64,000 nt of DNA from Alphaproteobacteria bacterium (lineage in GTDB: Bacteria; Pseudomonadota; Alphaproteobacteria; Rs-D84). Position 1 is the stretch's first letter, and each line of letters starts with the position of its first letter. Below, piece after piece: positions 1 through 64,000 of the stretch. Below the pieces are notes generated by a model. That model had not been told where the DNA came from. It ran no database searches and was given only the letters and a program-made list of their open reading frames with translations. The stretch is taken from positions 8,670-72,669 of the forward strand of contig JAIDWS010000035.1 of the NCBI GenBank assembly GCA_029059055.1, read 5' to 3'. The position numbers and the translations under genes were made by a program.

Positions 1-360
1 GAATATGCCGACACACGCATCATCCGTTTCCACGACGTTCCATTTGGCGCCACGGGTTCTGAATTACACATGCCGCCATACCCCGCATCCACAGATTTGA
101 CACGGAATTTAAAAATCTGGATTCCGAAAATTCATATGGCGTATTTACGCCAGGACGATAAAATGCGGCGTTATAAATTTTATACCGCGAACGTGTCCAC
201 CGACACAAATCCGGCATACCACCGCCATGCGTTATCCATTGCGGACACACATGTAACGTGCAAAAAATATATCACACCAATGCAAACATTGGCCGCGTAT
301 TTTCGGGGCCGAACGCACTATCTGCGTATCAGACGCACTTTAAAAAAATATGGGAAATAA
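1..360 (+). CDS. 3'-partial CDS, C-terminal ~120 aa of an unidentified protein; frame 1 is open from position 1 to the TAA at 358-360
   Basis: Open frame from the window edge; no recognisable motif. Sits next to glycosyltransferase and methyltransferase genes. Confidence 0.3.
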   Translation, partial: EYADTRIIRFHDVPFGATGSELHMPPYPASTDLTRNLKIWIPKIHMAYLRQDDKMRRYKFYTANVSTDTNPAYHRHALSIADTHVTCKKYITPMQTLAAYFRGRTHYLRIRRTLKKYGK

Positions 361-362
361 AA

Positions 363-1589
363 ATGACGATTAAAAAAGCACTTAAAAAGACATTTCGATT
401 TGTTCGCGACATTGTAACGGTTCGCCCCCTGCGCAAATATGTGGGGCGCAAAATCGCCATACAAAAATACCGGCGCATTGTCCAAGATGTCGAATCCCGA
501 TATACCGGCCGTGTGGTATTGATATTCCAACATGCGATGTTTGACACGCGTGGCGAAAAATGTTTCAACGGCGGCGCAGAACGCTATGTAACCGACCTGG
601 CGGATATCTTAACAGACCGCGGATACACCCCGGTTTTGATTCAGATGGGCGATACCGGGGTTGGCCTGTGGGAACAGCGCGTCGGCAACCTGCGCATTTT
701 CGGCATGCCGGTCCGGGATTATCTGGCGGTTTTGCCCCTGTTTCGAAAATATGAATTCGCCATTTATTCCGGCGCGACGCATTGGGGTAAAAAACTGCAT
801 CCGAACATCATGATATCGCATGGCATTACATGGGACGTTCATGGTCATGATGTAAAGCCCAACGATATTCTGTCCATGTTTGCCGGTGTGGACAAATTCG
901 TATCGGTCGACACAAACACAATTTCATGGTTGCGCACAACATTTGCAAAAACATTGCGTCACTTTGATGCAAATTATGTACCGAATTATGTCGACACATC
1001 CATCTATACCCCCAATCCCCGCAAACCAGACGGCCATATTCAAATTACATTTCCGCGGCGCGCCGCGCCCGAACGCGGATATTGGTTAATGTCGGCCGCA
1101 TTGCCGCCCATTATGGAAAAATATCCGAATGTCGTTTTTGACTTTGTGGGTTTTGCACACGGTGACGCCATCAACAACGACATCAAAAAATTGATTGCGC
1201 AATTCCCGGGCCGCGTTAAACACTATGTCTGCGCACCGGACGAAATGCCCGCAATTTATCAACGCGCAGACATATCCCTGGTCCCGACCATCTATGCCGA
1301 AGGCACATCCCTGTCCTGTCTGGAAGCCCAATCCACCGGCAACATCGTCATTGCGACCAATATTGGCGGATTGCCGAATTTGGTGTTTGACGGGTATAAC
1401 GGATTACTGATTAACCCCGACGCATACAGTCTGATGACAGCATTGGACCGTGTATTGGCAGACCCGGATTTACAGAAAAAATTATCCCGCAACGCCATTG
1501 CCGTCGCGACCGCGTTTGACAAGAAAAACTGGATACGCCGCTGGGGGAATATTATCGATTCAATGAACACGGGGGAAATACAGAAATGA
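363..1589 (+). CDS. Glycosyltransferase, GT-B fold family 1/4 (group 1 glycosyl transferase)
   Basis: C-terminal EGTSLSCLEAQSTGNIVIATNIGGLPNLVFDGYNGLL matches the GT1/GT4 EX7E-type signature. Probable start is the ATG at 363 after gggaaataaaa. Its stop overlaps the next gene (ATGA). Confidence 0.7.
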   Translation: MTIKKALKKTFRFVRDIVTVRPLRKYVGRKIAIQKYRRIVQDVESRYTGRVVLIFQHAMFDTRGEKCFNGGAERYVTDLADILTDRGYTPVLIQMGDTGVGLWEQRVGNLRIFGMPVRDYLAVLPLFRKYEFAIYSGATHWGKKLHPNIMISHGITWDVHGHDVKPNDILSMFAGVDKFVSVDTNTISWLRTTFAKTLRHFDANYVPNYVDTSIYTPNPRKPDGHIQITFPRRAAPERGYWLMSAALPPIMEKYPNVVFDFVGFAHGDAINNDIKKLIAQFPGRVKHYVCAPDEMPAIYQRADISLVPTIYAEGTSLSCLEAQSTGNIVIATNIGGLPNLVFDGYNGLLINPDAYSLMTALDRVLADPDLQKKLSRNAIAVATAFDKKNWIRRWGNIIDSMNTGEIQK

Positions 1590-2404
1590 AAAATCCGTTT
1601 CGCCGTCATAAACATTGCGCCCCCGCGGGGACCGACCAAATCGCCCGATTTTTGCACGACATCAAATCGGCCGCGCCGCAATCATACGACCGCCTGACCA
1701 GTGATGCGTGGGCGGCGGCACACGATGACCAATGCGCCCAAATACAAACCCAGATTCGCAGTGACGCATTTCTGAACGAATGGACGGCGGAAATGGAACG
1801 TCTGACCATGCCGGGTGAAACAGTTTTGGAAATCGGATGCGCATTGGGGGCAACGTCCCTGTATCTGGCGCGACGCGGTCGCCATGTGACCGGATTGGAT
1901 TATGCGCAACGCATGTGTGATACATTTGTGGCCAATGCGGCGGCGCTGGGGTTAAACGTGTCATCCATTTGCGCCGACATAACGCGCCCATTGCCGATTA
2001 CAGACAACACATTCGACGTCGTCTGGCATGCGGGTGTTATTGAACATTTTTCCCCCGCCGAATCCCAATTTATCATTCGCGAAAACGCCCGCGTGGCACG
2101 TCGATGCGTGATATCAATGGCCCCGAACGCGGCGTCCATTGCATACCGCATCGGCAAAGAATACGCAGAACGCACCGGCGCATGGCGGGCCGGCACCGAA
2201 TACCCAAAATACACCCAACAAGATTTGTTTATCAACGCGGGGCTGGGTGATATTCGCGAATATTCCATCGACATGGATTTTGCCCTGGCATTTTTACCGC
2301 CCGGCCAATTGCGCGACACATTGGCAACGATTTATCACAATCTGCCGACCGATGATGATATTCACCAGGGCTATTTATTGGTCACCATCGGATACAAAAA
2401 ATAA
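1586..2404 (+). CDS. Class I SAM-dependent methyltransferase
   Basis: Motif I-like VLEIGCALGATSLYLARRGRHVTGLDYAQRM, then post-I acidic loop and motif II. 4-bp overlap with the upstream glycosyltransferase suggests an operon. Confidence 0.7.
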   Translation: MKNPFRRHKHCAPAGTDQIARFLHDIKSAAPQSYDRLTSDAWAAAHDDQCAQIQTQIRSDAFLNEWTAEMERLTMPGETVLEIGCALGATSLYLARRGRHVTGLDYAQRMCDTFVANAAALGLNVSSICADITRPLPITDNTFDVVWHAGVIEHFSPAESQFIIRENARVARRCVISMAPNAASIAYRIGKEYAERTGAWRAGTEYPKYTQQDLFINAGLGDIREYSIDMDFALAFLPPGQLRDTLATIYHNLPTDDDIHQGYLLVTIGYKK

Positions 2405-2427
2405 AACGGGGCGTCGCCCCGTTTTTT
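2405..2427. terminator. Bidirectional rho-independent terminator (acggggcgtcgccccgt hairpin with a T-run)
   Basis: GC hairpin flanked by A-run and T-run between convergent genes. Confidence 0.55.
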
Positions 2428-3499
2428 ATTTCAATTCATCGGCCAGTGTTGCGACCGCAATCGCATACCAGTTTGAATTATTCCATTTTTTAATCCGATA
2501 AAAATTCGGATATGTCAAATATGCCACAATAACGGGCCGCGGCGCGACATCTGTATCTGCGTCTGCGCCATATTGGGATTGTACGTCATCGACAACCGTC
2601 CCCGCCGCGGTCAATGCATCTTGGTTCAAATCAGCCACCAGCCCGGCCACCATATTTGCCAACGGGATTGGGGTTCCATCCGGATTTGTCACACCCATTG
2701 CGGCCCAATCCGCCAAATCTTTTTTGGTTTTACCATCCAACAGCGACACATCAAAATCCGCCGGCAAAACCACACGGCGCACGATACGCTGTGCCGGGTC
2801 CCACCCCAGTTTATTCAGATAATTACCCGCGCTGAACATCGCATCACCCACACTGTTGATGATATCGATTTTACCATCCCCGTTTCCATCCGCGCCATAT
2901 TGTTCCAGTGTGGTTGGGATAAATTGAAAATGCCCCATGGCCCCGGCCCAGCTGCCGTGGATATCGGTAATATCCAATTTATTTTTACTGGCGATTTTCA
3001 TCAGCGCCAGCAATTGCTTTTTAAAGAACGTTTCACGTCGTCCTTCGTACATCAGGGTTAAAAACGCATCGGTTAATTGATGGCGTGCCTTGGTGGCCCC
3101 ATAATTTGATTCCAGCCCCCAAAACGCCAAAATCACATGCGCCGGCACACCGTACGTGGATTCGACCCGCCCCAGCATCGTGGGATAAACATCGCGCATT
3201 TTTCGTCCTGTGGCGATACGGTTTTGATTAATCATACGCCCCAGATATTGGTCCAATGTCAATTTAAATTCGGCCTGGTTGGCGTCGCTGCGAACGATTG
3301 ACGGGATAAATTGCGGCGACCGCAAAGCATCTTTGATTGTATCGGCATCGACACCGGCGGCACTGGCACTGGTGCGAACATCGGCCAAAATGGCATCCCA
3401 CCGGTCCATGTCAAAGCATCCCCGATCCGCGCCCATCGCGCCCCCCGACACCAGGCACAGCACCACCAGCCCGCACAAACGTGACATAAAATGATTCAT
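2426..3499 (-). CDS. Lytic murein transglycosylase (MltB/Slt35-like) with signal peptide
   Basis: N-terminal signal MNHFMSRLCGLVVLCLVSGGAMG. Motifs AFWGLESNYG and GAMGHFQFIP are typical of MltB-family lytic transglycosylases. Confidence 0.75.
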   Translation of the reverse strand: MNHFMSRLCGLVVLCLVSGGAMGADRGCFDMDRWDAILADVRTSASAAGVDADTIKDALRSPQFIPSIVRSDANQAEFKLTLDQYLGRMINQNRIATGRKMRDVYPTMLGRVESTYGVPAHVILAFWGLESNYGATKARHQLTDAFLTLMYEGRRETFFKKQLLALMKIASKNKLDITDIHGSWAGAMGHFQFIPTTLEQYGADGNGDGKIDIINSVGDAMFSAGNYLNKLGWDPAQRIVRRVVLPADFDVSLLDGKTKKDLADWAAMGVTNPDGTPIPLANMVAGLVADLNQDALTAAGTVVDDVQSQYGADADTDVAPRPVIVAYLTYPNFYRIKKWNNSNWYAIAVATLADELK

Positions 3500-3523
3500 A
3501 TCAACAACCTTGGTTTAAAAAAA

Positions 3524-5005
3524 CTAAAACGCGTACTTTACACCGATGTGCAATCCGAACGATTGCCACGTGGCATATTTCAAAGAATTCGATACATCTT
3601 CGGTATGTGCCGGCACCGTTTCCAAAATCGGCAGATTATTGTCATCCAAGATATACTGGCCATTTTCATCAATCAAATAATGGCTGTATTCCGCGATGTA
3701 CAATTTGCCCGGGATTTTTCCCACATGGAAACAGTTTGTATCAACCTTGATTGACAATTTCAACCGGTCGGACAATCGGTAATCGTATTCCATTTCTGCG
3801 ACATACGAATATGCGCCTTTGCTGCCTTCGTCCAAGAAACTGGGGTTTTGTTGCCAATCCGTACGGTTGGGCCAAATACCTTCGGATGAATACTTTGGCA
3901 AACCGAACTGAACGTAAAAGCGCAACTTGTCGTTCAGTGTCATTTGCTTTTCCACTTCTAACCCGACGTAAAAACCACTCCATGTCGTGTTATAAATGTG
4001 CGTTGTACCGTCAATCCGCACCATGCCGTCACCACCGATGATGACGCAATCCCCGGCTTCAACACCCCACGGAATGGTACCCATGGCCGGGTCATAATCG
4101 CCGGTCACCAACTGGTTCCCCAATTCAAAGAACCCACTGCCTGGGGCCTGGACCAATTTGATATCTTCGGGCGACATACAAACCTGGTACCAATCATCGG
4201 GCGCGGTTGTCCCGACCGGCAACGTAAAATAATACCCTTCGGCATTGCCGTAAACATAATCGCCCTTGTCCGTCATTAACGGCAGATATATCCCGGGATT
4301 GGGATAAATATGGTCGGACATTTCCAGGTTATGTTTAAATATTTCGTATCCGATGGACGGCGACAATTTCCACCCGCCAATATCCCAGATATGATATGCC
4401 CCCAATCCGATACGCAAATGATTACTGCGCCCGGACATATCCCCCATGGAAATTGTAAATATCCCTTCGTATGGGCGCGCATGGTCGAACGGTTCCAAAT
4501 CGTAATCCATGGACAATCCCCCATGGTTTAAATCACCGTACGTATATTCGCCATACGCAAACAAATCGAAATTACGCAACGCAAAGTTATGTCGCGCCCC
4601 GACGGTCAATTCGTTAAAGACCATGTCATCCCATTCCAAGATGGAATTAACGCCGGTTTTAAATGTAAAATCTGCAAAGCGCCGTGTATATCCGGCATAA
4701 ATACTGGGCCCCTTTTCCGCGTCGGGCGCCAACGCAATACCGTTGGGCGTCATGGTGCCGTATGTTTGCGGCAAGGTTGCGGTGGCACGTGGCACTTCGT
4801 ACGATTGGGTGCGCGTTCCGACCACCTGTTTTTGTCCGGATTGGCCCACGTATTTGGTATACCCCTGGGCGGCATATTGCCCGTATCCCATTTGATTGGC
4901 GTTCTGGGTCTGGGTTTGATAATAAACAGGCACCCCTTCTTGGGCGGCAATCGCCCCCCCAGACATCAAGATTACAGACAAAAATGCAAAAAATCGTGTA
5001 TTCAT
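3524..5005 (-). CDS. Outer-membrane beta-barrel protein (porin-like), signal peptide MNTRFFAFLSVILMSGGAIAA
   Basis: Signal peptide. Tyr/Gly-rich alternating hydrophobic strands. C-terminal ...KYAF aromatic residue typical of BAM substrates. The in-frame extension to 5182 lacks an RBS and is not used. Confidence 0.5.
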   Translation of the reverse strand: MNTRFFAFLSVILMSGGAIAAQEGVPVYYQTQTQNANQMGYGQYAAQGYTKYVGQSGQKQVVGTRTQSYEVPRATATLPQTYGTMTPNGIALAPDAEKGPSIYAGYTRRFADFTFKTGVNSILEWDDMVFNELTVGARHNFALRNFDLFAYGEYTYGDLNHGGLSMDYDLEPFDHARPYEGIFTISMGDMSGRSNHLRIGLGAYHIWDIGGWKLSPSIGYEIFKHNLEMSDHIYPNPGIYLPLMTDKGDYVYGNAEGYYFTLPVGTTAPDDWYQVCMSPEDIKLVQAPGSGFFELGNQLVTGDYDPAMGTIPWGVEAGDCVIIGGDGMVRIDGTTHIYNTTWSGFYVGLEVEKQMTLNDKLRFYVQFGLPKYSSEGIWPNRTDWQQNPSFLDEGSKGAYSYVAEMEYDYRLSDRLKLSIKVDTNCFHVGKIPGKLYIAEYSHYLIDENGQYILDDNNLPILETVPAHTEDVSNSLKYATWQSFGLHIGVKYAF

Positions 5006-5068
5006 ACCTACTAATATCACGGGTATTATAACATAAAAATACAACCCACGCAAAGCGTTAATTATTCC

Positions 5069-6163
5069 GTGACAATCGCCCCGCCACAGATTATGATGAA
5101 AATCATGACACCGGCACACAATCTGTATATTCACGTCCCGTTTTGCATATCGAAATGCAATTACTGCGCTTTTTTTTCGCACCCATGTCGCACACCCGAT
5201 TGGGACGCGTACGCATCCGCCATTTGCGACGAAATCAAATCATGGCGCGAACGCCTGGGGCAAATTGTCATCCCCACCGTTTTTTTCGGCGGCGGGACAC
5301 CGTCACTGATGCCGACACAAACATTCGGCCAAATCATGACATGCATTGCACAAAATTTTGACATTGCGCCGGGGGCGGAAATTACCCTGGAATCCAATCC
5401 GGGGACACTGGACGCGGCGCGCCTGCGTGAATTTATGGCCCATGGGATTAACCGTCTGTCGGTGGGGGTTCAATCATTGAACGATGACACGTTGCGCTTT
5501 TTGGGGCGACGCCACACGGCGGCGGACGCATTAACACTGATTGACACGGCGCACAAAATGGGACTGCGCACGTCGGGGGATTTTATATACGGCATCCCAG
5601 ACCAAACGGCCGACGATGTAACCCGCATGTGCCGGCAAATCAACGCGGTGGGATTACGCCATTGTTCCATGTACGAATTAACCATCGAACCCGACACACC
5701 ATTTGGAAAAATGAATCTGGCGATGCCGTCAAACGACACAATGGCCGACATGTACACCGCGATTGGCGAAACGTTGGCATTGCCCCGGTACGAAGTGTCG
5801 AATTACGCCGCCCTACCCGACCAATGCCGCCACAATGCGAACATCTGGGCGGGGGACGCATATATCGGATTGGGTCGCGGCGCGGCGGGGCGCGTTGTCA
5901 TTGACGGCATTTGGCACGACCAGATGGGGGCGGGCCTGCGCTGTGCGCCGATGACGTCCCACGACCGTGCGGTTGAAAAAATCATCACCGGCATGCGCAC
6001 CATGCGCGGCGTTCAATTAACAGATGACGTACGCGCGGCACTGGATTGGGATGCGGTTACGACATGCACCGACGCGGTGACCCTGCGCCCGGACGGATTC
6101 TTGGCCCCCACCGCAAAAGGCATATTGATTTTGGACAATTTACTGGTAAAATTAATTCGGTAA
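5069..6163 (+). CDS. hemW: Radical SAM heme chaperone HemW (HemN-like coproporphyrinogen oxidase family)
   Basis: LYIHVPFCISKCNYCAF (CxxxCxxC radical SAM), GGGTPS, HemW-type C-terminus. Confidence 0.8.
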   Translation: MTIAPPQIMMKIMTPAHNLYIHVPFCISKCNYCAFFSHPCRTPDWDAYASAICDEIKSWRERLGQIVIPTVFFGGGTPSLMPTQTFGQIMTCIAQNFDIAPGAEITLESNPGTLDAARLREFMAHGINRLSVGVQSLNDDTLRFLGRRHTAADALTLIDTAHKMGLRTSGDFIYGIPDQTADDVTRMCRQINAVGLRHCSMYELTIEPDTPFGKMNLAMPSNDTMADMYTAIGETLALPRYEVSNYAALPDQCRHNANIWAGDAYIGLGRGAAGRVVIDGIWHDQMGAGLRCAPMTSHDRAVEKIITGMRTMRGVQLTDDVRAALDWDAVTTCTDAVTLRPDGFLAPTAKGILILDNLLVKLIR

Positions 6164-6166
6164 AAA

Positions 6167-8152
6167 ATGGAAAGCAAATTCTGGAACATCATTGGCGTTA
6201 TTGCGGTTGCCGCCGCCGTCGCCATTGCATATTTTGTATCAAAGGAAACACACATGACCACAGGCATCAAGACAGAAAACATGGACACCAGCGTTCGCCC
6301 CGGCGACGATTTTTATGATTACGCGACATTGGGCTGGCGCCGTGCCAATCCGATTCCGGACGATTACACACGTTACGGGTCGTTTGACGTTCTGCGGGAC
6401 CAGAATTTGAACCGCGTCCGCGAAATTGCCGAAACCGACGACGGAAAAATCGGCACATTGTACCGCGTGGCGATGGACGCAGACAAATTGAACGCCGACG
6501 GCACCGCGCCGGTTCAACCGTACCTGGCGGAAATTGACGCGATAAAATCGACGGATGAATTACCGGCATTTTTGGGCCGGATGCACCACCACGCAACGGC
6601 GTTCTGGGGCGACTGGGTTGCACTGGACGAAATGGACAGCACGCATTTCCTGTATAACATTGGCCAGGGTGCCATTGGTCTGTCGCGCGATTATTATTTT
6701 GATGACGATGAAAAATCCCGCGAAATCCGCACCAAGTACAAAAAATACATCACAGACCAAATGGCCAATTTCGGCATTCCGGTCGACGCGGAAAAATTAT
6801 ACACCCTGGAAGAACGCATGGCCAAATCATTTTATCCAAAAGAAAAACTGCGCGATCCCCACGCCAATTATCACAAGATGTCATTGGCGCAAATCCGCGC
6901 AGAATTTCCAGATTTTGATTGGGACGCATTTTTATCGGCACGCGGTGCAACCCCCGAATACATCAACATCGCCCAGGTTGAACCCATCGCCGAATCCATC
7001 AAAATCATGCACGACACAGATTTGGATTTGATTAAAACATATTTGAAATGGCGGATGATTAATTCTGGCGTGTCGTTGTTGGACGACAAAACATACGACA
7101 TCGCATTTGATTTTTACAATCGCACCATGGCGGGCCAACCCACGCCCAAGGCACGATGGAAACGCGCGGTATATTTACTGGACGATTCCCTGGGCGAAGA
7201 AATCGGCCGTCTGTACGTCAAAAAATATTTTTCCCCCGCGGCCAAAGACCGCATGCAGCATCTGGTTCAAAATCTGCAACGCGCATATCGGATGCGTATT
7301 GAAAAACTGGATTGGATGTCGGACGAAACCAAAGAAAAAGCCCTGGAAAAACTGGACACATTCCGCGCAAAAATCGGATATCCCGACCGTTGGCGTGATT
7401 ATTCGAAACTGGACATCCGGGATGATTCCCTGTGGGATAATATGGTGCGCGTCGCCGAATTCCAGGACCGCTTTTGGTTGGACAAAATCGGCGGTCCGAA
7501 CGATCCGACCCTGTGGTATATGAACGCCCACGAAGTCAACGCATATTACGACCCGTCGACCAACGAAATCTGTTTCCCGGCCGGCATTTTGCAACCGCCG
7601 TTTTTCGACATGGCGGCCGACGACGCGTTTAATTACGGCGCCATCGGCAGTGTGATTGGCCACGAAATGACGCACGGATTTGACGATTCCGGACGCAAAT
7701 TCGACCGCGATGGAAACCTGCGCGATTGGTGGACGGCGGCCGATGGCGCGCGCTTTGACGCCCAGGCATCCGTTCTGCGCGATTTTTTCAATAACATCCT
7801 GGTGGCACCCGGCACATATGCCAACGGTGAATTTACACTGGGCGAAAACTTGGCAGATTACGGCGGCATTACAATCGCGTTCACCGCGTACCAGAATTTT
7901 GCCACACCCGCCGCAACCGATGAACACGGCATGACGGGCGACATGCGCTTTTTCATCGCATACGCCGGGACCGAAGCCGGCAACATCCGCGACGACGCGA
8001 TTTTATTGCGGACAAAAACCGACGAACATTCGCTGTCGCGGTGGCGCGTAAACGGCATTTTGCCCCATATTGACGCATGGTACGACGCGTTCAACATCGG
8101 CCCGAACGACAAACTGTATGTCGCCCCGGATAAACGCATTAAATTATGGTAA
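6167..8152 (+). CDS. M13 family zinc metallopeptidase (neprilysin/PepO-like), type II membrane anchor
   Basis: N-terminal TM anchor, HEMTHGFDD (HExxH) and downstream GENLAD motif. Confidence 0.85.
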   Translation: MESKFWNIIGVIAVAAAVAIAYFVSKETHMTTGIKTENMDTSVRPGDDFYDYATLGWRRANPIPDDYTRYGSFDVLRDQNLNRVREIAETDDGKIGTLYRVAMDADKLNADGTAPVQPYLAEIDAIKSTDELPAFLGRMHHHATAFWGDWVALDEMDSTHFLYNIGQGAIGLSRDYYFDDDEKSREIRTKYKKYITDQMANFGIPVDAEKLYTLEERMAKSFYPKEKLRDPHANYHKMSLAQIRAEFPDFDWDAFLSARGATPEYINIAQVEPIAESIKIMHDTDLDLIKTYLKWRMINSGVSLLDDKTYDIAFDFYNRTMAGQPTPKARWKRAVYLLDDSLGEEIGRLYVKKYFSPAAKDRMQHLVQNLQRAYRMRIEKLDWMSDETKEKALEKLDTFRAKIGYPDRWRDYSKLDIRDDSLWDNMVRVAEFQDRFWLDKIGGPNDPTLWYMNAHEVNAYYDPSTNEICFPAGILQPPFFDMAADDAFNYGAIGSVIGHEMTHGFDDSGRKFDRDGNLRDWWTAADGARFDAQASVLRDFFNNILVAPGTYANGEFTLGENLADYGGITIAFTAYQNFATPAATDEHGMTGDMRFFIAYAGTEAGNIRDDAILLRTKTDEHSLSRWRVNGILPHIDAWYDAFNIGPNDKLYVAPDKRIKLW

Positions 8153-8181
8153 AAAAAACACCGGCAAATGCCGGTGTTTTT
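8151..8181. terminator. Bidirectional terminator, hairpin caccggcaaatgccggtg (copy 1 of 3 of this hairpin family)
   Basis: A-run, perfect 7-bp stem, T-run; lies between convergent genes. Confidence 0.6.
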
Positions 8182-8431
8182 ATTCACGTTCATATTCGGG
8201 CAATGGGGTTGGAATAAATTTGGCGAAATCGTCCATCCGCGCCCCGGTCGACGCCAGAATTTTGGACAAACTGTGCATGGATGGCCAGCGTGGTTTTCCT
8301 TCCTTGGACCAGCGTTTACTGCGGTTAAACGTGGTCGGGTCCAACCCACTGCATTTGGCCAACCCCGAACAAGACATCTTATGTTCGCTGGCGAACCGTT
8401 CAATGGCATTCCATATATCTTCGTGCGTCAT
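8180..8431 (-). CDS. Small XRE/Cro-like helix-turn-helix DNA-binding protein
   Basis: HTH-like segment MSCSGLAKCSGLDPTTFNRSKRWSKEG; 83 aa. Confidence 0.45.
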   Translation of the reverse strand: MTHEDIWNAIERFASEHKMSCSGLAKCSGLDPTTFNRSKRWSKEGKPRWPSMHSLSKILASTGARMDDFAKFIPTPLPEYERE

Positions 8432-8547
8432 TTCTCTCTCCTGTTGCTGTAAAAATCAGAATACAATACATAAATTATCGGCGGCCAACCGGCCCCATAT
8501 ATCAAACACCAGGGTAAAATACAGCGCAAAAAAATGGTACAGGTTTG

Positions 8548-8997
8548 TTATCCTGCGATTTTCAGATTGGGTCGCATCGCCCGCAAATTATTCAGTGATT
8601 TTTCCTGGGCAACGCGGAATTCGGCCGGGTTCCAGATTTGAAAGCTGTTCCCGCGTCCGACAAAGACAGCCGTATCTGTGATACCGGCATGTTGCAGCAA
8701 TTCGGCCGGAATAACGATACGCCCGGTTACATCGAACGCCAACGGCCGCGCATCCGCGAACAGCATGGCCGACAAATCGTCCATTTCGCTGTCAAAGACG
8801 CCCATTTGGTCGGTTGCCGCCGCCATTTTTTCCATGCGGCCCATGGCCAACCCTTCGATACAATTGTGTGTGAACGACCGGTACAGAACGACCCCCGGGA
8901 ACGCATCATGCGCAACCGAAGCACGGAAAGACGCCGGGACGGAAATGCGTCCCTTGCTATCCAAACGGTTTTCATAAGATGAGAGAAACAATGACAT
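8548..8997 (-). CDS. mraZ: Transcriptional regulator MraZ, with no downstream dcw genes
   Basis: MSLFLSSYENRLDSKGRISVPASFRA... shows the duplicated SpoVT/AbrB-like halves typical of MraZ. Confidence 0.85.
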   Translation of the reverse strand: MSLFLSSYENRLDSKGRISVPASFRASVAHDAFPGVVLYRSFTHNCIEGLAMGRMEKMAAATDQMGVFDSEMDDLSAMLFADARPLAFDVTGRIVIPAELLQHAGITDTAVFVGRGNSFQIWNPAEFRVAQEKSLNNLRAMRPNLKIAG

Positions 8998-9367
8998 TTC
9001 TGTATTCCGTACGGGGCGTGTCCCTGTGCATCCTTCTGGCTTCTGATACAGACGGTAGCATGGTCACCAATGGTTGTCAATGACATTTTATAATCCACGC
9101 ATGGGATTTCATGGTTTTACAAGTAAAATTGCATATTTTTAAAATAATTTTCAAATAAACTTATTTTTCGCTTGACCATCGATTCGTTTTTGTTCTATGA
9201 TTCGTGTATAGACAACCAAGAAATTAACAAAAAGCCCAGAAAACCGCCTAAAAACCGGATTTCTGCCAAAAACAAAAGCGAAACAAAAAATTTGATTCAG
9301 GAATTTGTAAATACAAACTCTGGCTTGGATTTTTGATTTCAATCAAAAGAAAGGGGGGAACCGCATC

Positions 9368-9703
9368 ATGCAAAAGAATATCAAAGAAATTATGATTGCC
9401 CTGAACAAAGTCCTGACGACAACTGTTTGGGTCGACGAAAACCGCCAAATCGTATCGTTAAGTGACCAGTTGCAAATTGGCCGCAACAACGCGCCGCGTT
9501 CCATCGAAGATTTGTCACGCCCGTCCCTGGTTGGGGCATACGTATCGTTGCAAATTCGCACGGACAATTTTGACATCGCGGCCGAAAGCATGGATACCAA
9601 GGCATTGGCCATGCGCGTCAAAGAAATGGTCTTTGCCGAAGCAAAAAAGATTATGGACGCCGGCGACGCCGCATCGTCCGACAAGTTTGCCATGGCGGCA
9701 TAA
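9368..9703 (+). CDS. Hypothetical 111-aa protein downstream of an AT-rich intergenic region
   Basis: RBS aaaggggggaa; terminator hairpin at 9735-9770. Confidence 0.4.
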   Translation: MQKNIKEIMIALNKVLTTTVWVDENRQIVSLSDQLQIGRNNAPRSIEDLSRPSLVGAYVSLQIRTDNFDIAAESMDTKALAMRVKEMVFAEAKKIMDAGDAASSDKFAMAA

Positions 9704-9780
9704 CAGTTTCCGGTCCATACCGGAAGGAAGGGAGCCTGTCGGTCCATTCGGACCGACAGTTTTTTTATCATGACCATTTT

Positions 9781-9900
9781 ACTGGATTGCCACGCTGCGC
9801 TGACGCTTGCTCGCAATGACAAAGGAGGTGAAATTCCTGGAACTTTATCACCCTTGTCATTGCGAGCCATCGGCGAAGCAATCCAGTAAATAAATCCCCA
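9781..9900. repeat. Imperfect-palindromic repeat element of about 105-120 bp, copy 1 (actggattgc ... cgcaatgacaa ... ttgtcattgcga ... gcaatccagt, aataaatcccc tail)
   Basis: Nested inverted repeats; a second copy lies at 15560-15680. Confidence 0.7.
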
Positions 9901-9920
9901 CACCAATAAATTCAAATTCC

Positions 9921-9949
9921 TTGAAACTTCGCGTGGGATGCGATATACT
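9921..9949 (+). promoter_or_regulatory. Sigma70-like promoter TTGAAA-17-TATACT for leader A and its downstream gene
   Basis: Hexamers at 9921-9926 and 9944-9949, 17-bp spacer. Confidence 0.5.
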
Positions 9950-9955
9950 TTCCTT

Positions 9956-10125
9956 GCATTGGGAAACCGGTGTAGGCTTCAAAACCTAATAGTACTGTCA
10001 GTGATGACATTAAACTATCTCCAACCGTTGGTTGGGGGGCTGTGAATATATTGAATAAACAGCGCTATTGTACTAATAGTTTTGAACCTCCAACCACCCA
10101 AATGTTTTGGGTGGTGTTTTTAATA
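9956..10125 (+). ncRNA. Structured 5' leader / attenuator RNA A, with a possible 14-codon leader ORF at 9997-10041 and a terminator at 10089-10122
   Basis: Paralogous to 14259-14437. Conserved CCAACC..GGTTGG..GGTGAATA..GAATAAAC..TCCAACCACC blocks and a terminal hairpin with a T-run. Confidence 0.55.
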
Positions 10126-10147
10126 AAAAACCAAGGGAGTTTAAACT

Positions 10148-10375
10148 ATGGCAAAATTATTAATCGACGCCAATTACTATGGCAATATTATGCGATGCGC
10201 GCGACAACACCTGCGTATCAGCGTGGCCGATGCCGCCGCATTGTTGAAGATGAGCAAGAAAGATTACAAAAAATGCGAACGCGGGCATGATTTATTTGAC
10301 GAAGGTATCATGCGCCGATTTTACCACGGCGCATTTGCGATGCTGGTGATAAAGCGGGGTAAAAATAATCTGTGA
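10148..10375 (+). CDS. Small XRE-type HTH protein (75 aa) downstream of leader A
   Basis: RBS ccaagggag; HTH-like LRISVADAAALLKMSKKDYKKCERG. Confidence 0.45.
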   Translation: MAKLLIDANYYGNIMRCARQHLRISVADAAALLKMSKKDYKKCERGHDLFDEGIMRRFYHGAFAMLVIKRGKNNL

Positions 10376-10404
10376 CAGACCACCTGGCGGGGGCGTTTCC
10401 ACAT

Positions 10405-10434
10405 AAAAAACACCGGCAAATACCGGTGTTTTTT
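10405..10434. terminator. Bidirectional terminator, hairpin caccggcaaataccggtg (copy 2 of the family)
   Basis: Between convergent 10148-10375 (+) and ihfA (-). Confidence 0.6.
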
Positions 10435-10439
10435 GATGA

Positions 10440-10721
10440 TTATGCAACACGCTTTCTGAATTCGGTGCTGGGGCGGAATGTCGCCACGCGCCGCGCCGTT
10501 ATTAATGCCGGCGCACCCGTTTTCGGGTTGCGTCCCATACGGGGAGCTTTGTCCAAAATCTTGAAACTGCCCAGGCCCGCAAATTTGACTTCTTCGCCGT
10601 GAATCAATGATTCTTGGATTTCACCAAAAATCACATCCACCAATTTATACGAATCCGTCGTGGTCAGACCAAACTGTTCACGCAATTTGTTTGCAAAATC
10701 CATTCTGGTTATTGTTGCCAT
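10440..10721 (-). CDS. ihfA: Integration host factor subunit alpha
   Basis: GLGSFKILDKAPRMGRNPKTGAPALITARRVATF; conserved position downstream of fabH. Confidence 0.85.
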   Translation of the reverse strand: MATITRMDFANKLREQFGLTTTDSYKLVDVIFGEIQESLIHGEEVKFAGLGSFKILDKAPRMGRNPKTGAPALITARRVATFRPSTEFRKRVA

Positions 10722-10724
10722 TTT

Positions 10725-11663
10725 TTACACCCTGATTAATGCCGCGCCCCATGTTAAACCACTGCCGAACGCGGGATACAAAATCAATTGCCCACGTTGA
10801 ATCAGACCGCGGTCCATCCCATATGCCAACGCCAAAACACCCGATGCGCCACTGGTATTGGCATGTTTGTCCACGGTGACCAAAATCTTGTCCAGTGGGA
10901 AACCCAATCTTTCCGCGCCACTGTTAATAATGCGCAGATTCGCCTGGTGTGGGATAATCCAATCCACATTGTCCGCCGTGATGCCTGCATGTTGCATGAT
11001 GTAACTGGCGGCTTCGGGCATTAATGTGACGGCCTTTTTATACGTTTCGGGACCGTTCATAGAAATCTTGTGATCGGGCGTCCCGTGCAACATATCAAAC
11101 GATTTGCCGTCCGCCATCACAACCGTGTCAATAATGCCGGAATAACTGGACGTGGAATGTTCGAAAATCAATGCGCCCGCGCCATCACCGAACAATACGG
11201 CCGTGCTGCGGTCATCCCAATTGATAAACCGGGTCATTTTTTCCGCGCCGATAACCATGATACGGTGGTGAATCCCCGCGGTAAAGAACGCGCGCGCGCA
11301 ATGCAGTGCATAAATATATCCCGTACATGCCCCGCGCACGTCAAATGCCGGCTGGTCCCGGGTGGCGCCCAGTTTACCCAAAATCTGGACCCCGACCGAC
11401 GGGAAATCCAATTCGGATGTTGTTGTGGCCACCACCACCATATCGATATCGTCAATCGTCAGATTCGCATTATCCAGCGCACGCTGGGCCGCAATTGCGC
11501 CCATATCCACAACGGTTTCGTCATCGCGTGCAAAGTGGCGTTCGCGCATCCCGGTGCGTTGAACAATCCATTCGTCGGATGTGTCCATAATCTTTTCAAA
11601 ATCTTGATTGGTCATAATTTTTTCAGGCAAATATGACCCGTACCCAACCAGTCTGCTACCCAT
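10725..11663 (-). CDS. fabH: 3-oxoacyl-ACP synthase III
   Basis: Active-site GACTGYIYAL (Cys), ...IPHQAN..., ...GFGSGLTWGAALIRV. Confidence 0.9.
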   Translation of the reverse strand: MGSRLVGYGSYLPEKIMTNQDFEKIMDTSDEWIVQRTGMRERHFARDDETVVDMGAIAAQRALDNANLTIDDIDMVVVATTTSELDFPSVGVQILGKLGATRDQPAFDVRGACTGYIYALHCARAFFTAGIHHRIMVIGAEKMTRFINWDDRSTAVLFGDGAGALIFEHSTSSYSGIIDTVVMADGKSFDMLHGTPDHKISMNGPETYKKAVTLMPEAASYIMQHAGITADNVDWIIPHQANLRIINSGAERLGFPLDKILVTVDKHANTSGASGVLALAYGMDRGLIQRGQLILYPAFGSGLTWGAALIRV

Positions 11664-11752
11664 AACTTTTTCTCCATACTTATTTGACTATTATAGTCTG
11701 GCCGATAATAACTTGCAATATTAAAATCCAGCGAATAAGATATAAGGAATAC

Positions 11753-11828
11753 GTCCCCATAGTTCAATTGGATAGAACAAATTCCTCCTAAGAATTAAAT
11801 ACAGGTTCGATTCCTGTTGGGGATACCA
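11753..11828 (+). tRNA. tRNA-Arg (anticodon CCT)
   Basis: Manual cloverleaf: acceptor GTCCCCA/TGGGGAT, D-arm GTTC..GAAC, anticodon loop CTCCTAA, T-arm ACAGG-TTCGATT-CCTGT, CCA end; 76 nt. Confidence 0.85.
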
Positions 11829-11845
11829 TAAAAATCGCGTATAAT

Positions 11846-12181
11846 GTGGACGTCATGAAAAATAAAGCTGTAAAGATTGGAATCATCGCATCGCTGTTGC
11901 CGCATGTGTTTTGTTGCGGATTGCCGATTGCGCTGTCGATTATCGGATTGATTGCGCCGGAATCTGCGCATCTGCATATTATTCCGCAATGGCTGGAACC
12001 GTGGCTGTTCGTGTTTTCGGCCGGGATGTTGGGTCTGTCGTGGGTGTTGGTGGTGCGTGATTGCCGATGCGAATGCGACCATTGTCACGGCAATGACGGC
12101 CACAAACCCCAGAAATTTATTTTGGGCATCATCACCCTGATTTTTATCACCAGTGTGATTTTACATCTGATGTCGCATTAA
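11846..12181 (+). CDS. Small three-TM membrane protein with a CC motif in TM1 and a cytoplasmic CRCECDHC cluster (MerT-like metal transporter topology)
   Basis: HVFCCGLPIALSII in TM1 and a Cys cluster between TM2 and TM3 mirror MerT. Confidence 0.45.
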   Translation: MDVMKNKAVKIGIIASLLPHVFCCGLPIALSIIGLIAPESAHLHIIPQWLEPWLFVFSAGMLGLSWVLVVRDCRCECDHCHGNDGHKPQKFILGIITLIFITSVILHLMSH

Positions 12182-12182
12182 A

Positions 12183-12212
12183 ACAGAAACGGGGCCGGGC
12201 CCCGTTTTTTTA
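12183..12212. terminator. Bidirectional terminator (acggggccgggccccgt)
   Basis: GC hairpin with a T-run between convergent genes. Confidence 0.5.
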
Positions 12213-12752
12213 TTTGCCGATTTCGACCAACCATTCCTGTATCACGGGGCCTGCGTTTGCCGCATCCCCACCACGAATGGCGATGGCGCGCCCGTGCATG
12301 GAATTCGGGGTTAATTTTTCCACATCGGCGGCAATGGTGCCGGTACCGCTGCCTTCGTGGGTGTTAAACGGGATGACGGTTTTACCCGACAAATCCGCCG
12401 TGGTTAAAAACGTATGTACCGGACCGGCCATCGTCCCCCACCAACATGGCGTGCCGACAAATACCGTATCGTATTGCGTTAAATCCGGTATGGCGTTAAT
12501 CGCCGGGAAAGTACCGTTTTCAATTTCTGATTTGGCAACGACGGTGGCCGAACGATATTCGGCGGGATAATGGTTTGCGTCGGCCGTCGTGATTTCAAAG
12601 ATATCGGCATCGGTGGCCGATTTAATCAATTCCGCCACCGTCGCCGTATTACCCGAACGTGAATAATACGCGACCAGACTTTTGGCATCCGCCGCCCCGC
12701 ACAGTGCGACACCCGCGCACAATCCCCAGAATAAATGTTTCATGTTTTCCAT
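12210..12752 (-). CDS. Flavodoxin-like fold protein with N-terminal signal peptide
   Basis: SLVAYYSRSGNTATVAELI (flavodoxin T/SxTGxT-like loop). Hydrophobic N-terminus ...GLCAGVALCGAADA. Confidence 0.6.
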   Translation of the reverse strand: MENMKHLFWGLCAGVALCGAADAKSLVAYYSRSGNTATVAELIKSATDADIFEITTADANHYPAEYRSATVVAKSEIENGTFPAINAIPDLTQYDTVFVGTPCWWGTMAGPVHTFLTTADLSGKTVIPFNTHEGSGTGTIAADVEKLTPNSMHGRAIAIRGGDAANAGPVIQEWLVEIGK

Positions 12753-12765
12753 CCTGTTGTTAAGT

Positions 12766-13716
12766 TTATTTTTCGTCCAAATTGACCAATTCGTATGTCC
12801 GCACCCCCAGGCCGATTTCCGCCGCCGATTCCAACGTATGCAATCCGTTGCGTTCTGCGATGCGTTGCATCAGCGCGGCATTACCGTCGGCACGCGACAC
12901 CATGTCGATGGCGGCCTGGTCGATGGCAACGGGGTCGGTCGAAACCAAAATACCAATATCATGGATATCGGGTTCGGCCGGGTTGCCATTGCAATCACAA
13001 TCGATACTGATGCGGTTTAATACATTTATGTAAATGATGTTATCGCGCCCCAAATGGTCGACAACAGATTTGCCGGCGTCCGCCATTGATTCCAGAAATG
13101 CCGTTTGTTCCCCGCCCCACGGGTTGGTTTTACTGGTCCCGCCGCTGTGAATCCAAGATTTACCCATGCGACTGCCCAGGCCGATGGAAATATTCTTTAT
13201 CGCGCCGCCATATCCGGCCATGGCATGTCCCTTGAAATGCGACAGAATGATATAAGAATCATAATCATCAAAATGCGAACCGACATAATTTTCGGTTAAC
13301 ACTTTGCCCCCGTGAACCGGCAAAGCCATATCGCCATCTTCGTCCTGGATATCGACGGGCGCAACGTCAAAGAATCCGTGTTCTTTGACAACGCGCCAGT
13401 GATTGGCACTGTTGGCGCGCGCGCCGTCATATGCCGTATTGCATTCCACAATCGTCCCATCGACCGATTGAATCAAATCCCGCACCAAATCGGGGCGCAA
13501 ATAATTACTGCGCGGCGGTTCCCCCGTCGTCATTTTGACGGCGACGCGTCCCCGCGGCGTCCATCCGGCCGCACGGTATGCCCGGACCAGTCCCGCCGCC
13601 GAAATATCTGATGTAAAATAAACTTTTGGCATGGTTTCCCCCCTTGGTTTAAAAAATAAAAACAGCGCGGCTGAAACAATCACAATTCCCCCCGCAACAT
13701 ATGCCCAGATTTTCAT
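12766..13716 (-). CDS. DUF362 domain protein; second in-frame start with a strong SD at about 13632 (MPKVYF...)
   Basis: MPKVYFTSD...VAVKMTTGEPP matches the DUF362 N-terminal pattern. Both starts are preceded by GGGGGG-type SD sequences. Confidence 0.55.
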   Translation of the reverse strand: MKIWAYVAGGIVIVSAALFLFFKPRGETMPKVYFTSDISAAGLVRAYRAAGWTPRGRVAVKMTTGEPPRSNYLRPDLVRDLIQSVDGTIVECNTAYDGARANSANHWRVVKEHGFFDVAPVDIQDEDGDMALPVHGGKVLTENYVGSHFDDYDSYIILSHFKGHAMAGYGGAIKNISIGLGSRMGKSWIHSGGTSKTNPWGGEQTAFLESMADAGKSVVDHLGRDNIIYINVLNRISIDCDCNGNPAEPDIHDIGILVSTDPVAIDQAAIDMVSRADGNAALMQRIAERNGLHTLESAAEIGLGVRTYELVNLDEK

Positions 13717-13738
13717 CGGTTCACCCCCCTTTTTTTAT

Positions 13739-13785
13739 CTTGACTTTATTACTATAAATCTTAGACTTGTGTCTAAGTCAAGGAG
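13739..13785 (-). promoter_or_regulatory. MerR-type regulated promoter: on the minus strand TTGACT, a 19-bp spacer containing the dyad cttagac-N4-gtctaag, then TATAGT; divergent from merR
   Basis: The 19-bp spacer with a centred palindrome is the hallmark of MerR-family activated promoters. It drives the DUF362-flavodoxin operon. Confidence 0.6.
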
Positions 13786-13790
13786 TTTTT

Positions 13791-14198
13791 ATGCGTATCG
13801 GCGAAGTGGCCAAAATAACTGGTCTGACGGAACACACATTACGGTTTTATGAAAAATCGGGCCTGATGCCCGACACGGCCAAGCGGCGCGGTGGTATTCG
13901 TGATTATTGCGACACGGACATTGAACGGTTGGGGATTATTGAATGCCTGAAAAAGACGGGCATGCCCCTGCGCGATATCAAGACATTCATGCAATGGTGC
14001 GCCCAGGGCGACGCCAGCATTGAACAGCGTTACCAAATGTTTATCCAGCGCAAAGAAATTGTCCGGCAACAAATGGCGGAATTGAAAAAGACCATGTCGG
14101 TCATCGATTTTAAAATCAAATATTACGGTGACGCGCGCGATGCAGGCACGCTGGACATTTACAAAGATAAAAAGATTAAGAAGCCTGTATTTTTTTAA
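13791..14198 (+). CDS. MerR family transcriptional regulator with no metal-binding Cys pair
   Basis: MRIGEVAKITGLTEHTLRFYEKSGL (MerR HTH); SD AAGGAG; coiled-coil dimerisation region. Confidence 0.8.
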   Translation: MRIGEVAKITGLTEHTLRFYEKSGLMPDTAKRRGGIRDYCDTDIERLGIIECLKKTGMPLRDIKTFMQWCAQGDASIEQRYQMFIQRKEIVRQQMAELKKTMSVIDFKIKYYGDARDAGTLDIYKDKKIKKPVFF

Positions 14199-14223
14199 CC
14201 CATGCGCACCCATTTAAAAATGG

Positions 14224-14252
14224 GTGACATTTTCCAAAACATGCGATATAAT
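14224..14252 (+). promoter_or_regulatory. Sigma70-like promoter GTGACA-17-TATAAT for leader B
   Basis: Hexamers at 14224-14229 and 14247-14252. Confidence 0.5.
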
Positions 14253-14258
14253 ATGCCC

Positions 14259-14437
14259 CGTGGTGGCCGATGGCACCATGGGGCTTTACAACCCGTTGAA
14301 CGCGTCCGCGTGACGATAAACATTCCAACCCATTTGGTTGGAGTGTGGTGAATACATCGAATAAACCGCGCAATTCGTTCAATTGTTGTAAAACTCCAAC
14401 CACCTGAAAAAAATCCGGTGGTTTTATTTTTTGTTCG
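14259..14437 (+). ncRNA. Structured 5' leader / attenuator RNA B (paralogue of 9956-10125), with a possible 13-codon leader ORF at 14307-14348 and a terminator at 14394-14437
   Basis: Same conserved blocks and the same hairpin competition as leader A. Confidence 0.55.
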
Positions 14438-14446
14438 GGGTTAACA

Positions 14447-15235
14447 ATGAAATTTGTTTTATGGACAATTGCGTGCGTGATGGGGATGCCGGCGGTGGCA
14501 TGGGGCGTATGCGATGGGGGAATGTATTTAAACGGCACCACATGCGAAAAATGCGTCGATGGGTATTATTGTCCCGGTGACGACACGCAACATCCATGTC
14601 CGACGGACACGACCGATTGGTACGGATTCGTATCAACACTGTACCCGGTGGACCGGGTGACGCAACAATCATGGCTGATGTCGTGGGACCCCGGTTCATC
14701 GACAAACGGGGCCATCTGGCCGGCGCATTGTTTCGCAGGTGTCTTTATATCCAGCCCATATGGGGAACTGTATATCGAAAGCTGGTATAACGGCACCAAT
14801 TACTGGAACGGCGAACAGGCGTTTTTGTGGTACCAGGCCAACCCCGGATATTATTTGGCCCAATATGTCGGGACGACATATCATGTCTGGTACCGATACG
14901 CCCGGCCATGCACAAATCTGCCGGAACATGCACATTATACCGGCGCCGGCACGCCCGATTCCGCCGATGGCACCATTCGGGATGCAAACGATTGCCCGTG
15001 GGAATGCGATGACGGATACGGCAATCATGACGGGGTGTGCGTGCCGTTGTGCGACGGCGTCAATCGGTTAAAGACCGGCAACGGTCGAACATTTAATTTA
15101 TACCCCATGGCATATACCACGCCGTCATTGCGCATTGAATATGGCGGCAAAACATGCTATGGCGTGTTAAAGTCGGGCGCGGCCGCATCAATCAATCTGC
15201 GATACAATAACCAAACGTATCACCTGTCTGACTAA
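14447..15235 (+). CDS. Secreted cysteine-rich protein (signal peptide; CEKCVDGYYCPG furin/TNFR-like Cys repeats; Trp/Tyr-rich core)
   Basis: Signal peptide MKFVLWTIACVMGMPAVAWG; Cys spacing reminiscent of eukaryotic Cys-rich repeats. Confidence 0.5.
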   Translation: MKFVLWTIACVMGMPAVAWGVCDGGMYLNGTTCEKCVDGYYCPGDDTQHPCPTDTTDWYGFVSTLYPVDRVTQQSWLMSWDPGSSTNGAIWPAHCFAGVFISSPYGELYIESWYNGTNYWNGEQAFLWYQANPGYYLAQYVGTTYHVWYRYARPCTNLPEHAHYTGAGTPDSADGTIRDANDCPWECDDGYGNHDGVCVPLCDGVNRLKTGNGRTFNLYPMAYTTPSLRIEYGGKTCYGVLKSGAAASINLRYNNQTYHLSD

Positions 15236-15308
15236 GGCTGGATTTTCATCCTGTATATTTTGCGCCATCACTGTGATACAATATCCCCAGAAACAGAAAG
15301 GTTATATC

Positions 15309-15476
15309 ATGCCCCTGAAACAAGGTTGCACCCGCAAAACCATATCCGAAAACATCCGCGCCGAAGTCCATGCCGGCCGCCCCCAGAAACAGGCGGTGGC
15401 GATTGCCCTGTCGATTGCGGACAAAAACGCATACAAATGCCGCCCCCGCAAACCATCCCTGAAAAAGGCGAAATAA
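15309..15476 (+). CDS. Small basic conserved protein (55 aa; KQAVAIALSIA motif)
   Basis: Resembles a widespread small-protein family with a ...RKQA(I/V)AIALS.A... core. The ORF extends in-frame back to 15273. Confidence 0.35.
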   Translation: MPLKQGCTRKTISENIRAEVHAGRPQKQAVAIALSIADKNAYKCRPRKPSLKKAK

Positions 15477-15559
15477 AATCCCCCGCAACCGCCGTTTTTT
15501 TGTTAAATCACTTTGTCCCTTTTGGCATCCCATAACGCGCACAATGCCCTATTCCTATT

Positions 15560-15680
15560 ACTGGATTGCTTCACTGCGTTCGCAATGACAATGGTGTTTA
15601 ATTTCCCGGCTACTTCATCCCCTTTGTCATTGCGAAGGAGTGAAACGACTGCGGCAATCCAGTGAATAAAATCCCCGCCA
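15560..15680. repeat. Imperfect-palindromic repeat element, copy 2
   Basis: Same termini (actggattgc/gcaatccagt) and core (cgcaatgacaa/ttgtcattgcga) as 9781-9900. Confidence 0.7.
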
Positions 15681-15695
15681 TGGGCGGGGCGCAAA

Positions 15696-15727
15696 CAAAA
15701 AATCCCCCGATTGGGGGGATTTTTATT
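15696..15727. terminator. Terminator hairpin aaaaaatcccccgattggggggattttt downstream of plsX
   Basis: A-run, 7-bp GC stem, T-run. Confidence 0.5.
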
Positions 15728-16790
15728 CTTCGGCGTGGATTAATTCGGCCTTAATCGGTGCCAATGCTTCCACATGCGCGCTGATTTTATGATACACGTC
15801 GGATTTGGTTAAATCCAGCGCACTGCGTATTGCATTGGCAAATGCCAACGCATCACTGTTGCCGTGCGTTTTAATCGCAAACCCACGCAATCCCAAAAAC
15901 ATCGCCCCGGCATACGAACGCGGGTCAATTTTATGTTTTAACCGCTTAAACACATGGACCAAGAAAAATGCCCCGATAACCGCCAACACGGATTTTTTCA
16001 GGTTTTCCATCAACACGCGCTTAATCAATTTGGCGGTACCTTCCACCGTTTTTAAAACGATGTTGCCGGTGAACCCGTCGGTCACGACAACCTGGACATT
16101 ACCGGCACTGATATCGGTTCCTTCGACAAATCCGATGTATTCATACGGTAATTCATCCTTGTGCGCCATCAGCAATTTGTTCAACCGTTGCAGGGTTTCG
16201 TTCCCCTTGGTATCTTCTTCGCCGATGTTTAACACGCCCAATTTCGGGTGCGGCATATGACCGATAACGTCGGCATACACACTGCCCAGGACGGCAAAAT
16301 CGAACAGATTTTCGGCATCACATTGAACATTCGCCCCCAAATCCAGCATGACCACACGGCTGTCACCGCCACCGGACGGCAACATGGTTGTAATCGCCGG
16401 GCGCGAAATCCCATCGACCGTTTTCAATGCCAATTTAGACAGGGCCATCAACACACCGGTATTTCCCGCACTGATGACGGCGGTTGAATTTCCTTCGCGG
16501 ACATCCTTGATCGCCATATACATGGACGTATTTTGCGCATGACGGATGACATCGCGCACCTTGTCTGTGCCACGAATGACATCGGGGGCATGAATGATTT
16601 CGCAATTACGCGCGACACGCGGGTATTTGTTCATCATCCTGCGCAGACGCTTTTCATCACCGAACACACGGAAAAACGCCATGTCTTCGCCATTTTGATA
16701 CAGGAACTGGTTCATTCCCCCCAGAACGGCGCCGGGTGCCTTGTCCCCGCCCATTGCGTCAATTGAAATAATTTGTTTTTCACCGGACAT
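15723..16790 (-). CDS. plsX: Phosphate acyltransferase PlsX
   Basis: ISIDAMGGDKAPGAVLGG N-terminus; full-length PlsX-like. Confidence 0.9.
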   Translation of the reverse strand: MSGEKQIISIDAMGGDKAPGAVLGGMNQFLYQNGEDMAFFRVFGDEKRLRRMMNKYPRVARNCEIIHAPDVIRGTDKVRDVIRHAQNTSMYMAIKDVREGNSTAVISAGNTGVLMALSKLALKTVDGISRPAITTMLPSGGGDSRVVMLDLGANVQCDAENLFDFAVLGSVYADVIGHMPHPKLGVLNIGEEDTKGNETLQRLNKLLMAHKDELPYEYIGFVEGTDISAGNVQVVVTDGFTGNIVLKTVEGTAKLIKRVLMENLKKSVLAVIGAFFLVHVFKRLKHKIDPRSYAGAMFLGLRGFAIKTHGNSDALAFANAIRSALDLTKSDVYHKISAHVEALAPIKAELIHAEE

Positions 16791-16859
16791 GATACATAAA
16801 AGAAGGCAGAAGGCACAATTGAATGAACCGCCCCTTCTGCCATTATATCTTGTTACAGA

Positions 16860-17009
16860 TTATTTAGACCCGCACGCTGCGCAGACGTGATGCGGGCGTT
16901 TCTTTTCGCCGCATGCCTTGCAAACGGTGGACGGCATGATTGTCAGCGCATCATGCGAACGACGCTGTGCGGAACGTGCTTTGCTTGTTTTACTTTTTGG
17001 CGTTGCCAT
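16860..17009 (-). CDS. rpmF: 50S ribosomal protein L32 (49 aa; not in the ORF track because it is shorter than 60 aa)
   Basis: Manual translation: MATPKSKTSKARSAQRRSHDALTIMPSTVCKACGEKKRPHHVCAACGSK*. Canonical position upstream of plsX. Confidence 0.85.
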   Translation of the reverse strand: MATPKSKTSKARSAQRRSHDALTIMPSTVCKACGEKKRPHHVCAACGSK

Positions 17010-17076
17010 TTTACAATCCTTTTATAATTTACAGTTAGACATTTTATTAAAATCTTGCGGATATGCAAGAAAAACT

Positions 17077-17475
17077 TTAATCCGATATGACCTGGGCGAC
17101 AAACATGCCGTGATTGTGCATTAATCCGACAACGGCGCTGTGGTCATCCAGTCCCAGATAAAATTTATATCCCTGTGATTCCAGGTCTGCGATGGTTGCG
17201 ACCTTGAATTCTGCGGTTGTGCCGGGGTAATCGTGCGGTTTGCAGAACACCCGTTTTTTGATATTCGGCAATAAATTTTGGATATGGGCTTCGACCTTTT
17301 GCTGGCCCATGGCCCATCGCCCTGTGATAAAGACGATGACAAAATCCCGCCCCAGCGTTTCCAAGACCCGAATCATATTTTCGTTTGGTTCACCGAAACG
17401 GTCATAATTTGCAATCGCGAATTTTTTATTCACGACGCCATCAATATCACAAAAGATTGCCGGAATTTCTGTCAT
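17077..17475 (-). CDS. HAD-superfamily hydrolase-like protein
   Basis: N-terminal FCDIDGVVN (DxDG motif I). Confidence 0.45.
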   Translation of the reverse strand: MTEIPAIFCDIDGVVNKKFAIANYDRFGEPNENMIRVLETLGRDFVIVFITGRWAMGQQKVEAHIQNLLPNIKKRVFCKPHDYPGTTAEFKVATIADLESQGYKFYLGLDDHSAVVGLMHNHGMFVAQVISD

Positions 17476-17545
17476 TGTTTTTCAGACCAATTGCGCCCGG
17501 TGTCCCATGATTGGGATGCCGGGCGCGGTTGGTAATTCACAGCCC

Positions 17546-20500
17546 CTAGATATCCAACAGCTGCTGCTGGACATTGCCTTCGCGGGCCAGCTTTTCCGCT
17601 TTTTCTTCTTCTTTGGCGATTTCGCGTACGCGACGGACATATGCCCCGGTTCCAATCGGAATCAAACGACCCACAATCAGGTTTTCGTTAATCCCGACCA
17701 GTTTATCGGTTGCCCCGCTGATGGCGGCATCCACCAACACTTTGGTCGTCTGTTGGAACGACGCGTTGGAAATGAACGAACGGGATGTCAACGACGCACG
17801 GGTCAAACCGACCAAGACCTGGGACGCTTCGGCGGCTTTGCCACCGTCGCGGATGACGCGCGCGTTTTCTTCTTCGAAATCGACGCGGTCGACCACCTGG
17901 CCCATCAAGAATCCCGTATCACCCGGATTGGTGATTTCCACACGGCGTGTCATTTCACGGATCAAGATTTCGATATGCTTGTCGTTGATGATAACGCCCT
18001 GCAAGCGGTAAACCTGCTGAATCTGTTCGACCATAAATGTTGCCAAGGCTTTCTGGCCCAAGATGCGCAGAATATCCTGGGGCACGGGGTCGCCATCGAC
18101 CAGCTTTTCGGCCTTTTTCACCGTATCGCCGCTGCGCACCAACAGGTTTGTTCCCTTTGGCACGGCGTATTCGACCGGTGCGGTACCGTCATCCGGTTCA
18201 ATACGGATGATGATTTTGGATTTGGCATCTTCCAGTTCGATGGTTCCATCCACTTCGGCCAGCAATGCCGGGTTTGTCGGACGGCGGACTTCCAACAGCG
18301 CTTCGACGCGCGGCAGCCCACCCGTAATGTCGCTGGTACGTTTGGTCTGGACCGGAATACGTGCCAAGATGTCCCCGGCGGCAACGCGGTCGCCATTGGC
18401 CACGTTCAGCACCGAATAAATCGGCAACAGATATTCCGCGATTTTCTTTCCCCCCAGGGAAACAACTTCGCCCTTGTCATTGACCAGTGTAACCGCCGGC
18501 TTCAATGCCTTTTTGGTGTTTGTTTTCCAATTGATAACCTTGCGCGAAACGATACCGGTCACGGCGTCGACTTCTTCTTGGAACGAAACGTTTTCAATCA
18601 AATCGTTAAAGTTCACAATACCGTCTTTTTCCGCGATAATGGTGTTGGAATACGGATCCCATTCGGCCACTTTGGCGCCTTTTTCAACGGTGTCACCGTC
18701 ATTGACAATCAACATGGACGCATACGGCAACGCCGCAGTGAACAGTTTTTCACCCTTGTCATCGACGACGGACAATTCGCCATTACGGGACAGAACCACA
18801 ACACGTCCCACCGAATTTTTAATCGTGTTAACACCCGACAATTTGATGGTACCGGACACGGGCACTTCGATAAAGTGGCTTTCCGCGCCCCCGGACGCAA
18901 TCCCCCCAATGTGGAAGGTTCGCAGTGTCAACTGGGTCCCCGGTTCACCGATGGATTGACCGGCGATAACACCGACGGCTTCGCCGACGTGGGCCAAACT
19001 GCCGCGGGACAAATCCATACCGTAACATTTCGCACACAGACCGTCACTGCAACATGTCAGTACGCTGCGGACATCAACGGACGGGATACCGGCTTCGTTA
19101 ATCTTTTTCGCGGCGGATTTTGTGACCAATTCACCGGCGGGAACGATAACTTCCTTGGAAATGGGATGAACGATGTCATGCGCCGCCGTACGTCCCAAAA
19201 CAACATCACCCAACGGCACGGACAGTGCGCTGCCCTGGTACACGGGTTTGGCCGTGATGTATTCGGTTGTGCCGCAATCATGTTCGGTGATGACGGTGTT
19301 CTGCGCCAATTCCACCAAACGACGGGTCAAATACCCCGCTTCGGCGGTTTTCAACGCGGTATCCGACATCCCCTTACGCGCACCGTGGGTGGACGTAAAG
19401 TATTCGGACATGGTCAGACCTTCCTTAAAGTTCGAAATAATCGGAACTTCGATAATGGAACCGTCGGGCTTCTGCATCATACCACGCATACCGGCCAACT
19501 GCTGAATCTGTCCTTTGGACCCACGGGCGCCGGACAACGCCATCATCAACACGGAATTCCAATTGTCGCCTTCGGTCTTGCCCAACGCGGCATATGCCAA
19601 ATCCCCCAGTTTATCGGTGGTTTTCTGCCACAAGTCAATCAACTTGTTATATCTTTCGCCATGGGACAGCAACCCATTCTGGTACTGCTGTTCGATTTCT
19701 TCGGCGGCTTTTTCCGCATCGGCAATCATGTCTTTCTTTTCTTCTGGGATGACGATATCGTCAAAACCGATGGAAATACCACTGCGGGCGGCCTGTTCAA
19801 AGCCGGTGTTTTTCAACGCGTCCGCCAACAAAATCATATCTTTGTCGCCGCAACGTTCGTATGTTGTCGCCAACAAGTTTTTGATTTCTTTTTTCGAAAA
19901 AACTTTATTGACCAAATCGAACGGCATATTGTCTTTCTTGGGCAACAATTCACCCAGAATCATACGACCGGCGGTTGTCTGATATGTTTTCCCGTCGATA
20001 CGCGCGATAATCGGCGTATGCAATGTGATGGTCTTGTTTTCCAGGGCCAATTTCACTTCGTCCATGTTGGCAAAGCGCGGCGATTTTTCCGAATGTTCGC
20101 CGTTAATCAGCGAAATGTAGTAAATCCCCAATACCATGTCCTGGGACAATTCAATCATGGGTTCACCGTTCGCCGGCGACAACACGTTGTTCGACGACAG
20201 CATCAATGTGCGCGCTTCCAATTGCGCTTCCAGCGAAATCGGCACGTGCACGGACATCTGGTCACCGTCAAAGTCCGCATTAAATCCTTTACACACCAAC
20301 GGGTGCAGACGGATGGCCTTGCCTTCGATTAAGACCGGTTCAAACGCCAACAATGACAAACGGTGCAATGTCGGCGCACGGTTCAACAGAACCGGATGCT
20401 GATAAATCACTTTTTCCAGGATTTCCCAAACGATTTCTTCGCCGTTTTCGACCATTTTGCGTGCGGTCTTTAACGTGTTGGCATAATCACCCGCCAACAG

Positions 20501-21655
20501 ACGCGCAAACACGAACGGTTTGAACAATTCCAACGCCATTGTTTTCGGCAAACCGACCTGATGCAATTTCAGGGTGGGTCCCGACACAATTACAGAACGT
20601 CCGGAATAATCCACACGTTTACCCAACATGTTCATACGGAAACGTCCGGATTTCCCACGCAGCGAATCCGACAAAGATTTCAGCGGGCGGCGGTTCTGGG
20701 ACACCATCGGGCGTGCCTTGTGACCATTGTCGAACAATGAATCGACGGCTTCCTGTAACATGCGCTTTTCATTGCGGACAATGATTTCCGGCGCATGCAT
20801 ATCAATAAATCTTTTCAAACGGTTGTTACGGATGATAACGCGACGATACAAATCGTTCAAATCCGATGCCGCGACGTGCCCCGCATCCAATGTCACCAAG
20901 GGACGCATATCCGGCGGGATAACCGGCAGAATGTCCGGCAACATCCAGGCCGGGTCGGTCTTGGATTCCAAGAACGCTTCGACCAGTTTCAATTGCTTAA
21001 TCAAAGCCTTGCGTTTGGCTTCGGATTTTGTTTCGGCCAATTCCGCGCGCAGACGGCGACGTTCGTCACCCATATCCAGGTTGGCAATAATGCTGCGCAC
21101 ACCTTCGGCACCGATGCCGACATGGAACGCATCCGCGCCGAATTCTTCGACGGCGGCCTGGTATTCGTCTTCGCTGATAACGTCATACATTTTCAAGCTG
21201 GTCAGGCCCGGTTCCGTCACGATATACGCATCGTAATAAATCACCTGTTCCAGTTTTTTCTGGGGCAGATTGTTCAACAATGTCGCGATTTTACCTTCGC
21301 GCATGAACCATGTGTGGGACACCGGCATCGCCAATTTGATGTGGCCCATACGTTCACGGCGCACGGACGAAGACCCGATTTCAACCCCGCAACGTTCACA
21401 GACCACGCCACGGAATTTGATGCGCTTGTACTTACCACATGCGCATTCATAATCCTTCACAGGTCCGAAAATCTGCTGACAGAACAACCCGTCGGCTTCC
21501 GGTTTCAGGGAATGATAGTTAATTGTTTCCGGCTTTTTAACTTCGCCATGGGACCAAGACAGGATTTCTTCGGGTGATGCGATTGTAATCCGCAGTGCGT
21601 CGAACTGTTCTTTGGTTTCAATTTGTCCAAATATCTTTTGCAACATATTGGTCAT
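17546..21655 (-). CDS. rpoC: DNA-directed RNA polymerase subunit beta'
   Basis: 1369 aa; NADFDGDQM catalytic motif; Zn-binding Cys. Confidence 0.97.
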   Translation of the reverse strand: MTNMLQKIFGQIETKEQFDALRITIASPEEILSWSHGEVKKPETINYHSLKPEADGLFCQQIFGPVKDYECACGKYKRIKFRGVVCERCGVEIGSSSVRRERMGHIKLAMPVSHTWFMREGKIATLLNNLPQKKLEQVIYYDAYIVTEPGLTSLKMYDVISEDEYQAAVEEFGADAFHVGIGAEGVRSIIANLDMGDERRRLRAELAETKSEAKRKALIKQLKLVEAFLESKTDPAWMLPDILPVIPPDMRPLVTLDAGHVAASDLNDLYRRVIIRNNRLKRFIDMHAPEIIVRNEKRMLQEAVDSLFDNGHKARPMVSQNRRPLKSLSDSLRGKSGRFRMNMLGKRVDYSGRSVIVSGPTLKLHQVGLPKTMALELFKPFVFARLLAGDYANTLKTARKMVENGEEIVWEILEKVIYQHPVLLNRAPTLHRLSLLAFEPVLIEGKAIRLHPLVCKGFNADFDGDQMSVHVPISLEAQLEARTLMLSSNNVLSPANGEPMIELSQDMVLGIYYISLINGEHSEKSPRFANMDEVKLALENKTITLHTPIIARIDGKTYQTTAGRMILGELLPKKDNMPFDLVNKVFSKKEIKNLLATTYERCGDKDMILLADALKNTGFEQAARSGISIGFDDIVIPEEKKDMIADAEKAAEEIEQQYQNGLLSHGERYNKLIDLWQKTTDKLGDLAYAALGKTEGDNWNSVLMMALSGARGSKGQIQQLAGMRGMMQKPDGSIIEVPIISNFKEGLTMSEYFTSTHGARKGMSDTALKTAEAGYLTRRLVELAQNTVITEHDCGTTEYITAKPVYQGSALSVPLGDVVLGRTAAHDIVHPISKEVIVPAGELVTKSAAKKINEAGIPSVDVRSVLTCCSDGLCAKCYGMDLSRGSLAHVGEAVGVIAGQSIGEPGTQLTLRTFHIGGIASGGAESHFIEVPVSGTIKLSGVNTIKNSVGRVVVLSRNGELSVVDDKGEKLFTAALPYASMLIVNDGDTVEKGAKVAEWDPYSNTIIAEKDGIVNFNDLIENVSFQEEVDAVTGIVSRKVINWKTNTKKALKPAVTLVNDKGEVVSLGGKKIAEYLLPIYSVLNVANGDRVAAGDILARIPVQTKRTSDITGGLPRVEALLEVRRPTNPALLAEVDGTIELEDAKSKIIIRIEPDDGTAPVEYAVPKGTNLLVRSGDTVKKAEKLVDGDPVPQDILRILGQKALATFMVEQIQQVYRLQGVIINDKHIEILIREMTRRVEITNPGDTGFLMGQVVDRVDFEEENARVIRDGGKAAEASQVLVGLTRASLTSRSFISNASFQQTTKVLVDAAISGATDKLVGINENLIVGRLIPIGTGAYVRRVREIAKEEEKAEKLAREGNVQQQLLDI

Positions 21656-21739
21656 GTATTTTTGCTCCTTATCGTCGCTAAGAGTGCTAGTGGCAAGTAT
21701 GACCGACGGCGCGACCGCCGGTCATGGATGCCCCCGCCA

Positions 21740-24700
21740 CTAATCAATTTTCTTCGGTGTCATGGCCAGCCCCAGACCGCGCAATTCACGTACGAATACG
21801 TTAAAGGCTTCTGGTGTGCCGGTTTGGATGTCGTTGCTGCCGGAAATGATGGATTCGTACATCTTGTTTCGGCCGGCGATGTCGTCCGATTTGACGGTCA
21901 ACATTTCGCGCAGCAAATGTGCGGCCCCATGCGCTTCCAGCGCCCAGACTTCCATTTCCCCCAGTCGCTGACCACCCATGTGGGCTTTACCGGACAACGG
22001 CTGTTGTGTAACCAGGGAATAATTACCAATCGAACGTGCGTGAATCTTTTCATCAACAAAGTGATGCAGTTTCAGCATGTACATCACACCGACGGTAACC
22101 GGACGTGCGAACGGTTCACCCGTCATCCCGTCATACAGTGTGAACTGACCGGTTTCCGGCAATTTCGCCAGCTTTAACATGCGGCGAATATCTTCGGGTG
22201 TCGCACCGTCGAATGTCGGGGTTGCCATCGGCACACCGTTTTTCAACAACGCGGCTTCCGCGCGGACGTCCGTATCGGTCATTTTATCCAATTTTTCGGA
22301 AACATCCTTGCCGTAAACCTTGCCCATGACACTGCGCAGGTCATCTGTCACGGCACGTTTTTGTTTAACTTCTTCCAGAACATCGCCAATCTGCTGGCCC
22401 AGCGCACGCGCCGCCATCCCCAGGTGGGTTTCCAGAATCTGACCAATGTTCATACGCGACGGCACACCCAACGGGTTCAACACCAAATCAACCGGTGTCC
22501 CATCGGCCAAGTGCGGCATATCTTCAATCGGCACAACCTTGGACACGATACCCTTGTTACCGTGACGTCCGGCCATTTTATCCCCGGGCTGCAATTTCAT
22601 TTTATGCGCGATGTAAACCTTGACTTCTTTCAAGACACCGGCATTCAGCGAATTGCTTTCGGTTGCTTTTGCGACTTCTGCATCAGCCTTTTCGTTCAGC
22701 TGTTTCAGCTTGATAATATGCTGTTCACGCAATTCATCGATACGCGTCTGCGCTTCTTTGTTGCGCACGACAATCTTTTTCATATCGGCGGGGCGGATAC
22801 CTTCGAAAACTTCTTCGGTCAATTTTTTACCGACGAACGGTTTCAAACTGCCGGTTCCGGCGTCAATGACGGCCCCTTCGGCAATCTGGAAGATTTGGTC
22901 GGCAAAGCCCTTTTCGATAATGGCGATTTCTTCTTCGCGATCTTTGTTAATCTTTTCGATTTTTTGCAGTTCAATCATCTGGGTGCGTTCGTCTTTTTTG
23001 ACACCATGACGGGTCAAGACGTTCACGCCGATAACTGTCCCTTCTTCGTTGGGTCCCACGCGCAGCGATGTATCTTTCACATTCAACGCCTTTTCCCCAA
23101 AGATGTTACGCAACAAGGCTTCTTCTGGGGTCAGCAATGTTTCGGATTTCGGCGAAACACGACCGACCAAGATGTCGCCCTGTTTCACGCGCGCCCCGAC
23201 ATAAATGATACCGGATTCGTCCAGATTTTTCAGTGCTTCTTCACTGACGTTCGGGATATCGCGGGTCAAGCTTTCCGGGCCCAACTGTGTATCGCGGACC
23301 TTGAATTCTTTTTCAACGATTTTAACCGATGTGTACACGTCATCGCGGGAAATACGTTCGGAAATAACAATCGAATCTTCATAGTTATATCCACGCCACG
23401 GCATAAACGCGACCAAAACGTTGCGTCCCAACGCCAATTCACCGTAATTCATCGACGACCCGTCGGCAATGATGTCGCCCGCAGAAATACGGTCGCCAAC
23501 TTTTACCAGCGGTTTTTGATGAATCAATGTTTCACTGTTGGAACGTTCGAATTTTTCCAGGTTGTAAATATCAACCCCGGTCACGACGTTGCGGCTGTTC
23601 ATACATTTAACCACGATACGGTTCGCATCAACGGATTCGACGACACCGCTGTGCTTGGCAACCTTTCCGGTGCGGGAATCGCGGGCCACTTCGCGTTCAA
23701 TACCTGTACCGACCAACGGGGCTTCGACGCGCAGCAACGGCACAGCCTGGCGCTGCATGTTCGATCCCATCAAGGCACGGTTCGCGTCGTCGGATTCAAC
23801 GAACGGAATCAAACCGGTTGCGATGGACATAACCTGGCGCGGTTCAACGTCGATTAAATCGATTTCTTCTTTCGGCACCATGGTAAATTCGCCGTCGACA
23901 CGTGCGGTCACGACATCTTCGGACAAGACGCCCGCCGCGGTTGTCGGGGTGTTACCCTGGGCAATTTTATGGCCCAGTTCTTCGTCCGCCGTCAGATAAA
24001 CGATTTTATCTGTAATTTTGCTGTTTTCGACCACATAGTACGGTGTTTCGATAAACCCATACGGATTCACGCGCGCATACGCGGCCAAATGGTTAATCAG
24101 CCCAATGTTGGCCCCTTCGGGGGTGTGAATCGGGCACAAACGGCCATAGTGTGTCGGATGTACGTCGCGGACGTCGATACCGGCACGGTCGCGGTTCAAC
24201 CCACCCGGCCCCAACGCCGAAATACGACGTTTGTGTTCCAATTCTGCCAACGGATTATACGCATCCATAAACTGGGACAATTGGGATGTCCCCAAGAATT
24301 CAGACACCAACGACATCAACGGTTTAACGTTAATGACATCCTGGGGCTGCATATTGGCAATGTTCGGGCTGGACAACGCTTCACGGACCAGACGTTCAAT
24401 ACGAACCATCCCGGTGCGGAAATTCTGTTCCAGCAATTCGCCAACCGTACGCACGCGACGGTTCGACAGATTGTCGATATCATCAACGACGTCTTTGCGG
24501 TCAATGATATTGGTCAGTGTTTTCAACACAGCCAAGAAATCCGCCTTGGTCAGCAAGCGTTCATCTTCGGGCTTCTTGCCGGATTCGATTTTCAAACGCT
24601 TGTTCATCTTAAAGCGACCAACCGCAGACAAATCATAATACGCGGCTTCGAATCCCTGGCGCAGGAACAGGTTAATGGCTGCTTCCAGTGTCGGACGTTC

Positions 24701-25876
24701 ACCCGGACGGATGATGTTATAAATTTCAATCAACGCTTCTTCGCGGTTGGTGGTCTTGTCGGCCATCAAAGTATTGCGGATATGCGCGCTGATGGTGGCA
24801 TTGTCAATGGAAATCAGGGAAATGTTTTTAATATCCCGCTTTTCCAAATCGGCCAAAACTTCTTCTGTGATTTCGGTACCGGCCGGGTACAAAACTTCGT
24901 CCCCCACCATAATCGGATCAAACAGATATTCCCCAATCAGGGCATCTGTCGCCATACCGAATTCTTTGGACGCGGCCATGATTTTGGCCAAACGTTTCGC
25001 GTTCAAACGGTCACCCTTGGACGCCAAAACTTTCTTGTCCTTGGGGTTAATGATATCGTAATTCAAACGATATTTATCCAGCCCTTCGAACACAGCGGTT
25101 TCACCAACCCACAGTTTGCCGTCAAAGGCCAACGGGATACGCTTGTAAAACGCGGCCAAGATTTCTGTTTCACTCATCCCGCGGATGGATGTCTTGCGCG
25201 GGTCGGCCAACCATTTCTTTTCATCTTCGGCCGCCGGCAGGCAACGCAACAACACCGTTGCCGGGATTTTACGGCGACGGTCGATGCGGACATAGATAAC
25301 GCCCTTGGCTTCTTCGAAATCAATCCAGCTGCCATGTTCGGGGATGATACGCGCTGTATACGTAACCGGGTTACCGGCGACCTTGGATTCTTTGGTCGTA
25401 CCGAACACAACACCCTGGGCGCGGTGCATCTGGGAAACGATAACACGTTCGACACCCGATGCGATAAAGCTGCCGCGTTCAGTCATCAGCGGCACTTCGC
25501 CCATAAATATTTCTTGTTCCTTGATATCGCGCAAAGACTTCTTACCATCTTCTGCGACATCCCATAAAATCAATCTCAGCTTCAATTTCAGCTTGCTGGA
25601 ATATGTCATATTACGCAGCATGCATTCTTTTACGTTGTAGACAGGCTTGTCCAATGTGTATTCAACGAATTCCAGGTCGGCAACGCCGGCATAATCCTTG
25701 ATCGGGAACATGGACGAGAATACGTTTTGCAGCCCAATATTTTTACGGTTCTGTGGGTCTACATCTGCCTGCAAAAAATCTTTGTAAGAATTATATTGAA
25801 TTTCAACTAAATCAGGAAGCGGAGTTTGCAAAAAACTTTTACCAAAAGATTTTCTAAGTTTCTGGATAACTGCCAT
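21740..25876 (-). CDS. rpoB: DNA-directed RNA polymerase subunit beta
   Basis: 1378 aa; conserved rifampicin-cluster region and C-terminus. Confidence 0.97.
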   Translation of the reverse strand: MAVIQKLRKSFGKSFLQTPLPDLVEIQYNSYKDFLQADVDPQNRKNIGLQNVFSSMFPIKDYAGVADLEFVEYTLDKPVYNVKECMLRNMTYSSKLKLKLRLILWDVAEDGKKSLRDIKEQEIFMGEVPLMTERGSFIASGVERVIVSQMHRAQGVVFGTTKESKVAGNPVTYTARIIPEHGSWIDFEEAKGVIYVRIDRRRKIPATVLLRCLPAAEDEKKWLADPRKTSIRGMSETEILAAFYKRIPLAFDGKLWVGETAVFEGLDKYRLNYDIINPKDKKVLASKGDRLNAKRLAKIMAASKEFGMATDALIGEYLFDPIMVGDEVLYPAGTEITEEVLADLEKRDIKNISLISIDNATISAHIRNTLMADKTTNREEALIEIYNIIRPGERPTLEAAINLFLRQGFEAAYYDLSAVGRFKMNKRLKIESGKKPEDERLLTKADFLAVLKTLTNIIDRKDVVDDIDNLSNRRVRTVGELLEQNFRTGMVRIERLVREALSSPNIANMQPQDVINVKPLMSLVSEFLGTSQLSQFMDAYNPLAELEHKRRISALGPGGLNRDRAGIDVRDVHPTHYGRLCPIHTPEGANIGLINHLAAYARVNPYGFIETPYYVVENSKITDKIVYLTADEELGHKIAQGNTPTTAAGVLSEDVVTARVDGEFTMVPKEEIDLIDVEPRQVMSIATGLIPFVESDDANRALMGSNMQRQAVPLLRVEAPLVGTGIEREVARDSRTGKVAKHSGVVESVDANRIVVKCMNSRNVVTGVDIYNLEKFERSNSETLIHQKPLVKVGDRISAGDIIADGSSMNYGELALGRNVLVAFMPWRGYNYEDSIVISERISRDDVYTSVKIVEKEFKVRDTQLGPESLTRDIPNVSEEALKNLDESGIIYVGARVKQGDILVGRVSPKSETLLTPEEALLRNIFGEKALNVKDTSLRVGPNEEGTVIGVNVLTRHGVKKDERTQMIELQKIEKINKDREEEIAIIEKGFADQIFQIAEGAVIDAGTGSLKPFVGKKLTEEVFEGIRPADMKKIVVRNKEAQTRIDELREQHIIKLKQLNEKADAEVAKATESNSLNAGVLKEVKVYIAHKMKLQPGDKMAGRHGNKGIVSKVVPIEDMPHLADGTPVDLVLNPLGVPSRMNIGQILETHLGMAARALGQQIGDVLEEVKQKRAVTDDLRSVMGKVYGKDVSEKLDKMTDTDVRAEAALLKNGVPMATPTFDGATPEDIRRMLKLAKLPETGQFTLYDGMTGEPFARPVTVGVMYMLKLHHFVDEKIHARSIGNYSLVTQQPLSGKAHMGGQRLGEMEVWALEAHGAAHLLREMLTVKSDDIAGRNKMYESIISGSNDIQTGTPEAFNVFVRELRGLGLAMTPKKID

Positions 25877-26049
25877 TGTTTGAATCCTTTCTTTTTTGTG
25901 TTTTGCAAACGAAAAAGTTTGCGAATTATTCGCTGTCCCTTTTTACGCCTGGATGCCCGCCTGGGATATACAGCATCCCAAGCGGGCGGCGAAATCGCAA
26001 ATTTGCGATTTTACAGATTGGTGGGACCGCCCCCGCGGTCCCGGCGGAA

Positions 26050-26415
26050 TTATTTCAATTCCACTTTCGCGCCAGCGGCTTCCAAGGTCGCTTTCAGCTT
26101 TTCAGCTTCGTCCTTGCTGGCACCTTCTTTGACAGCCTTCGGCGCGGATTCGACCAAAGCTTTCGCTTCGCCCAAGCCCAAACCTGTGATGTCTTTTACA
26201 GCCTTGATGACAGCCAATTTGTTCGCACCGGCTTCGGCCAGAACGACATCAAATTCTGTCTTTTCTTCTGCGGCGGCCGCGGCCGGACCAGCAGCAACTG
26301 CAACAGCTGCGGCGGCGCTGACGCCCCATGTTTCTTCCAACGCTTTGGACAGTTCAACAGCTTCCAAAACGGACAATTTGGACAATTCTTCAACCAATTT
26401 CTGAATGTCTGCCAT
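26050..26415 (-). CDS. rplL: 50S ribosomal protein L7/L12
   Basis: Ala-rich hinge; [16 protein letters not shown]. Confidence 0.95.
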
Positions 26416-26463
26416 TTTATACTCCTATTCGGGTGTTTTGCAGAATGTTTCCATTCTGTATTA

Positions 26464-26943
26464 TTATTGTTCTTTTTTTCCATACTCTGCGGAAACACGG
26501 GCCAGGCGTGACGCCGGTTCGACCAAGATACGTGCAATCGTACCACGGATTTCCAACAGGGACGGAAGCTTGGATAATTGCATAACGCCGTCTGTATCCA
26601 GAAGTTCCGCGTCCATTTTACCACCAACGATGGTCAGATTCGGATGGGCTTCGGCAAATTTGGCCAAAACCTTGGTCACGGCCAGCGCGTCTGTCGCCAC
26701 TGCAACAGCGGTGGGCCGTTTCATCAAATCAGAAACGGGCGCAAAGTCGGTGTCTTTCAACGCCAACTTCATCAAACGGTTTTTCACGACTTTGAACACG
26801 GAAACCAAACCGCGCAATTCATTACGCAGGCTTTCCATTTCCTTAACCGTCAAACCGTGGTTTTCAACAACGAAAACACCGTTCGCTTCTTTCAGGGACG
26901 ACTGTAACGCTGAAATCAAATCTGATTTTTCTTCGCGTCTCAT
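26464..26943 (-). CDS. rplJ: 50S ribosomal protein L10
   Basis: Start MRREEKSDLISAL... The upstream in-frame extension to 27051 is not conserved. Confidence 0.9.
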   Translation of the reverse strand: MRREEKSDLISALQSSLKEANGVFVVENHGLTVKEMESLRNELRGLVSVFKVVKNRLMKLALKDTDFAPVSDLMKRPTAVAVATDALAVTKVLAKFAEAHPNLTIVGGKMDAELLDTDGVMQLSKLPSLLEIRGTIARILVEPASRLARVSAEYGKKEQ

Positions 26944-27160
26944 TTTGTCATTTTCCTTCAAGCTTCTTTTGTTTAACTTTCCATCCCGGGTTTCCCCGGG
27001 GTGGGGCTGTTTCCCGTCCGGTTGCCCGGGCGGGGCTTTTTCCTGCCCCAAAGAATTTTTTCTTTGTCTATGATGGCGTTTGGTTTAAGCGTTTAATCGC
27101 ACCATCAGTCTTGGACAGAAATCTGTTTTGCCGTCCGGCGCGAACGCCGGACATGCGGTA
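26944..27160 (-). promoter_or_regulatory. Putative L10(L12) autoregulatory leader upstream of rplJ (GC-rich hairpins)
   Basis: Position and strong secondary-structure potential (cccgggcgggg..., ccccggggtgggg). Confidence 0.35.
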
Positions 27161-27835
27161 TTATTTCGCTTCGACTTTCAGACCCGGGCCCTGGGTGGTC
27201 GCAATTGCGCAACCCAAGATGTATTGACCCTTGCTGGTGGCCGGCTTTACCTTTTTCAGCTGTTCAATCAACGCATTCGCGTTTTCAACCAACTGCTGTG
27301 TGGCAAAGGACATTTTACCGATACCGGCGTGAACGATACCTTTCTTTTCCGCACGGTATTCAATCTGACCGGCTTTGGCTGTTGCAACCGCTTCGGCGAC
27401 GTTGTTGGTAACCGTCCCCAGTTTCGGGTTCGGCATCAGCCCCTTGGGCCCCAAGATACGTGCAACCTTGGACATTTTCGGCATCATATCCGGTGTGGCG
27501 ATAACACGGTCGAAATTGATTTCACCGGCTGCGACTTTTTCAATCAAATCTTCGCCACCAACGACATCGGCGCCGGCCTTTTTGGCTTCGTCCTGGGCAT
27601 TGGCTGTGAACACCGCAACGCGGACGGTTTTACCCGTACCATGCGGCAAAGACAACATACCACGAATGTTCTGGTCTGCCTTGGCCACATCGACGCCCAA
27701 ACGAACGGCGATTTCCAGGCTTTCATCGAATTTCTTGGAACAATACGGACGCAGTGCTTCGATTGCATCGGCAATGGAATAAACTTTGTCTGTGTCCAGG
27801 TTCGCCCAAGTTTTTTGTCTTTTTGTAACTTTCAT
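27161..27835 (-). CDS. rplA: 50S ribosomal protein L1
   Basis: Full-length L1. Confidence 0.95.
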   Translation of the reverse strand: MKVTKRQKTWANLDTDKVYSIADAIEALRPYCSKKFDESLEIAVRLGVDVAKADQNIRGMLSLPHGTGKTVRVAVFTANAQDEAKKAGADVVGGEDLIEKVAAGEINFDRVIATPDMMPKMSKVARILGPKGLMPNPKLGTVTNNVAEAVATAKAGQIEYRAEKKGIVHAGIGKMSFATQQLVENANALIEQLKKVKPATSKGQYILGCAIATTQGPGLKVEAK

Positions 27836-27838
27836 ATC

Positions 27839-28270
27839 TTATTCCCCCACCTTTACGCCCATGGAACGGCACTGACCGGCGACGATATTCATCGCAGATT
27901 CAATGGTAGAGCAATTTAAGTCCGGCATTTTCGCTTCGGCAATCTGTTTGATTTGGTCCTGGGAAATGGTCCCGACGAAATCACGGCCCGGTTTGTGGGA
28001 CCCGATTTTCAGCTTCAACGCCTTTTTGATGTAATACGACACCGGCGGCAGCTTCATAATGAATTCAAAGCTGCGGTCTGTATAAACCGTGATAATGCAC
28101 GGAATCGGCATACCCGGTTCCTTGTCCGCGGTTTTGTCGTTAAACTGTTTGCAGAATTCGGCGATATTCACGCCGGCCGCACCCAACGCCGGCCCAATCG
28201 GTGGCGCAGGATTCGCTTGTTTTGCGGGAACGACCAGTTTGACCACTCCCTTTACTTCTTTCTTTGCCAT
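27839..28270 (-). CDS. rplK: 50S ribosomal protein L11
   Basis: [14 protein letters not shown] motif. Confidence 0.95.
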
Positions 28271-28541
28271 TTTTCACTCCATTTAATTTTTGATGCACAT
28301 GCATCTGGTTGTGCCGTGGTACGATGTGGCGCATCCACCACGGTTTTGCGATTTTTACAAAAACCGCATAAAAAACTCTGTTCTACTCAGCGACTTTTTG
28401 CCTTTAACCGGGCATAATAATCTGCAATCGCTTTTCGGGCCCAATCCGGATTTTTGGTTTTAAAGCCGGATACCAGCAACGCCACCGTCACCATATTTTT
28501 CAGCTTTTCTTTGGTCGGCGCCACCCATACAAACTCTTTCA

Positions 28542-29075
28542 TTATACACGTTCCACCTGGGTAAAGTCCAATTCCACACTGGTTTCACGTCCAAAGACCA
28601 AAATGGTCACGGTCATTTTCTGCTTTAAATTATCCACTTCGGATGCGATACCGTTAAAGTTCGCAAACGGTCCGTCGATAACATGAACTTCTTGGCCGAC
28701 TTCGTATTCGACATCGTCCATAACGACCGCCCCTTCTTCGACCTGCTTTTGCAGGCGACGGGCTTCTTCTTCGCTGACGGCGATGGGTTTATTCTTCTGG
28801 CCCAGGAACATAACCACCTGGGGCATTAATTTCACCAATGAAAATGTTTCGTTGGTCAACACCATCTGCACGACGATATAGCCCGGGAAAAACTTTTTTT
28901 CAGATTTAACGCGCTTGCCGGCCTTTACTTCTGTAACTTCGCGTGTCGGGACCAAAATTTCCCCAAACAACGCGTTCAAACGACGCTTGTCAATCTGTTC
29001 ACGCAAACCACGTGCGACCTTGTCTTCGCACCCTGTGTGAACATTTACGACAAACCACTGCATTTTGCCTTCCAT
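28542..29075 (-). CDS. nusG: Transcription termination/antitermination factor NusG
   Basis: NGN and KOW domains. Start ambiguous (MEGKMQWF...); an alternative start is 29063. Confidence 0.9.
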   Translation of the reverse strand: MEGKMQWFVVNVHTGCEDKVARGLREQIDKRRLNALFGEILVPTREVTEVKAGKRVKSEKKFFPGYIVVQMVLTNETFSLVKLMPQVVMFLGQKNKPIAVSEEEARRLQKQVEEGAVVMDDVEYEVGQEVHVIDGPFANFNGIASEVDNLKQKMTVTILVFGRETSVELDFTQVERV

Positions 29076-29094
29076 ATGCACTTCCTTTGCCCGT

Positions 29095-29274
29095 TTAGAA
29101 AATCCAACCAACAATCGCGTTCAGCACGCTGTCGACAACAAAGAAGAACAGCGCCGCCAAACCAGAAAACACCAGAATCATGATAGTTGTACGAATAACA
29201 GTATCACGCGACGGCCAAACAATCTTGAACCATTCGCTACGAACCGATTTGATATATTCTAGTAATTTCTTCAT
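29095..29274 (-). CDS. secE: Preprotein translocase subunit SecE (short single-TM form, 59 aa; found by manual translation)
   Basis: MKKLLEYIKSVRSEWFKIVWPSRDTVIRTTIMILVFSGLAALFFFVVDSVLNAIVGWIF*. Canonical position between tRNA-Trp and nusG. Confidence 0.8.
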   Translation of the reverse strand: MKKLLEYIKSVRSEWFKIVWPSRDTVIRTTIMILVFSGLAALFFFVVDSVLNAIVGWIF

Positions 29275-29370
29275 AAATAAAAATCCGGTTTTTTATCAGT
29301 ATTCCTGGCGTTTTTGCGACCACATGACATCCAAATGTTCAAAACATGCCTTCGCCATGTTTCAGGAATT

Positions 29371-29444
29371 TGGCAGGGGCAGAAGGAATCGAACCCTCAT
29401 CCGCGGTTTTGGAGACCGATATTCTACCGTTGAACTATGCCCCT
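29371..29444 (-). tRNA. tRNA-Trp (anticodon CCA)
   Basis: Reverse complement AGGGGCATAGTTCAACGGTAGAATATCGGTCTCCAAAACCGCGGATGAGGGTTCGATTCCTTCTGCCCCTGCCA; 74 nt. Confidence 0.85.
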
Positions 29445-29644
29445 GTTTTGTATCAGCGACAAATCAACACACGGCCCCAAACGCCTGTATTTCATCTGTC
29501 CCCCATACCGCTTTACGCCAGTAGTCTGCGCTACAATAGCACAAACATTCCAGAAATCAAGCGGAAAGTATTATAAGACTTTAATCGGTCCAGCGCAAGC
29601 AATTTTTCATTTCCCCCATGCTTTTGACCAATAAAAACATGTAA

Positions 29645-29673
29645 TTGACACACTTTTCGCTTGCGCATATGCT
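29645..29673 (+). promoter_or_regulatory. Sigma70-like promoter TTGACA-17-TATGCT upstream of the virB8-like operon
   Basis: Hexamers at 29645-29650 and 29668-29673. Confidence 0.5.
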
Positions 29674-29716
29674 TATTTTTTGTCTACAATTCCATTAATA
29701 GAAGGGAGAACAGGCC

Positions 29717-30376
29717 GTGGCAGACCGCATAGAGCCGCCGATTTTACTGTCCAGACTGATGACATTCGTCTTTGCCGCCGCGTTGGTGGTGGTGGTCGTA
29801 TTGGTGGTCACACTGGCCAAGATGTTCCCGCTGAACCGGCCCCAGATATTCTTTTTAACGACCCAGCCGCGCGCCGATTTGGAAATCCGGCTGTATCCGA
29901 TGCCGCCCAGCGACGAAAACGTTGATATTTACAAGCGCAGCTTTATCAAGGAATATATCAAGGCCCGCAATGAAATCATCCCGAACGTCGGCGTAATGCG
30001 CCGCAAATGGTCAAATACCGACGACGGCATCGTGAACATGTGGTCAACACCGGATGTGTATGCCACCATGACCCAGACGGATTTATGGACCGCGTACATG
30101 AACGATGTGCCGGACACAGAATTCTATTGCCCGGTGGAATTTGCCCCCAACGCCATTGCCCCGCGTTCAGAAAACACATATGCGGTCAGTTTTACGTATT
30201 TTTGCACAAATAATAATGGACAGACCGATAAAAAAGATTATACAATTGTAATCAGATTGGAATCTGACGAAAACCCGACGATTAAGTGGGGGGACCGCCT
30301 GAATAACCCGTTGGGGATTCGTGTGGCCGAATATACGGTTGAATCCGGAAACGGTGACCCGTTGGACTTTAAATAA
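29717..30376 (+). CDS. virB8: VirB8/TrbF-like bitopic inner-membrane protein (short cytoplasmic tail, one TM, periplasmic domain with C-terminal NPLG motif); GTG start
   Basis: Topology and C-terminal ...RLNNPLGIRVAEYTV (NPxG motif of the VirB8/NTF2-like family). First gene of a 3-gene operon with VirB9/VirB10 homologues. Confidence 0.5.
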   Translation: MADRIEPPILLSRLMTFVFAAALVVVVVLVVTLAKMFPLNRPQIFFLTTQPRADLEIRLYPMPPSDENVDIYKRSFIKEYIKARNEIIPNVGVMRRKWSNTDDGIVNMWSTPDVYATMTQTDLWTAYMNDVPDTEFYCPVEFAPNAIAPRSENTYAVSFTYFCTNNNGQTDKKDYTIVIRLESDENPTIKWGDRLNNPLGIRVAEYTVESGNGDPLDFK

Positions 30377-30415
30377 ACCGGCGCGTCGGACGATATACTA
30401 AGGAAAGGGACCATA

Positions 30416-31954
30416 ATGACTTTTTCAAAAGCATTGAAGTTAAACGTATCCGTAATTTGCCTGGGGGCGTTGTGCTGTGCGGCACCGGCCGGGGCGGCGA
30501 CCGAATACGGGATTCAATCGGCATGGGACAATCCCAACGCCAACATGGCCGCCGGCAGTATTAAGCCCGGATATGCCCAGTTGTCTTGGTCCGCGGGCAA
30601 TGTTTTGCCGATTAAATTGCGCAATGGTATGGTGACAATGGTCACGTTGCCCAACGGCGAACAGATTGCCGACGCCCAGATTGGTAACGCCGGTCTGTTT
30701 GATATCCAGGCGACCCAGGGTGAACGCACCATGTTCATCAGCCCCATGCCGGACAATCTGGGGTCGGATACGAACCTGATTGTGATTGGCAAATCGGGCA
30801 ATGTTTATACTTTTTATCTGCGCAGCGAACCGTCGAATTCCAGTGAAATCACCCATTCCCAGGTGGACGTCGTTCTGGACGGCAACGCCAGTCTGCCGAT
30901 GGCATCGGCCACCGGCACCACATCGGGCGGCATGAATTCTATATTCAAGAAAAAGGCGTCATCGACCGCATCCACTGTTGGTGTTGACGGCGAAGATTAC
31001 GGTTGGATTAAATCGATGAAAATCGACCCGTCGGAATTTCGTTTCGATTTGGATATTTTCGTACCGAACCCGGATGATTACGTCATTGCGCCCGAACGCG
31101 TCTGGCGCGACCGCATCTTTACATACATTGATTTCGGGGACAAAGTCATCGCCATGACCCAGCGTCCGGTTGTATCCCTGTTGGTCGAAGGTGGCGAATC
31201 CCCGGTCGGATTCCGCACCGATGGCGAAGACGGTCGTCTGTTAATTGTCGAAGCGGTTGGCGACATGGTTCTGCGCAGTGGCCAACGCATCGTTTGTATT
31301 AAAAAGCGTGAAAAACCGTTCTTGATTGCGGATACGGCGTCTGTTATGGCATTGGCCGAAGCGAACGTTGCCCAATCCATGTTGTCGGGTCAATCGCTGA
31401 ACAATATTGCGTATAACGCAGACCTGGCCGCGATGAGTGGGTCTGTCAACAATTACACCACGACACCAATGTTTTCGTATAATGGCGCCGCGCCCCAGCA
31501 GATGAACGCCGGCGTATACGGCGGATATTATGCACCCACGGGTTATAATGCACCGGCACCGACATCGGGTGGTGTGACCATGTTGCCGACCGAACGCAAC
31601 ACGGCGGGGGCATATTTGCCGCAAACAAACATTCCGTTAATCACCAGCAACCAAACCGGCGTTGCGGTGGAATTGAAATCCGACACATCGGTCAAGGCTT
31701 TGAATGATTACTGGACGGGCTTGCTGGCGAAATTCAGCGGCGAAGACGGCCAGGGTCTGTTGACACCGTACAAAGACAGCGTGTTCTTTGCGGTCGATGA
31801 ACAGGGTGTCGGCGACCTGGGGGCGGATTCATCAACGGCGCGCCTGTACCGTTTGCGCATCGGGCCGATGTCCGACATTGACACCGCCCAGCGTCTGTGT
31901 GACCAGATGTTGAAATTCAGCGGCACCAGTTGCCACGTTGTGCGCATTCAGTAA
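30416..31954 (+). CDS. virB9: VirB9/TrbG/CagX-like protein with a low-complexity linker and a C-terminal SPOR-like domain
   Basis: Signal peptide; N-terminal domain ...TNLIVIGKSGNVYTFYLRS; C-terminal beta-sandwich ...GDMVLRSGQRIVCIKKRE. Terminal RLRIGPMSDIDTAQRLCDQMLKFSGTSCHVVRIQ resembles the FtsN SPOR domain (RVVIGPVKGKENADSTLNRLKMAGHTNCIRL). Confidence 0.7.
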   Translation: MTFSKALKLNVSVICLGALCCAAPAGAATEYGIQSAWDNPNANMAAGSIKPGYAQLSWSAGNVLPIKLRNGMVTMVTLPNGEQIADAQIGNAGLFDIQATQGERTMFISPMPDNLGSDTNLIVIGKSGNVYTFYLRSEPSNSSEITHSQVDVVLDGNASLPMASATGTTSGGMNSIFKKKASSTASTVGVDGEDYGWIKSMKIDPSEFRFDLDIFVPNPDDYVIAPERVWRDRIFTYIDFGDKVIAMTQRPVVSLLVEGGESPVGFRTDGEDGRLLIVEAVGDMVLRSGQRIVCIKKREKPFLIADTASVMALAEANVAQSMLSGQSLNNIAYNADLAAMSGSVNNYTTTPMFSYNGAAPQQMNAGVYGGYYAPTGYNAPAPTSGGVTMLPTERNTAGAYLPQTNIPLITSNQTGVAVELKSDTSVKALNDYWTGLLAKFSGEDGQGLLTPYKDSVFFAVDEQGVGDLGADSSTARLYRLRIGPMSDIDTAQRLCDQMLKFSGTSCHVVRIQ

Positions 31955-32000
31955 TCAGTTGGGGGGACCGCATACACATGCGGCGGGTAACGGGTAACAG

Positions 32001-34436
32001 ATGAATAAGATAGCCAAACAATTTTCCGACCTGCGTCAGACAACGCCAAAGCATATCCAGTGGTTACTGTTGGTGGCGGCGTTTATCGTTGTGTTGATTT
32101 TGTTGACACTGTTGCTGCGGGGGCGCGCGGATAAATCCGACGCCGTAACATTGCCCGACGATGAAAATTTGACATTGACGATTGACCCCGACAGCGTGGA
32201 TTGGGCCACCACCACCGTCGGCACGAAAAAGACGCAAAAAATCACCATATCCACCACCGGTGCGGTAAAAATTGTGGCGGTACGTCTGTCCCGCGAAGTG
32301 GCGGGATTATCCACCCCCAAAACGACATGCACCAACATGGGTGAAATCAATGACAAGATTTCATGTACAATCAACCTGACCTATGAACCGACGGTCCCGA
32401 TGGATACAACGGGGGTATCGCTGTTTGTGGATTGGCGTGGCGTGGACGCCCCCGACGGCATGACGCGCGCGGAAAAAATCCCGATGGCGCTGGGGGCGGT
32501 GTCGCCCACCCCGGTGATTCAACCGGCGACAAAACCGGAACCGGCGATCATTGAACCGACCCCGGAACCGACGCCTGTGGTCATGCCGGAACCCGAACCC
32601 AAACGTTCCGAACCGAAACAGGAAATCCAACGTGACATCGCAACCATCGCGCCCCCTGTGCCGATGATTGATTCCAAATCGGAACCGACACCGACGGTGA
32701 CCAGTGCGCCGGCCATCGCCACCCCGGTTTCAGACAACGCCCCCATCCCGACGGATGGCTGTTCGGATTTTTCATTCCCGGGATATAACACATCGGGTCA
32801 ACAGATTGGGTGGATAAAACCGGACCGCGGTGCGTATTATTTCTATCCATTTTCGGACCGCGAATGCAAAAACGCCACCGGCAAATATAATCCCGACAAC
32901 GGTATTATCACGGCCATCAACAATCCGGCCCAGAAAATCGGAACAGACGCCGAACATATCGGATACACAACAATATCCAATGGTTCGGTACCGCAATTGT
33001 CGAACCCGGCGGACACCCGAAATGTTAATCGGGCGCGCCAACTGACCAGTGCTGAATTGACCCAATCCATGGGCGGTGGCATGGGCGCGGCCCGCGTTAA
33101 TTTGAACCCGGCCCCGGCATCGGATATTTTATATACGACATCCGACACAAATGTTATTCCATCAACCCAGCCGTATGACCGGTCGTTCATCCTGCGCCAA
33201 TATAAACCGATTCCGGCCACCATCGTATCTGATGTGCGCGCCGACGCCACATTGATTAATGGCCAACAATTCTTGCCTGTGCGCGCAACGGTTGACCGCA
33301 ATGTGTATTCGGACAACGGCCGTACGGTTATTATCCCGACCGGGACATTGATGTTGGGGTATGTCACCGGCGAAGTGCCCGGCCCATACAAGACCATTGG
33401 TCGCATGGAAATCAAATGGTACCAGTTTGTTTTGCCCAACGGCGTTGAATTTAATTTCGGCGGCGCGACCGATCCGTTTTCCGGTGATGCCCAGGGGCGT
33501 ATTGGCGTTCCCGGCCGGGGCAGTACGGATTATCTGGAACAATTTGTGATGCCCATGCTGACGGCGATTGTACCGGCGGCGGTCAACATGATTGCGCCCA
33601 TTGCGGATAAATTTGTGAACCAAATTGATTTGGATAACAATACGGTTGTGCAATCCGGCACGGTCCGTTCATCCGAATTGGCGAAAAATGAAATCATCAC
33701 GGCCTGGAACCAGGTGGCCCAGAAATTAATGGTCGACATGATGGACAACACCACACCGCCATTTACCATTGCGGCCGGGACACGCATTACGGTTTATTCG
33801 CCCCAGGATTTGGCGGTGGTCTGCATGGATGATTCCAAGAAATGTTCGTTACAACATTTAATGCAAAAATCCCCGACGGGTAACTCTGCGCGTGCGACCC
33901 CATCGCCTAATATCACATATAATCCCAATGACGGTTCATGGGTTGGCCAGGCACGTTCATTTAACATGGATCAATATTGCAAACAAAATGCGAACAAGGT
34001 TTGGGAAGTAGACAGTTCGCTGGCGGCACAAATCACCCAAGATTCCGGGTATTCATACAGCACCGTGGTTGCGTATTGCCAATCCAAGAATTACCAGGCC
34101 ATTAATAATGCCAGACAAGATGCCCTGTTCCAGAACCAGCAACAGACATTTGGCCAGAATGTAACATCCAGTTCCACAAATCTGACGGGGATATCTGGTG
34201 ATACCACATATAACCAGGAAATCTTGGGCTTGAAATATAACGACAATGGCACTATACAAAATCCGTTCCAGCAATTACCGGTTGAAACACCGCCGGCGCC
34301 CACCCTTACATGTGAAGATGGGACCAACCCGGATGCCAACGGTTGCTGTACCGGGGAAATCTATACCGACATGGGCGACCAGGGATTTAACTGTTGCCCG
34401 GAAACCGGTGGCGATTGTTTCCCGCCGATATTATAA
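32001..34436 (+). CDS. virB10: VirB10/TrbI-like protein (N-terminal TM, Pro-rich linker, VirB10 beta-barrel domain) with a ~250-aa Cys-rich C-terminal extension
   Basis: Pro-rich PTPEPTPVVMPEPEPK. VirB10 domain: IPATIVSDVRADATL..VRATVDRNVYSDNGRTVIIPTGTLMLGYV..RMEIKWYQFVLPNGVEFNF..GDAQGRIGV..TIAAGTRITVYSPQDLAV. Extension ends CCTGEIYTDMGDQGFNCCPETGGDCFPPIL. Confidence 0.75.
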   Translation: MNKIAKQFSDLRQTTPKHIQWLLLVAAFIVVLILLTLLLRGRADKSDAVTLPDDENLTLTIDPDSVDWATTTVGTKKTQKITISTTGAVKIVAVRLSREVAGLSTPKTTCTNMGEINDKISCTINLTYEPTVPMDTTGVSLFVDWRGVDAPDGMTRAEKIPMALGAVSPTPVIQPATKPEPAIIEPTPEPTPVVMPEPEPKRSEPKQEIQRDIATIAPPVPMIDSKSEPTPTVTSAPAIATPVSDNAPIPTDGCSDFSFPGYNTSGQQIGWIKPDRGAYYFYPFSDRECKNATGKYNPDNGIITAINNPAQKIGTDAEHIGYTTISNGSVPQLSNPADTRNVNRARQLTSAELTQSMGGGMGAARVNLNPAPASDILYTTSDTNVIPSTQPYDRSFILRQYKPIPATIVSDVRADATLINGQQFLPVRATVDRNVYSDNGRTVIIPTGTLMLGYVTGEVPGPYKTIGRMEIKWYQFVLPNGVEFNFGGATDPFSGDAQGRIGVPGRGSTDYLEQFVMPMLTAIVPAAVNMIAPIADKFVNQIDLDNNTVVQSGTVRSSELAKNEIITAWNQVAQKLMVDMMDNTTPPFTIAAGTRITVYSPQDLAVVCMDDSKKCSLQHLMQKSPTGNSARATPSPNITYNPNDGSWVGQARSFNMDQYCKQNANKVWEVDSSLAAQITQDSGYSYSTVVAYCQSKNYQAINNARQDALFQNQQQTFGQNVTSSSTNLTGISGDTTYNQEILGLKYNDNGTIQNPFQQLPVETPPAPTLTCEDGTNPDANGCCTGEIYTDMGDQGFNCCPETGGDCFPPIL

Positions 34437-34437
34437 G

Positions 34438-34463
34438 CCCGCATCATGCGGGTTTATTTTTAT
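34438..34463 (+). terminator. Rho-independent terminator (cccgcatcatgcggg with T-run) ending the virB-like operon
   Basis: Hairpin with T-run immediately after the stop codon. Confidence 0.6.
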
Positions 34464-34696
34464 CACTTTTTAAAACCGCAATTTTTTGGGGCGCACTGAT
34501 ACGCCCCAAATTCTGCGTCAATCACATGGTGAACCGGGCGGCATCGCAATGCGATTCGAACAGCCAAAAATAAAACCGCCCAGCGAATCAGATTTCCGAT
34601 TTGCACTTCAACCGTTGGTTGTAACATTTTACAGGAAACAATTCATATTTTATATATAAAAAGTCCGCAATATTTTATCAACAAGGAGAGTGAAAA

Positions 34697-35044
34697 ATGA
34701 CACAACAAACCATGCAGACATCCATCCCGGCCGAAAAGTTTCAAAGTGCGGAACAACTGTGGTTTTGGTTTTTGTACGCGCGCAGCGTACGCAATGGGTT
34801 TGTCCGGGGCCACATGTCGTCCCAGCGTCGCGTATGCGAATTGCTGGACGTGGAAACATTGGTAACGAAACTGTATTTGGCGGGTCGGTTATCCGACGCG
34901 CAACTGGCCGTCATGAAAGAATTTGGCGACCGGCGCCGCGCCCCGCACCAGCACATCTGGGCAGAAAATAAAAAGGCTGAATTATGGCGCACCGCCATGT
35001 CGGTTTTAAATGCTGCGGCGACCGCACGTGGTTGGATTGAATAA
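34697..35044 (+). CDS. Hypothetical protein (115 aa)
   Basis: RBS caaggagag; no recognisable motif. Confidence 0.35.
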   Translation: MTQQTMQTSIPAEKFQSAEQLWFWFLYARSVRNGFVRGHMSSQRRVCELLDVETLVTKLYLAGRLSDAQLAVMKEFGDRRRAPHQHIWAENKKAELWRTAMSVLNAAATARGWIE

Positions 35045-35066
35045 CATACCGGGGGAAAACCAAGTC

Positions 35067-35414
35067 ATGATTATCATTGCATTTGCCCAAACCACATCCC
35101 GGATATGGCCACGCATCGTTTGTCGACATTTCCGCCACAGTGCCGTTATCGTCCCCCATGGGGATAAATTGGTATTGTATCAATTCACACGCCGGGGCAT
35201 GGTCAACACATTGACCATCAGCCCACGTGACATTCAAATCTTGGGACGGCATGGCTGGGCGTTTATCTATCTGCCGGGCAATCTGGCATCAGATTTCTGT
35301 GGCACCGATGCCCGCACATGCGTTGATATGGCCAAACGCGCCGCGGGGATTCGTGCCCCATGGGTTCAAACACCACTGGCATTGTATAAATATCTGATGC
35401 GCCGCACATTGTAA
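35067..35414 (+). CDS. Hypothetical protein (115 aa from the SD-supported start MIIIAF...)
   Basis: SD gggggaaaacc; conserved Cys/His positions but no confident family. Confidence 0.3.
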   Translation: MIIIAFAQTTSRIWPRIVCRHFRHSAVIVPHGDKLVLYQFTRRGMVNTLTISPRDIQILGRHGWAFIYLPGNLASDFCGTDARTCVDMAKRAAGIRAPWVQTPLALYKYLMRRTL

Positions 35415-35423
35415 CACCGGATA

Positions 35424-35455
35424 TAAAAAATCCCCCGTTCGGGGGGATTTTTATT
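35424..35455. terminator. Bidirectional terminator aaaaaatcccccgttcggggggattttt
   Basis: Between convergent genes; overlaps the yidC stop. Confidence 0.5.
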
Positions 35456-37037
35456 TCCGGGTGGACCGTTTAATGATGTACATCTGGCCGATACCAAACA
35501 AATTCGACACCGTCCAATACAACACCAGTCCCGCCGGCATCCATGCAAACATCACGGTGAACAATACCGGCATCCATTTCATCATGCGCTGTGTCTGGGC
35601 GGCGACATCATTTCCGGTGGTGGCACCGCCGGATTGCAAACGCTGTTGCCACCACATTGTCGCCCCCATCAGCACCGGCAGAATAAAGTACGGGTCCATC
35701 ACCGCCAAATCCGAAATCCACAGGAATTGCGCACTGCGCATCTGGACCGAAATCAATAACGCTTTGTACAATGCAAAGAAAATCGGAATCTGAATCAGCA
35801 TCGGCAGACATCCCGACATCGGCGACGTCTTGTGCGTTTGATACAGACGCATCATTTCCATCTGCATGCGCGGTTTATCATTGGCGTACAGCTTTTGAAT
35901 ACGGGCCATTTCCGGCTGCATTTTTTGCATGGCCATCATCGACGTATACGATTTGCGTGTCAACGGCCACAAAATCCCGCGCAACGCCAGCGTCAGCAAA
36001 ATAATCGCCACGCCATAATTCATCACAATCCCATACAGCCCGTTTAACGCCCACAGCATTGGCCGTGCCAAGAACCAAAACCAACCGTAATCCATTGTTT
36101 TATCCACACCCGGAATAACTGTTGCGGCCGCGGACAAGATACGCTGTTCGCGCGGACCGGCATACAAATGCGTGGTTATCGTTTCGGTTTGACCGTTGGC
36201 CACCTGGCGCGGGCCGGCGGCGGCATCCACCTGGAACCGGGCAACGTCGTAATTGTCATCCAATTTTTTCATCCGGATGGTTTGATCGGGTGAATCAATG
36301 GCGACAAAGGTTTCCCAGTATTGGTCCGCAAATCCGACAAATCCGTTTGTTGTCGTATACGCATACGCCCGGCGGTCCAAATCGCGCCAATCTTCGCGTT
36401 CGATATCGGAATTAATGTACGCCATGGCGCCGGTGAACACACCGGCCGACGATTTATCCGCATTATCGCGCACAATGCGTGCATACGGGGCAATGCTGAT
36501 GTCGCGCCCGCTGTTGTTTGTAATTTCATCTGTAACGGTAATGATATAATTATCGCCGGACACCGTACGCCGATATGAAACGCCATCGGCGTTACGCCAT
36601 GTCATGATACCACTCGTCCCATCCACACGCCATGCGGTATTGGCCGCCGGCGCCGTGGTGCCGGTCGCCAACAATCCGATTTCTGCGAAATCCGCATCAC
36701 CGTTCAACAACGTGACCGGCCCGTCTGTTTCAGATTTCTTGGATTTGGCAAAATCCTTTAACTGAATCCGATTGATGCGCAGTCCCTGGACCCGGGCGTC
36801 AATCACATCGGTGGATTCATTAAAACTGGGAACCGCCGACATATCAACGGCCGGTGCCGGGGTGGCGACAACATCAGTATGCTTTTTCGGGCCGAACCAG
36901 ACGGACACCAACCACCACGAAATCAAAAACAAAATAATCCACCACAGAACACCGGAAAAGCGCGGCTTTTTCACCGCCGCGCTGTTATTTGCGTTCCATT
37001 GGTTGAAACCAGAATTTTTATCCAAGAACTTTACCAT
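35451..37037 (-). CDS. yidC: Membrane protein insertase YidC
   Basis: Large periplasmic domain then 5 TMs; C-terminal ...GLVLYWTVSNLFGIGQMYIIKR. Confidence 0.85.
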   Translation of the reverse strand: MVKFLDKNSGFNQWNANNSAAVKKPRFSGVLWWIILFLISWWLVSVWFGPKKHTDVVATPAPAVDMSAVPSFNESTDVIDARVQGLRINRIQLKDFAKSKKSETDGPVTLLNGDADFAEIGLLATGTTAPAANTAWRVDGTSGIMTWRNADGVSYRRTVSGDNYIITVTDEITNNSGRDISIAPYARIVRDNADKSSAGVFTGAMAYINSDIEREDWRDLDRRAYAYTTTNGFVGFADQYWETFVAIDSPDQTIRMKKLDDNYDVARFQVDAAAGPRQVANGQTETITTHLYAGPREQRILSAAATVIPGVDKTMDYGWFWFLARPMLWALNGLYGIVMNYGVAIILLTLALRGILWPLTRKSYTSMMAMQKMQPEMARIQKLYANDKPRMQMEMMRLYQTHKTSPMSGCLPMLIQIPIFFALYKALLISVQMRSAQFLWISDLAVMDPYFILPVLMGATMWWQQRLQSGGATTGNDVAAQTQRMMKWMPVLFTVMFAWMPAGLVLYWTVSNLFGIGQMYIIKRSTRK

Positions 37038-37039
37038 AA

Positions 37040-37582
37040 TTATTTATCACCCTTTGTTTGACAGGCCGCCATACACCGCCGTCTGTTCAGATACCAGTTC
37101 AGTATATATAATCCGACGCCAACCGCAATACAAGTGTCGGCCACATTAAACGCCGGCCAGTGAATTCCACCGATATGAAAATCCAAGAAATCAATCACCG
37201 CCCCAAAACGCACACGGTCAATCAGATTGCCAATCGCCCCGCCCATAATCAGCGCCAACGGCACCCGTTCATACGGGCATGCGCGGCAAAACAAATAATG
37301 CCCGATAAATCCGACAATCGCCCCGGTAAAGATAACGATGACGATTGGTGCCGCTTCGCCCAGGCCGCGAAACAGTGAAAACGACGCGCCCGGATTCCAT
37401 GTAAACACCACGTTAAAGAAATTCGTCACCTGGTCCATCAGATACGGCACCGGCACCAAATCCCATGCCCCGCCAAACACCGGCACGCCCCCCGTCAACA
37501 GGTATAATAAATACCCCTTGGACAGTTGGTCCAGAACGATAACGCCCAAAATAATTGCCAAATATGTGAATATCTTTTTCAT
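37040..37582 (-). CDS. lspA: Lipoprotein signal peptidase II
   Basis: ...FNVVFTWNPGASF..., ...WPAFNVADTCI...; start MKKIFTYLAI. Confidence 0.8.
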   Translation of the reverse strand: MKKIFTYLAIILGVIVLDQLSKGYLLYLLTGGVPVFGGAWDLVPVPYLMDQVTNFFNVVFTWNPGASFSLFRGLGEAAPIVIVIFTGAIVGFIGHYLFCRACPYERVPLALIMGGAIGNLIDRVRFGAVIDFLDFHIGGIHWPAFNVADTCIAVGVGLYILNWYLNRRRCMAACQTKGDK

Positions 37583-37702
37583 ATGCTTTCCCCGTTTTGC
37601 GCAATATAGCAATTCGCCCCCGCAAAAGCAAATAAAATGTCCCCCATGGCGTTATAAAACCATGGGGAACAATTCCTGGGGAGCCGGCGGCGCCGGGCGA
37701 TA

Positions 37703-39406
37703 TTATTTTTTATCGTCCGACGGTGCAATCCGGGCGTAATTATTTGCCCGCATCGCATCCAGCAACGCATCAATTTTGTGTTCTGACACACCGACGTTTT
37801 CCAGCACCCCGTATGCCAAACGCAACGACGATTCAATGGTTTCCGGTTGTGCTTCGGTGACACCCTGGGCCATTAATTCTTTGCTTTCCGCCAGATTACG
37901 CGCACGGGCAAAAATCTTGACCCGCGGGGCAATGGCATGCACACATCGCACCGTGTTATGGGCCGTCGTTGAATTATCCAGTGCCACCACCACCGCGCGC
38001 GTTTTTCGCGGCACCAACCCGAAATCCCGCAGAACGGTTTCACTGCTGGTGTCGCCATAATAAACATTGTATCCGCGGTCGCGTCCAATCATCACCGCAT
38101 CCACATTCAAATCCAGCGCAACATAGCTGATTTTTTCCGCTTCCAACATCTGGGCGACGATTTGTCCCACGCGCCCAAATCCACAGATAATCACATCAGG
38201 CTTCTGCTGGGGCAGATTTTTATTCATCTGTTTCTGGCGCCAGTGTGAAAATAATTTCCCAGATTTTTGCAATCTGTCATATATCGCCAATAATATCGGC
38301 GTTGTAACCATCGACAGAATGATAATCGCGGTCAAAATTTCTTCGTGCAGAACGGGGATGGCATCGATTCCACTGTTCTTCATCGTCTGCAAAATCAGCA
38401 ATCCGAATTCCCCCCCCTGGGCCAGAATCAATGCAATCATTGCCGCATCCTGGGACAGCACCCCCCGCACCCGCGCCACGATGTAAATCGCCGCGAATTT
38501 CAAGAACACCAGCCCCATCAATCCCAACACCACAATCAGCCAGTTATCGACCAAGAACGGGATATTCAGCCCCATCCCCAACGACACAAAGAACAATGCG
38601 ATAAACATCATTGCATACGGCCCGATTTCCGCCCGAATCTGGTGGCGATAAATGGTTTCCGACAACAGCATCCCGCCCAAAAACGCCCCCAACGCCGGCG
38701 GCAATCCGACAAAATCCATCACGACCGCCCACACGATGATGTTCAACATGATGGCCAGTAAGAATGCTTCTTTGGATTTCAAACGTGCAACCATCCGCAT
38801 TACCGGGTTCAGAATCAATCGCGCGACAATCATCACCCCCAGAACCAGCCCCACCGACATGACCAACACATCGATAACCGCCGCCCCCAGATTAAATGAT
38901 TTTCCCGCCAACACCGGCAACATCGCCAGCAACGGAATCGCCAGCAAATCTTGGAACAATAATATGGAAAACGTCTGGCGTCCCATTGTGGTCGACAATT
39001 CATTACGGTCGGCCAACAACTGCAAATCTTCGGATGAACTGGACATCGCCAGAATCAGCGACACCATCACGCATCCCATAATGGTCCACGGCGTCAACCC
39101 GAACAACACCGGGAACAGCACCGCCGCCACCATCATCACCTGGGCGGCACCGAAACCGAAAATGGTATGCTTCATCTGCCACAATCGCTTGATATTCAAT
39201 TCCAGCCCGATATTAAACCACAGGAACATGATACCCAATTCCCCCAGGAACGTCCACGTATCGGTCAACTGGAACAAATTCATCAAATACGGCCCGGACA
39301 AAATCCCGGCGAACAAAAACGCCAACAACGTCCCCACCCGCGCCAAGCGTAAAACAAACACCAAAATAAATGCGATTCCAAAAAACGCCAAAACAGACAG
39401 CGGCAT
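37703..39406 (-). CDS. CPA2-family monovalent cation/H+ antiporter (KefB/KefC-like) with a C-terminal TrkA-N (RCK) domain
   Basis: About 12 TMs, then VIICGFGRVGQIVAQMLE Rossmann motif. Confidence 0.8.
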   Translation of the reverse strand: MPLSVLAFFGIAFILVFVLRLARVGTLLAFLFAGILSGPYLMNLFQLTDTWTFLGELGIMFLWFNIGLELNIKRLWQMKHTIFGFGAAQVMMVAAVLFPVLFGLTPWTIMGCVMVSLILAMSSSSEDLQLLADRNELSTTMGRQTFSILLFQDLLAIPLLAMLPVLAGKSFNLGAAVIDVLVMSVGLVLGVMIVARLILNPVMRMVARLKSKEAFLLAIMLNIIVWAVVMDFVGLPPALGAFLGGMLLSETIYRHQIRAEIGPYAMMFIALFFVSLGMGLNIPFLVDNWLIVVLGLMGLVFLKFAAIYIVARVRGVLSQDAAMIALILAQGGEFGLLILQTMKNSGIDAIPVLHEEILTAIIILSMVTTPILLAIYDRLQKSGKLFSHWRQKQMNKNLPQQKPDVIICGFGRVGQIVAQMLEAEKISYVALDLNVDAVMIGRDRGYNVYYGDTSSETVLRDFGLVPRKTRAVVVALDNSTTAHNTVRCVHAIAPRVKIFARARNLAESKELMAQGVTEAQPETIESSLRLAYGVLENVGVSEHKIDALLDAMRANNYARIAPSDDKK

Positions 39407-39445
39407 TATATCCCCCCTACTCTTGCCAATAAAATCTTGCTGGTA

Positions 39446-40282
39446 TTATACCAAAATATGCGCGGCCAGTTCAGCAAATTTTTCCGGCGATAATTCTTCG
39501 GCGCGTTCCATCCCCGTCAAACCAAATTGTTCCCAATCCACATTCGGGATAATACCGCGAATCATCTTGCGCCGCTGGCCGAATAACTTGGCCGTCATGG
39601 CCGAAATCCGCCGGATGTCACCGATACGCTGAATCTTGTCCATGTTCGGCGTAACCTGGACGATGGCCGATTCCACCTTGGGCCGCGGGACAAAGGCCGT
39701 CGACGGCACATCAAACAAAATATGCGCATCCGCAATCAATGACGTCAACACCCCCAGCCGCCCGTATTGTTTATCCCCGGGACGCGCGACGATACGCTGG
39801 GCAACTTCGCGTTGAAACATTAATGTCAATGATTGAATCCCGTGCCCATCGGTTTGCCCCGCCATTTTGTGCAGCCAATGAATGAATAATTCCGTCCCGA
39901 CATTATACGGCAAATTCGAACATATCGCATAATCGGTTAAATCAAATTGCGCGGTATCAACCTGTAACGCGTCACCAAAAACAATTTCCATGCGGCCCGA
40001 TGCACTGTCGGCGATACGCGTCAAAATGGGGGCGGTTGTTTTATCTTTTTCAATCACAATTAACCGCGGCGTTCCCGCCATCAACAATGCCCGCGTTAAT
40101 CCACCCGGGCCCGGCCCCACTTCGACCACAGGCATCTGTGCAATATTTGGCACACTGCGTGCGATACGCCCCGTCAGATTTAAATCAAATAAAAAATTTT
40201 GTCCCAATTGCTTTTTGGGTTCCAGTCCGCAATCACGCATCATTTCCGACACCGGCGGCAAAGATTCAATTGTGTATGTCAT
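39446..40282 (-). CDS. rsmA: 16S rRNA (adenine1518/1519-N6)-dimethyltransferase RsmA/KsgA
   Basis: LGQNFLFDLNLTGRIA..., VVEVGPGPGGLT, ...NLPYNVGT. Confidence 0.85.
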   Translation of the reverse strand: MTYTIESLPPVSEMMRDCGLEPKKQLGQNFLFDLNLTGRIARSVPNIAQMPVVEVGPGPGGLTRALLMAGTPRLIVIEKDKTTAPILTRIADSASGRMEIVFGDALQVDTAQFDLTDYAICSNLPYNVGTELFIHWLHKMAGQTDGHGIQSLTLMFQREVAQRIVARPGDKQYGRLGVLTSLIADAHILFDVPSTAFVPRPKVESAIVQVTPNMDKIQRIGDIRRISAMTAKLFGQRRKMIRGIIPNVDWEQFGLTGMERAEELSPEKFAELAAHILV

Positions 40283-40878
40283 AATGCCTTGCGCCCCCCG
40301 AACGCCAATGTCAACGTCCCGTCATCCAAATAATCCAAATCCCCGCCCAGCGGCACACCCGACGCCAGTTCGGAAAATGTCACCCCGTCACGCGCGCCGA
40401 CGACCGACATGACATAGTGCTGTGTTGTTTTTCCTTCGACTGTGTTAGGCAGGGCGAAAATAATTTCCGTAATATTTTCATCGGCCACGCGCCCCGGCAA
40501 AGACGCAATATTCAAATCATCGGGCGTGACGCCCGCCACACCGGACAATTGCCCCCCCAAAATATGATACCGCCCGCGGAACACGGCGGATTTTTCCAGT
40601 GTCCAAACATCGGCCAAATCGCGCACCACGGCAATCTGTCCGTTGGCACGCGCGGCATCGCGACAAAATTCACATCGCCCCGCCCCCACGTCTGTCAACA
40701 CCCCGCACACCGGACATGGCGCGATGGATTCGGCCGCATCATTTAATGCCGCCGCCAATGCCGCCGCGCGTCCCGATTTATCCTGTAACAGCCCCAGTGT
40801 GATACGCTGGGCCGCGCGATTACCGACACGGGGCAATTTGGCAAATTGTTTGATTAATTTTTCAATTTTCGGATTCAT
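40279..40878 (-). CDS. recR: Recombination protein RecR
   Basis: HhH N-terminus, C4 zinc finger CPVCGVLTD...CEFC, Toprim domain. Confidence 0.9.
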   Translation of the reverse strand: MNPKIEKLIKQFAKLPRVGNRAAQRITLGLLQDKSGRAAALAAALNDAAESIAPCPVCGVLTDVGAGRCEFCRDAARANGQIAVVRDLADVWTLEKSAVFRGRYHILGGQLSGVAGVTPDDLNIASLPGRVADENITEIIFALPNTVEGKTTQHYVMSVVGARDGVTFSELASGVPLGGDLDYLDDGTLTLAFGGRKAL

Positions 40879-40890
40879 GGTATAAAAACT

Positions 40891-42003
40891 TTAATGAAAG
40901 ATAAAACAATCGATACCGTTGGCCGATGCGTTGGCTTTCAAATTGGCCGCCGCACCGTCTGATAAATTATTCACGCGCACCCGGAACATTCCGTTCGGCG
41001 CCGGTTCAATTGTCGGCGTGACATTCAACGCCGCACGCACGCGCGCAATCTGGGTCTGGGCCGCGTCCCGCGATGCAAATGCCCCGAATTGAACACCCGC
41101 ATTTCCCGGCGTATGCGTTGTCGGGGGCGTCGTCACAGTTGATGCACGCACCGGCACATTTTGCGTTGGCGCCGCGGTTTTTGTGGATTGAACCGTTACC
41201 GGCGCGGTGCCGTTGTCCAACATGGCGAACCCCTTGTTCAACATGTTTGTCGACACAGCCGCCCGAACATCTTTGTTTTCCGCCCCCAACACCACCGATA
41301 TCAGACGACGGTTTCCCCGCTTGGCCGTGGCGACCAATGAATATTTGGATTTGTTGGTAAATCCGGTCTTCATCCCGTCACAGCCCGGATACGTTCCCAA
41401 CAACCGGTTACCGTTGGTATATGTTTTTCCGTTATACGTCCACGATTTGATGCCGAAATATTTCCAATATTGCGGAAAATGTTTATACACCGCCATCGAC
41501 AATAATGCGATGTCCCGGGCGGTTGACATCTGGTCATCGTTGGGCAACCCGGATGAATTTTCAAAGTGCGTTTTGGCCAATCCGATTTCGGTGGCGACGC
41601 GCGTCATCAGTGATGCAAAGTTCCCTTCTTTGCCACCCTTTAAATTTTCGGCCAACACGCGTGCGACATCATTCGCACTTAACACTGCGACGGCCTTAAT
41701 CGCGTCTTCGACGGTGATTTTGCTGCCCGCGGCCAGCCCCAGTTTAACCGGCGACGCGTTTGCCGCCGATTGCGACACAATCAGATAATCATCCAGATGT
41801 AACCGTCCATGTTCCAACGCATCAAACGTCAGATACAACGTCATAATTTTGGTAAGACTTGCCGGGTAATTCAAATCGCCCGCATTTTCAGAATACAGCA
41901 CACGCCCCGTATCCATATCGGCAACCAATGCCGCGCGATATCCACCGGCATTTGCCACCCCACACAGGCATATTAATAAAAAGGATACGATGCCAAATCT
42001 CAT
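40891..42003 (-). CDS. D-alanyl-D-alanine carboxypeptidase (PBP5/DacC-like) with a C-terminal SPOR domain
   Basis: SLTKIMT (SxxK), SGN, KTG motifs; C-terminal ...FRVRVNNLSDGAAANLKANASANGIDCFIFH. Confidence 0.8.
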   Translation of the reverse strand: MRFGIVSFLLICLCGVANAGGYRAALVADMDTGRVLYSENAGDLNYPASLTKIMTLYLTFDALEHGRLHLDDYLIVSQSAANASPVKLGLAAGSKITVEDAIKAVAVLSANDVARVLAENLKGGKEGNFASLMTRVATEIGLAKTHFENSSGLPNDDQMSTARDIALLSMAVYKHFPQYWKYFGIKSWTYNGKTYTNGNRLLGTYPGCDGMKTGFTNKSKYSLVATAKRGNRRLISVVLGAENKDVRAAVSTNMLNKGFAMLDNGTAPVTVQSTKTAAPTQNVPVRASTVTTPPTTHTPGNAGVQFGAFASRDAAQTQIARVRAALNVTPTIEPAPNGMFRVRVNNLSDGAAANLKANASANGIDCFIFH

Positions 42004-42069
42004 ACCCGAAATAATACAAAAAATCCGCCCCCATGGTCAAGGGCGGATATCATCTGTAACGCTGTCAAA

Positions 42070-43440
42070 TTATCCCAATTTGCGCAGGGAAATTTTTTCA
42101 CCGTCAACAATGACCAGAATCCCAGATTCCAGACCGAACCATTTGGCGGCGGCGATGGCATCTTTGGATTCGAACATCTGTTCGTTGCACACGGAAAATA
42201 CACCGCGCGACAGACACAGCTGGTTTGCAACAACCGCTTCGCGGGCAACGGCATAGACCGGCACATCCGGACGACGGCACGAAATCCATGTGGCCGCGCG
42301 GGTATCGGTTGCGAATACAACAATCGCCGCGGCTTTGTTCAATTCCGCCATCAATGTGACCGACAACGCCCAGTCATTTTCCGGCAATTCTTCGGCATCG
42401 GACCAATCCTGGCCGTTTTCGATGGAATCTTCGTCGGCATGCTTCAATACCTTGGCCATGGTTTCGACCACGAACGCCGGGTTATTGCTGATGGTTGTTT
42501 CTTCGGATGTCATTGTGGAATCAACATGCAGATATGCGGCGGTCGCGATATCGGAAATTTCCGCACGGGTCGGGAATTCACTGCTGACCATCGACCCCAG
42601 CATCTGTGTCGCCATGATAACCGGTTTGTTCTTTTCACGGCACAGACGGATAATACGACGGGAAATGGCCGGGACCTGTTCGAACGGCACTTCGACCGCC
42701 AAATCACCACGGGCAATCATGATACCGTCGGCAACATCGACGATGGCATCGATTTTTTCGACCGCCTGGGGGCGTTCGATTTTCGCGATGATTTTAACCG
42801 GGTGCGATGTACGGGCCTGGATAAATTCACGTGTTTCGATAACATCTTCGGGTTTCTGGACGAACGAAATCGCAACAAAGTCCGGATTTTTGGTCAAAAC
42901 ATATTCCAAATCCGCGCGGTCTTTGGCGGTCAGAACCGATGTCGCAACTTCTGTATCCGGCAAATTGAACCCGCGGCGGGACCAGATTTCGGTACCACGA
43001 ACAACGGTTGCTTCGATGCTGTCGGAATTAACCTTTTCCACTTTCATTTCAATTTTACCGTCGTTCAGCAAAACGCGGTCACCCGGTTTCAACGAATGAA
43101 TAACATCCATATCCGGCAACTGAACACGGTTGGAATTACCCGGTGTCGGGTCGTTGTCAAAGACAAACTTTTGCCCGGCGACGATGGGGAATTTATCTTC
43201 TGTTTCAAAGACACCAATGCGGTGTTTCGGGCCCTGCAAATCGGCCAGAACCGCAACCGGTTTGCCGGTTTCTGCGGAAATTTCACGGATAAAGTCGATT
43301 TTTTTACCCTGGGCATCACCAACGTCATGGCTAAAATTCAGACGGCATACATTAACGCCGGCATCAATCATTTTAGACAAGACTTCTTTGCTTTCGCTGT
43401 TCGGTCCAATGGACGAAGTGATTTTTGTAAATTTTTTCAT
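42070..43440 (-). CDS. pyk: Pyruvate kinase
   Basis: Start MKKFTKITSSIGP...; ...MVARGDLGVE-like motif; full length. Confidence 0.9.
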   Translation of the reverse strand: MKKFTKITSSIGPNSESKEVLSKMIDAGVNVCRLNFSHDVGDAQGKKIDFIREISAETGKPVAVLADLQGPKHRIGVFETEDKFPIVAGQKFVFDNDPTPGNSNRVQLPDMDVIHSLKPGDRVLLNDGKIEMKVEKVNSDSIEATVVRGTEIWSRRGFNLPDTEVATSVLTAKDRADLEYVLTKNPDFVAISFVQKPEDVIETREFIQARTSHPVKIIAKIERPQAVEKIDAIVDVADGIMIARGDLAVEVPFEQVPAISRRIIRLCREKNKPVIMATQMLGSMVSSEFPTRAEISDIATAAYLHVDSTMTSEETTISNNPAFVVETMAKVLKHADEDSIENGQDWSDAEELPENDWALSVTLMAELNKAAAIVVFATDTRAATWISCRRPDVPVYAVAREAVVANQLCLSRGVFSVCNEQMFESKDAIAAAKWFGLESGILVIVDGEKISLRKLG

Positions 43441-43505
43441 TTTTGTTTCCTTGATTTTTGCGTTTATTGATATATCATAAAGTTTTGAAATAAACAAGGG
43501 GAAAC

Positions 43506-43760
43506 TTGATGATGAAAAATCCAAATCATGGCGCCATTGACAACGAACAATTGGTCAGCATTATTGAACGCATTGAAAAATTGAACGAAGACACTGCGGC
43601 CATTGCGGCAGATATCAAGGAAATTTACAGCGAAGCCAAAAGCGCCGGTTTTGACCCGAAATACATCCGCCAGATGATACGCCTGCGCAAGCTGGACCCG
43701 GATGAATTGGACGAAGCGGACGAATTAACCAAAATGTACCGCAACGCGTTGGGGATTTAA
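43506..43760 (+). CDS. gapR: GapR/DUF2312 (UPF0335) nucleoid-associated protein
   Basis: LVSIIERIEKLNEDTAAIAADIKEIYSEAKSAGFDPKYIRQMIRLRKLDPDE matches the family consensus. Confidence 0.8.
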   Translation: MMMKNPNHGAIDNEQLVSIIERIEKLNEDTAAIAADIKEIYSEAKSAGFDPKYIRQMIRLRKLDPDELDEADELTKMYRNALGI

Positions 43761-44074
43761 TGAAATCTTTTACCCGTAAAATCGAAGATTTTGACTGCGC
43801 CCATTGCGGCGCAGTCGTTCATGGCAACGGATACACCAATCATTGCCCAAACTGTCTGTGGTCGCGCCACGTGGATAACAATCCGGGCGACCGGGCGGCG
43901 ACGTGCCACGGCATGATGCCCCCCATTGGTGTGGAACGTGAATCCGACCATTTTATCATCACGCACAAATGTGAAAAGTGTGGCAAATTAAAACGCCAAC
44001 GAACCACCGATGCCGACAACATCGACGCCATTATCGCATTAATGGCAAACCCATCTTTTATCTTTGGCAAATAA
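43760..44074 (+). CDS. RNHCP-domain zinc-finger protein
   Basis: CAHCG...YTNHCPNCLWSRH...HKCEKCG. Confidence 0.5.
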   Translation: MKSFTRKIEDFDCAHCGAVVHGNGYTNHCPNCLWSRHVDNNPGDRAATCHGMMPPIGVERESDHFIITHKCEKCGKLKRQRTTDADNIDAIIALMANPSFIFGK

Positions 44075-44077
44075 TCA

Positions 44078-46069
44078 TTGCGAATGCGTGGTATAAATTC
44101 CTATACTCTATCCATGCGGGAATTTATCAGCGAACAGTTTGCAAACCGGTTCTTGTGGACGCCATTCTTGATGGCGTTTGGTGCGGCGTTGTATTTTGCC
44201 ATGGGCACCGAACCCGTCATTCCCGGGATGGGCATTATGGCTGCGATACTGTTTGCGGCCGCGTTTGTTTCGCGCATACCGCTGATTCTGCGCGGGATGT
44301 TTCTGTTCGCATTTGGATTCTGCTATGCGGCGGCATTTACACATGTTATCGACACACCGCAAATTTCACGCAATTTGCGTGACCTGGATATTTCCGGAAC
44401 AATCACCAAAATTGAATATACAGATACCAAGACGCGTGTCCATATTCGCATCCCGGCCAATTTGATTAACCGCGATATGCCGCAACACCGCCACGCAAAC
44501 ATCCGCGTATCAATGTCTGAAATGCCAACGCCCATCCATATCGGCGATATCATTGATGCGCGCGTTTCACTGTTTCGACCGGCCGGCGCATATATGCCCG
44601 AAACATTTGATTATGCACGTTGGACGTATTTCAACAGATTGTCCGCAACCGGTTTTGTTCAAAATTATACCGTTACCCCAACCCAGACCCGCAATATCAA
44701 CACGATGCGTGATGCGATTCACAACCATGCGCATTCGTTTTTGTCCGACACACTGGTTCTGGGATATAAATCGGCATTACCGGATGACGACCGCACCATT
44801 TGGACGACAAACGGTGTGGGTCATGTTTGGTCCATCAGTGGATTTCACATGACATTGGTGTCGGGATGGTTATTTGCGTTTTTCTATTTAATCTTTCGCA
44901 TGATATCACCATTGACCCGGCGCGTACCGGCCCGCATCCCCGCCATGATTTGCGCATGGGTGGGATTGCTGTTTTATCTGTTTCTGTCGGGTGGCGGAAT
45001 TGCAACCATCCGTGCATTTATGATGACCAGTTTAATCTTTGCGGCATTTGTCAGTGGCCGCGAAGCCCTGTCGATGCGAAACATATGCCTGGCATTTTGT
45101 CTGATATTTCTGATAAATCCGCACTATGTCATGCAACCGGGATTTCAATTATCATTTTCCGCCGTGTTTGGATTGATTTGGTATTTTCGCGACACCACGT
45201 ATCAAAAACGCACATTGCCCCAGAAAATCAGACGCGCCATTTGTGCCGCGGCCATGACATCGGTCATCGCCACGATTTTCACCATGCCGTTTGTCGCCGC
45301 CCACTTTTATCAAATACCGACATATTCACTGATTGGCAACCTGATACTGTTGCCGGTGTTTTCCGTGATGATTATGCCACTGGTCATGGTGGGGACGTTA
45401 ACCGCAACATTGGGATGGACCGGCCCGTTGGTTTTGGCGGAAATGATTTACAACGTTGTGTTGGTGGTGGCGACCCGGATTGCGTCATTGCCGTTTGCCA
45501 CCATATTGACACCGCATGTGCCAAACAGTGCGATTGTATTCATGATATTGGGATTTTTGTGTCTGATGTTTATCCGCGCATCACGCCCCAGAATCAATTA
45601 CATATTATGCGCGACATGTATCGGTGTCGGCATGGGTATCACCGCATTAACACCGCGCCCGATATTCTATGCAACGGCCGACCATGAATTGATTGGATTT
45701 GTGGCGGCGGATGGTAAACTGGAATTTAACAAATCGCGCGCATCCAATCATTTCTTTGCGTTCGACACGTGGAAGCAAATAAATATCGAACCGCCCCGCA
45801 CACCAAACCGTCGGCGTAAATGCGTACATGGTGTTTGCAAATTTGAAACTGAAAATTGGATACTGGCATATACCCAGAAATTTGTACCGACGATGAATAA
45901 TATTGTTCAATTTTGTCGCGACCCGTCAATTGATTACATCGTGTCATATTTTGATATCGATGCACCGCACTGTAACCATAAAATTCTGCGGGGCGGATTT
46001 GCGATTTATAAATCCGGTCGCGTGCGCCATGTGACTATGCGTCGTCCGTGGCATAATCCGCGCCGATAA
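44078..46069 (+). CDS. comEC: ComEC/Rec2-family DNA-internalisation membrane protein (no C-terminal beta-lactamase domain)
   Basis: Polytopic; ...VGHVWSISGFHMTLVSGWLF... competence-domain signature. Confidence 0.7.
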   Translation: MRMRGINSYTLSMREFISEQFANRFLWTPFLMAFGAALYFAMGTEPVIPGMGIMAAILFAAAFVSRIPLILRGMFLFAFGFCYAAAFTHVIDTPQISRNLRDLDISGTITKIEYTDTKTRVHIRIPANLINRDMPQHRHANIRVSMSEMPTPIHIGDIIDARVSLFRPAGAYMPETFDYARWTYFNRLSATGFVQNYTVTPTQTRNINTMRDAIHNHAHSFLSDTLVLGYKSALPDDDRTIWTTNGVGHVWSISGFHMTLVSGWLFAFFYLIFRMISPLTRRVPARIPAMICAWVGLLFYLFLSGGGIATIRAFMMTSLIFAAFVSGREALSMRNICLAFCLIFLINPHYVMQPGFQLSFSAVFGLIWYFRDTTYQKRTLPQKIRRAICAAAMTSVIATIFTMPFVAAHFYQIPTYSLIGNLILLPVFSVMIMPLVMVGTLTATLGWTGPLVLAEMIYNVVLVVATRIASLPFATILTPHVPNSAIVFMILGFLCLMFIRASRPRINYILCATCIGVGMGITALTPRPIFYATADHELIGFVAADGKLEFNKSRASNHFFAFDTWKQINIEPPRTPNRRRKCVHGVCKFETENWILAYTQKFVPTMNNIVQFCRDPSIDYIVSYFDIDAPHCNHKILRGGFAIYKSGRVRHVTMRRPWHNPRR

Positions 46070-46781
46070 AATACAGCCCCGATGCCGGCGCCGTCGGGCC
46101 GGCCGCACTGCGCGCACGTGCGGCAAAGATATCATCAATATCGTACGGTTTGCCCAGACCAATTTCCACCAACGTTCCAACCATATTGCGCACCATGTGG
46201 TGCAGGAAAGATTGTGCGGAAAATTCAAAAATAATTTCATCCCCCCGACGCGTTACGCGGGCAACATCCAATGTTTTCATGGGGCTTTTCGCCTGGCATC
46301 CGGTGGCACGAAAACTGGTAAAATCATGCGCGCCAACCAACCGCGCGGCCGCACGCGCCATCGCATCCAAATCCAGCGCACGCGGCACCCACCACACACG
46401 GTCTTTGTTCAATACCGCCGGCGCACGACGATTTAACACAACGTATTTGTAATGACGACCGCGGCATGAAAACCGCGCATGAAAATCATCCGATACCACA
46501 CGGCATTCCAAGACCGCCACCGGTTTATCCGCCAGATAAAAATTCATTGCCCGCATGACCGTATCCGCCGCCGGCGCGCCATCCAAATCGACATGCGCAA
46601 CCATGGCGACCGCATGCACACCCGCATCCGTGCGGCCCGCCGCAACAACGTCTGTATCTTGGCCACAGAAGCTTTTGATTGCATCCTGTAACAACGATTG
46701 GACGGATGGCCCCTGGCGGTTTTGCTGCCACCCGATTAAATCCGTTCCATCGTATTCCAAAATTAATTTATATCGCGTCAT
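46035..46781 (-). CDS. truA: tRNA pseudouridine(38-40) synthase TruA
   Basis: YKLILEYDGTDLIGWQ...GRTDAGVHA catalytic Asp motif. Confidence 0.9.
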   Translation of the reverse strand: MTRYKLILEYDGTDLIGWQQNRQGPSVQSLLQDAIKSFCGQDTDVVAAGRTDAGVHAVAMVAHVDLDGAPAADTVMRAMNFYLADKPVAVLECRVVSDDFHARFSCRGRHYKYVVLNRRAPAVLNKDRVWWVPRALDLDAMARAAARLVGAHDFTSFRATGCQAKSPMKTLDVARVTRRGDEIIFEFSAQSFLHHMVRNMVGTLVEIGLGKPYDIDDIFAARARSAAGPTAPASGLYFIGADYATDDA

Positions 46782-47210
46782 TTATTTGGTCTTTGGTTGA
46801 TGTTCCTGGCACAATTGGCACACCGTCTTTGCAAAGATATCCTGTACCCGGTCGACCAGGGCACGATATTGACTGCATGTGTGACAATGCCCACCCGGAC
46901 ATCCGATACAATCACATTTACCGTTGTCGTTATGGGTGCTGTTGACAACATGCGCATGCCACAGACCGCACAACCGGGTTTCATTGGGCTGCATTTAACG
47001 CGTCCTTTCGTTCAATTTCTTGCGCAGGGCAATCTTGTGACACGTATCTGTCGGCATAACCGGGCGCGGTCCCCAAAAGACCATACGCAACCACGATACG
47101 TCGCAACAATATAATTTTCCCGTATTATAGTCGCGCGTGCTGCTTTCGCAATTTTGACAAATTTTTTTCTGCTGGCCACAACATGCCAACATTTCACCAT
47201 CTTGTTCCAT
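46782..47210 (-). pseudogene. Cys-rich reading frame split by an in-frame TAA (46995-46997), giving two ~70-aa ORFs with CxxC motifs; possible nonsense-disrupted gene or a coupled gene pair
   Basis: ORFs 46995..47210 and 46782..46994 share a frame and are separated only by TAA followed directly by ATG. Confidence 0.3.
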
Positions 47211-47213
47211 ATG

Positions 47214-48020
47214 TTATTCCCCTATTTTTATATCTGCGCCACGCTGGCCATTGACAAAGCTTTTCCAATCCATCGGCTTTTTCCCGGCGGGCTGGATGGT
47301 CAAAATGTCCAATTTTCCATCATGGACGCGCGTCTGCAAAATCTTGACATCCATGCCGTTAATTTTCGTCCGCCCCGCCCCCAGCGCACGTACCTGGTTA
47401 TGAATATCGCGGGCGCTGCGCGTCCAATCAATGATTTCATCCGCCCCGGCAAATTTACGTGTAAATGTCACATCCCCCGATTGCGGCACCGGCGGAAAAT
47501 CCCCGGGCCGGGACAAATATTCGATTAACATTTCCGCCCCGATTTCCGACACACGGCGTTCGACATCTGCGTTGGTATCGTTTTCGCCGATATCAAACGC
47601 GCGCCGCATATATACATCACCTGCATCCATTTCGGCGGTCACCTGCATCAAGCAAACTGCCGATGACGCATCCCCGTTGAATATGGCGGTCCGTATCGGT
47701 GACGGCCCACGGTATTGGGGCAAAGAACTGGGGTGAATATTCACGCACGGCGCCGATTTCAAAACATTGTCGCGCAATATCACGCCATACGACACCACGA
47801 CAATCATGTCGGGATTGTAATTATATTCACCGATATTGGTATGCACATTCAACCCATGCGCATCGGCCCATTGATGCACCGGTGACGGGGTCAAGACTTG
47901 CTTGCGCCCGACCGGTTTTGGCGCACGGGTAAACACCGCGACAATTTCATGCCCGGCCGTCCGCACCGCATCAAAAATCGGCACGACAAAATCGTTTGTC
48001 CCCATTAAAACCAGTTTCAT
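47214..48020 (-). CDS. fmt: Methionyl-tRNA formyltransferase
   Basis: MKLVLMGTNDFVVPIF..., ...NIHPSSLPQYRGPSPI... Confidence 0.9.
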   Translation of the reverse strand: MKLVLMGTNDFVVPIFDAVRTAGHEIVAVFTRAPKPVGRKQVLTPSPVHQWADAHGLNVHTNIGEYNYNPDMIVVVSYGVILRDNVLKSAPCVNIHPSSLPQYRGPSPIRTAIFNGDASSAVCLMQVTAEMDAGDVYMRRAFDIGENDTNADVERRVSEIGAEMLIEYLSRPGDFPPVPQSGDVTFTRKFAGADEIIDWTRSARDIHNQVRALGAGRTKINGMDVKILQTRVHDGKLDILTIQPAGKKPMDWKSFVNGQRGADIKIGE

Positions 48021-48523
48021 GATTTTCTTCTCCGCACTTTGCGCATTAACATTTCCCGCTTAATCGGGGACAGATAATCGATAAACAGTTTTCCATCCAA
48101 ATGGTCTGTTTCATGTTGCACAATACGTGCCGGCAATCCGGACATCTGGGCGCGCATTTTTTTACCGGTTTCATCCGTCCATTCAACATCAACAGATTTT
48201 GGGCGCACCACATTGGAATACACCGGCAAATTATCGGCGCCCAATACGGACAGGCATCCTTCTTCCATGACGCATGTATCGCCGCTGCGCGCAGTGATGA
48301 CGGGATTTAACATTTTGAACACCGTATTGCTGTCGGGGTCCATCATGACCAAGAACCGCTGTAATAATCCCACCTGGGGGGCGGCCAACCCGACCCCGTT
48401 TTGGGCATGCATCATACGCACCATTTCATCCATCGCGTCCAAGATTTCCGGGGTGATTTTTTCAACCGGCGCACAGACCGACCGCAACACCAAATCCCCA
48501 CAAAGTTTCATTTGCAACATCAA
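48017..48523 (-). CDS. def: Peptide deformylase
   Basis: GVGLAAPQVG, EGCLS, HETDHLDG motifs. Confidence 0.9.
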   Translation of the reverse strand: MMLQMKLCGDLVLRSVCAPVEKITPEILDAMDEMVRMMHAQNGVGLAAPQVGLLQRFLVMMDPDSNTVFKMLNPVITARSGDTCVMEEGCLSVLGADNLPVYSNVVRPKSVDVEWTDETGKKMRAQMSGLPARIVQHETDHLDGKLFIDYLSPIKREMLMRKVRRRKS

Positions 48524-48562
48524 TAATTCCTTTTATAATGGATTTTATCAAAGGATTGGGAA

Positions 48563-49432
48563 ATGACAACTTATATTTTAATCTTGCTGGTATTGATTGT
48601 TGTGCTGTTGATTGCGGTGTTGATGCGGCCTGTGACGGTGGATTTGGCATCCCTGCGCGAAGATAATGCCCGTCTGCGCGAACGTCTGGCGGAACGCTTG
48701 GGCGCATTGGCGCAAAACGCAACGGAATTAAAGAATATCAGTGCCGACATTGCCAATTTTAAAAACATCCTGATGGGCAATAAACAGGCCCGCGGCACAT
48801 TCGGCGAACGCCAACTGGAAGATATTGTGGCCGACATCATGCCACCGGAAACATACGCGTTTCAGTGTGTTTTGGAAACAGGCGTGCGCCCCGATTGTGT
48901 TATTCGTTTGCCATATCCGCCGGGCGACATGATTATCGACAGTAAATTTCCACTGGAAAGCTATGCCCATCTGCACGAAGACAATATTTATCGCAAACAA
49001 TTTGAATTGGACGTACGCAAACACATCGACGCCATCGCAGACAAATATATTATTCCCGGCCGCACGGCGGAATCGGCAATGATGTTTATCGCATCGGAAT
49101 CGATTTTTGAAACATTGCATCGCGAATTTCCGGGCGCGGTTGATTATGCCGCCCGGAAAAAGGTGTTTATCGTATCCCCATCCACCCTGTGGGCGACATT
49201 GAACACCATTCGGGCGGTTCTGTCGGATATCAAGATAAAACGTGTCGCCGCGCAAATTAAAAAAGAATTGGATTACCTGTTAACAGACCTGGGACGATTG
49301 GCGGACCGTGCGGGCAATCTGCAACGTCATTTTGACCAAACCACATCCGACATTGAACAATTGCAAACATCGATAAAAAAGATTGCACCGCGCGCGGAAA
49401 AATTACGGGAACTGGATTTCGGTGAAGATTAA
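48563..49432 (+). CDS. rmuC: DNA recombination protein RmuC (short form)
   Basis: N-terminal TM, coiled coil, GERQLEDIVADIMPPETYAFQ...CVIRLP... RmuC core. Confidence 0.7.
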   Translation: MTTYILILLVLIVVLLIAVLMRPVTVDLASLREDNARLRERLAERLGALAQNATELKNISADIANFKNILMGNKQARGTFGERQLEDIVADIMPPETYAFQCVLETGVRPDCVIRLPYPPGDMIIDSKFPLESYAHLHEDNIYRKQFELDVRKHIDAIADKYIIPGRTAESAMMFIASESIFETLHREFPGAVDYAARKKVFIVSPSTLWATLNTIRAVLSDIKIKRVAAQIKKELDYLLTDLGRLADRAGNLQRHFDQTTSDIEQLQTSIKKIAPRAEKLRELDFGED

Positions 49433-49454
49433 TTTCCGGTCCGCCCCAGCGCCA

Positions 49455-49484
49455 CAAAAAAACACCGGCAAATGCCGGTGTTTT
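49455..49484. terminator. Bidirectional terminator, hairpin caccggcaaatgccggtg (copy 3 of the family)
   Basis: Between convergent rmuC and the RND pump gene. Confidence 0.6.
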
Positions 49485-49485
49485 C

Positions 49486-52400
49486 TTACTTCTTTTGGGA
49501 TTTGTTTATCTTGCGCTTTTTAAACAAATGCTTTACCCGGGTGCGCAATCCTTCCATCAAGAAGAACAACGCAGGCGTCAGCGTAAATGTCCAAATCAGC
49601 GATGCCAACATCCCCCCAATCATCACCGCGGCCATGGCGACCTTGGTTCCATCGGTACTCCACATCTGGGGCAACATCCCTGTGATAACCGCAATTGACG
49701 TCATCAGAACCATGTTCTTTTTTTCGGTCAATTCCGTCCACAATGCCACGCGCGGCACCGCACCGTTGGCAATACGGGCAATGGTCGGTTCCAACACCAA
49801 AATGTTGTTATTCACCACCAACCCCACCAACATAACGAACGCCATCATCGCCCCGACGTTCATCGTCGCCCCCGACAGGAACATGATAATAAACACGCCT
49901 GCGAAACTGGTGATAATGGATGTTGCAATGGTGAACGGATGCACCATAGAATTCAGAATCGCCGCCAACAACATGAATGTCAAAATTGTCGCCAACAAGA
50001 AAGCCTTGCCGATTTCACCGGCGGTTTCATCCTGGGTTTCGGACATACCGCCAAATTCGGCGCGATATCCGGTTTTCCATTCCATGGCATCCAGACCGGC
50101 CTGAATCTTTTGCTGGACGGGTCCCATGGTGGATTTACCGATATTGATATCGATTTCTGTAATTCTGGTTTTGTCCAGACGATTGATATTGGGCGTCGCC
50201 GGCAAGCTTTTAATTTCGCCCAATTTGGACAATGCCACCATGCCTTTTTGTGAATTGACATAGACATTGTCAAACATCGCCACGTTCTTGAACGATTTGT
50301 CCAGTTCCAGAATAATCGGATATTCTTCACCGCGTTCTTTGTATTTGTAATCGTCATTCCCGTACAGCGCCGCACGCAACGTCGCCCCGGCGTACGCATT
50401 CTGAACACCCCAGAAATTCATCTTGGCCTGGTCGGGGATGAACTGGATTTCATTATTCGGTGCCGGCACCGCCAAAACAGCCGTTTGCACTTCTGGAATT
50501 TGGTTAATCATATCCAGAATCTGGGCGGCATAGGCTTCGCGGGTGGCGTCATCTTCGCCATAGATGTTCAAAACCATGTCCGATGTCTGGGATGCAGACA
50601 TGCCGGCGCCGGCCTTGATTTGGAATTCCGTATCGGGAATTTCGGCCAACCGCGGTAAAATCTGGCGGGCCAATTCTTTGTCCGATGTGCGACGCGGGTT
50701 CCCCAGATCCGCCAATTCCAATTTAATGGTGATATTCTGCAAACCGCGTTCACCGATTTTAACAGTTGATGCGGTTACATCGGGAAATTCTTTCAGTACA
50801 TCTTCGACCTGGGCCGCGATATGCGCAGATTTTTCATACGTCGCCCCCATCGGCGCACGTGCCGTAATGGTAATTTCATTTGTATCGGTCGCCGGCGAAA
50901 ATTCATTTCCGACAAACCGCATCAGCATTGACGACGCAATCAGAATCACAAACGCCCCCAACACAACGCGTCCCGGATGACGGAACTGATAATCGAACCA
51001 CTGGCGCAGGGGTGTTTTATCCACAACGACCGTCTGGGTTGTATCGATTTTCTGGGGCTTGGGTTCACGAATACGCAAGAACTGGGCAATCATCATTGGT
51101 GCCAACGTAAACGAAAACATTAACGACAACAGCGTCAGATACACAACCGTCATCCCAAATTGGGACATAAATTGCCCCGCAATACCGCCCATAAAGGCCA
51201 ACGGTAAAAACACCACGACGTTTGTTCCGACACCGGCCAAAACGGATACGGCAACCTTTTTGGTTCCATCAACCGCGGCGCGTTGCGGATTTTTCCCATT
51301 GCGCATTTCTTGCAATGCGGATTCAATCAAAATAATGGCATTGGACACCAACGTCCCCAGCGCAGACGAATACGCCAACAAAGTCATCGCATTGATGGTA
51401 AACCCACTGCCGTCCATAAAGAAGAACCCAGCAATCAACGATGCCGGAATCACGACACCGGCGATGATGGTCGACCGCCAATTGCGTGTAAAGACCAACA
51501 ATACCAAAACCGTAAAGATAATCCCCAGGATAATCCCGTAAATCGTGCTGTATGTTTCATCGGCAATTGATGTCGACGAATCCGACACGATAATCATTTC
51601 CGAACCCGGGAAACGGGTTTGCATATCGGCCTGGAACTGGGACAATTTTTCGCGCAGTGCGCCGGAAATCTTAATCGCGTTACCATCGGATGCCTTGACC
51701 ACGGATGCAACCACGACATCTTGGCCGTTGTACCGGGCGCCGTTTTCAATATCACGCGCGGCATCGGTTACGGTCGCAATATCTGCGATACGGAATTTCT
51801 GACCTTCCATGGTGACGATTTGTTGATTGCGAATTTCATCAACGGACGCGAATTCCCCGATAAAGCGCACGTTGGATGACGACGCCCGCCCTTCGATTTT
51901 ACCGCCGGGAACATTCAAATTCTTGCTGCCCAGGGCTGATACCACATCCATAATCGTGACGCCGCGTGCCGCCATTAATTCGGGATCCATCTGAATGCGC
52001 ACGGCGCGTTCACGTCCACCAAACACAGACACACTGGCGACCCCGTTAATCGCGGTGATTTTATTCGACAAATTGTTGTCGACATATTCTTCTAAATCAC
52101 GCGCATCGGCCCCACGCAAAACGATATCGACGACCGATTCTTGCAACGGGTTTAATTTTTCAACAACCGGTTGCTTTAACGCATCGGGGAATTCCGACCC
52201 CAACGCATCGATTTTTGTTTTAACTTCGGCTGCTTTGTCATTGACATTAACCCCCAGATTAAATTCAGCCATCACATACCCGCCGTTTTCAAACGCCTGG
52301 GACGTGATTTTTTTCAATCCGGCCACTTCGGAAATCGCGTCTTCGGCTTTTTTAATGACCTGGGATTCGATTTCAGACGGCGCGGCACCGGGATAAACAA

Positions 52401-52539
52401 AGTTCGCCGTCACCATCGGGAAATCCAACGATGGCGTACGTTCAATGTTCATCTTGGGAAAAGACACCAAACCCAACACAACCCAGAACATAACAAACAT
52501 CAGGGTGGTTATCGGTCTGCGAACGAAAAAGTTTAACAT
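49486..52539 (-). CDS. RND efflux transporter permease (HAE1/AcrB family)
   Basis: 1017 aa, 12 TMs with two large periplasmic loops. Confidence 0.9.
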   Translation of the reverse strand: MLNFFVRRPITTLMFVMFWVVLGLVSFPKMNIERTPSLDFPMVTANFVYPGAAPSEIESQVIKKAEDAISEVAGLKKITSQAFENGGYVMAEFNLGVNVNDKAAEVKTKIDALGSEFPDALKQPVVEKLNPLQESVVDIVLRGADARDLEEYVDNNLSNKITAINGVASVSVFGGRERAVRIQMDPELMAARGVTIMDVVSALGSKNLNVPGGKIEGRASSSNVRFIGEFASVDEIRNQQIVTMEGQKFRIADIATVTDAARDIENGARYNGQDVVVASVVKASDGNAIKISGALREKLSQFQADMQTRFPGSEMIIVSDSSTSIADETYSTIYGIILGIIFTVLVLLVFTRNWRSTIIAGVVIPASLIAGFFFMDGSGFTINAMTLLAYSSALGTLVSNAIILIESALQEMRNGKNPQRAAVDGTKKVAVSVLAGVGTNVVVFLPLAFMGGIAGQFMSQFGMTVVYLTLLSLMFSFTLAPMMIAQFLRIREPKPQKIDTTQTVVVDKTPLRQWFDYQFRHPGRVVLGAFVILIASSMLMRFVGNEFSPATDTNEITITARAPMGATYEKSAHIAAQVEDVLKEFPDVTASTVKIGERGLQNITIKLELADLGNPRRTSDKELARQILPRLAEIPDTEFQIKAGAGMSASQTSDMVLNIYGEDDATREAYAAQILDMINQIPEVQTAVLAVPAPNNEIQFIPDQAKMNFWGVQNAYAGATLRAALYGNDDYKYKERGEEYPIILELDKSFKNVAMFDNVYVNSQKGMVALSKLGEIKSLPATPNINRLDKTRITEIDINIGKSTMGPVQQKIQAGLDAMEWKTGYRAEFGGMSETQDETAGEIGKAFLLATILTFMLLAAILNSMVHPFTIATSIITSFAGVFIIMFLSGATMNVGAMMAFVMLVGLVVNNNILVLEPTIARIANGAVPRVALWTELTEKKNMVLMTSIAVITGMLPQMWSTDGTKVAMAAVMIGGMLASLIWTFTLTPALFFLMEGLRTRVKHLFKKRKINKSQKK

Positions 52540-52569
52540 TTAATTTCTCCTATCCTGTTGGACCATGAC

Positions 52570-53190
52570 TTATTTTTTCATCCGAACGCGCGCGCCGTCG
52601 GCAACCTGGCTGGTGATGACGATATCACCATCGCCCAGACCGTCGATGACCATGACGTTTTCACTGTCGCTGCGCCCTGTTTTAACCGTGCGCGCACGCG
52701 CCGTGCCGTTGTCATAAATCATCACGACATCCCCATGCAGTGCATGCGTTGGAATAAAATATCCCGTTGCGCGATATTCGGCCATATTCAATCCGTCTGT
52801 TACACCGCGCGTACGTACAACATACATACCGGTATCCAAATCAATATTCTGGGCAACCGATACAATTGTCCCGTCACCGACGGTTTGGCCAACCCGGAAA
52901 TGTCCCAATCGGGCGCCGGACACCAATGCCCGGTTATTTTTGACCGACAACGGTTCACGTAACACACCGGCATCGCGGTGCATTTCCATCACTTCGACCA
53001 CGGCACCGTTTTCCGCTGCATCACGGGTGGGATTAAAAACGAACATGCGATTCTGGGCCGCCACCATGGCGAACCGAAACACCACCCACGCCACCAGTAA
53101 TACAACACCGGCCGCATACATTCTTTTCTTGGTGCGGGGCCGACGGACCCAGCCCCCCAATGTGTTTAATTTTTCCTGAAAATTATTCAT
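52570..53190 (-). CDS. Efflux periplasmic adaptor (membrane-fusion protein), atypically short (206 aa) and apparently lacking the alpha-hairpin
   Basis: N-terminal TM; beta-barrel and membrane-proximal-like C-terminus. Sits inside the tolC/RND operon. Confidence 0.5.
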   Translation of the reverse strand: MNNFQEKLNTLGGWVRRPRTKKRMYAAGVVLLVAWVVFRFAMVAAQNRMFVFNPTRDAAENGAVVEVMEMHRDAGVLREPLSVKNNRALVSGARLGHFRVGQTVGDGTIVSVAQNIDLDTGMYVVRTRGVTDGLNMAEYRATGYFIPTHALHGDVVMIYDNGTARARTVKTGRSDSENVMVIDGLGDGDIVITSQVADGARVRMKK

Positions 53191-53193
53191 TGT

Positions 53194-54531
53194 TTATTCC
53201 CCTATTTTCTTGACCGATTCCGCTGCCATAACAATCTTGTACTTGGAATTCAGCAACGCCATATCCAACTGATACAGACCGGCGGACGCTTCGGACAATT
53301 CAATTGCAGACGTCTGTCCGGCGGCGAAACGTTCCTGGGAAAATCTGTACGCTTTGGCGGCCAGATTGCGCGCTTCTTGCAATTTGTCCATATTCCCGCG
53401 CAGATGGTTATACTGTAACACAGCGTTATTATATTCTTCGGTTTTCATTTTTTTGGATTTATCCAAATCTTGGCGTGCGGCTTCTGCATCCATGGCATCC
53501 ATCGTTGCGTTCGCGCGTACGGCACCACCACTGAATATCGGCATTTGCAACGCCAATCCCCAATACGCAGACTGGGACCCGCTGCGTTCAAACATCGTAT
53601 CGTATTCCGGCCCCATTGCCATAAAACTGTACGATGCGGTTGCCGCCAATGTGGGCAAATATCCCGCGCGGGAAGATTTTGCCTTGGATTCATACATCTG
53701 AATCTGCTGGTTCAAGATATCCCATTCCGGCGTATTTTTCAGCGGCCCCGCGTTCAGTCCCGCAAACGTCGCCGGGAAATTATCCGTCAATGTGATTTCC
53801 GTATCCATATCAATACCGGCCAGAATTTTCAGCATTCTGTACGCGGTATCGCGATTGAATTCGGCATCCGACAGATTAATTTCCTTGGTCGCGATATCCG
53901 ATTCAATTTTGACCAAATTGGCACGCGACGCACGTCCCGCCGCCCCCAGGTTACGCCGCGCATCACGCGCATCGCGCAAATCTGCGGCGGAAATCCGAAC
54001 GATTTCATCGGTCATTTTGGCGGTCCAATAAACATTGGCGGCACTGTACCGCACCTCGCGCAGGGTCATTTCACGACTGGACTGCGTCATTTTAATGGCG
54101 GCCTTGACACTTTTGACCGCATTGCCGATTTTGCCAAACGTATAAATCGGTTGGGACGCACTGACCCCCACCATCAAGATATTATCCGGAATTTCGATAT
54201 GCACCGATTGGTCTTTCAGGCTTTCCGAAATCAGTCCCCCAAACGCCGGCGGCAAATCAATACCGGTTGATTTGGACGGATTTTCCACATTTACCATATT
54301 CATATAAGTGGCCGACCCGTCGATTTTAAACCACCGATTTGCATTGGCCGCCGTTAATTGTGCCTGGGCCTTTTTCAAATTGGCATCGGCCTTTTTCATA
54401 TCTTGCGATTCCGCGACAATTTTTTCAATCGCATCGTTCAGCGACAAATCCAACGCATATGCGCCGGGCGCAAAAAAGACTGGGCTTAACAATCCCAGCA
54501 TTGATAAGTGTTTTATTTTAAGCATTACCAA
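53194..54531 (-). CDS. TolC-family outer-membrane efflux protein
   Basis: Signal peptide and duplicated coiled-coil/beta repeats. Confidence 0.8.
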   Translation of the reverse strand: MVMLKIKHLSMLGLLSPVFFAPGAYALDLSLNDAIEKIVAESQDMKKADANLKKAQAQLTAANANRWFKIDGSATYMNMVNVENPSKSTGIDLPPAFGGLISESLKDQSVHIEIPDNILMVGVSASQPIYTFGKIGNAVKSVKAAIKMTQSSREMTLREVRYSAANVYWTAKMTDEIVRISAADLRDARDARRNLGAAGRASRANLVKIESDIATKEINLSDAEFNRDTAYRMLKILAGIDMDTEITLTDNFPATFAGLNAGPLKNTPEWDILNQQIQMYESKAKSSRAGYLPTLAATASYSFMAMGPEYDTMFERSGSQSAYWGLALQMPIFSGGAVRANATMDAMDAEAARQDLDKSKKMKTEEYNNAVLQYNHLRGNMDKLQEARNLAAKAYRFSQERFAAGQTSAIELSEASAGLYQLDMALLNSKYKIVMAAESVKKIGE

Positions 54532-54967
54532 GCTCCATTTTTTGTAAAACTTCCTTTACCGTTTTTAACGCCCCCGTTAACTTTGCTTCGTCCGCCGGGG
54601 CCAGCTGTGAAAACAACTGTTCAATATGACTTTGAAAATTTTCCATGGCATTGACGGCGATTTTTTCACCCTTGTCCGTGACGGCATACCACACATTGCG
54701 CCGGTCGTTTTCATCAATTTCACGGACCAGCAATCCGTCCCGTTCCAGTTTACGAAACGCCGCACATAAATTCGGCGCCGACACCATTTCCCGTCGTGCA
54801 ATATCCTTTAACCGGCCGCGGCCGCCCATGTGCAACCGCACCAGAATCCGCAACAGTTGACGCGGATACCCGGATAAATACGTGGGTTCAATGCGCATTT
54901 TCCCGGCCAACCGGTCCAAAGTGATAATATTATCTTCCATCAAATGAACAAATTCCTTGCGCGGCAT
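54518..54967 (-). CDS. MarR family transcriptional regulator
   Basis: wHTH ...LLRILVRLHMGGRGRLKDIARREMVSAPNLCAAFRKLERDGLL. Confidence 0.8.
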   Translation of the reverse strand: MPRKEFVHLMEDNIITLDRLAGKMRIEPTYLSGYPRQLLRILVRLHMGGRGRLKDIARREMVSAPNLCAAFRKLERDGLLVREIDENDRRNVWYAVTDKGEKIAVNAMENFQSHIEQLFSQLAPADEAKLTGALKTVKEVLQKMELGNA

Positions 54968-55139
54968 TTAATTATCCTTTATAATAGAAAATGTATTCCA
55001 ATTATTAAAAACGTGAATCATTATATGTTTTAATGATTTAAATGCAAGCACAAATTTGAATAAATTTCTATTTTTTTTACGGTTTGTTATTTTTATTATT
55101 GCAAAACCGCATCAGATATTTATAATCAGTGTTGCTTTT

Positions 55140-55213
55140 TGGGGTGTCGTCTAATGGTAGGACAAGAGATTTTGGTTCTCTTTATCATGGTTCGAATCCG
55201 TGCGCCCCAACCA
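55140..55213 (+). tRNA. tRNA-Gln (anticodon TTG)
   Basis: TGGGGTGTCGTCTAATGGTAGGACAAGAGATTTTGGTTCTCTTTATCATGGTTCGAATCCGTGCGCCCCAACCA; anticodon loop TTTTGGT. Confidence 0.8.
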
Positions 55214-55251
55214 CAGTTTCAAAACCCGCCCATCAGGGCGGTTTTGTGTTG
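55199..55251 (+). repeat. att-like direct repeat 1 (includes the tRNA-Gln 3' end and a terminator-like hairpin)
   Basis: 52/53-bp repeat (2 mismatches) with 55374-55426; a partial third copy lies at 56255-56343. Confidence 0.7.
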
Positions 55252-55373
55252 GGCGCGGGCCACGGTTCGCAATCGCGACGAATGTCGCCGGTTCGACTAT
55301 GAGTTGGCGTTTGGCACGCGCGCGGCGAACGCCATACGAATGCCCCGCAGGCGCACCGCGCCGAGGGAATTGA

Positions 55374-55472
55374 GTGCGCCCCAACCATAGTTTCAAAATC
55401 CGCCCATCAGGGCGGTTTTGTGTTGGATTTGCAACCAACGCACAGAGTTCGAAAGTTTAGTTTTGAAAATGG
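55374..55472 (+). repeat. att-like direct repeat 2 (extended unit of about 87 bp)
   Basis: gtgcgccccaaccatagtttcaaaatccgcccatcagggcggttttgtgttgg plus a tail shared with copy 3. Confidence 0.7.
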
Positions 55473-55557
55473 CTAAATTCTGCTAACATTCGAACCCGGA
55501 CACTAAACATTCACAAACAAGCATATCTATGATACAATCACGGCAAAGGATTATATT

Positions 55558-56148
55558 ATGGCTGCAAAGACAATTTATATTTTTAGACATGGTCAAACAG
55601 ACTATAACGCCACAGGGCGCGTTATGGGTCGGTTGGATATACCATTGAACGAAACAGGGATACAACAGGCAACAGAACTGGCCAATAAAATGTCGGGCAT
55701 TGATATTAAGGCAATATATTCTTCGCCACTGTCACGTGCGATGCAAACAGCACAAATCGTGGCTAACAAAATCGGCGTAAAGATAACACCAAATGACGGG
55801 TTAATGGAACGACATAATGGGAATCTGCAAGGGCATATTGTTCATATAACAGATAATCCCGAACAATATCAGACCGACTATAAACAAACAGAACTTGTTT
55901 TGCCGGCAGAACAATTAAACGATGAAAATTGGCGACCCGAAGGCGGTGAATCACGAATAGAATGCTTTAAACGCGCCCAACAAACGATTACGGACATCAT
56001 AAAAACATCCCCTTATGACACAATTGCCATATCAACACATGGCGGACCAATGGTCGGGATATTGGATTTAGTTGGCGGCACATCAGAGCGCATTGGAAAC
56101 TGTGACTATGTAAAATTAACCTTTGATGGTAAAAAGTTAGAGAGATAA
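55558..56148 (+). CDS. Histidine phosphatase (phosphoglycerate-mutase-like) family protein
   Basis: IYIFRHGQTDYNATGR (RHG catalytic motif); ...STHGGPM... Confidence 0.75.
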   Translation: MAAKTIYIFRHGQTDYNATGRVMGRLDIPLNETGIQQATELANKMSGIDIKAIYSSPLSRAMQTAQIVANKIGVKITPNDGLMERHNGNLQGHIVHITDNPEQYQTDYKQTELVLPAEQLNDENWRPEGGESRIECFKRAQQTITDIIKTSPYDTIAISTHGGPMVGILDLVGGTSERIGNCDYVKLTFDGKKLER

Positions 56149-56254
56149 AATTTAACATAGGGCATCCGTTGCCCTATGTTTTTAATACAGACTTCACTGA
56201 TTCAATTTCATCTCTCATTTTGATTAAATCAGTTCGAAAATTGCTAGTCAGACA

Positions 56255-56343
56255 CAACCACAGTTAAAAAATCCGCCCACCGGGGCGGTTTTTAGTTGAA
56301 TCTGCAATCATCGTGCCAAGTTCGAATGTTTGATTTTCAAAAT
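56255..56343 (+). repeat. att-like direct repeat 3 (degenerate copy)
   Basis: aaccacagttaaaaaatccgcccaccggggcggttttt..tgcaatcatcg..agttcgaatgtttgattttcaaaat parallels copy 2. Confidence 0.55.
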
Positions 56344-56391
56344 CGTTAATTTTTGATAACTTTCGAACTTGTTTATGGTATAATATTCTAT

Positions 56392-57489
56392 ATGAAAACA
56401 GATAGTTATACAAAAGCCATAGACAATATTTATAATCGGATTGGCCATGCCGTAGTACAAGGTATACCAACCTTAGATCATATTATGGGTGTTGAAAATA
56501 TGTCTGAAGCAGATAAAATCTGGTACGAAGCATATAAAAAATACGGCAACCGAAATCACACATGGCAAGATTTTAGAGATATGTTTTATGGTGATGTTGA
56601 CGTTATGCAAAAGACAGTTGTACACTGGAAAACATGGGACGAAATAAATAACACGTTATCACAAGCATATGATTTAGTGCCAGAAATAAGAAGATTGATG
56701 AGAGAATATGGTATTAACTCTATCAATGTGACCAAATTAGAAGAATACAAACAATACCCTGATTTAGTATCAGTCTGCAAAAAATATCGTGAAATTGGTA
56801 GTATGGCGTATCAAAACTATTCTACATTTAATCCACAGATTGCAAAACTGGAAAAAGCGTTCGAAAAAAAATCGAAACTGATAGCGGTCGATGACAAAAA
56901 AGCAAAAATTGATTTAATTGTAGAATACCTAGAAAAAATGGATGAGTATGTAGATTTGCAAAATGGCGATTTTGTCGTTGCAGAACGCATAGAAACATAT
57001 CGTGAAATTATATTAAAAGACCAACAAATATTAAAGCTGGCAAAAGATTTTGATAAAATATCTGGCTCACAAAAGGTTGATTTAGCACGTATGATTTTAA
57101 ACAAAAGTGCAAAAATTACAGGCACACCAACAGGCCAAGTTATTCAAGATGACGCCCCGGCTGGCCCGCATGTCCTAACCGGTAATCAAGTCGCCGGATA
57201 TGTTGAGAATCGTAAAGAATTTTTATTCAGAGGTGATGATTTAACGACCCTATGGACCTTTTTGAAATATTTGGTCCATGAAGATGCTCATAGAATAGAT
57301 TACTATAATGCAGAATATGGGATGATTGGAACGCAACTTATGAAATTTGTGAATGATAATTATGTTAATAATGCAGACATAGATGTTGAATTGTATCGTA
57401 AATTTGCCACAGAACAAAGTTCATATTATCTTGATCGCACTACGGCTTCTGCTTTAGAATATGCAATAATGCATCAATCTCGTGGCTAA
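56392..57489 (+). CDS. Hypothetical protein (366 aa) in the AT-rich island
   Basis: AT-rich; no recognisable motif. Confidence 0.4.
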   Translation: MKTDSYTKAIDNIYNRIGHAVVQGIPTLDHIMGVENMSEADKIWYEAYKKYGNRNHTWQDFRDMFYGDVDVMQKTVVHWKTWDEINNTLSQAYDLVPEIRRLMREYGINSINVTKLEEYKQYPDLVSVCKKYREIGSMAYQNYSTFNPQIAKLEKAFEKKSKLIAVDDKKAKIDLIVEYLEKMDEYVDLQNGDFVVAERIETYREIILKDQQILKLAKDFDKISGSQKVDLARMILNKSAKITGTPTGQVIQDDAPAGPHVLTGNQVAGYVENRKEFLFRGDDLTTLWTFLKYLVHEDAHRIDYYNAEYGMIGTQLMKFVNDNYVNNADIDVELYRKFATEQSSYYLDRTTASALEYAIMHQSRG

Positions 57490-57621
57490 TCTTAATTAAA
57501 TCAATTCAACTACGCATAGGTAAGCCAAACGTAGTGTCGGCGAACCGTCAGGAATACCGCACTGAAGCAATACAGGACTGAATAGAAGTGTTTCTAGCGT
57601 TTTTGTTCATCGAAGAAGTAA

Positions 57622-58829
57622 TTAATCATAAAACACAATTAACTGCTCAAGAGATATATTAACACCTGCTTTTTGTAATTCTCTGATATTGGTTTCATAA
57701 AGCTTTGTTAATATATCGCGTTTTTCATTATCTGTTGCCAAATGTACCTGCCGATGACAGACAGGACACAGAGCAACGATATTTTCAACAATATCAATAT
57801 TTACATCAAACTCATTGCGTTTACAAAACGGTATCAAGTGATGCCCTTCTACAAATGGCATATTGTTAGCTTTGGCTGTAAATGTTCTATGACGCGGATT
57901 CACTTCACACATATAACGACTGCGCAATTTTCGCGCTTCTTTAACATTTGGATTGGCATGTAATAACGTATCTACATCGTCATCATTGTCTAATCCTAAA
58001 GCTAATCGTTTCTTTAATAATTCTTGCTCTGCAATTCGCCCATCTTGATAGTCTATCGCTAATTTGTTTATCTGTAATGCTCTGTTATAATTCTTATATT
58101 CCTTTACATTAGATAAATCTTGTTTATCAAAATACAAACCATCTATCTGTGTAAGATGCTTCCCGGTTTCCTTTTCATAAAAAGACCTTTTAAAGGGATA
58201 CAAGAATCCATATTCAGACACAAAAATTTTTAGCGGTATTCTGAACTGGTCGTTCTTTGCCTTACTATTTTTTTGCAATACTCGTGGATTAAAATTAAAA
58301 AATTGTCCAGTCATATTAGACAGTGTCATATATTTACGCCTGGCTAAATTTGGATATTTTTTCTTTTCCCAATCAACAGTTACCAGTTTTCTACTAAAAT
58401 CCAGTGAACAACGAGCATTAAATAAACCAGAAACAAAATATCGAATACATTCGTTTGAAAAATCCATTGTAGCTTTTTCAATATACCCATAAATGCGCGC
58501 CCTGCCTATTTCAGTAGTATCATCTAAACTATTAGTTTCAGTAAATTTGACAGAACAAACCCAAGATGTCTTATTAGACGAACAATCTATATCATCAGAT
58601 AATATCGCAGTTCCTTTGATAAAGTCTGCAAGAACTTGCCTGTTTGGCTCATTTAATTGCGTGTATTCATTATCACTAAAATTCTTGCGTATTCTAGTGC
58701 CTGTCCTTCCAGACGAATATGCCAACACATAACCATTTTTTACAATTGGCCAACCATAAACCATGCCCAAAAAGAATGCATATTTAGGATTTTTTTTGGA
58801 TTGTTCAAGTAATTCATTAAATGTCATTA
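57622..58829 (-). CDS. HNH-nuclease-domain protein, putative restriction endonuclease
   Basis: C-terminal ...FVEGHHLIPF...NIVALCPVCHRQVHL (HNH, Zn-binding Cys). Adjacent to two DNA methyltransferases. Confidence 0.55.
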
Positions 58830-59557
58830 AAAATCCTTTTATAAGCCATGTTATAATATGTGTCGTCCAATTCAATACCAATAAAGTTACGATTTTGTTT
58901 TATGCACGCAATTCCTGTGCTACCGCTTCCCATAAATGGGTCCAAAACCGTATTGTCTTTGTTTGTAAATATCTTGACCAACTCTTCCATCAAAAATACC
59001 GGCTTTTGAGTTGGATGACCTAACCGTTCTTTACCAGATGGACACGGACATTTTATTTCTGGCCTTAAATAGCTATCAGTAGAATTGTTAAACGTCCATT
59101 TTGACTTTCCTTTAACACACCATATAGCCAATTCATAGTCGGCCACAAAACGACTATCCATATTACGTGGCATAGGATTTGGTTTTAACCATCGTATCAA
59201 GTCTTTTACGGCATAACCTTTGGCTTCTAAATATTTTGCAATATTTCCTATATTCAAAAAACTATTAAAAACAATAATATTACCACCGTCTTTTAACAAT
59301 TTATCCGCAACATCAAGCCACGTAAATAAATCAAAGCCCTTATCCCAGGTTCCAAAATCAATCCCTTGCCGTTTAGCATTTTTCATCGTGGAAAAATTAT
59401 TGTCTTTTGAAATATTGTATGGTGGGTCAGTTATTATTGCATCGACTTTTATTTTATCTTTAATCAGACCAGCCATGACATTCACGCAATCACCGTGTAA
59501 TAATTGTACGGATTCTCTTTGAAACCAATCAGTAAAATATTGTTCTTTTTTAGTCAT
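58817..59557 (-). CDS. DNA methyltransferase (N6-adenine/N4-cytosine class, DPPY motif)
   Basis: AIITDPPYN (motif IV) precedes the SAM-binding motif: beta-class amino-methyltransferase. Confidence 0.8.
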   Translation of the reverse strand: MTKKEQYFTDWFQRESVQLLHGDCVNVMAGLIKDKIKVDAIITDPPYNISKDNNFSTMKNAKRQGIDFGTWDKGFDLFTWLDVADKLLKDGGNIIVFNSFLNIGNIAKYLEAKGYAVKDLIRWLKPNPMPRNMDSRFVADYELAIWCVKGKSKWTFNNSTDSYLRPEIKCPCPSGKERLGHPTQKPVFLMEELVKIFTNKDNTVLDPFMGSGSTGIACIKQNRNFIGIELDDTYYNMAYKRIFNDI

Positions 59558-60612
59558 TGTCAGCCTTAATTATTTCCAAAGCAATTGCTTTCGCTAATTT
59601 TGGGGGCACAGCATTGCCAATTTGTTTTATTACAGATGATTTATTCCCATAAAAAATATAGGCGTCGGGAAACGATTGAATCCTTGCCGCTTCGCGTGGG
59701 GTGATAGAACGATTTAAGAACGGATGATTATTCTGTCCATTAGACGGTGTATCAAATCTCGTCACAATCGTTGGCGATGGCTTATCTTTCTCTAATCTGC
59801 ACCAGGTTCCACCGAATGTTGATTTAGTTAGATGTTCCTTTGGTAAAAATTCTTTACCTTTTTCAGGCGGAATCATTGCTAGTCTCTGTATCGCAACATC
59901 TGAATGTTTTGTCGCCATATGGTTGTATAACTTCTTGCTATTTGCTCTCAATTCTTTTTGATATTTAGATTCAGACTTGTTTTTATAATCAGCAACAAAT
60001 TCCCCTTCGCCAGATTCTAAATAGGCCAAATCAGATATCGCATCCCAAACCGAAACAATTTTCTGTTTTGTATCCATTTTTGGTATTTTTGCTTTACCAT
60101 CACGCGAACCTATAAATACGGCTCTACGTCTAGTTTGCGGAACACCAAAATATCTTGCATCCAAAATACCATAATCAACTTTATATCCCTGTTCCCGTGC
60201 TTCTTTTAAAATCAAATCTAAGAAATAGCCATCAGCGGTCCCCAACAAGGCAGCAACATTCTCAATAACGAAATACTTAGGCTTGAAAAAAGAAGTGTAT
60301 TTAAAGAATTCTTTAAACAGATAATTTCTTTCGTCATCTTTACCGAGACATTTTCCACGAGTTGAAAAACCCTGGCAAGGCGGCCCTCCAACTATAATAT
60401 CAATCGGCTGTTTAAGGGCTTTTGCAACTGCTTTTATGTCTAGTTTGCAAATATCACCAATGAAAACTTTTGTGTTAGGATTGTTTTTAGCATAAGAATC
60501 TGCAATAGACGGCTCTAATTCTAACGCACCAACTAGATTAAAACAGCCAGTTTGTTCAAAACCAAGACTCAGCCCACCAACGCCTGCGAATAATTCTAGC
60601 AGATTTAACTTT
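59550..60612 (-). CDS. DNA (cytosine-5)-methyltransferase
   Basis: LELFAGVGG (motif I), GGPPCQGFS (motif IV), ENV (motif VI). Real start MRKLNLLELF... Confidence 0.85.
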
Positions 60613-60867
60613 CTCATTTCTTTTCCGTCTCTTTGAGAATGAATTATAATAAAGTCAATAAAAAAATGATATAAAAAAATTATATCATCCCATATTCTAC
60701 TTGTTATCCGTGGCTTCAAGTAAACAAGTACACACAAACTGTGTATACATAATGAGCAAGATCCACATAAAAAGAAAATATACGTATACAGAAAGCTCGG
60801 GATGCCCTTTACACACAAATTACTAAGCCACCCAACAAAAATAAAACCCGCCGGGTGGCGGGTATGA

Positions 60868-62493
60868 TTATTGCGACAGCACCCCCGTATTCAACCCCAG
60901 GAAATTGATTACCGCCGCAATCTGCACATCGTTTTGATTTTCACGCACATTTGATGATGCCAACGTTACTTCGCCACTGATACCCAATTCACGCGCCGGA
61001 TTGACATAGACCAATTTCATATCGGATTTCACAACATTGATTTTGGTCCCGTTTTTCACCGCCATCGCCCAGAACCAGACATCGTCGGCCGACGGCGCCA
61101 AATGCTGGAACAAATCTGCGCGCACCACATCCCCGCACAGGCAATGCGGCGGATACAACACACCCCCGACACCGGTTTGAAAATTCCCATACGACGGGGA
61201 CACACCCTGGATTTCAGCATGCCACATATTGTATGGCAAAATATTGTTCTGATACCCCAATCCCACACGGTGCGCCCGCATGCAATGCACCATATCGGGA
61301 TTCTGCAAATACGCGTCATACAATTTTTCCACCAGATATTCCGGATAAAAGATATCATCATCAACCGTTATAATAATGTCATCGGGATATTGCTGTAATG
61401 CCGGCACCAACTTGGTATACGAACGCATATCCGTGCACCATTGAATACGTATTCCCATCCGAACCAGGCGCAATACCGATTCCGGTAAATCCTTTTCACG
61501 ATTGGGGAATTTATCCGCCCCCAGCCACAACACAATTTCATCCGGCACCACGGTTTGTTTCAGCAACGAAAACAACGTATAATGAATATCGCCCATCCGT
61601 GCGGGAAACGACGTCAACGACACGATAATTCTGGGACGTCGCCCCGACGGCGCATCGGCAATCGGCGCACGCCACGCGTCAATTTCCCCATCAATGGCCG
61701 ATTTGGAAATATGCGGAATTTCATTCAATCGGCGTTGCCGGTCGGCGGCCAAGGCCGCCGGATTTAATCTGTCCCACGAAATACCACGTCGCACAATCTG
61801 TCCGGGATTACCCGCGATGACAACACCCGCATCGCCATAATCACGATAACAGACCGCACCACCGCTGACGATGGAATGATTGTGAATACGGGCACGTTTG
61901 GTGATTCTGGCGCCTTCGCCAATCCAGACATGGTCGCCGATAACAACGGGGCCGGACGGCTGGTTTAAAATTTCGCGGGTGGCGGCATCCAAAACAGAAT
62001 GCCCATCCGATGCCCAGATATTAATGGAATTCGATAACATACAATCCCGCCCGATGATGCAACCGCTGTGTTCCGCCAGCTTTATATTCACCCCATAACA
62101 GGTCGTATGCGACCCGATTTTACAAACCTGGCCTGCACCACAACGGCAATCAATGCGTAACCGCTTTAAACAGGGCGACGTGCCAATATCGACCGTCACA
62201 TCATCATTTTCGATGACTATCTTGGATTTTTCGGCCACAATCGGTAATTCCAGCGTGACCGTATTATTATTTCCCACAATAATGATATCCAATCCCGCAA
62301 TGCGCCGTCCCCGCGCCAGCGGCATCCGCACCCCGCCATCAATGACAAAGATGCGGTTGTTTTTGCCGCGCACCCGATACCGGGCGCCACGCACCAGATG
62401 ACGCGGCCCCTTTTGATAACTGATGATTTTCATGCCACAAAAATAAATGTGGCGCCGACCGTTATTGAAACGTTGTTTACAGAATATTTTCAT
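60868..62493 (-). CDS. Bifunctional left-handed-beta-helix acyltransferase / glycosyltransferase-like protein
   Basis: N-terminal hexapeptide repeats (..VIGDHVWIGEGARI..); C-terminal domain with an ...ITVDDDIFYP... DxD-type motif. Confidence 0.5.
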   Translation of the reverse strand: MKIFCKQRFNNGRRHIYFCGMKIISYQKGPRHLVRGARYRVRGKNNRIFVIDGGVRMPLARGRRIAGLDIIIVGNNNTVTLELPIVAEKSKIVIENDDVTVDIGTSPCLKRLRIDCRCGAGQVCKIGSHTTCYGVNIKLAEHSGCIIGRDCMLSNSINIWASDGHSVLDAATREILNQPSGPVVIGDHVWIGEGARITKRARIHNHSIVSGGAVCYRDYGDAGVVIAGNPGQIVRRGISWDRLNPAALAADRQRRLNEIPHISKSAIDGEIDAWRAPIADAPSGRRPRIIVSLTSFPARMGDIHYTLFSLLKQTVVPDEIVLWLGADKFPNREKDLPESVLRLVRMGIRIQWCTDMRSYTKLVPALQQYPDDIIITVDDDIFYPEYLVEKLYDAYLQNPDMVHCMRAHRVGLGYQNNILPYNMWHAEIQGVSPSYGNFQTGVGGVLYPPHCLCGDVVRADLFQHLAPSADDVWFWAMAVKNGTKINVVKSDMKLVYVNPARELGISGEVTLASSNVRENQNDVQIAAVINFLGLNTGVLSQ

Positions 62494-62841
62494 AATCAAA
62501 ACTATATCGTCCCCCATCCCGCCATTCAAGAAATAATATAAAAAAACATTGATTTCGCCAATTTGCATTGTTAAAATAATTATTGAACACACAGGGATGT
62601 GCGTTCAGGGTCGTCAAAAAGCCCATCTACAAGCAATGCGAATGCATTGTATCCGCAACAATATGCGGCGCAAATGGCGCCTTTTATTGTAACACCCCGC
62701 ACGGTCGGGGAGCCGTCAGTTATAAAACAGGCTTTTCACCAAAGGCTGGCGGGGTCACACTTGTGGATGATTTTTTGAACTCCCTGACCATCAGATTCCT
62801 TGATGGTCTTATTCATTTAGAAAACAAACCAGGAGTCAAAA

Positions 62842-63588
62842 ATGAAAAAACTTATCATTACATCAACTGCCGTCATGGCAATGTTTACCGGGGCATCCCA
62901 CGCAGACGGATTTTATATCAGCCCGCGCATCGCATGGTCGGACATGCACATTGACGAAACGCGCATCGAAAAAAAGCCCGTCAATGGTGCATGGTCGGAT
63001 TTTGCCGGGGCCAAGCATGAATCTTGGTCTGACAACGACGGCAATCTGGCCCCGAAATTCGCGGTCGGTTATGATTACAACACCAACAAATACGGTATTT
63101 TGGGGCTGGAAATTGAATATGGTCAAACGTCCAATCATTTTGACCCCACACGCAGTGACGTTGATTTTGACGGCAATCTGTTGAACGACAGTGACAGCCG
63201 CGATTTCAAATACAGTGAATCCACATTGTCATTGAACGCGACATACGGATATGATTTCAAATACGTCATCGGGTTTGTCACGGCCGGGATTGGTTATACA
63301 ACAATTGATTCCGAAAACAATTTCCGCAGCGGTACATATTGGTGGGAAACCCGCGACAGCGAACGTAACGCATCATGGAATATTGGTGCCGGCATTGCGG
63401 TTCCGGTTACGAAAAATGTTTCGGTTACATTGGCATATCGCTATACAGATTTGGGCAATGTTAAATACACCAACCGTATGTATCACGAAAATGCCCGTGC
63501 TGGTAATAATGGGATTGAACGCCACTTTGATTCCGACGTTGATTTAAGCAAACATGAAATCATTGCCGGGATGAAGGTCGCCTTTTAA
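62842..63588 (+). CDS. Outer-membrane beta-barrel protein (OmpA/OmpW-like 8-strand barrel), signal peptide
   Basis: MKKLIITSTAVMAMFTGASHA; alternating strands; C-terminal ...AGMKVAF. Confidence 0.6.
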   Translation: MKKLIITSTAVMAMFTGASHADGFYISPRIAWSDMHIDETRIEKKPVNGAWSDFAGAKHESWSDNDGNLAPKFAVGYDYNTNKYGILGLEIEYGQTSNHFDPTRSDVDFDGNLLNDSDSRDFKYSESTLSLNATYGYDFKYVIGFVTAGIGYTTIDSENNFRSGTYWWETRDSERNASWNIGAGIAVPVTKNVSVTLAYRYTDLGNVKYTNRMYHENARAGNNGIERHFDSDVDLSKHEIIAGMKVAF

Positions 63589-63752
63589 CCCCACCCAATC
63601 AACACACACAAACGCGGACAGCTTTAAGGTGGGCATAACGCCCACCTTAAACATTTGGCAAGCGCAACTGAACAATTCACGAACTGATGACATCCACGAT
63701 TTATTGCAATTTGGCAAAGAGATTAAGGCGTTTTAAGCAAACATCACCACAA

Positions 63753-64000
63753 TCAAATTTGAAAAATGGTGTCGATTCTTATATTCTTTGCAAACATTTC
63801 ATCATGCGATACCAGTAATATTGCGCCTTGATATTGATTAAGGGCATTTTCTAATATTGCGATACTTTTTATTTCCAGATTGTTCGTTGGCTCGTCCAAT
63901 ATCAACAAGTCGGGTTGCGTGACACCACCCAGTATCGCCGCCAATGTTGCCTTTAATAATTCCCCGCCAGATAATGTTCCAACACGTCGCCCACCTGTAT
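63753..64000 (-). CDS. ABC transporter ATP-binding protein (ABC-F-like), C-terminal part only; N-terminus lies beyond the window
   Basis: Walker [13 protein letters not shown] and H-loop ...LLVSHD... Confidence 0.6.

Follow-up and report, generated by a model that had tools for sequence, protein, structure and literature searches.

Within the window, as we call the whole 64 kb stretch of DNA that was analyzed, three + strand ORFs (genes A, B and C) with intergenic gaps of 39 nt (A/B) and 46 nt (B/C) form an operon. The host, Candidatus Enterousia, belongs to the order Rs-D84; it is a gut alphaproteobacterium whose genome measures <1 Mb (~0.7-1.0 Mb). Based on Pfam scores above GA and on AlphaFold/Foldseek matches to solved T4SS core complexes, the families of the trio are VirB8, VirB9 and VirB10, and the domains named in the original prediction (PF04335, PF03524 and PF03743) each exceeded GA when the Pfam check was run. 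The trio falls far below the NCBIfam equivalog cut-offs for VirB9, VirB10 and ComB10, and its proteins are therefore divergent.

Gene A (29717..30376, + strand) encodes a VirB8-like protein of 219 aa, which matches Pfam VirB8 (PF04335) at 48.5 bits vs a GA of 23.2 (E 1.3e-12). It has a short cytoplasmic N-terminus, one TM helix (~residues 15-35) and a periplasmic NTF2-like domain, and the NPxG motif of the VirB8/NTF2 family that had been claimed for it takes the form NPLG, at residue 197. Across 80 species, its median identity is 59%, with a dN/dS of 0.03. VirB8 is a bitopic inner-membrane assembly factor, and we know of no role for it beyond T4SS inner-membrane assembly. Gene B (30416..31954, + strand; 512 aa) encodes a VirB9-like protein with a C-terminal SPOR domain, and matches Pfam CagX/VirB9 (PF03524) at 77.7 bits vs a GA of 34.2 (E 1.4e-21). 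VirB9 is a periplasmic/outer-membrane ring protein with N- and C-terminal domains. In gene B, a signal peptide precedes the NTD (residues 57-140; 30584-30835, +), and the CTD (residues 189-300; 30980-31315, +) is followed by a low-complexity linker and the SPOR domain (residues 413-512; 31652-31951, +). Foldseek matched the NTD to TrwF/VirB9-NTD (TM 0.65-0.68), and the C-terminal unit to the SPOR domain of RlpA (TM 0.60). The Pfam score of the SPOR domain, 20.5 bits, lies just under the GA of 21; SPOR is on record in several homologs of gene B, and exceeds GA in the group X relatives described below. The SPOR domain shows 86% identity and the gene a dN/dS of 0.024, and this domain may well anchor the complex to peptidoglycan.

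Gene C (32001..34436, + strand) encodes a VirB10-like protein of 811 aa, assigned by Pfam TrbI/VirB10 (PF03743; 64.9 bits vs a GA of 35, E 1.1e-17), an AF2 model and Foldseek, with a dN/dS of 0.13. In the predicted fold, an inner-membrane anchor is followed by a Pro-rich linker and then by a C-terminal barrel bearing a two-helix antenna. A conserved cytoplasmic tail of 16 residues lies ahead of the inner-membrane TM helix (residues 17-43; 32049..32129, +; a helix in AF2), and this N-terminal part is 79% identical, with invariant R12, P16, Q20 and W21. A periplasmic ASH/PapD-like Ig sandwich follows (residues 58-167; 32172..32501, +; AF2 pLDDT 80-89), for which Foldseek retrieved the PapD-like domains of CEP192 and HYDIN; it also has weak matches to Pfam ASH and NCBIfam choice-of-anchor D, and its C110 and C122 are invariant (alignment A1). 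In the small beta domain, whose type is unassigned (residues 254-320; 32760..32960, +; AF2 pLDDT ~80), identity is 77% and 30 of the 67 columns are invariant; these include C254 and C289, which are also kept in relatives at 23% identity. The VirB10/TrbI beta-barrel (residues 385-606; 33153..33818, +), recovered by Pfam, AF2 and Foldseek alike, matches CagY, X. citri VirB10, pKM101 TraF and ComB10 in Foldseek, and the two antenna helices inside it (residues 509-583; 33525-33749, +) are 93% identical (52 of 75 columns invariant). Antenna helices line the outer-membrane pore in solved systems and, by analogy with pKM101 TraF (3JQO), those of gene C probably do the same. Beyond the barrel lies a lineage-specific helical domain (residues 655-721; 33963..34163, +; AF2 pLDDT 65-82), which is missing in second-tier relatives, whose match stops near residue 610. 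The protein ends in a Cys-rich module (residues 771-811; 34311..34433, +) with the pattern C..PD.NGCC.GE.YTDMG..GFNCCP..GGDCFPP and an identity of 89%. The Ig-like, beta and Cys-rich modules appear to be lineage-specific periplasmic additions. Small secreted proteins and lipoproteins also contain the Cys-rich module, with 1-3 copies each.

Upstream, the operon is flanked by tRNA-Trp (29371-29444), secE (29095-29274), nusG, L11, L1, L10 and rpoBC, and downstream by yidC and lspA. The original prediction had described the flanks as housekeeping; its tRNA-Trp, secE, nusG, yidC and lspA are all in place, with the correction that two more small, conserved genes, D and E, separate the operon from yidC. 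Gene D (34697..35044, + strand), a separate transcription unit ~260 nt past the A-B-C terminator, encodes a conserved cytoplasmic protein of 115 aa with no assigned family and no match in Pfam, NCBIfam, PHROGs or PDB; it is present in most loci, with a median identity of 66% and a dN/dS of 0.05. Gene E (35067..35414, + strand; dN/dS 0.14) likewise encodes a conserved 115-aa protein of unassigned family, and has a bidirectional terminator behind it at 35431-35446. Further downstream, the window contains a full-length ComEC gene at 44078-46069 (Competence PF03772, E 5.9e-54).

For the operon promoter, TTGACA-17-TATGCT (29645..29673, +) had been put forward. This sequence is present and matches 10/12 consensus positions, but its hexamers sit in non-conserved columns of a 12-species upstream alignment, with TTGCCA and GGCGCT at these positions in the closest species (L004), and promoter-like sites in the region do not exceed shuffles (10 found vs 9.3 expected). 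The same alignment points to a conserved putative promoter at 29661..29690 (+), which consists of a -35-like TTGCGC (29661-29666), an 18-nt T-rich spacer and a -10 TACAAT (29685-29690); the blocks TTTTnnCTTGC and TTTTTTGTCTACAAT do not vary among the 12 species, and we infer that TTGCGC-18-TACAAT functions as the promoter of the A-B-C operon. On the - strand, a putative divergent promoter (29570..29598) with TTGCGC (29598-29593), a 17-nt spacer and TATAAT (29575-29570) forms another block invariant in the 12 species, which probably serves tRNA-Trp-secE-nusG. A Shine-Dalgarno sequence, AAGGGAGA (29702..29709, +), is located 7 nt before the GTG start of gene A, and both GGGAG/GGAGA and the GTG/TTG start are conserved in the upstream alignment. 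The clean terminator expected after the operon is an intrinsic one (34433..34467, +), with its hairpin placed at 34433-34457, an 11-bp stem, a 3-nt loop and a T-run. Of 96 related loci, 89 likewise have a hairpin with a T-run after the VirB10 stop, although the stem sequences differ.

Relatives of gene C are encoded in 329 species genomes, the 80 best-matching of which made up our synteny sample. Nearly all of these 80 show the order nusG / B8-B9-B10 / two small genes / yidC. The trio is under strong purifying selection at a fixed chromosomal site in these 80 best-matching genomes, with dN/dS values of 0.02-0.13 next to 0.09-0.12 for yidC, lspA, ksgA and recR. Conservation is highest in the O-layer/pore-forming parts, namely the VirB9 CTD (99%) and the antenna helices (93%). 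The Enterousia lineage has genomes of <1 Mb, lacks standard transporters and nucleotide biosynthesis, and has a predicted dependence on partner cells; the genome paper reports no secretion system, and leaves the trio genes unmentioned too (PMC12306168).

The closest annotated relative is found on plasmid NZ_CP031358.1 of Erythrobacter aureus YH-07 (gene B core 38% identity, E 5e-44; gene C 30% identity), in a complete, canonical VirB2-(B3)-VirB4-B5/6-B8-B9-B10-B11-VirD4 locus with a relaxase. Pfam found no SPOR in the Erythrobacter VirB9, whose tail is weakly similar to the C-terminus of SPOR. Among metagenome loci, group X relatives contain the trio alone, in unrelated housekeeping contexts, while group Y loci (L154, L157, L160 and L164, from gut Alphaproteobacteria) encode VirB8, VirB9-SPOR, a giant beta-flower VirB10 and VirB11. 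No VirB4-like gene was found within 10 kb in the four group Y loci (ORF list, Pfam record), nor among the no-Pfam genes beside L164, and across the metagenome loci examined the VirB11 of group Y is the only ATPase added. Its position after VirB10 is occupied by an unrelated 115-aa gene in Enterousia.

According to the original prediction, no T4SS ATPase lies within 25 kb on either side of the operon. In agreement with this, scanning the less obvious window ORFs with Pfam revealed no T4SS ATPase or other T4SS component, a Walker A scan of all window ORFs of at least 80 aa revealed no T4SS ATPase, and no T4SS parts occur in the ~10 kb of the 89-kb source contig that flank the window on each side. 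A complete adjacent T4SS locus was likewise not seen. The ATPase search thus spanned the window and ~20 kb of the same contig, or ~84 kb in total (~10% of the genome), and VirB4, VirB11, VirD4, VirB6, VirB2 and VirB3 were not found there or in the +-10 kb read around each of the 80 species loci. A profile search with the group Y VirB11 gave no identifiable Enterousia protein among the matches listed, which were saturated by group Y.

The trio corresponds to an uninterrupted stretch (B8-B9-B10) of the canonical gene order, which supports a VirB-type reading, and the complete Erythrobacter locus together with the group Y loci indicates that the trio is a domesticated slice of a VirB-type system. 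The original prediction had left two readings side by side, a T4SS scattered over the genome and a repurposed core complex. The explanation that we favor, with a probability of roughly 55%, is that a chromosomal T4SS of the VirB type (MPF-T), inherited vertically, has the trio as its scaffold operon, and that the trio is one islet of a split system. Proteins B and C would form a 14-fold-type outer-membrane core complex in which the antenna helices make the pore, protein A would sit at the inner-membrane side, and we propose that at least a VirB4-type ATPase and VirB3/B6-type inner-membrane parts would lie elsewhere in the ~0.7-1 Mb genome. Partners in the inner membrane are suggested by the retention of VirB8 and by the conservation of the cytoplasmic tail of VirB10. 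Such a machine would serve an obligate partner-dependent life, either through contact-dependent exchange or through uptake of DNA or macromolecules from other cells. Split systems are known: in Rickettsia, virB8/9/10/11/D4 lie far from virB3/B4/B6 (PMC2653234), and ComB is split into comB2-4 and comB6-10, without VirB11/VirD4 (PMC7366825). Against a split islet count the divergence of the three proteins, the absence of a secretion system from the genome paper (PMC12306168), the lack of an adjacent VirB11, the group X loci with the trio alone and the absence of T4SS parts from the span searched.

The last three of these points favor a different explanation, in which the motors were lost and VirB8/9/10 were kept as a self-assembling, peptidoglycan-tethered, envelope-spanning structure that acts as a passive conduit, as a junction/adhesion platform to partner cells, or as a tether between outer membrane, peptidoglycan and inner membrane. 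We consider this possible, but rather unlikely. It accords with the lack of an ATPase in ~84 kb and around the 80 species loci, with the loss in Enterousia of the adjacent VirB11 of group Y, and with the lone trio in other contexts in group X lineages. In addition, genomes of 0.7-1.0 Mb are extremely reduced, implying that retained genes are needed, and the SPOR domain (86%), Cys-rich tail (89%) and beta domain (77%) are conserved like canonical parts. The pKM101 VirB7/9/10 core complex reportedly self-assembles without other subunits, which would also fit. On the other hand, the inspected part amounts to ~10% of the genome, split loci are usual in comparable reduced genomes (PMC2653234), and VirB4 is the only ubiquitous T4SS protein, ATPase-less T4SS derivatives not being known (PMC4027160). 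The kept VirB8 and the conserved cytoplasmic tail of VirB10 speak against lost motors as well. The domain fusions had been taken to fit a non-canonical machine, an argument that is weakened by relatives in which VirB9-SPOR and Ig-VirB10 coexist with a VirB11 directly downstream (group Y), and by the weakly SPOR-like VirB9 tail of the complete Erythrobacter locus; the fusions are therefore no evidence for the absence of ATPases.

As a sub-case of the split T4SS, the trio could be the outer part of a ComB-like, DNA-importing system that feeds ComEC to supply nucleotides or genes, with a lone VirB4/ComB4-type ATPase elsewhere as its motor. We regard this as improbable, even though a full-length ComEC is present in a genome of <1 Mb, nucleotide biosynthesis is missing from the lineage, ComB10 ranks among the best PDB/NCBIfam matches of gene C, and ComB itself does without VirB11/VirD4 and has comB8-10 apart from comB4 (PMC7366825). 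Gene C reaches 50 of the 300 bits needed for the ComB10 equivalog and scores higher with VirB10, the operon lacks ComB6 and ComB7, and the closest annotated relatives are alphaproteobacterial conjugative VirB proteins, not epsilonproteobacterial ComB. ComEC is widespread rather than tied to ComB systems, and some Enterousia loci have pseudopilin-like genes that would fit the usual type IV pilus route of DNA uptake. Finally, the trio matches an inner part of a canonical conjugation operon with the other transfer genes absent nearby, as would be expected if an integrated conjugative element or plasmid were decaying and had left a functionless remnant. This is practically refuted by the 80 best-matching genomes, out of 329, which keep the ORFs intact at one and the same site, by dN/dS values at or below those of the housekeeping neighbors, and by the conservation of the domains. 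The flank-like GC content of the operon (0.53 vs ~0.50 in the flanks), the conserved promoter, Shine-Dalgarno sequence and terminator, and the lack of any integrase, relaxase or repeats also argue against it. A partner-dependent gut bacterium with a tiny genome keeps the genes of a T4SS envelope-spanning scaffold under strong selection.

To our knowledge, SPOR and Ig fusions are not features of the rvh system, nor do ComB9 and ComB10 carry SPOR, Ig or Cys-rich additions. Like the proposed split system, rvh is chromosomal and vertically inherited in host-dependent Alphaproteobacteria with reduced genomes, with genes scattered in islets and virB8/9/10 together, far from virB3/B4/B6 (PMC2653234). 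However, its islet C also holds virB7, virB11, virD4 and duplicated virB8/virB9, whereas Enterousia, which belongs to Rs-D84 rather than Rickettsiales, has single copies without adjacent B11/D4, and putative other islets. The ComB system of H. pylori is similar in having a split locus, with a comB8-9-10 operon apart from the ATPase operon and without VirB11/VirD4, in working with ComEC (PMC7366825), which also occurs in the Enterousia window, and in the place of ComB10 among the top sequence and structure matches of gene C; it differs in that comB6 and comB7 are part of its operon, that the Enterousia score falls short of the ComB10 equivalog cut-off, and that a ComB4 equivalent is putative in Enterousia. 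With the VirB/VirD4 (MPF-T) systems of Erythrobacter, pKM101 and R388, the trio shares the three families and the order B8-B9-B10, and the folds of the VirB9 NTD and VirB10 barrel match R388 TrwF and pKM101 TraF. Unlike these, the Enterousia locus is chromosomal, vertically inherited at a fixed housekeeping site, without VirB2-B6, VirB7, VirB11, VirD4 and relaxase in ~84 kb, and below the NCBIfam equivalog cut-offs, and its VirB10 has Ig-like, Cys-pair beta and helical C-terminal extensions and a Cys-rich tail. Group Y belongs to the same subfamily (B core 45% identity), is also chromosomal, and shares the VirB9 SPOR, the ASH/Ig domain after the VirB10 TM helix and, in the four loci with ORFs listed, the lack of a VirB4-like gene noted within 10 kb. 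In contrast to Enterousia, with its VirB10 of 811 aa and no adjacent ATPase, group Y has genomes of up to ~1.9 Mb, a VirB11-type ATPase directly after VirB10 and, in one locus, fliI/fliJ-like flagellar genes; its VirB10 measures 2,100-2,200 aa (or is split in two) and has beta-flower repeats, so that in size and repeats the group Y VirB9/VirB10 pair resembles CagX/CagY of the Cag system.

The original prediction of a virB8-virB9-virB10 operon was confirmed, since the products of all three genes scored above the gathering cut-off (GA) of the corresponding Pfam family, with fold searches in agreement. Gene A (VirB8-like, 219 aa, 29717-30376), gene B (VirB9-like, 512 aa, 30416-31954) and gene C (VirB10-like, 811 aa, 32001-34436) lie co-directionally on the forward strand, with intergenic gaps of 39 nt (A-B) and 46 nt (B-C). 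The housekeeping flanks were as described: tRNA-Trp, secE (29095-29274), nusG, the genes for L11, L1 and L10, and rpoBC are found upstream, and yidC and lspA downstream. The proposed terminator is present as a hairpin at 34433-34457 and is conserved in kind: of 96 related loci, 89 have a hairpin with T-run after the VirB10 stop codon, with stem sequences that differ. The promoter that had been named, TTGACA-17-TATGCT, does exist in the sequence, but it is not the element that is conserved in an upstream alignment of 12 species, and promoter-like sites occur around the operon no more often than expected from shuffled sequence. The blocks that are invariant upstream of gene A in this alignment are TTTTnnCTTGC and TTTTTTGTCTACAAT, and the conserved promoter-like element is TTGCGC-18 nt-TACAAT (29661-29666 and 29685-29690, plus strand), followed by a conserved Shine-Dalgarno sequence and a GTG or TTG start. 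A second invariant block, TTGCGC-17-TATAAT (29598-29570, minus strand), faces tRNA-Trp-secE-nusG. Both conserved promoters were missed by a standard TTGACA-based scan. Taken together, the conserved promoter, Shine-Dalgarno sequence and terminator indicate that A-B-C is a separate transcription unit. An Rfam scan of 29000-35500 returned tRNA-Trp alone, and therefore no known riboswitch or small RNA is present there. As a separate observation, the two divergent promoters (29570-29598, minus; 29661-29690, plus) have in common a -35-like CTTGCGC, a spacer of 17-18 nt, and TATAAT or TACAAT, a type that may represent the housekeeping promoter consensus of this lineage.

Gene A matched VirB8 (PF04335) with 48.5 bits (GA 23.2) over profile positions 8-210 of 213; a hydrophobic stretch at residues 15-35 and an NPLG sequence (the NPxG motif) at residue 197 point to the bitopic topology of VirB8, with an N-terminal transmembrane helix and a periplasmic NTF2-like domain. 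Gene B matched CagX/VirB9 (PF03524) with 77.7 bits (GA 34.2) over residues 55-297. AF2 models of B and C had a mean pLDDT of 46 and 59, respectively (moderate to low confidence overall), and we used their confident domains alone. Using Foldseek, the N-terminal domain of B was matched to the R388 TrwF/VirB9 N-terminal domain (7o3t_B; E 1.1e-7, TM 0.65, rmsd 3.3 Å; TM range 0.65-0.68), and further to 6gyb_B, DotH and CagX, so this domain is modeled as a beta-sandwich like the one that solved core complexes have in their I-layer. The VirB9 C-terminal domain (residues 189-300) reached a pLDDT of only 23-35 in the monomer model, despite 99% sequence conservation. At its C-terminus, B carries a SPOR domain: although PF05036 scored 20.5 bits, just under the GA of 21, it is on record as a precomputed match for several Enterousia homologs of B, and reached 26.3 and 26.8 bits, above GA, in the orthologs of group X, one of two sets of relatives described below. 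In addition, residues 415-511 form a beta-alpha-beta-beta-alpha-beta unit in the AF2 model that matches the SPOR domain of RlpA (6i09_A; Foldseek probability 0.99, TM 0.60). No VirB7-like lipoprotein gene was found within the operon. A second SPOR-bearing envelope protein is encoded about 9 kb from gene B: a D-Ala-D-Ala carboxypeptidase (Peptidase_S11) with a C-terminal SPOR domain (30.9 bits) at 40891-42003, also seen in two related loci (L001 18939-20111; L003 18943-20115).

Gene C matched TrbI/VirB10 (PF03743) with 64.9 bits (GA 35) over residues 400-604. Its model comprises a helix at residues 17-43, Pro-rich disorder at 171-253, and a barrel at 385-605 with antenna helices at 509-545 and 557-583, an architecture predicted to correspond to the inner-membrane helix, Pro-rich linker and C-terminal barrel with two-helix antenna of VirB10. 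The pLDDT of the barrel was just 45-70; its Foldseek matches were CagY of the Helicobacter pylori outer-membrane complex, Xanthomonas citri VirB10, pKM101 TraF (3jqo) and ComB10. According to AF2 and fold search, the periplasmic domain at its N-terminus takes the form of an ASH/PapD-like Ig sandwich. When compared with NCBIfam equivalogs, B scored 52.4 bits against VirB9 (TIGR02781, cut-off 217.7), and C scored 61.1 bits against VirB10 (NF038091, cut-off 220) and 50.4 bits against ComB10 (NF038092, cut-off 300). With all these cut-offs far from reached, B and C are divergent family members rather than orthologs of the model systems. C ends in a Cys-rich module of ~40 residues (34311-34433), C..PD.NGCC.GE.YTDMG..GFNCCP..GGDCFPP, which also occurs in one to three copies in small secreted proteins and lipoproteins (P0182, P0201, P0202, P0206, P0231, P0238, P0250 and P0268), and which appears to be an undescribed extracytoplasmic domain.

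Full-length homologs of C number in the hundreds and come from gut metagenome-assembled genomes. Scanning one genome per GTDB species, we found 329 that encode a relative of C, and retained the best 80 of these 329 for analysis. These 80, obtained from the gut of humans, mice, chickens, horses and ruminants, bear the titles Candidatus Enterousia, "uncultured Rickettsiales bacterium" or Alphaproteobacteria bacterium; two of them are complete chromosomes (958,618 bp and 716,531 bp). The smaller (L065, OZ246409.1) is titled "uncultured Muribaculaceae bacterium"; it has the Enterousia-type locus and synteny, and the record is probably taxonomically mislabelled. Enterousia has been assigned to the order Rs-D84, with genomes of roughly 0.7-1.0 Mb that lack the TCA cycle, respiration and standard transporters and have incomplete glycolysis; it is predicted to be obligately dependent on partner cells, which are proposed to supply it via unknown "intercellular connections", with T4SSs going unmentioned (PMC12306168).

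Among the best 80 of 329 species loci, the order nusG / A-B-C-D-E / yidC-lspA, where D and E are two small genes, is nearly universal. Median identity to the window protein in this set was 59% for A, 76% for B, 56% for C and 66% for D, against 62% for YidC and 68% for LspA. Compared with the closest species, for which dS was 0.44-0.88 and synonymous sites are thus unsaturated, dN/dS was 0.03 for A, 0.024 for B and 0.13 for C, with values of 0.09-0.12 for recR, yidC, lspA and ksgA. Conservation peaks where an assembled core complex would need it: the VirB9 C-terminal domain shows 99% identity (99 of 112 columns invariant) and the VirB10 antenna helices 93% (52 of 75 columns invariant), while the VirB10 barrel lies at 77-82%. 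The lineage-specific parts are also tightly conserved, with 86% for the SPOR domain, 89% for the Cys-rich tail, and 77% for the small beta domain of C, in which C254 and C289 are invariant.

Two other origins were considered and rejected. Strong conservation and low dN/dS, near or below those of housekeeping genes, at the same site in the best 80 of 329 species rule out a decaying remnant of a mobile element. An integrative or conjugative element does not fit either, given that no relaxase or integrase gene was found among the window ORFs scanned, that GC content is ordinary (0.53 for the operon versus ~0.50 for its flanks), and that the operon sits at one site in these 80 species under purifying selection.

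The statement that no T4SS ATPases surround the trio was borne out over a wider range. Pfam searches of the less obvious ORFs and a Walker A scan of all ORFs of at least 80 aa revealed no T4SS ATPase or other component elsewhere in the window, and the ~10 kb past each of its ends on the 89-kb source contig held housekeeping genes and no T4SS parts; VirB2, VirB3, VirB6, VirB11 and VirD4 were all absent from the window and these ~20 kb. Likewise, no VirB4-family ATPase was encoded within ±10 kb of the trio in the best 80 of 329 species loci. In variant loci (L043, L062, L046, L071, L073 and L074), the DNA downstream of C encodes pseudopilin-like and housekeeping proteins and a large secreted protein, and no T4SS parts. 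In two Enterousia species (L062 12980-22209; L043 6584-15994), the secreted protein downstream of VirB10 measures 1,058-1,163 aa and is accompanied by three genes of 400-450 aa with prepilin-like N-termini, a hint that the lineage has a type IV filament or pseudopilus system. Divergent Rs-D84 lineages have insertions between nusG and gene A, which were also free of T4SS parts and contain variable secreted proteins instead. In L117 (3958-6708), L090 (6220-7674), L096 (6267-7133), L120 (5624-6748) and L135 (5954-6889), the variable genes inserted between secE/nusG and the VirB8 gene encode signal-peptide proteins of 288-916 aa; these could be surface proteins or substrates.

The two small genes, D (115 aa, 34697-35044, dN/dS 0.05) and E (115 aa, 35067-35414, identity 45%, dN/dS 0.14), follow about 260 nt past the A-B-C terminator, have a terminator of their own and fall outside the terminator-bounded operon, although they lie between it and yidC in most Enterousia species. 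Neither matched anything in Pfam, NCBIfam, PHROGs or PDB; by analogy, a small regulator like EcxR of the Ehrlichia vir islets is conceivable. Elsewhere in the window, we noted a Protochlamydia-type outer-membrane protein (Pom, PF17251, E 1e-10; 3524-5182) and a secreted protein of 262 aa, rich in Cys and with a weak TNFR-like match (14447-15235), both unusual envelope proteins for an alphaproteobacterium. A low-GC island at about 56000-60800 (0.34-0.35 versus about 0.50 elsewhere) holds an HNH-endonuclease-like ORF and a C-5 cytosine methylase, with an N6/N4 methylase among the called genes of the related locus L167, and is probably an acquired restriction-modification cassette.

An exhaustive representative search showed the family of C to be compact, with about a dozen full-length clusters at 50% identity, a second tier (23-40% identity) that has the N-terminal domains and barrel in common, and, beyond it, generic VirB10 and CagY-like proteins that align to the barrel only. 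Scanning metagenomes with second-tier queries mostly yielded other Rs-D84 lineages with the same synteny, and in addition two other groups. In group X (L085, L086 and L094; GC 33-59%), VirB8, VirB9-SPOR and VirB10 stand alone in unrelated housekeeping contexts. In group Y (L154, L156-L160, L162 and L164), which comes from other gut Alphaproteobacteria, VirB8 and VirB9-SPOR are followed by a giant VirB10 and, directly 3' of it, a VirB11-type ATPase (T2SSE, E 1e-19 to 1e-22), with unrelated genes next; in the Enterousia locus, the slot of this VirB11 is filled by D. The giant VirB10 (L154 4667-11077; L164 1935-9989; L160 4961-11629) spans about 2,100-2,200 aa, or is split in two, and has an N-terminal ASH domain. 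Between the ASH domain and the TrbI barrel it bears 8-11 beta-flower repeats (PF21785, PF21784) and DUF3659. Neighbors without Pfam match in L164 (139-848 aa) lacked a Walker A motif, and the window held no homolog of them. A profile built from nine group Y VirB11 sequences was searched against a collection of 5.8 billion proteins; the 120 matches listed were all from group Y (64-78% identity), which filled the list.

The best matches of B (38%, E 5e-44) and C (30%) on annotated replicons lie together on a 408-kb plasmid of Erythrobacter aureus, in a complete locus of canonical type that encodes a relaxase, VirB2, VirB3-like, VirB4, VirB5/6-like, VirB8, VirB9, VirB10, VirB11 and VirD4 proteins. 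The tail of the Erythrobacter VirB9 aligns with the SPOR C-terminus of B (36% over 44 aa, E 4e-5); Pfam detects no SPOR domain in this VirB9, and at the sequence level this complete system may have a SPOR-like VirB9 tail. This locus and the other relatives show that the trio corresponds to an uninterrupted stretch of the standard MPF-T (VirB-type) gene order. Within this family, the B8-B10(-B11) block had no VirB4-like gene beside it at the loci examined. Group Y further demonstrates that VirB9-SPOR and Ig-VirB10 fusions occur together with a VirB11 ATPase, which weakens the original prediction's use of the domain fusions as a sign of a non-canonical machine. That interpretation thus stands in part, through its domain assignments and genomic context, and loses the fusions and the named promoter as arguments.

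Our data establish the identity and predicted folds of A, B and C, their fixed position and the strong selection on them. By analogy with pKM101, R388, X. citri and Cag, B and C would form an outer-membrane core complex, in which the two hydrophobic or amphipathic antenna helices of C would line a pore in the outer membrane. Following the solved systems, the Pro-rich linker and transmembrane helix would take C back to the inner membrane, A would work on the inner-membrane side, and the SPOR domain would anchor the ring to peptidoglycan.

The most likely reading, to which we assign a probability of about 0.55, is a split T4SS, of which at least a VirB4-type ATPase would be encoded elsewhere in the genome. 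Indeed, Rickettsia rvh is split as a rule, with a virB8/9/10/11/D4 islet distant from virB3/B4/B6 (PMC2653234), and so is H. pylori ComB, which is divided into a comB2-4 and a comB6-10 operon, has neither VirB11 nor VirD4, and has its ComEC encoded elsewhere (PMC7366825); the fusions are no argument for a motor-less state. VirB4 is, moreover, the sole ubiquitous T4SS protein (PMC4027160). A live rival, which we consider rather unlikely, is that the trio has been repurposed as a core complex that functions without ATPases. No ATPase was found in any DNA read, that is, in the window, the ~20 kb beyond it and the ±10 kb around the best 80 of 329 loci; the VirB11 adjacent in group Y is missing beside the Enterousia trio, and the trio likewise stands alone in group X. 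However, the trio includes VirB8, and its VirB10 has a conserved cytoplasmic tail; both imply partners in the inner membrane and argue for the split T4SS. It is a doubtful proposition that, throughout the order Rs-D84, the trio is an ATPase-independent, peptidoglycan-anchored, envelope-spanning pore or junction for metabolites or macromolecules from partner cells. A functional sub-case of the split T4SS is ComB-like import: a full-length ComEC (44078-46069; Competence PF03772, E 5.9e-54, plus DUF4131) is kept in this <1 Mb genome without nucleotide biosynthesis, a capacity absent from the lineage, and DNA uptake may serve nutrition. We regard this role as quite improbable.

In the literature searched, nothing joins VirB8/9/10 with SPOR, RF32 with T4SS, or Rs-D84 and UMGS names with T4SS, and a paper on cervid colonization factors merely lists the genus Enterousia; in that literature, a scaffold operon of the Enterousia lineage is not described. 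What is new is thus a vertically inherited, chromosomally fixed VirB8-VirB9(SPOR)-VirB10(Ig, Cys-rich) operon, whose rate of evolution is as low as that of ribosome-associated and membrane-biogenesis genes. Rs-D84/Enterousia occur widely in the gut, are uncultured, have genomes of <1 Mb and show no obvious means of acquiring nutrients; a T4SS scaffold at one chromosomal site in the best 80 of 329 species is a concrete candidate for the partner-cell interface. If ATPases prove absent from the genome, the rule that VirB4 is indispensable would be overturned; the ATPase-independent reading, if true, would make this the first T4SS derivative functioning without VirB4, a core domesticated as a permanent pore or junction in transporter-poor, <1 Mb bacteria.

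The locus defines a T4SS subfamily in which VirB9 is fused to SPOR and VirB10 to an Ig-like domain, and which comprises stand-alone trios, B8-B11 islets with a giant VirB10 that recalls CagY in scale, and, as a relative, a complete conjugative system with a weakly SPOR-like VirB9 tail; together they offer a natural series in which to study the domestication of conjugation machines. Judged by identity ranking and by NCBIfam and PDB matches, the trio would side with VirB/Cag/ComB-type (MPF-T) systems and not with Trb- or Dot-specific models. Assignment to the rvh system of Rickettsiales was rejected on gene content and lineage: rvh has duplicated virB8 and virB9 genes together with virB7, virB10, virB11 and virD4 in an islet and belongs to Rickettsiales, whereas the trio has a single-copy B8 and B9, no adjacent B11 or D4, and a host in Rs-D84/Enterousia, the likeness between the two being one of organisation only.

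Follow-up and report, generated by a model that had tools for sequence, protein, structure and literature searches.

The present study indicates that a gene lying between virB8 and virB10 in Candidatus Enterousia very probably encodes a genuine VirB9 that carries a SPOR-fold domain at its C terminus. The gene (30416..31954; forward strand, as are all features below unless stated) was found in a stretch of 64,000 nucleotides, hereafter called the window. It forms one continuous reading frame of 512 codons followed by a stop codon; the span highlighted in an earlier note on this DNA (31320-31954) amounts to residues 302-512 of its product, the VirB9-SPOR protein, plus the stop codon. We also favor, with less assurance but still on balance, the whole reading in which the protein is the VirB9 of an rvh-like P-type type IV secretion system (T4SS) core complex and its SPOR tail tethers the channel to peptidoglycan. 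The earlier note knew of no description of such a fusion on VirB9, and our literature search likewise found no paper describing one. The term ‘SPOR’ is absent from a 2025 T4SS review (PMC12857230), and no VirB9 with a SPOR domain or another module for wall binding was seen in the rvh passages of a paper on that system (PMC4676284).

The protein is a VirB9 homologue, as the earlier note had proposed, on the evidence of its domain match and its flanking genes. Residues 55-297 (30578..31306) match the Pfam CagX/VirB9 family (PF03524; E 1.4e-21, 77.7 bits, cut-off 34.2). A virB8 homologue of 219 aa lies directly upstream (29717..30376; Pfam VirB8, 1.3e-12, 48.5 bits), and a virB10 homologue of 811 aa (32001..34436; Pfam TrbI, 1.1e-17, residues 400-604) completes the trio. 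The N-terminal half of the VirB10 homologue is long and rich in Pro, and the C-terminal extension is rich in Cys; the protein matches both T4SS_VirB10 (1e-16) and ComB10 (1.7e-13) of NCBIfam, in each case under the cut-off. All Enterousia loci examined share the VirB8-VirB9-VirB10 order, with virB9-SPOR in between. The score against the NCBIfam VirB9 equivalog TIGR02781 was 52.4 bits, below the cut-off of 217.7; judged by its sequence, this VirB9 is a divergent one and not the Agrobacterium-type equivalog.

The layout of the protein is modular. A predicted signal peptide (residues 1-27, 30416..30496, read from sequence; hydrophobic core VSVICLGALCCAAPAGA) is poorly conserved, at 53% over 120 Enterousia homologues. 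The VirB9/CagX region then comprises an N-terminal domain, a variable inter-domain stretch (about 146-195), and a C-terminal beta-sandwich; residues 196-320 are 99-100% identical over the same 120 homologues, and GQRIVCIKKREK corresponds to residues 289-300. The low-complexity linker that follows (residues ~341-412, 31436..31651) is rich in Ala, Asn, Gly, Thr, Tyr, and Pro. The composition of residues 321-412 (12 Ala, 11 Asn, 10 Gly, and 10 Thr among 92) agrees with the Ala/Gly/Asn-rich linker described previously. Homologues with 99% identity in their VirB9 C-terminal domains share only 37-58% identity in the linker, which also contains indels, whereas the tail domain beyond it has a mean identity of 85% within Enterousia. 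This is the pattern of a functional domain carried on a spacer.

The tail (residues 413-512, 31652..31951) was recognized as a SPOR fold by Pfam, AlphaFold2, Foldseek, and hhalign, which bears out the SPOR-like C-terminal domain of the earlier note. The size given there, about 65 aa, was too small; the folded tail covers about 100 aa (~413-512), since AlphaFold places β1 and α1 upstream of the part then recognized. The Pfam SPOR model (PF05036) scored 23.6-23.8 bits on the tail alone, above the gathering cut-off of 21, and 20.5 bits, just short of it, on the whole protein; the alignment with the window protein spans no more than the C-terminal half of this model. Among 30 diverse homologous tails, 21 matched Pfam SPOR (best 32.9 bits, E 8.3e-8) with no rival family, and the full-length VirB9 of one relative (locus L085) scored 25.0 bits. 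Two AlphaFold2 runs, on shallow and diverse alignments, agree on a β-α-β-β-α-β fold (pLDDT 79.3 and 86.8) with β1 at 415-423, α1 at 426-440, β2 at 456-462, β3 at 476-485, α2 at 488-502, and β4 at 507-511; RLYRLRIGPMSDIDTAQRLCDQMLKFSGTSCHVVRIQ corresponds to residues 476-512. For both models, the top three Foldseek matches in the PDB were the SPOR domains of RlpA (6i09 and 6i05) and DedD (6ztg), with SPOR matches reaching probabilities of 0.99-1.00 and a target-normalized TM of up to 0.69. Furthermore, hhalign of the tail with the FtsN/CwlC/PBP5 SPOR domains gave an E-value of 3.5e-5, and the tail motifs x-E/Q-L-G-S and Y-R-L-R-I-G-P are in register with the SPOR consensus. Fragments of the tail that stand alone carry the NCBI label ‘SPOR domain-containing protein’. 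A single-sequence phmmer search of the tail against the PDB returned antibody heavy chains (best E 0.0036). We regard these matches as chance, arising from a ‘DTAxxxC’-like motif set against thousands of antibody chains, and dropped them because a profile search fails to reproduce them and AlphaFold gives an α/β rather than an Ig fold.

Could the likeness to SPOR be superficial, the tail being a generic ferredoxin-like α/β domain unrelated to it? The whole-protein Pfam score is borderline (20.5 versus 21), the Foldseek E-values of the SPOR matches are modest (~1e-3) with many generic ferredoxin-like folds close behind at ~1e-2, and a profile of the 30 tails found no SPOR chain among PDB sequences. 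The last result is uninformative, because even the canonical PBP5 SPOR of the window barely finds any. Since 21 of the 30 independent tails match SPOR alone, SPOR structures hold ranks 1-3 in both fold searches, and the hhalign score and in-register motifs point the same way, we consider this explanation very improbable. The chance that faulty assembly or a frameshift has joined VirB9 to a separate SPOR gene, making the extension an artefact, is negligible. We found no point in support of that explanation. The fusion, which the earlier note had suggested seeking in relatives, recurs in full-length homologues of 75-97% identity that form more than 1000 clusters (at 90% identity) and occupy 258 genome loci; in independent assemblies, a closed circular MAG among them, the gene is likewise one ORF of 505-530 aa. 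The architecture of VirB9 plus tail is also kept in distant lineages (37-50% identity, GC 36-64%); of the 20 closest 50%-identity representatives whose VirB9 C-terminal domain is complete, 17 have the tail. Searching a set of 5.8 billion proteins with a profile of the tail alignment yielded only short Enterousia-type fragments and no new lineages. More distant VirB9 homologues (P0159, P0171, and others), whose last 100 aa or so show a C-x10-11-C pattern, were not counted, as they lack a Pfam SPOR match.

The ligand site of the tail departs from that of known SPOR domains. In these, a β1 Gln (RlpA Q270, FtsN Q251, DamX Q351) contacts the glycan; in RlpA, it forms hydrogen bonds with the lactyl carboxylate of MurNAc and the N-acetyl group of GlcNAc, septal localization of FtsN and DamX needs the residue, and a conserved Phe stacks on MurNAc (PMC6895207). 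The VirB9-SPOR tail has Glu419 (codon 31670..31672; Pfam HMM position 8) at the Gln position, a register set by three homologous tails that match the Pfam model over nearly its full length and by the β1/α1 spacing in the models. Over 30 family representatives, this column reads Glu in 21, Asp in 7, and Gln and Val in one each, i.e., it is acidic in 28 of 30. The Phe position (HMM position 12) holds Asp423 here and Gly, Asp, or Asn in the family. An acidic residue in place of Gln should disfavor the canonical glycan contact. SPOR domains also bind the MurNAc carboxylate through a basic patch on the sheet (FtsN R285; RlpA R302/R309/R311), and their contacts with glycan are mostly main-chain (PMC6895207). 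In the hhalign alignment, the tail segment LYRLRIGP pairs with WNRVVIGP of FtsN, so that R479 corresponds to FtsN R285; R479, R481, and R510 are conserved in the tails and form a putative basic patch. Canonical binding of denuded glycan by the tail is plausible, and only that, because the Gln is acidic in nearly all representatives and the Phe is missing. The parallel with FtsN drawn in the earlier note holds for the fold and is not supported at the ligand site.

Nor do the tails share the disulfide-forming cysteines of FtsN, as that note had claimed. The FtsN pair in 1UTA lies in β1 (VQCGSF) and β4 (NCIRL), and only the β4 Cys has an equivalent here, the position of FtsN C252 being Leu420. 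The FtsN fragment quoted in the note itself contains a single Cys. The tail instead has Cys495 in α2 (codon 31898-31900) and Cys506 at β4 (codon 31931-31933), a candidate periplasmic disulfide (31898..31933) whose two residues are unchanged in all 30 diverse tails compared; an α1 Trp is invariant as well. The tail is probably stapled by this α2-β4 disulfide of its own.

In known systems, the outer ring of the O-layer, just beneath the outer membrane, is built of at least 14 copies of the VirB9 C-terminal domain (PMC12857230), and on this ground we picture the tails as a hanging ring of tethers. We infer that the gene product, the probable outer-membrane core complex VirB9 of an rvh-like P-type T4SS in Candidatus Enterousia, is exported to the periplasm and assembled in such a copy number, its canonical N- and C-terminal domains being joined by a flexible linker, about 70-110 residues long, to a disulfide-stapled periplasmic SPOR-fold domain. 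The tails would hang from the O-layer onto the glycan backbone of peptidoglycan and would anchor the channel at its point of passage through the wall. If the SPOR preference for peptide-free, amidase-processed glycan is kept, assembly would be biased to division sites, which later become new poles; septum or pole targeting is thus possibly an additional role of the tail. A second SPOR fusion reported in the earlier note, on a PBP5-like carboxypeptidase (40891-42003, reverse strand), was confirmed (Peptidase_S11 3.6e-58; SPOR 30.9 bits). Its SPOR domain is canonical (GVQFGAF), and SPOR-type wall recognition is therefore in use in this organism.

In Enterousia, a single VirB8 occurs, in an isolated VirB8-9-10 islet. 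Pfam searches of 30 further ORFs of the window found no other T4SS component, and tblastn with the relatives' VirB4, VirB6-position ORFs, VirB7-like protein, VirB11, and VirD4 found none in the window or in 83 Enterousia loci (±10 kb), which counts against the rvh-like T4SS reading. Homology searching with VirB4, tried as a route to the Enterousia T4SS, instead reached another gut lineage, whose T4SS is contiguous. In some distant lineages, the fused virB9 lies within a VirB4…VirB8-VirB7-like-VirB8-VirB9-VirB10-VirB11 locus. Among relatives, in locus L085 it accompanies VirB4, a duplicated VirB8, a VirB7-like lipoprotein, VirB10, and VirB11, and in L086 VirB10, VirB11, and VirD4. Four loci of relatives (L084, L085, L088, and L108) show the order VirB8 - small lipoprotein - VirB8 - VirB9, with 4-5 ORFs without a Pfam match between VirB4 and VirB8. 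TrbC-type pilins are present in relatives with the same fused VirB9, and VirB10 partners in relatives are 2274-2717 aa long. The organism belongs to the order Rs-D84 and is a gut alphaproteobacterium with a genome smaller than 1 Mb.

Two further explanations accept the domain architecture and differ on its use. In one, VirB8-9-10 would belong to no effector or conjugation T4SS and would act together with ComEC in DNA uptake, as a ComB-like apparatus whose pore is anchored by the SPOR tail. The ComB10 match of VirB10, a related protein named ‘ComB9 competence protein’ by JGI, a ComEC gene at 44078-46069 (10 kb from the trio), the lack of VirB11 or VirD4 near the trio in the Enterousia loci searched, and the nucleotide scavenging expected of an organism with a reduced genome (PMC12306168) speak for it. 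The ComB10 score, however, is 50 bits, far under its cut-off of 300 and below the VirB10 score; ComEC is widespread and unlinked to the trio, and VirB11, VirD4, and TrbC-type pilins occur in relatives whose VirB9 bears the same fusion. We therefore hold this explanation to be improbable. In the other, the SPOR fold is kept while glycan binding is lost or changed, the tail serving as a protein-protein module, docking for instance the long extensions of VirB10 or VirB6-like proteins, or as a reader of modified wall, for instance of N-deacetylated sugars whose amine would pair with Glu. Both this explanation and these examples of it strike us as rather unlikely. In its favor, the family-wide changes of Gln to Glu/Asp and of Phe to Asp/Gly/Asn affect the two most conserved ligand-site positions (PMC6895207), the invariant Cys pair and α1 Trp are family-specific marks of a distinct subfamily, and the VirB10 partners are unusually elaborate, both here and in relatives. 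Against it, the basic residues of β3 and β4 are kept, one family member retains the Gln, SPOR-glycan contacts are mainly made by the main chain (PMC6895207), and a long disordered linker suits reach to a distant layer more than docking on a neighbor. A more far-reaching and tentative reading, which we would not rate as probable, is that the tails constitute a distinct SPOR subfamily on a T4SS, with an acidic residue for Gln, no Phe, and an α2-β4 disulfide, which would deliver the machine to the septum and hence to new poles or would read a different wall mark, e.g., de-N-acetylated or otherwise modified glycan. If true, it would amount to a built-in, wall-encoded positioning of T4SS in host-dependent gut alphaproteobacteria of tiny genome.

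How T4SS are anchored in the cell wall, and why some are sited at the poles, is only partly understood, and the solutions known so far depend on separate accessory proteins. A SPOR domain on VirB9, probably present in at least 14 copies per machine, would offer a simple and testable mechanism for wall anchoring, and, if SPOR specificity is kept, one for placement from septum to pole as well. The family-wide change of Gln to Glu constitutes a natural variant for probing SPOR ligand specificity. In Candidatus Enterousia and related uncultured Alphaproteobacteria of the gut, VirB9-SPOR is part of the conserved core; a conserved and specially anchored secretion system may be a lead to the dependence of Enterousia on other cells.

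Canonical VirB9/TraO/RvhB9 proteins share with VirB9-SPOR the CagX/VirB9 domain with its N- and C-terminal halves and the VirB8-VirB9-VirB10 order; whereas canonical VirB9 ends soon after the C-terminal beta-sandwich, VirB9-SPOR continues into the linker and the SPOR domain. The Rickettsiales rvh T4SS has duplicated VirB8, VirB4, and VirB9, several VirB6 paralogues, and genes in islets, which the VirB8 - small lipoprotein - VirB8 - VirB9 - VirB10 - VirB11 order and the scattered islets of the relatives resemble (PMC4676284). The best structural match of the tail is the SPOR domain of RlpA (6i09, 6i05). RlpA of Pseudomonas aeruginosa and E. coli, an outer-membrane lipoprotein, is likewise outer-membrane-associated, with a C-terminal SPOR reaching down to peptidoglycan; unlike VirB9, it serves the division machinery as a lytic transglycosylase and is no subunit of a secretion channel, and the canonical Gln270 and Phe274 of its SPOR stand where the VirB9 tail has Glu419 and Asp423 (PMC6895207). 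The FtsN SPOR of E. coli (1UTA) is similar in its β-α-β-β-α-β fold, the xRxxIGP motif of β3, a Cys at the start of β4, and a long disordered linker. It differs in its disulfide (β1 C252 to β4 C312, versus the pair α2 C495 and β4 C506) and in having Gln251 in place of Glu, and FtsN is an inner-membrane division activator.

Wall-binding parts occur elsewhere in the OmpA-like DotK of Legionella Dot/Icm, TsaP-LysM of the type IV pilus secretin, TagL/TagN of T6SS, and GspA/ExeA of T2SS. DotK is a component of the Dot/Icm core complex (PMC9371333). All of them resemble VirB9-SPOR in placing a wall-binding module on the outer-membrane part of a trans-envelope nanomachine, but the domains they use are of the OmpA-like, LysM, or PG_binding_1 type and are usually carried by distinct accessory proteins. 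In VirB9-SPOR, by contrast, the SPOR domain is fused straight to a conserved channel subunit, and SPOR specificity would add septal information to the anchoring.

The virB9-SPOR gene is a single unbroken ORF of 512 amino acids (30416-31954, +), directly flanked by genes for a 219-aa VirB8 homologue (29717-30376, +) and an 811-aa VirB10/TrbI homologue (32001-34436, +). The rpoBC-rplLJAK-nusG-secE-tRNA-Trp block lies upstream of this trio on the opposite strand, and yidC follows virB10 on the minus strand. Directly 3′ of virB10, a 115-aa ORF without family match (34697-35044, +) occupies the slot held by VirB11 in related lineages. The CagX/VirB9 domain spans residues 55-297 (Pfam, 77.7 bits against a cut-off of 34.2). 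The NCBIfam VirB9 equivalog was matched weakly (52 against 217.7 bits); therefore, the protein is a divergent VirB9. The strings that the earlier note had quoted from it are all in place, as is the low-complexity linker, residues 321-412 being rich in Ala, Asn, Gly and Thr. The terminal domain, previously put at ~65 aa, is in fact a folded domain of ~100 aa.

Scanning one genome per species found 258 loci encoding a relative. The best 80 of these matched at 74-97% identity over nearly the whole protein (query 1-512, or 10-512 in the shortest case). Their sources are human, mouse, ruminant, horse and chicken gut MAGs carrying the labels Candidatus Enterousia, uncultured Alphaproteobacteria or 'uncultured Rickettsiales', and include a closed 958,618-bp chromosome. 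Enterousia, a member of the order Rs-D84, has genomes below ~1 Mb with neither a TCA cycle nor respiratory chains (PMC12306168). More than 1000 protein clusters exist at 90% identity, and lengths are mostly 505-530 aa among the 120 matches listed. Across these 120 homologues, mean identity is 99-100% for residues 196-320 (VirB9 C-terminal domain plus ~20 residues beyond it), 37-58% with indels for the linker (341-400), and 85% for the last 100 residues. This is the pattern predicted for two functional domains with a spacer between them. A conserved domain, variable spacer and conserved domain therefore exclude an assembly artefact or the frameshift joining two genes that had been considered as an objection.

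Four independent lines agree that the tail is a SPOR domain, as had been proposed. The Pfam SPOR match covers residues 472-510, scoring 20.5 bits with the whole protein and 23.6-23.8 bits with the tail alone, against a cut-off of 21. Among 30 diverse tails, drawn from clusters 17-63% identical to the window tail, 21 matched Pfam SPOR and no other family (best 32.9 bits, E 8.3e-8); stand-alone fragments of the tail bear the NCBI name 'SPOR domain-containing protein'. AlphaFold2 gave the same SPOR fold from a shallow Enterousia alignment (pLDDT 79.3, pTM 0.73) and from the diverse 30-sequence alignment (pLDDT 86.8, pTM 0.77): β1 415-423, α1 426-440, β2 456-462, β3 476-485, α2 488-502 and β4 507-511, with longer α1-β2 and β2-β3 loops than in classical SPOR domains. 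For both models, the top three PDB structures were the SPOR domains of RlpA (6i09, 6i05; E 9.5e-4 to 3.8e-3, probability 1.00, target-normalised TM 0.61-0.69) and DedD (6ztg), with generic ferredoxin-like folds ranking after them. Furthermore, hhalign of the tail family against the SPOR domains of FtsN, CwlC and the window PBP5-like protein (E 3.5e-5, probability 72%) paired LYRLRIGP…LCDQMLKFSG with WNRVVIGP…LNRLKMAG. Sequence searches of PDB chains found no SPOR entry for the tail. With <20% identity among SPOR domains (PMC6895207), this was to be expected, and the unquestioned SPOR of the PBP5-like protein likewise barely retrieves one. Single-sequence phmmer of the tail (31622-31951, +) against PDB sequences matched the variable domains of ~40 antibody heavy chains over ~90 residues, with E 0.0036 at best. 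We judged these to be chance similarity, and a reminder that E-values need care in a database as redundant in antibodies as the PDB.

The fusion extends beyond close relatives. Searching 1.84 billion 50%-identity representatives exhaustively with HMMER returned 514 VirB9 relatives; by its profile, the tail is C-terminal in 29 of the 150 best of them and in 17 of the 20 best with a complete VirB9 C-terminal domain, the frequency declining with distance. Tails of these carriers are 17-63% identical to the window tail, and their loci range from 36% to 64% GC. The architecture is already implicit in databases, since the precomputed Pfam pair PF03524 + PF05036 is present on some homologues. Long VirB9 homologues at a greater distance (P0159, P0160, P0161, P0166, P0169, P0171, P0195, P0200, P0205 and others; 33-37% identity) combine an xGPY/F motif with a C-x10-11-C signature in their last ~100 residues. 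These gave no Pfam SPOR match and may represent a still more divergent form of the same tail.

The ligand site departs from the canonical one. In the RlpA-glycan crystal structure, Gln270 (HMM position 8; equivalent to FtsN Q251 and DamX Q351) is the single highly conserved side chain in glycan contact, Phe274 (position 12) is the stacking residue, and the basic patch (FtsN R285) is the MurNAc carboxylate site (PMC6895207). Three homologous tails that align to the Pfam model almost end to end set the register, in which the Glu of the family falls at position 8 and position 12 is non-aromatic; the sole Gln-bearing tail (IAVQLGSA) aligns in the same position-8 column, and the β1-α1 spacing in the models agrees with this register. 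Among the 30 representatives, position 419 is Glu in 21, Asp in seven, Gln in one and Val in one, and position 423 is mainly Gly, Asp or Asn and never Phe. Arginine is found at R479 in 21 (His in six), at R481 in 25 and at R510 in 21. Thus, the basic patch is retained, and the Gln and Phe pair is lost. The parallel drawn with the FtsN SPOR survives for the fold, the β3 motif and the basic patch, and fails for Gln, Phe and the cysteine pair. FtsN has its disulfide cysteines in β1 (VQCGSF, C252) and β4 (NCIRL, C312) (1UTA chain), whereas the VirB9 tail has C495 in α2 and C506 where β4 starts. As both are invariant in 30/30 tails, the family very likely forms its own disulfide, C495-C506. In contrast to this divergent tail, the PBP5-like DD-carboxypeptidase (40891-42003, −; Peptidase_S11 3.6e-58, C-terminal SPOR 30.9 bits), correctly recognized as the second SPOR fusion of the window, keeps Gln and Phe in a canonical β1 motif (GVQFGAF); therefore, the genome holds both kinds of SPOR.

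Since Glu replaces Gln, the canonical contact of the VirB9 tail with the lactyl carboxylate is unlikely. The tail may instead bind glycan more weakly or differently, or bind a modified glycan; less probably, it may be purely protein-binding. In the outer-membrane core complex, VirB9 N-terminal domains form the I-layer, VirB9 C-terminal domains with VirB7 form the outer ring of the O-layer, and each subunit is present in at least 14 copies (PMC12857230). Being on the VirB9 C-terminus behind a disordered spacer, the tail would emerge just below the outer membrane, and 70-110 spacer residues could bring it within reach of peptidoglycan. Most likely, a ring of SPOR tethers would hold the glycan backbone where the channel crosses the wall, which would stabilise or position the machine. 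Amidase-processed, peptide-free glycan is enriched at the septum. If the tail keeps the SPOR preference for such glycan, assembly would be biased to division sites, placing machines at new poles. Export, disulfide, glycan binding, stoichiometry and localisation are what we infer for VirB9-SPOR.

The related loci place the fusion within T4SS gene sets. L085, whose VirB9 (P0127) scored CagX 59.6 bits and SPOR 25.0 bits as a full-length protein, reads VirB4 - five ORFs without Pfam match - VirB8 - 66-aa lipoprotein - VirB8 - VirB9-SPOR - 2717-aa protein - VirB11. L084 (P0130) repeats this core, VirB11 included, with a VirB10 of 2274 aa, L086 (P0150) has VirB9 - VirB10 - VirB11 - VirD4, and L087 (P0124) has an isolated VirB9-VirB10 pair. 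The giant proteins at the VirB10 position (L084, 4115-10939; L085, 11611-19764) have repeated beta-flower (PF21784/PF21785) and DUF3659 modules followed by a C-terminal TrbI. The order VirB8 - small lipoprotein - VirB8 - VirB9 - VirB10 - VirB11 and the scattering in islets are reminiscent of the Rickettsiales rvh system (PMC4676284). No VirB6 domain was detectable in ORFs at the VirB6 positions of the relatives' loci. The VirB4 search found a further abundant human-gut alphaproteobacterial lineage with a contiguous locus: TrbC-type pilins - 96-aa ORF (VirB3 position) - VirB4 - four ORFs - VirB8 - small ORF - VirB8 - VirB9 (512-530 aa); compared over the N-terminus, its VirB9 is closest to tail-bearing representatives. 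At L088-L097 and L108-L111 (~1-7700, −), a secretin - TcpQ - PilO - T2SSE ATPase cluster, of the type IV pilus or T2SS-like kind, stands back to back with the T4SS. In Enterousia, searches of the 64-kb window and of ±10 kb around virB9 in 83 loci turned up no VirB4, VirB6, VirB7, VirB11 or VirD4. Of relevance to a less likely, ComB-like reading of the trio, a ComEC-type DNA-uptake channel gene (44078-46069, +; Competence 5.9e-54, DUF4131) lies ~10 kb from VirB8-10. The window VirB10 has TrbI only at residues 400-604 of its unusually long 811 aa. It also shows a weak choice-of-anchor-D/ASH-like match (58-132) and a stretch rich in Pro, and its C-terminal extension (…CEDGTNPDANGCCTGEIYTDMGDQGFNCCPETGGDCFPPIL) is rich in Cys.

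Elsewhere in the window, a probable acquired restriction-modification island lies at ~56000-60800, where GC falls from ~50% to 34-35%. It adjoins tRNA-Gln (55140-55213) and encodes two methylases, an N6/N4 DNA methylase (58817-59557) and a C5 cytosine methylase (59550-60818), as well as an HNH-motif protein (57622-58881) and a 378-aa ORF matching no family. A 552-aa protein (3524-5182, −) matches the Protochlamydia outer membrane protein (Pom) porin family (1e-10), which is unusual for an alphaproteobacterium.

Wall-binding modules on trans-envelope machines are familiar; usually, accessory proteins carry them as OmpA-like, LysM or PG_binding_1 domains. DotK is a component of the Dot/Icm core complex (PMC9371333). 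In line with the earlier note, our literature search found no description joining VirB9 and SPOR; papers in which 'SPOR domain' occurs together with 'type IV secretion' appear unrelated by title and abstract, SPOR is absent from a comprehensive T4SS review of December 2025 (PMC12857230), and the passages of PMC4676284 on rvh terms do not mention such a domain. The VirB9-SPOR feature is real and well conserved, its proposed function is plausible, and its altered ligand site is unexpected. SPOR domains are carried by division proteins, the outer-membrane lipoprotein RlpA and DD-carboxypeptidases, the last exemplified in the window by the PBP5-like protein.

Follow-up and report, generated by a model that had tools for sequence, protein, structure and literature searches.

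The window, by which we mean the whole stretch of 64,000 nucleotides that was analyzed, contains a conserved virB8–virB9–virB10 operon; all features described here lie on its forward strand. The first gene of the operon (29,717–30,376) encodes a VirB8 homologue of 219 amino acids (Pfam VirB8, E = 1.3e-12) and is followed by a virB9 homologue (30,416–31,954), whose 512-residue product matched Pfam CagX over residues 55–297 with E = 1.4e-21. This VirB9 homologue carries a C-terminal extension of its own, ≈215 residues long, at whose end a SPOR-like (peptidoglycan-binding) domain was weakly matched (residues 472–510, E = 6e-4, 20.5 bits against a Pfam cut-off of 21); the VirB9 of a relative is likewise 512 residues long. 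The third gene, virB10 (32,001–34,436), is a single ORF of 811 codons plus a stop codon, identified from its translation, Pfam and its homologues. The order of the three genes, with virB8 and virB9 directly upstream of virB10 on the same strand, is kept in relatives, and is identical in one whose VirB10 is 56% identical.

Downstream of virB10 is a conserved ORF of 115 amino acids (34,697–35,044), for which a gene was called at the equivalent position in L085 and L086 and which had no match in Pfam or NCBIfam. It occupies the slot taken by virB11 in the listed plasmid virB operons. The conserved synteny of the region reads rpoB...nusG–secE, then virB8–virB9–virB10 and the 115-residue ORF, then yidC–lspA... 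No virB7-like gene was called between secE and virB8, and no virB4, virB6, virB11 or virD4, nor any virB2, virB3 or virB5, was found in the 64-kb window or, in relatives, within 10 kb. ComEC is encoded in the same window. The operon is chromosomal and vertically inherited, and the VirB10 protein is its subunit. The conserved core-gene synteny and an identity of only 24–30% to plasmid VirB10 led us to reject the idea of a conjugation system carried on a plasmid or acquired recently.

The hosts are uncultured, small-genome Alphaproteobacteria of the gut, Candidatus Enterousia and its relatives, a group that is widespread in the guts of mouse, human, ruminants and birds, whose genomes are below 1 Mb in size and lack obvious nutrient transporters. 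These organisms are fermentative gut anaerobes. The lineage has been predicted to depend on partner cells and to be without standard transporters (PMC12306168). In the literature on Enterousia, Rs-D84 and VirB10 C-terminal extensions, we found neither the protein nor a type IV system of the lineage described.

Domain Organization of the VirB10 Homologue

In type IV secretion systems, VirB10 is the subunit that extends through both membranes and gates the pore in the outer one. Residues 400–604 of the present protein matched Pfam TrbI (PF03743) at 64.9 bits, against a gathering cut-off of 35, and PF03743 is carried by all of the listed homologues. Its PDB matches were CagY, ComB10, X. citri VirB10 and TrwE. 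Together with virB8 and virB9 upstream, the Pfam match bears out the assignment as a VirB10 homologue made in a previous, sequence-only reading of the window. The NCBIfam VirB10 equivalog (NF038091) scored 61.1 bits, below its cut-off of 220; judging by these profiles, the protein is a divergent member of the VirB10/TrbI family and not an equivalog of the characterized VirB10.

The N terminus is predicted to consist of an 18-residue cytoplasmic tail followed by a membrane anchor at residues 19–39 (32,055–32,117), the hydrophobic run IQWLLLVAAFIVVLILLTLLL, which is nearly invariant in alignment A1. The predicted topology is bitopic, with a short cytoplasmic N terminus, one helix, a Pro-rich periplasmic region and a C-terminal barrel. 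An extra, putatively Ig-like domain (residues ≈58–165; 32,172–32,495) gave weak matches only (NCBIfam choice-of-anchor D, E = 1e-4; Pfam ASH, E = 0.011) and includes the Cys pair 110/122, in which C122 is invariant and C110 at least 90% conserved. It is followed by a periplasmic linker rich in Pro, Glu and Thr (residues ≈166–250; 32,496–32,750), which can be read directly from the sequence, had also been pointed out previously, and differs in length among the homologues. A second extra domain (residues ≈251–345; 32,751–33,035) had no Pfam match; it is conserved, with an invariant Cys pair 254/289 and dense invariant columns in A1 from C254 to A345.

The TrbI/VirB10 barrel, defined by the Pfam TrbI and PDB matches, spans residues 393–606 (33,177–33,818) and has a dN/dS of 0.005 against L001. 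Within it, residues ≈509–582 (33,525–33,746) read as a helix-loop-helix and are almost invariant. This stretch may be the two-helix antenna that lines the outer-membrane pore, although the alignment with X. citri VirB10 is weak (E = 0.03).

A Conserved Cysteine-Rich Tail After the Barrel

The motif FTIAAGTRITVYSPQDLAV, at the end of the barrel, comprises residues 588–606, and the tail therefore consists of residues 607–811 (33,819–34,433), an extension of 205 amino acids with 10 Cys that is defined by sequence, conservation and dN/dS. The Cys density is 4.9% (10/205) in the tail, compared to 0.7% (four Cys) in the first 606 residues. The presence of a Cys-rich, conserved extension, including two CC pairs, is thus as previously claimed, but the figures given for it, a barrel end near residue 560 and ≈250 additional residues, are each off by ≈45, and the start placed at position 33,660 corresponds to residue 554, inside the barrel.

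Of the ten Cys in the tail, nine do not vary among 120 aligned sequences, and conservation of the remaining one is at least 90%. More than 119 full-length VirB10 homologues, with identities of 56–81% and 100% coverage, confirm that the single long ORF is real, and a relative is encoded in 232 species genomes of gut Alphaproteobacteria. Barrel and tail formed one open frame, with the module at its end, in all 80 species loci fetched out of the 232 matching. The tail has a dN/dS of 0.17 and is under purifying selection. A sequencing or assembly frameshift that makes the extension a separate gene had been named as the outcome that would refute the earlier reading; this outcome was not obtained. 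The probability that the tail is an artifact, either a separate gene that such a frameshift joined to virB10 or untranslated sequence that is open by chance, is negligible, and we rejected this reading: its only hint is a drop in GC3 from ≈0.62 to ≈0.52 in the tail, set against open frames in 80 independent species assemblies, full-length proteins from different projects, invariant Cys, and purifying selection in the VirB10 frame.

Searches with the tail found no match in Pfam (to E = 5), NCBIfam or PDB sequences, the profile searches being empty or giving E > 0.5, and every Foldseek match of the tail model to the PDB had an E-value of 0.96 or worse. No match to the tail alone was detected by tblastn in 72,556 plasmids. 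With VirB10 as the query, the match stopped at the barrel in 434 plasmid records, none of which covered 80% of the query; the Cys-rich tail after the barrel is absent among these records, and in the plasmid virB operons listed, the very next gene after the barrel-ended match is virB11. In X. citri VirB10, 25 residues remain beyond the position aligned with residue 604. Both results agree with the earlier statement that canonical VirB10 proteins end soon after the barrel, and we know of no described additions at this position.

Several modules make up the tail: a Cys loop is followed by an α/β subdomain specific to VirB10, by flexible linkers and by the six-Cys mini-domain at the end. The short Cys loop, C608-x6-C615 (33,822–33,845), has both Cys invariant in the 120 sequences. 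The α/β subdomain (33,930–34,160), identified by AlphaFold2, includes the invariant pair C660/C693 and a long helix at residues ≈686–720; in the model of residues 601–811, 10-residue blocks across residues 651–700 had a mean pLDDT of 77–91, and confidence was confined to that part. Outside the subdomain, the full tail profile matched VirB10 proteins only. A conserved YNExxLGLxYxDxGxIQNPF motif (residues 737–756; 34,209–34,268), with Y737, N738, L742, Y746, N754 and P755 invariant, is flanked by Q/N-rich and Pro/Glu linkers.

The Six-Cys Mini-Domain and the Proteins That Carry It

The mini-domain at the end of the tail (residues 768–811; 34,302–34,433) has a C-CC-CC-C pattern in which all six Cys are invariant among 106 diverse copies, and its consensus is C-x-DG-x2-P[DN]-x2-GCC-x-GE-x-[YF][TK]D[ML]G-x3-F[NA]CCP-x2-GGDCFPP[ILM]. 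The dN/dS over the last 45 residues is 0.012. When the mini-domain was modeled alone by AlphaFold2, it formed a β-hairpin with a mean pLDDT of 88.4. It had no match in Pfam (to E = 5), NCBIfam or the PDB, and Foldseek against the PDB and BFVD gave E-values of 0.96 or worse. Searching Pfam and NCBIfam with whole proteins that bear the module likewise gave no match for it. Granulin, EGF-like, TNFR-like and knottin modules resemble it in having ≈40–45 residues, six Cys, a β-hairpin core and, in some cases, a tandem arrangement, but the C-CC-CC-C spacing fits none of them; among these small six-Cys comparisons, the best Foldseek E-value was above 1, with granulin C in 19th place (E = 5.3). The mini-domain is an undescribed, lineage-restricted unit. 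The module occurs only once in the window, and no further copy lay within 10 kb of virB10 in any of 80 species.

When 1.84 billion representative proteins were searched with the profile, 251 matches were obtained, of which 149 were retrieved and classified by architecture: 17 VirB10 proteins, 22 bitopic proteins of ≈700 residues, 62 mid-size and 45 short proteins, and three without a separate module match. The mini-domain is thus also C-terminal in three other envelope-protein architectures of the lineage. In 144 of 146 cases, 0–7 residues lie between the end of its last copy and the C terminus, and the secreted proteins carry one to three copies; P0137, with three, is an example of internal copies in tandem. 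For some of the ≈700-residue bitopic proteins, the match to the tail profile reached upstream of the module. After removal of the first 25 residues, 58 of 61 mid-size proteins had an even number of Cys, and in VirB10 all of the non-membrane Cys are found in local conserved pairs (110/122, 254/289, 608/615 and 660/693), with the remaining six in the module.

The smallest carriers, of ≈80 residues, contain little beyond a hydrophobic N-terminal segment and the mini-domain, which begins ≈8 residues past that segment. If the hydrophobic start is a membrane anchor, the module works beside the inner membrane; it could also be a cleaved signal peptide, and the argument for a location near the inner membrane would then be lost. 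Genes for module-only proteins close a conserved MacB-type ABC operon at its 3' end in two distinct, related genomes; the unassigned partner genes of this operon had no Pfam match. This link hints at export of the module proteins beyond the periplasm.

Comparison with Known Systems

Canonical VirB10/TrbI proteins (A. tumefaciens VirB10, pKM101 TraF, R388 TrwE and X. citri VirB10) share with the present protein the barrel, the anchor, the Pro-rich linker and the position after virB8 and virB9. However, the identity in the barrel is only 24–30%, the canonical proteins lack both of the extra domains before the barrel and the 205-residue tail after it, and at the present locus no virB11 follows and no virB7 was seen.

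The best PDB match was H. pylori CagY (E = 1.9e-4), in which, as here, a VirB10 barrel lies within a much larger protein. CagY aligned only over its barrel, residues 1686–1816 of 1927, and its additions are repeats located before the barrel; Legionella DotG is similar. The tail described here, in contrast, consists of disulfide-type modules, not repeats, and follows the barrel. The comparison with CagY/DotG-type enlarged VirB10 proteins consequently fails for the novel part of the protein, and the analogy is a loose one because the additions lie on the other side of the barrel.

The second-best PDB match was ComB10 of the H. pylori DNA uptake system (E = 4.3e-4), which also matched in NCBIfam (E = 1.7e-13), although the score for the ComB10 equivalog (NF038092), 50.4 bits, is far below the cut-off of 300. 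The chromosomal locus, the lack of an adjacent virB11 or virD4, and ComEC in the window are ComB10-like traits, and with ComEC present a functional analogy with ComB-type uptake is conceivable. ComB10 itself has no such tail, and the partner genes comB2–4 and comB6–9 were not seen.

Extra globular parts that stabilize or anchor the VirB9/VirB10 ring are found in other systems, namely the N0 domain of X. citri VirB7 and the H. pylori proteins Cag3, CagT and CagM. The tail may work like these decorations, but it is fused to VirB10, whereas they are separate proteins; it has no sequence or fold similarity to them, and the VirB9 at the present locus has its own SPOR-like end.

Possible Function of the Tail

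The reading that we prefer, and put forward tentatively, is that the tail serves the outer-membrane core complex as a docking arm, located in the periplasm and stapled by disulfides. All of the VirB10 Cys would be engaged in local disulfides, five of them in the tail and three of these in the mini-domain, which would imply that the tail folds outside the cytoplasm. Disulfides appear favored over metal by the local, invariant Cys pairs and the even Cys counts. The core complex is canonically a 14-mer, and since the tail would exit from the periplasmic end of the barrel, the complex would carry a ring of flexible arms with a compact knob at their tips. Most likely, the knob would dock onto a partner common to all knob carriers, either an envelope component or another knob, and docking would tether the channel within the envelope. 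The periplasmic location is suggested by the ≈80-residue proteins, in which the module starts so close to the hydrophobic segment. In other systems, a stapling role is played by the VirB7 lipoprotein; here, the tail and the SPOR-like end of VirB9 may take over this role, an idea based on the absence of a virB7-like gene call and on the C-terminal addition to VirB9.

It is unlikely, in our view, that the tail or its terminal knob instead reaches the cell surface, where it would bind a partner cell and help the channel to engage its target. MacB-type pumps can export small disulfide-rich peptides out of the periplasm, as MacAB–TolC does with the enterotoxin STII, and the conserved MacB-type operon could be an exporter for the near-module-only proteins encoded at its 3' end. 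Small disulfide-rich knobs would also suit harsh extracellular conditions, and contact with other cells would fit a lineage predicted to be partner-cell-dependent and without standard transporters (PMC12306168). However, the tail starts where the barrel ends on the periplasmic side, and it is not evident how each subunit in the ring could pass a folded tail with its disulfides formed through the outer membrane. Elsewhere, the module lies ≈8 residues past a hydrophobic N-terminal segment, and no adhesin-like family or fold was matched. Surface exposure of the tail, as raised in the sequence-only reading, is favored by no finding.

Rather improbable, too, is the idea that the module serves as a C-terminal address tag, read by a lineage-specific machine, such as the MacB-type system, that would place, export or attach the tagged proteins; on VirB10, the tag would direct the site or mode of assembly of the complex. 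The strictly terminal position of the module, its presence on otherwise unrelated architectures, and the linked ABC-permease operon in two distinct genomes all fit such a role. A folded six-Cys knob differs from the known C-terminal sorting signals, which are either short motifs preceding a membrane helix or β-sandwich domains that are cleaved, and internal tandem copies exist, as in P0137. Moreover, VirB10 has a fixed structural place in the complex, is anchored in the inner membrane, and is therefore no obvious cargo.

A broader proposal, to which we likewise give little weight, is that the knob defines a novel type of domain, acting in the envelope or in cell contact, and marks a set of proteins peculiar to the lineage, with which these obligately partner-dependent gut bacteria would attach to other cells and draw on them. 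On VirB10, it would then be exposed at the outer membrane or beyond it, or else form part of a disulfide cross-linked envelope lattice resembling the chlamydial outer-membrane complex. If this were true, the set would comprise a secretion channel, a periplasm-spanning protein of ≈700 residues, and the small proteins whose genes neighbor that of a MacB-type ABC permease.

Very improbable is a metal-binding site or thiol redox relay, in which the six Cys and conserved Asp and Glu residues would serve an anaerobe with a reducing envelope. The two CC pairs, the many conserved acidic residues, the fermentative gut anaerobes as hosts, and the automatic source label of P0143, "uncharacterized Zn-finger protein", are in line with such a function. 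Even numbers of locally paired Cys are, however, the usual signature of disulfide bonding, as seen in the exported module proteins and in the remaining Cys of VirB10; AlphaFold2 folded the module confidently with no ligand, and no metal-binding family was matched.

The presence of a conserved, strongly constrained tail in over 200 species points to a core complex that is anchored or coupled in a different way, possibly without VirB7. Because the genomes are smaller than 1 Mb and have no obvious nutrient transporters, envelope machines are the main clue to the lifestyle of these bacteria. The mini-domain is a compact candidate for a new domain family and provides a search handle for linked envelope proteins of the lineage.

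VirB10 and its C-terminal tail

Positions 32001–34436 (+) encode, as a single ORF, a protein of 811 amino acids. Residues 400–604 scored 64.9 bits for the Pfam TrbI/VirB10 domain (cut-off 35). Genes for VirB8 (29717–30376, +) and a CagX/VirB9 homologue (30416–31954, +; directly 5′ of the VirB10 ORF), both assigned by Pfam, lie immediately upstream on the same strand, and topology and operon context are consistent with the VirB10 homologue proposed in an earlier, sequence-only reading. Failure at the equivalog cut-offs of both NCBIfam VirB10 and NCBIfam ComB10 marks the protein, by sequence, as a divergent member of the VirB10/TrbI family. This identity and the anatomy described here are very nearly certain.

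A membrane anchor (residues 19–39) and a Pro-rich linker (166–250) were assigned by reading the sequence; between them lies an Ig-like domain (about 58–165, Cys pair 110/122) with weak matches to choice-of-anchor D and ASH. A conserved domain with the invariant pair C254/C289 (about 251–345; alignment) precedes the TrbI barrel (393–606; Pfam, PDB matches and alignment), which contains a near-invariant helix–loop–helix, presumably the antenna (about 509–582). The motif FTIAAGTRITVYSPQDLAV, taken previously as the end of the barrel, occupies residues 588–606, and the C-terminal extension, or tail, therefore comprises residues 607–811, in agreement with the alignments (205 aa, 33819–34433). The predicted extension is thus real, about 45 residues shorter than estimated, and the start given for it (33660) corresponds to residue 554, still within the barrel. 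Its Cys-rich character with CC pairs was borne out, with ten Cys (608, 615, 660, 693, 771, 782, 783, 798, 799 and 806) compared to four in the preceding 606 residues, and the expected Pro/Thr/Glu-rich linker is present. Among relatives of solved structure, H. pylori CagY and ComB10 are the closest (E about 2e-4 to 4e-4). Unlike CagY and DotG, the protein has its distinctive addition after the barrel, and the suggested DotG/CagY-type enlargement was therefore not upheld.

Alignments and AlphaFold2 showed that the tail is modular: a loop (C608-x6-C615) is followed by a variable segment, then by an alpha/beta subdomain that contains C660/C693 and a long helix, and next by a Q/N-rich linker, a conserved motif (YNExxLGLxY...NPF), a Pro/Glu linker and, at the very end, a six-Cys unit of about 45 aa, referred to in the following as the module. 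The alpha/beta subdomain was the sole part modelled confidently in a 211-residue AlphaFold2 run (block mean pLDDT 77–91 for residues 651–700; 65.9 overall). Among homologues, the linker region at about residues 716–765 aligned as two distinct versions, whose distribution does not follow similarity over the tail's first half, suggesting recombination within the tail.

Conservation of the long reading frame

A search of 5.8 billion proteins yielded more than 119 full-length homologues (776–848 aa, 56–81% identity, 100% coverage) from many assembly projects; a partial NCBI entry labelled 'MAG: hypothetical protein ... [Alphaproteobacteria bacterium]' was 100% identical. A relative is encoded in 232 of 185,579 species genomes scanned. 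The module was in frame and stop-free with more than 700 residues of VirB10 in all 80 loci fetched for a frame check. Across 120 aligned sequences, nine tail Cys were invariant and the remaining one was at least 90% conserved. Relative to the closest relative (L001), dN/dS was 0.17 (0.236/1.365) for the tail, 0.012 (0.009/0.782) for its last 45 residues and 0.005 (0.002/0.416) for the barrel. As judged from these comparisons, the tail is both translated and under constraint and has a modular build; several independent lines of sequence evidence support the long ORF as real, as had been supposed. An artefact, in which a frameshift had fused a separate gene to virB10, is excluded by the homologues, the 80 open frames, the invariant Cys and the dN/dS values.

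The terminal six-Cys module

A profile of the tail had 251 matches among 1.84 billion representative proteins. Matches along the entire tail were confined to VirB10 proteins of about 800 aa; many further proteins aligned with just the last ~43 profile positions. We retrieved and classified 149 of the matches: 17 were VirB10 proteins, whole or as fragments; 22 belonged to a ~635–850-aa family with a conserved cytoplasmic N-domain, coiled coil, one membrane helix, long Pro-rich linker and module; 62, of 141–400 aa, usually began with a signal-peptide-like segment and carried one to three modules; 45 had at most 140 aa, many consisting of an N-terminal hydrophobic segment, ~8 residues and the module; and three lacked a separate module match. 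The domain at the tip of the tail recurs on other envelope proteins. Almost all carriers named by their source were MAGs labelled 'Alphaproteobacteria bacterium'.

Six Cys and one Gly were invariant across 106 diverse copies, and AlphaFold2 modelled the module alone from this alignment with a mean pLDDT of 88.4 and a central beta-hairpin. There was no sequence match in Pfam, NCBIfam or the PDB, the best Foldseek match (PDB, BFVD) was no better than E 0.96, and we found no description of the module or of this VirB10 architecture in the literature. We regard the module as a separable domain and a candidate new domain family.

VirB10 carries the only copy in the window. A 262-aa ORF at 14447–15235 (+), which begins like a signal peptide and has many Cys, lacks the module and gave a weak TNF-receptor-like Cys-rich match (E 5e-4, below cut-off). 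In related genomes, a ~700-aa family ending in the module (L087:8653–10812, L084:133–2373) has a conserved cytoplasmic N-domain (RKWDDILSNDYGVDLETVRPK...), followed by a coiled coil, a single membrane helix and an extended Pro-rich linker, and no family match; its gene adjoins acpS, with gcrA on the opposite side in L087.

In 144 of 146 proteins, 0–7 residues separate the end of the last module from the C terminus. A C-terminal address tag would account for this strict position but not for the internal tandem copies. Surface display of the tail, as first suggested, is not supported by the topology, although module-only proteins are encoded last in an operon with a MacB-type permease and an ABC ATPase in two genomes, and MacB-type pumps can expel small disulfide-rich peptides. 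These proteins have 84 aa (L081:8001–8255; hydrophobic segment and module) and 250 aa (L088:10001–10753; signal peptide and two modules). The operon, conserved and adjoining ftsQ-ftsA, encodes upstream of them a ~107-aa protein, a ~450-aa protein, the permease, a ~245-aa protein, the ATPase and a ~190–237-aa protein; the unnamed partners had no Pfam match. Cys parity argues against a metal or redox role: the count is even in 58 of 61 mid-size module proteins (first 25 residues removed).

Locus and host lineage

Gene order (rpoB-L7/L12-L10-L1-L11-nusG-secE, virB8-virB9-virB10-115aa, yidC-lspA-kefB-ksgA-recR-dacA) is unchanged in a relative that shares only 56% identity in VirB10, and the virB8-virB9-virB10 operon is core and vertically inherited. 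A plasmid or island origin was rejected on this synteny and because plasmid VirB10/TrbI proteins (434 records, none with at least 80% query coverage) share the barrel at 24–30% identity and lack the tail in their matches. In the listed plasmid virB operons, virB11 directly follows virB10; here that position holds a 115-aa ORF (34697–35044, +) without a family match, and distant relatives have a 115-aa gene called there. VirB4, VirB6, VirB11 and VirD4 were not found within the window.

Elsewhere, a low-GC stretch at about 56000–60800 (0.34–0.35 versus about 0.50) with an HNH-endonuclease-like gene (57625–58881, −) and a C-5 cytosine DNA methylase gene (59553–60818, −) is probably an acquired restriction-modification island. 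A 552-aa protein (3527–5182, −) matched the Protochlamydia outer membrane protein family (Pom, E 1e-10), a kind of porin not usually seen in alphaproteobacteria.

Relatives that carry a name are Candidatus Enterousia species or MAGs labelled 'uncultured Alphaproteobacteria/Rickettsiales', from sources including the guts of mouse, human and chicken, the rumen and others; two of the records, of 0.72 and 0.96 Mb, are closed chromosomes. A 2025 paper assigns Enterousia to order Rs-D84 (PMC12306168). The order is described there as having genomes below about 1 Mb, neither respiration nor standard transporters, and no synthesis of amino acids, nucleotides or lipids; its members are predicted to live as obligate symbionts or parasites, and the authors make no mention of secretion systems.

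Proposed role of the tail

Each Cys belongs to a local invariant pair or to the six-Cys unit and, given also the even counts in mid-size module proteins, they probably form disulfides. Because the tail should exit the periplasmic end of the barrel, and the module can lie ~8 residues from a hydrophobic N-terminal segment, a periplasmic location is favoured with modest confidence. A canonical 14-mer core complex would then display a ring of flexible, knob-tipped arms. Docking of the knobs, either to a partner shared by every module-bearing protein or to one another, might tether the channel in the envelope; we offer this docking role tentatively, at somewhat below even chances.

Enlargement is seen in the VirB9 homologue too (512 aa, ~215 residues beyond the CagX domain), with a near-threshold match to SPOR (peptidoglycan-binding) at its C-terminal end (E 6e-4, 20.5 bits versus a cut-off of 21), and no virB7-like gene was called upstream of virB8, suggesting that the fused additions on VirB9 and VirB10 may replace the VirB7 staple. 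A clearer SPOR domain occurs on a DacA-like carboxypeptidase (40894–42003).

A ComB-like DNA-uptake role for the VirB8–10 machine is possible by analogy, given the kinship to CagY and ComB10, the ComEC homologue (Competence and DUF4131 domains; 44078–46066, +) 10 kb from the virB genes, and the lack of virB11 or virD4 adjacent to virB8-10, although the ComB10 equivalog cut-off was failed. With this tail, a widespread uncultured lineage has elaborated a central secretion subunit in an unusual way, and the role given to the tail here is a proposal.
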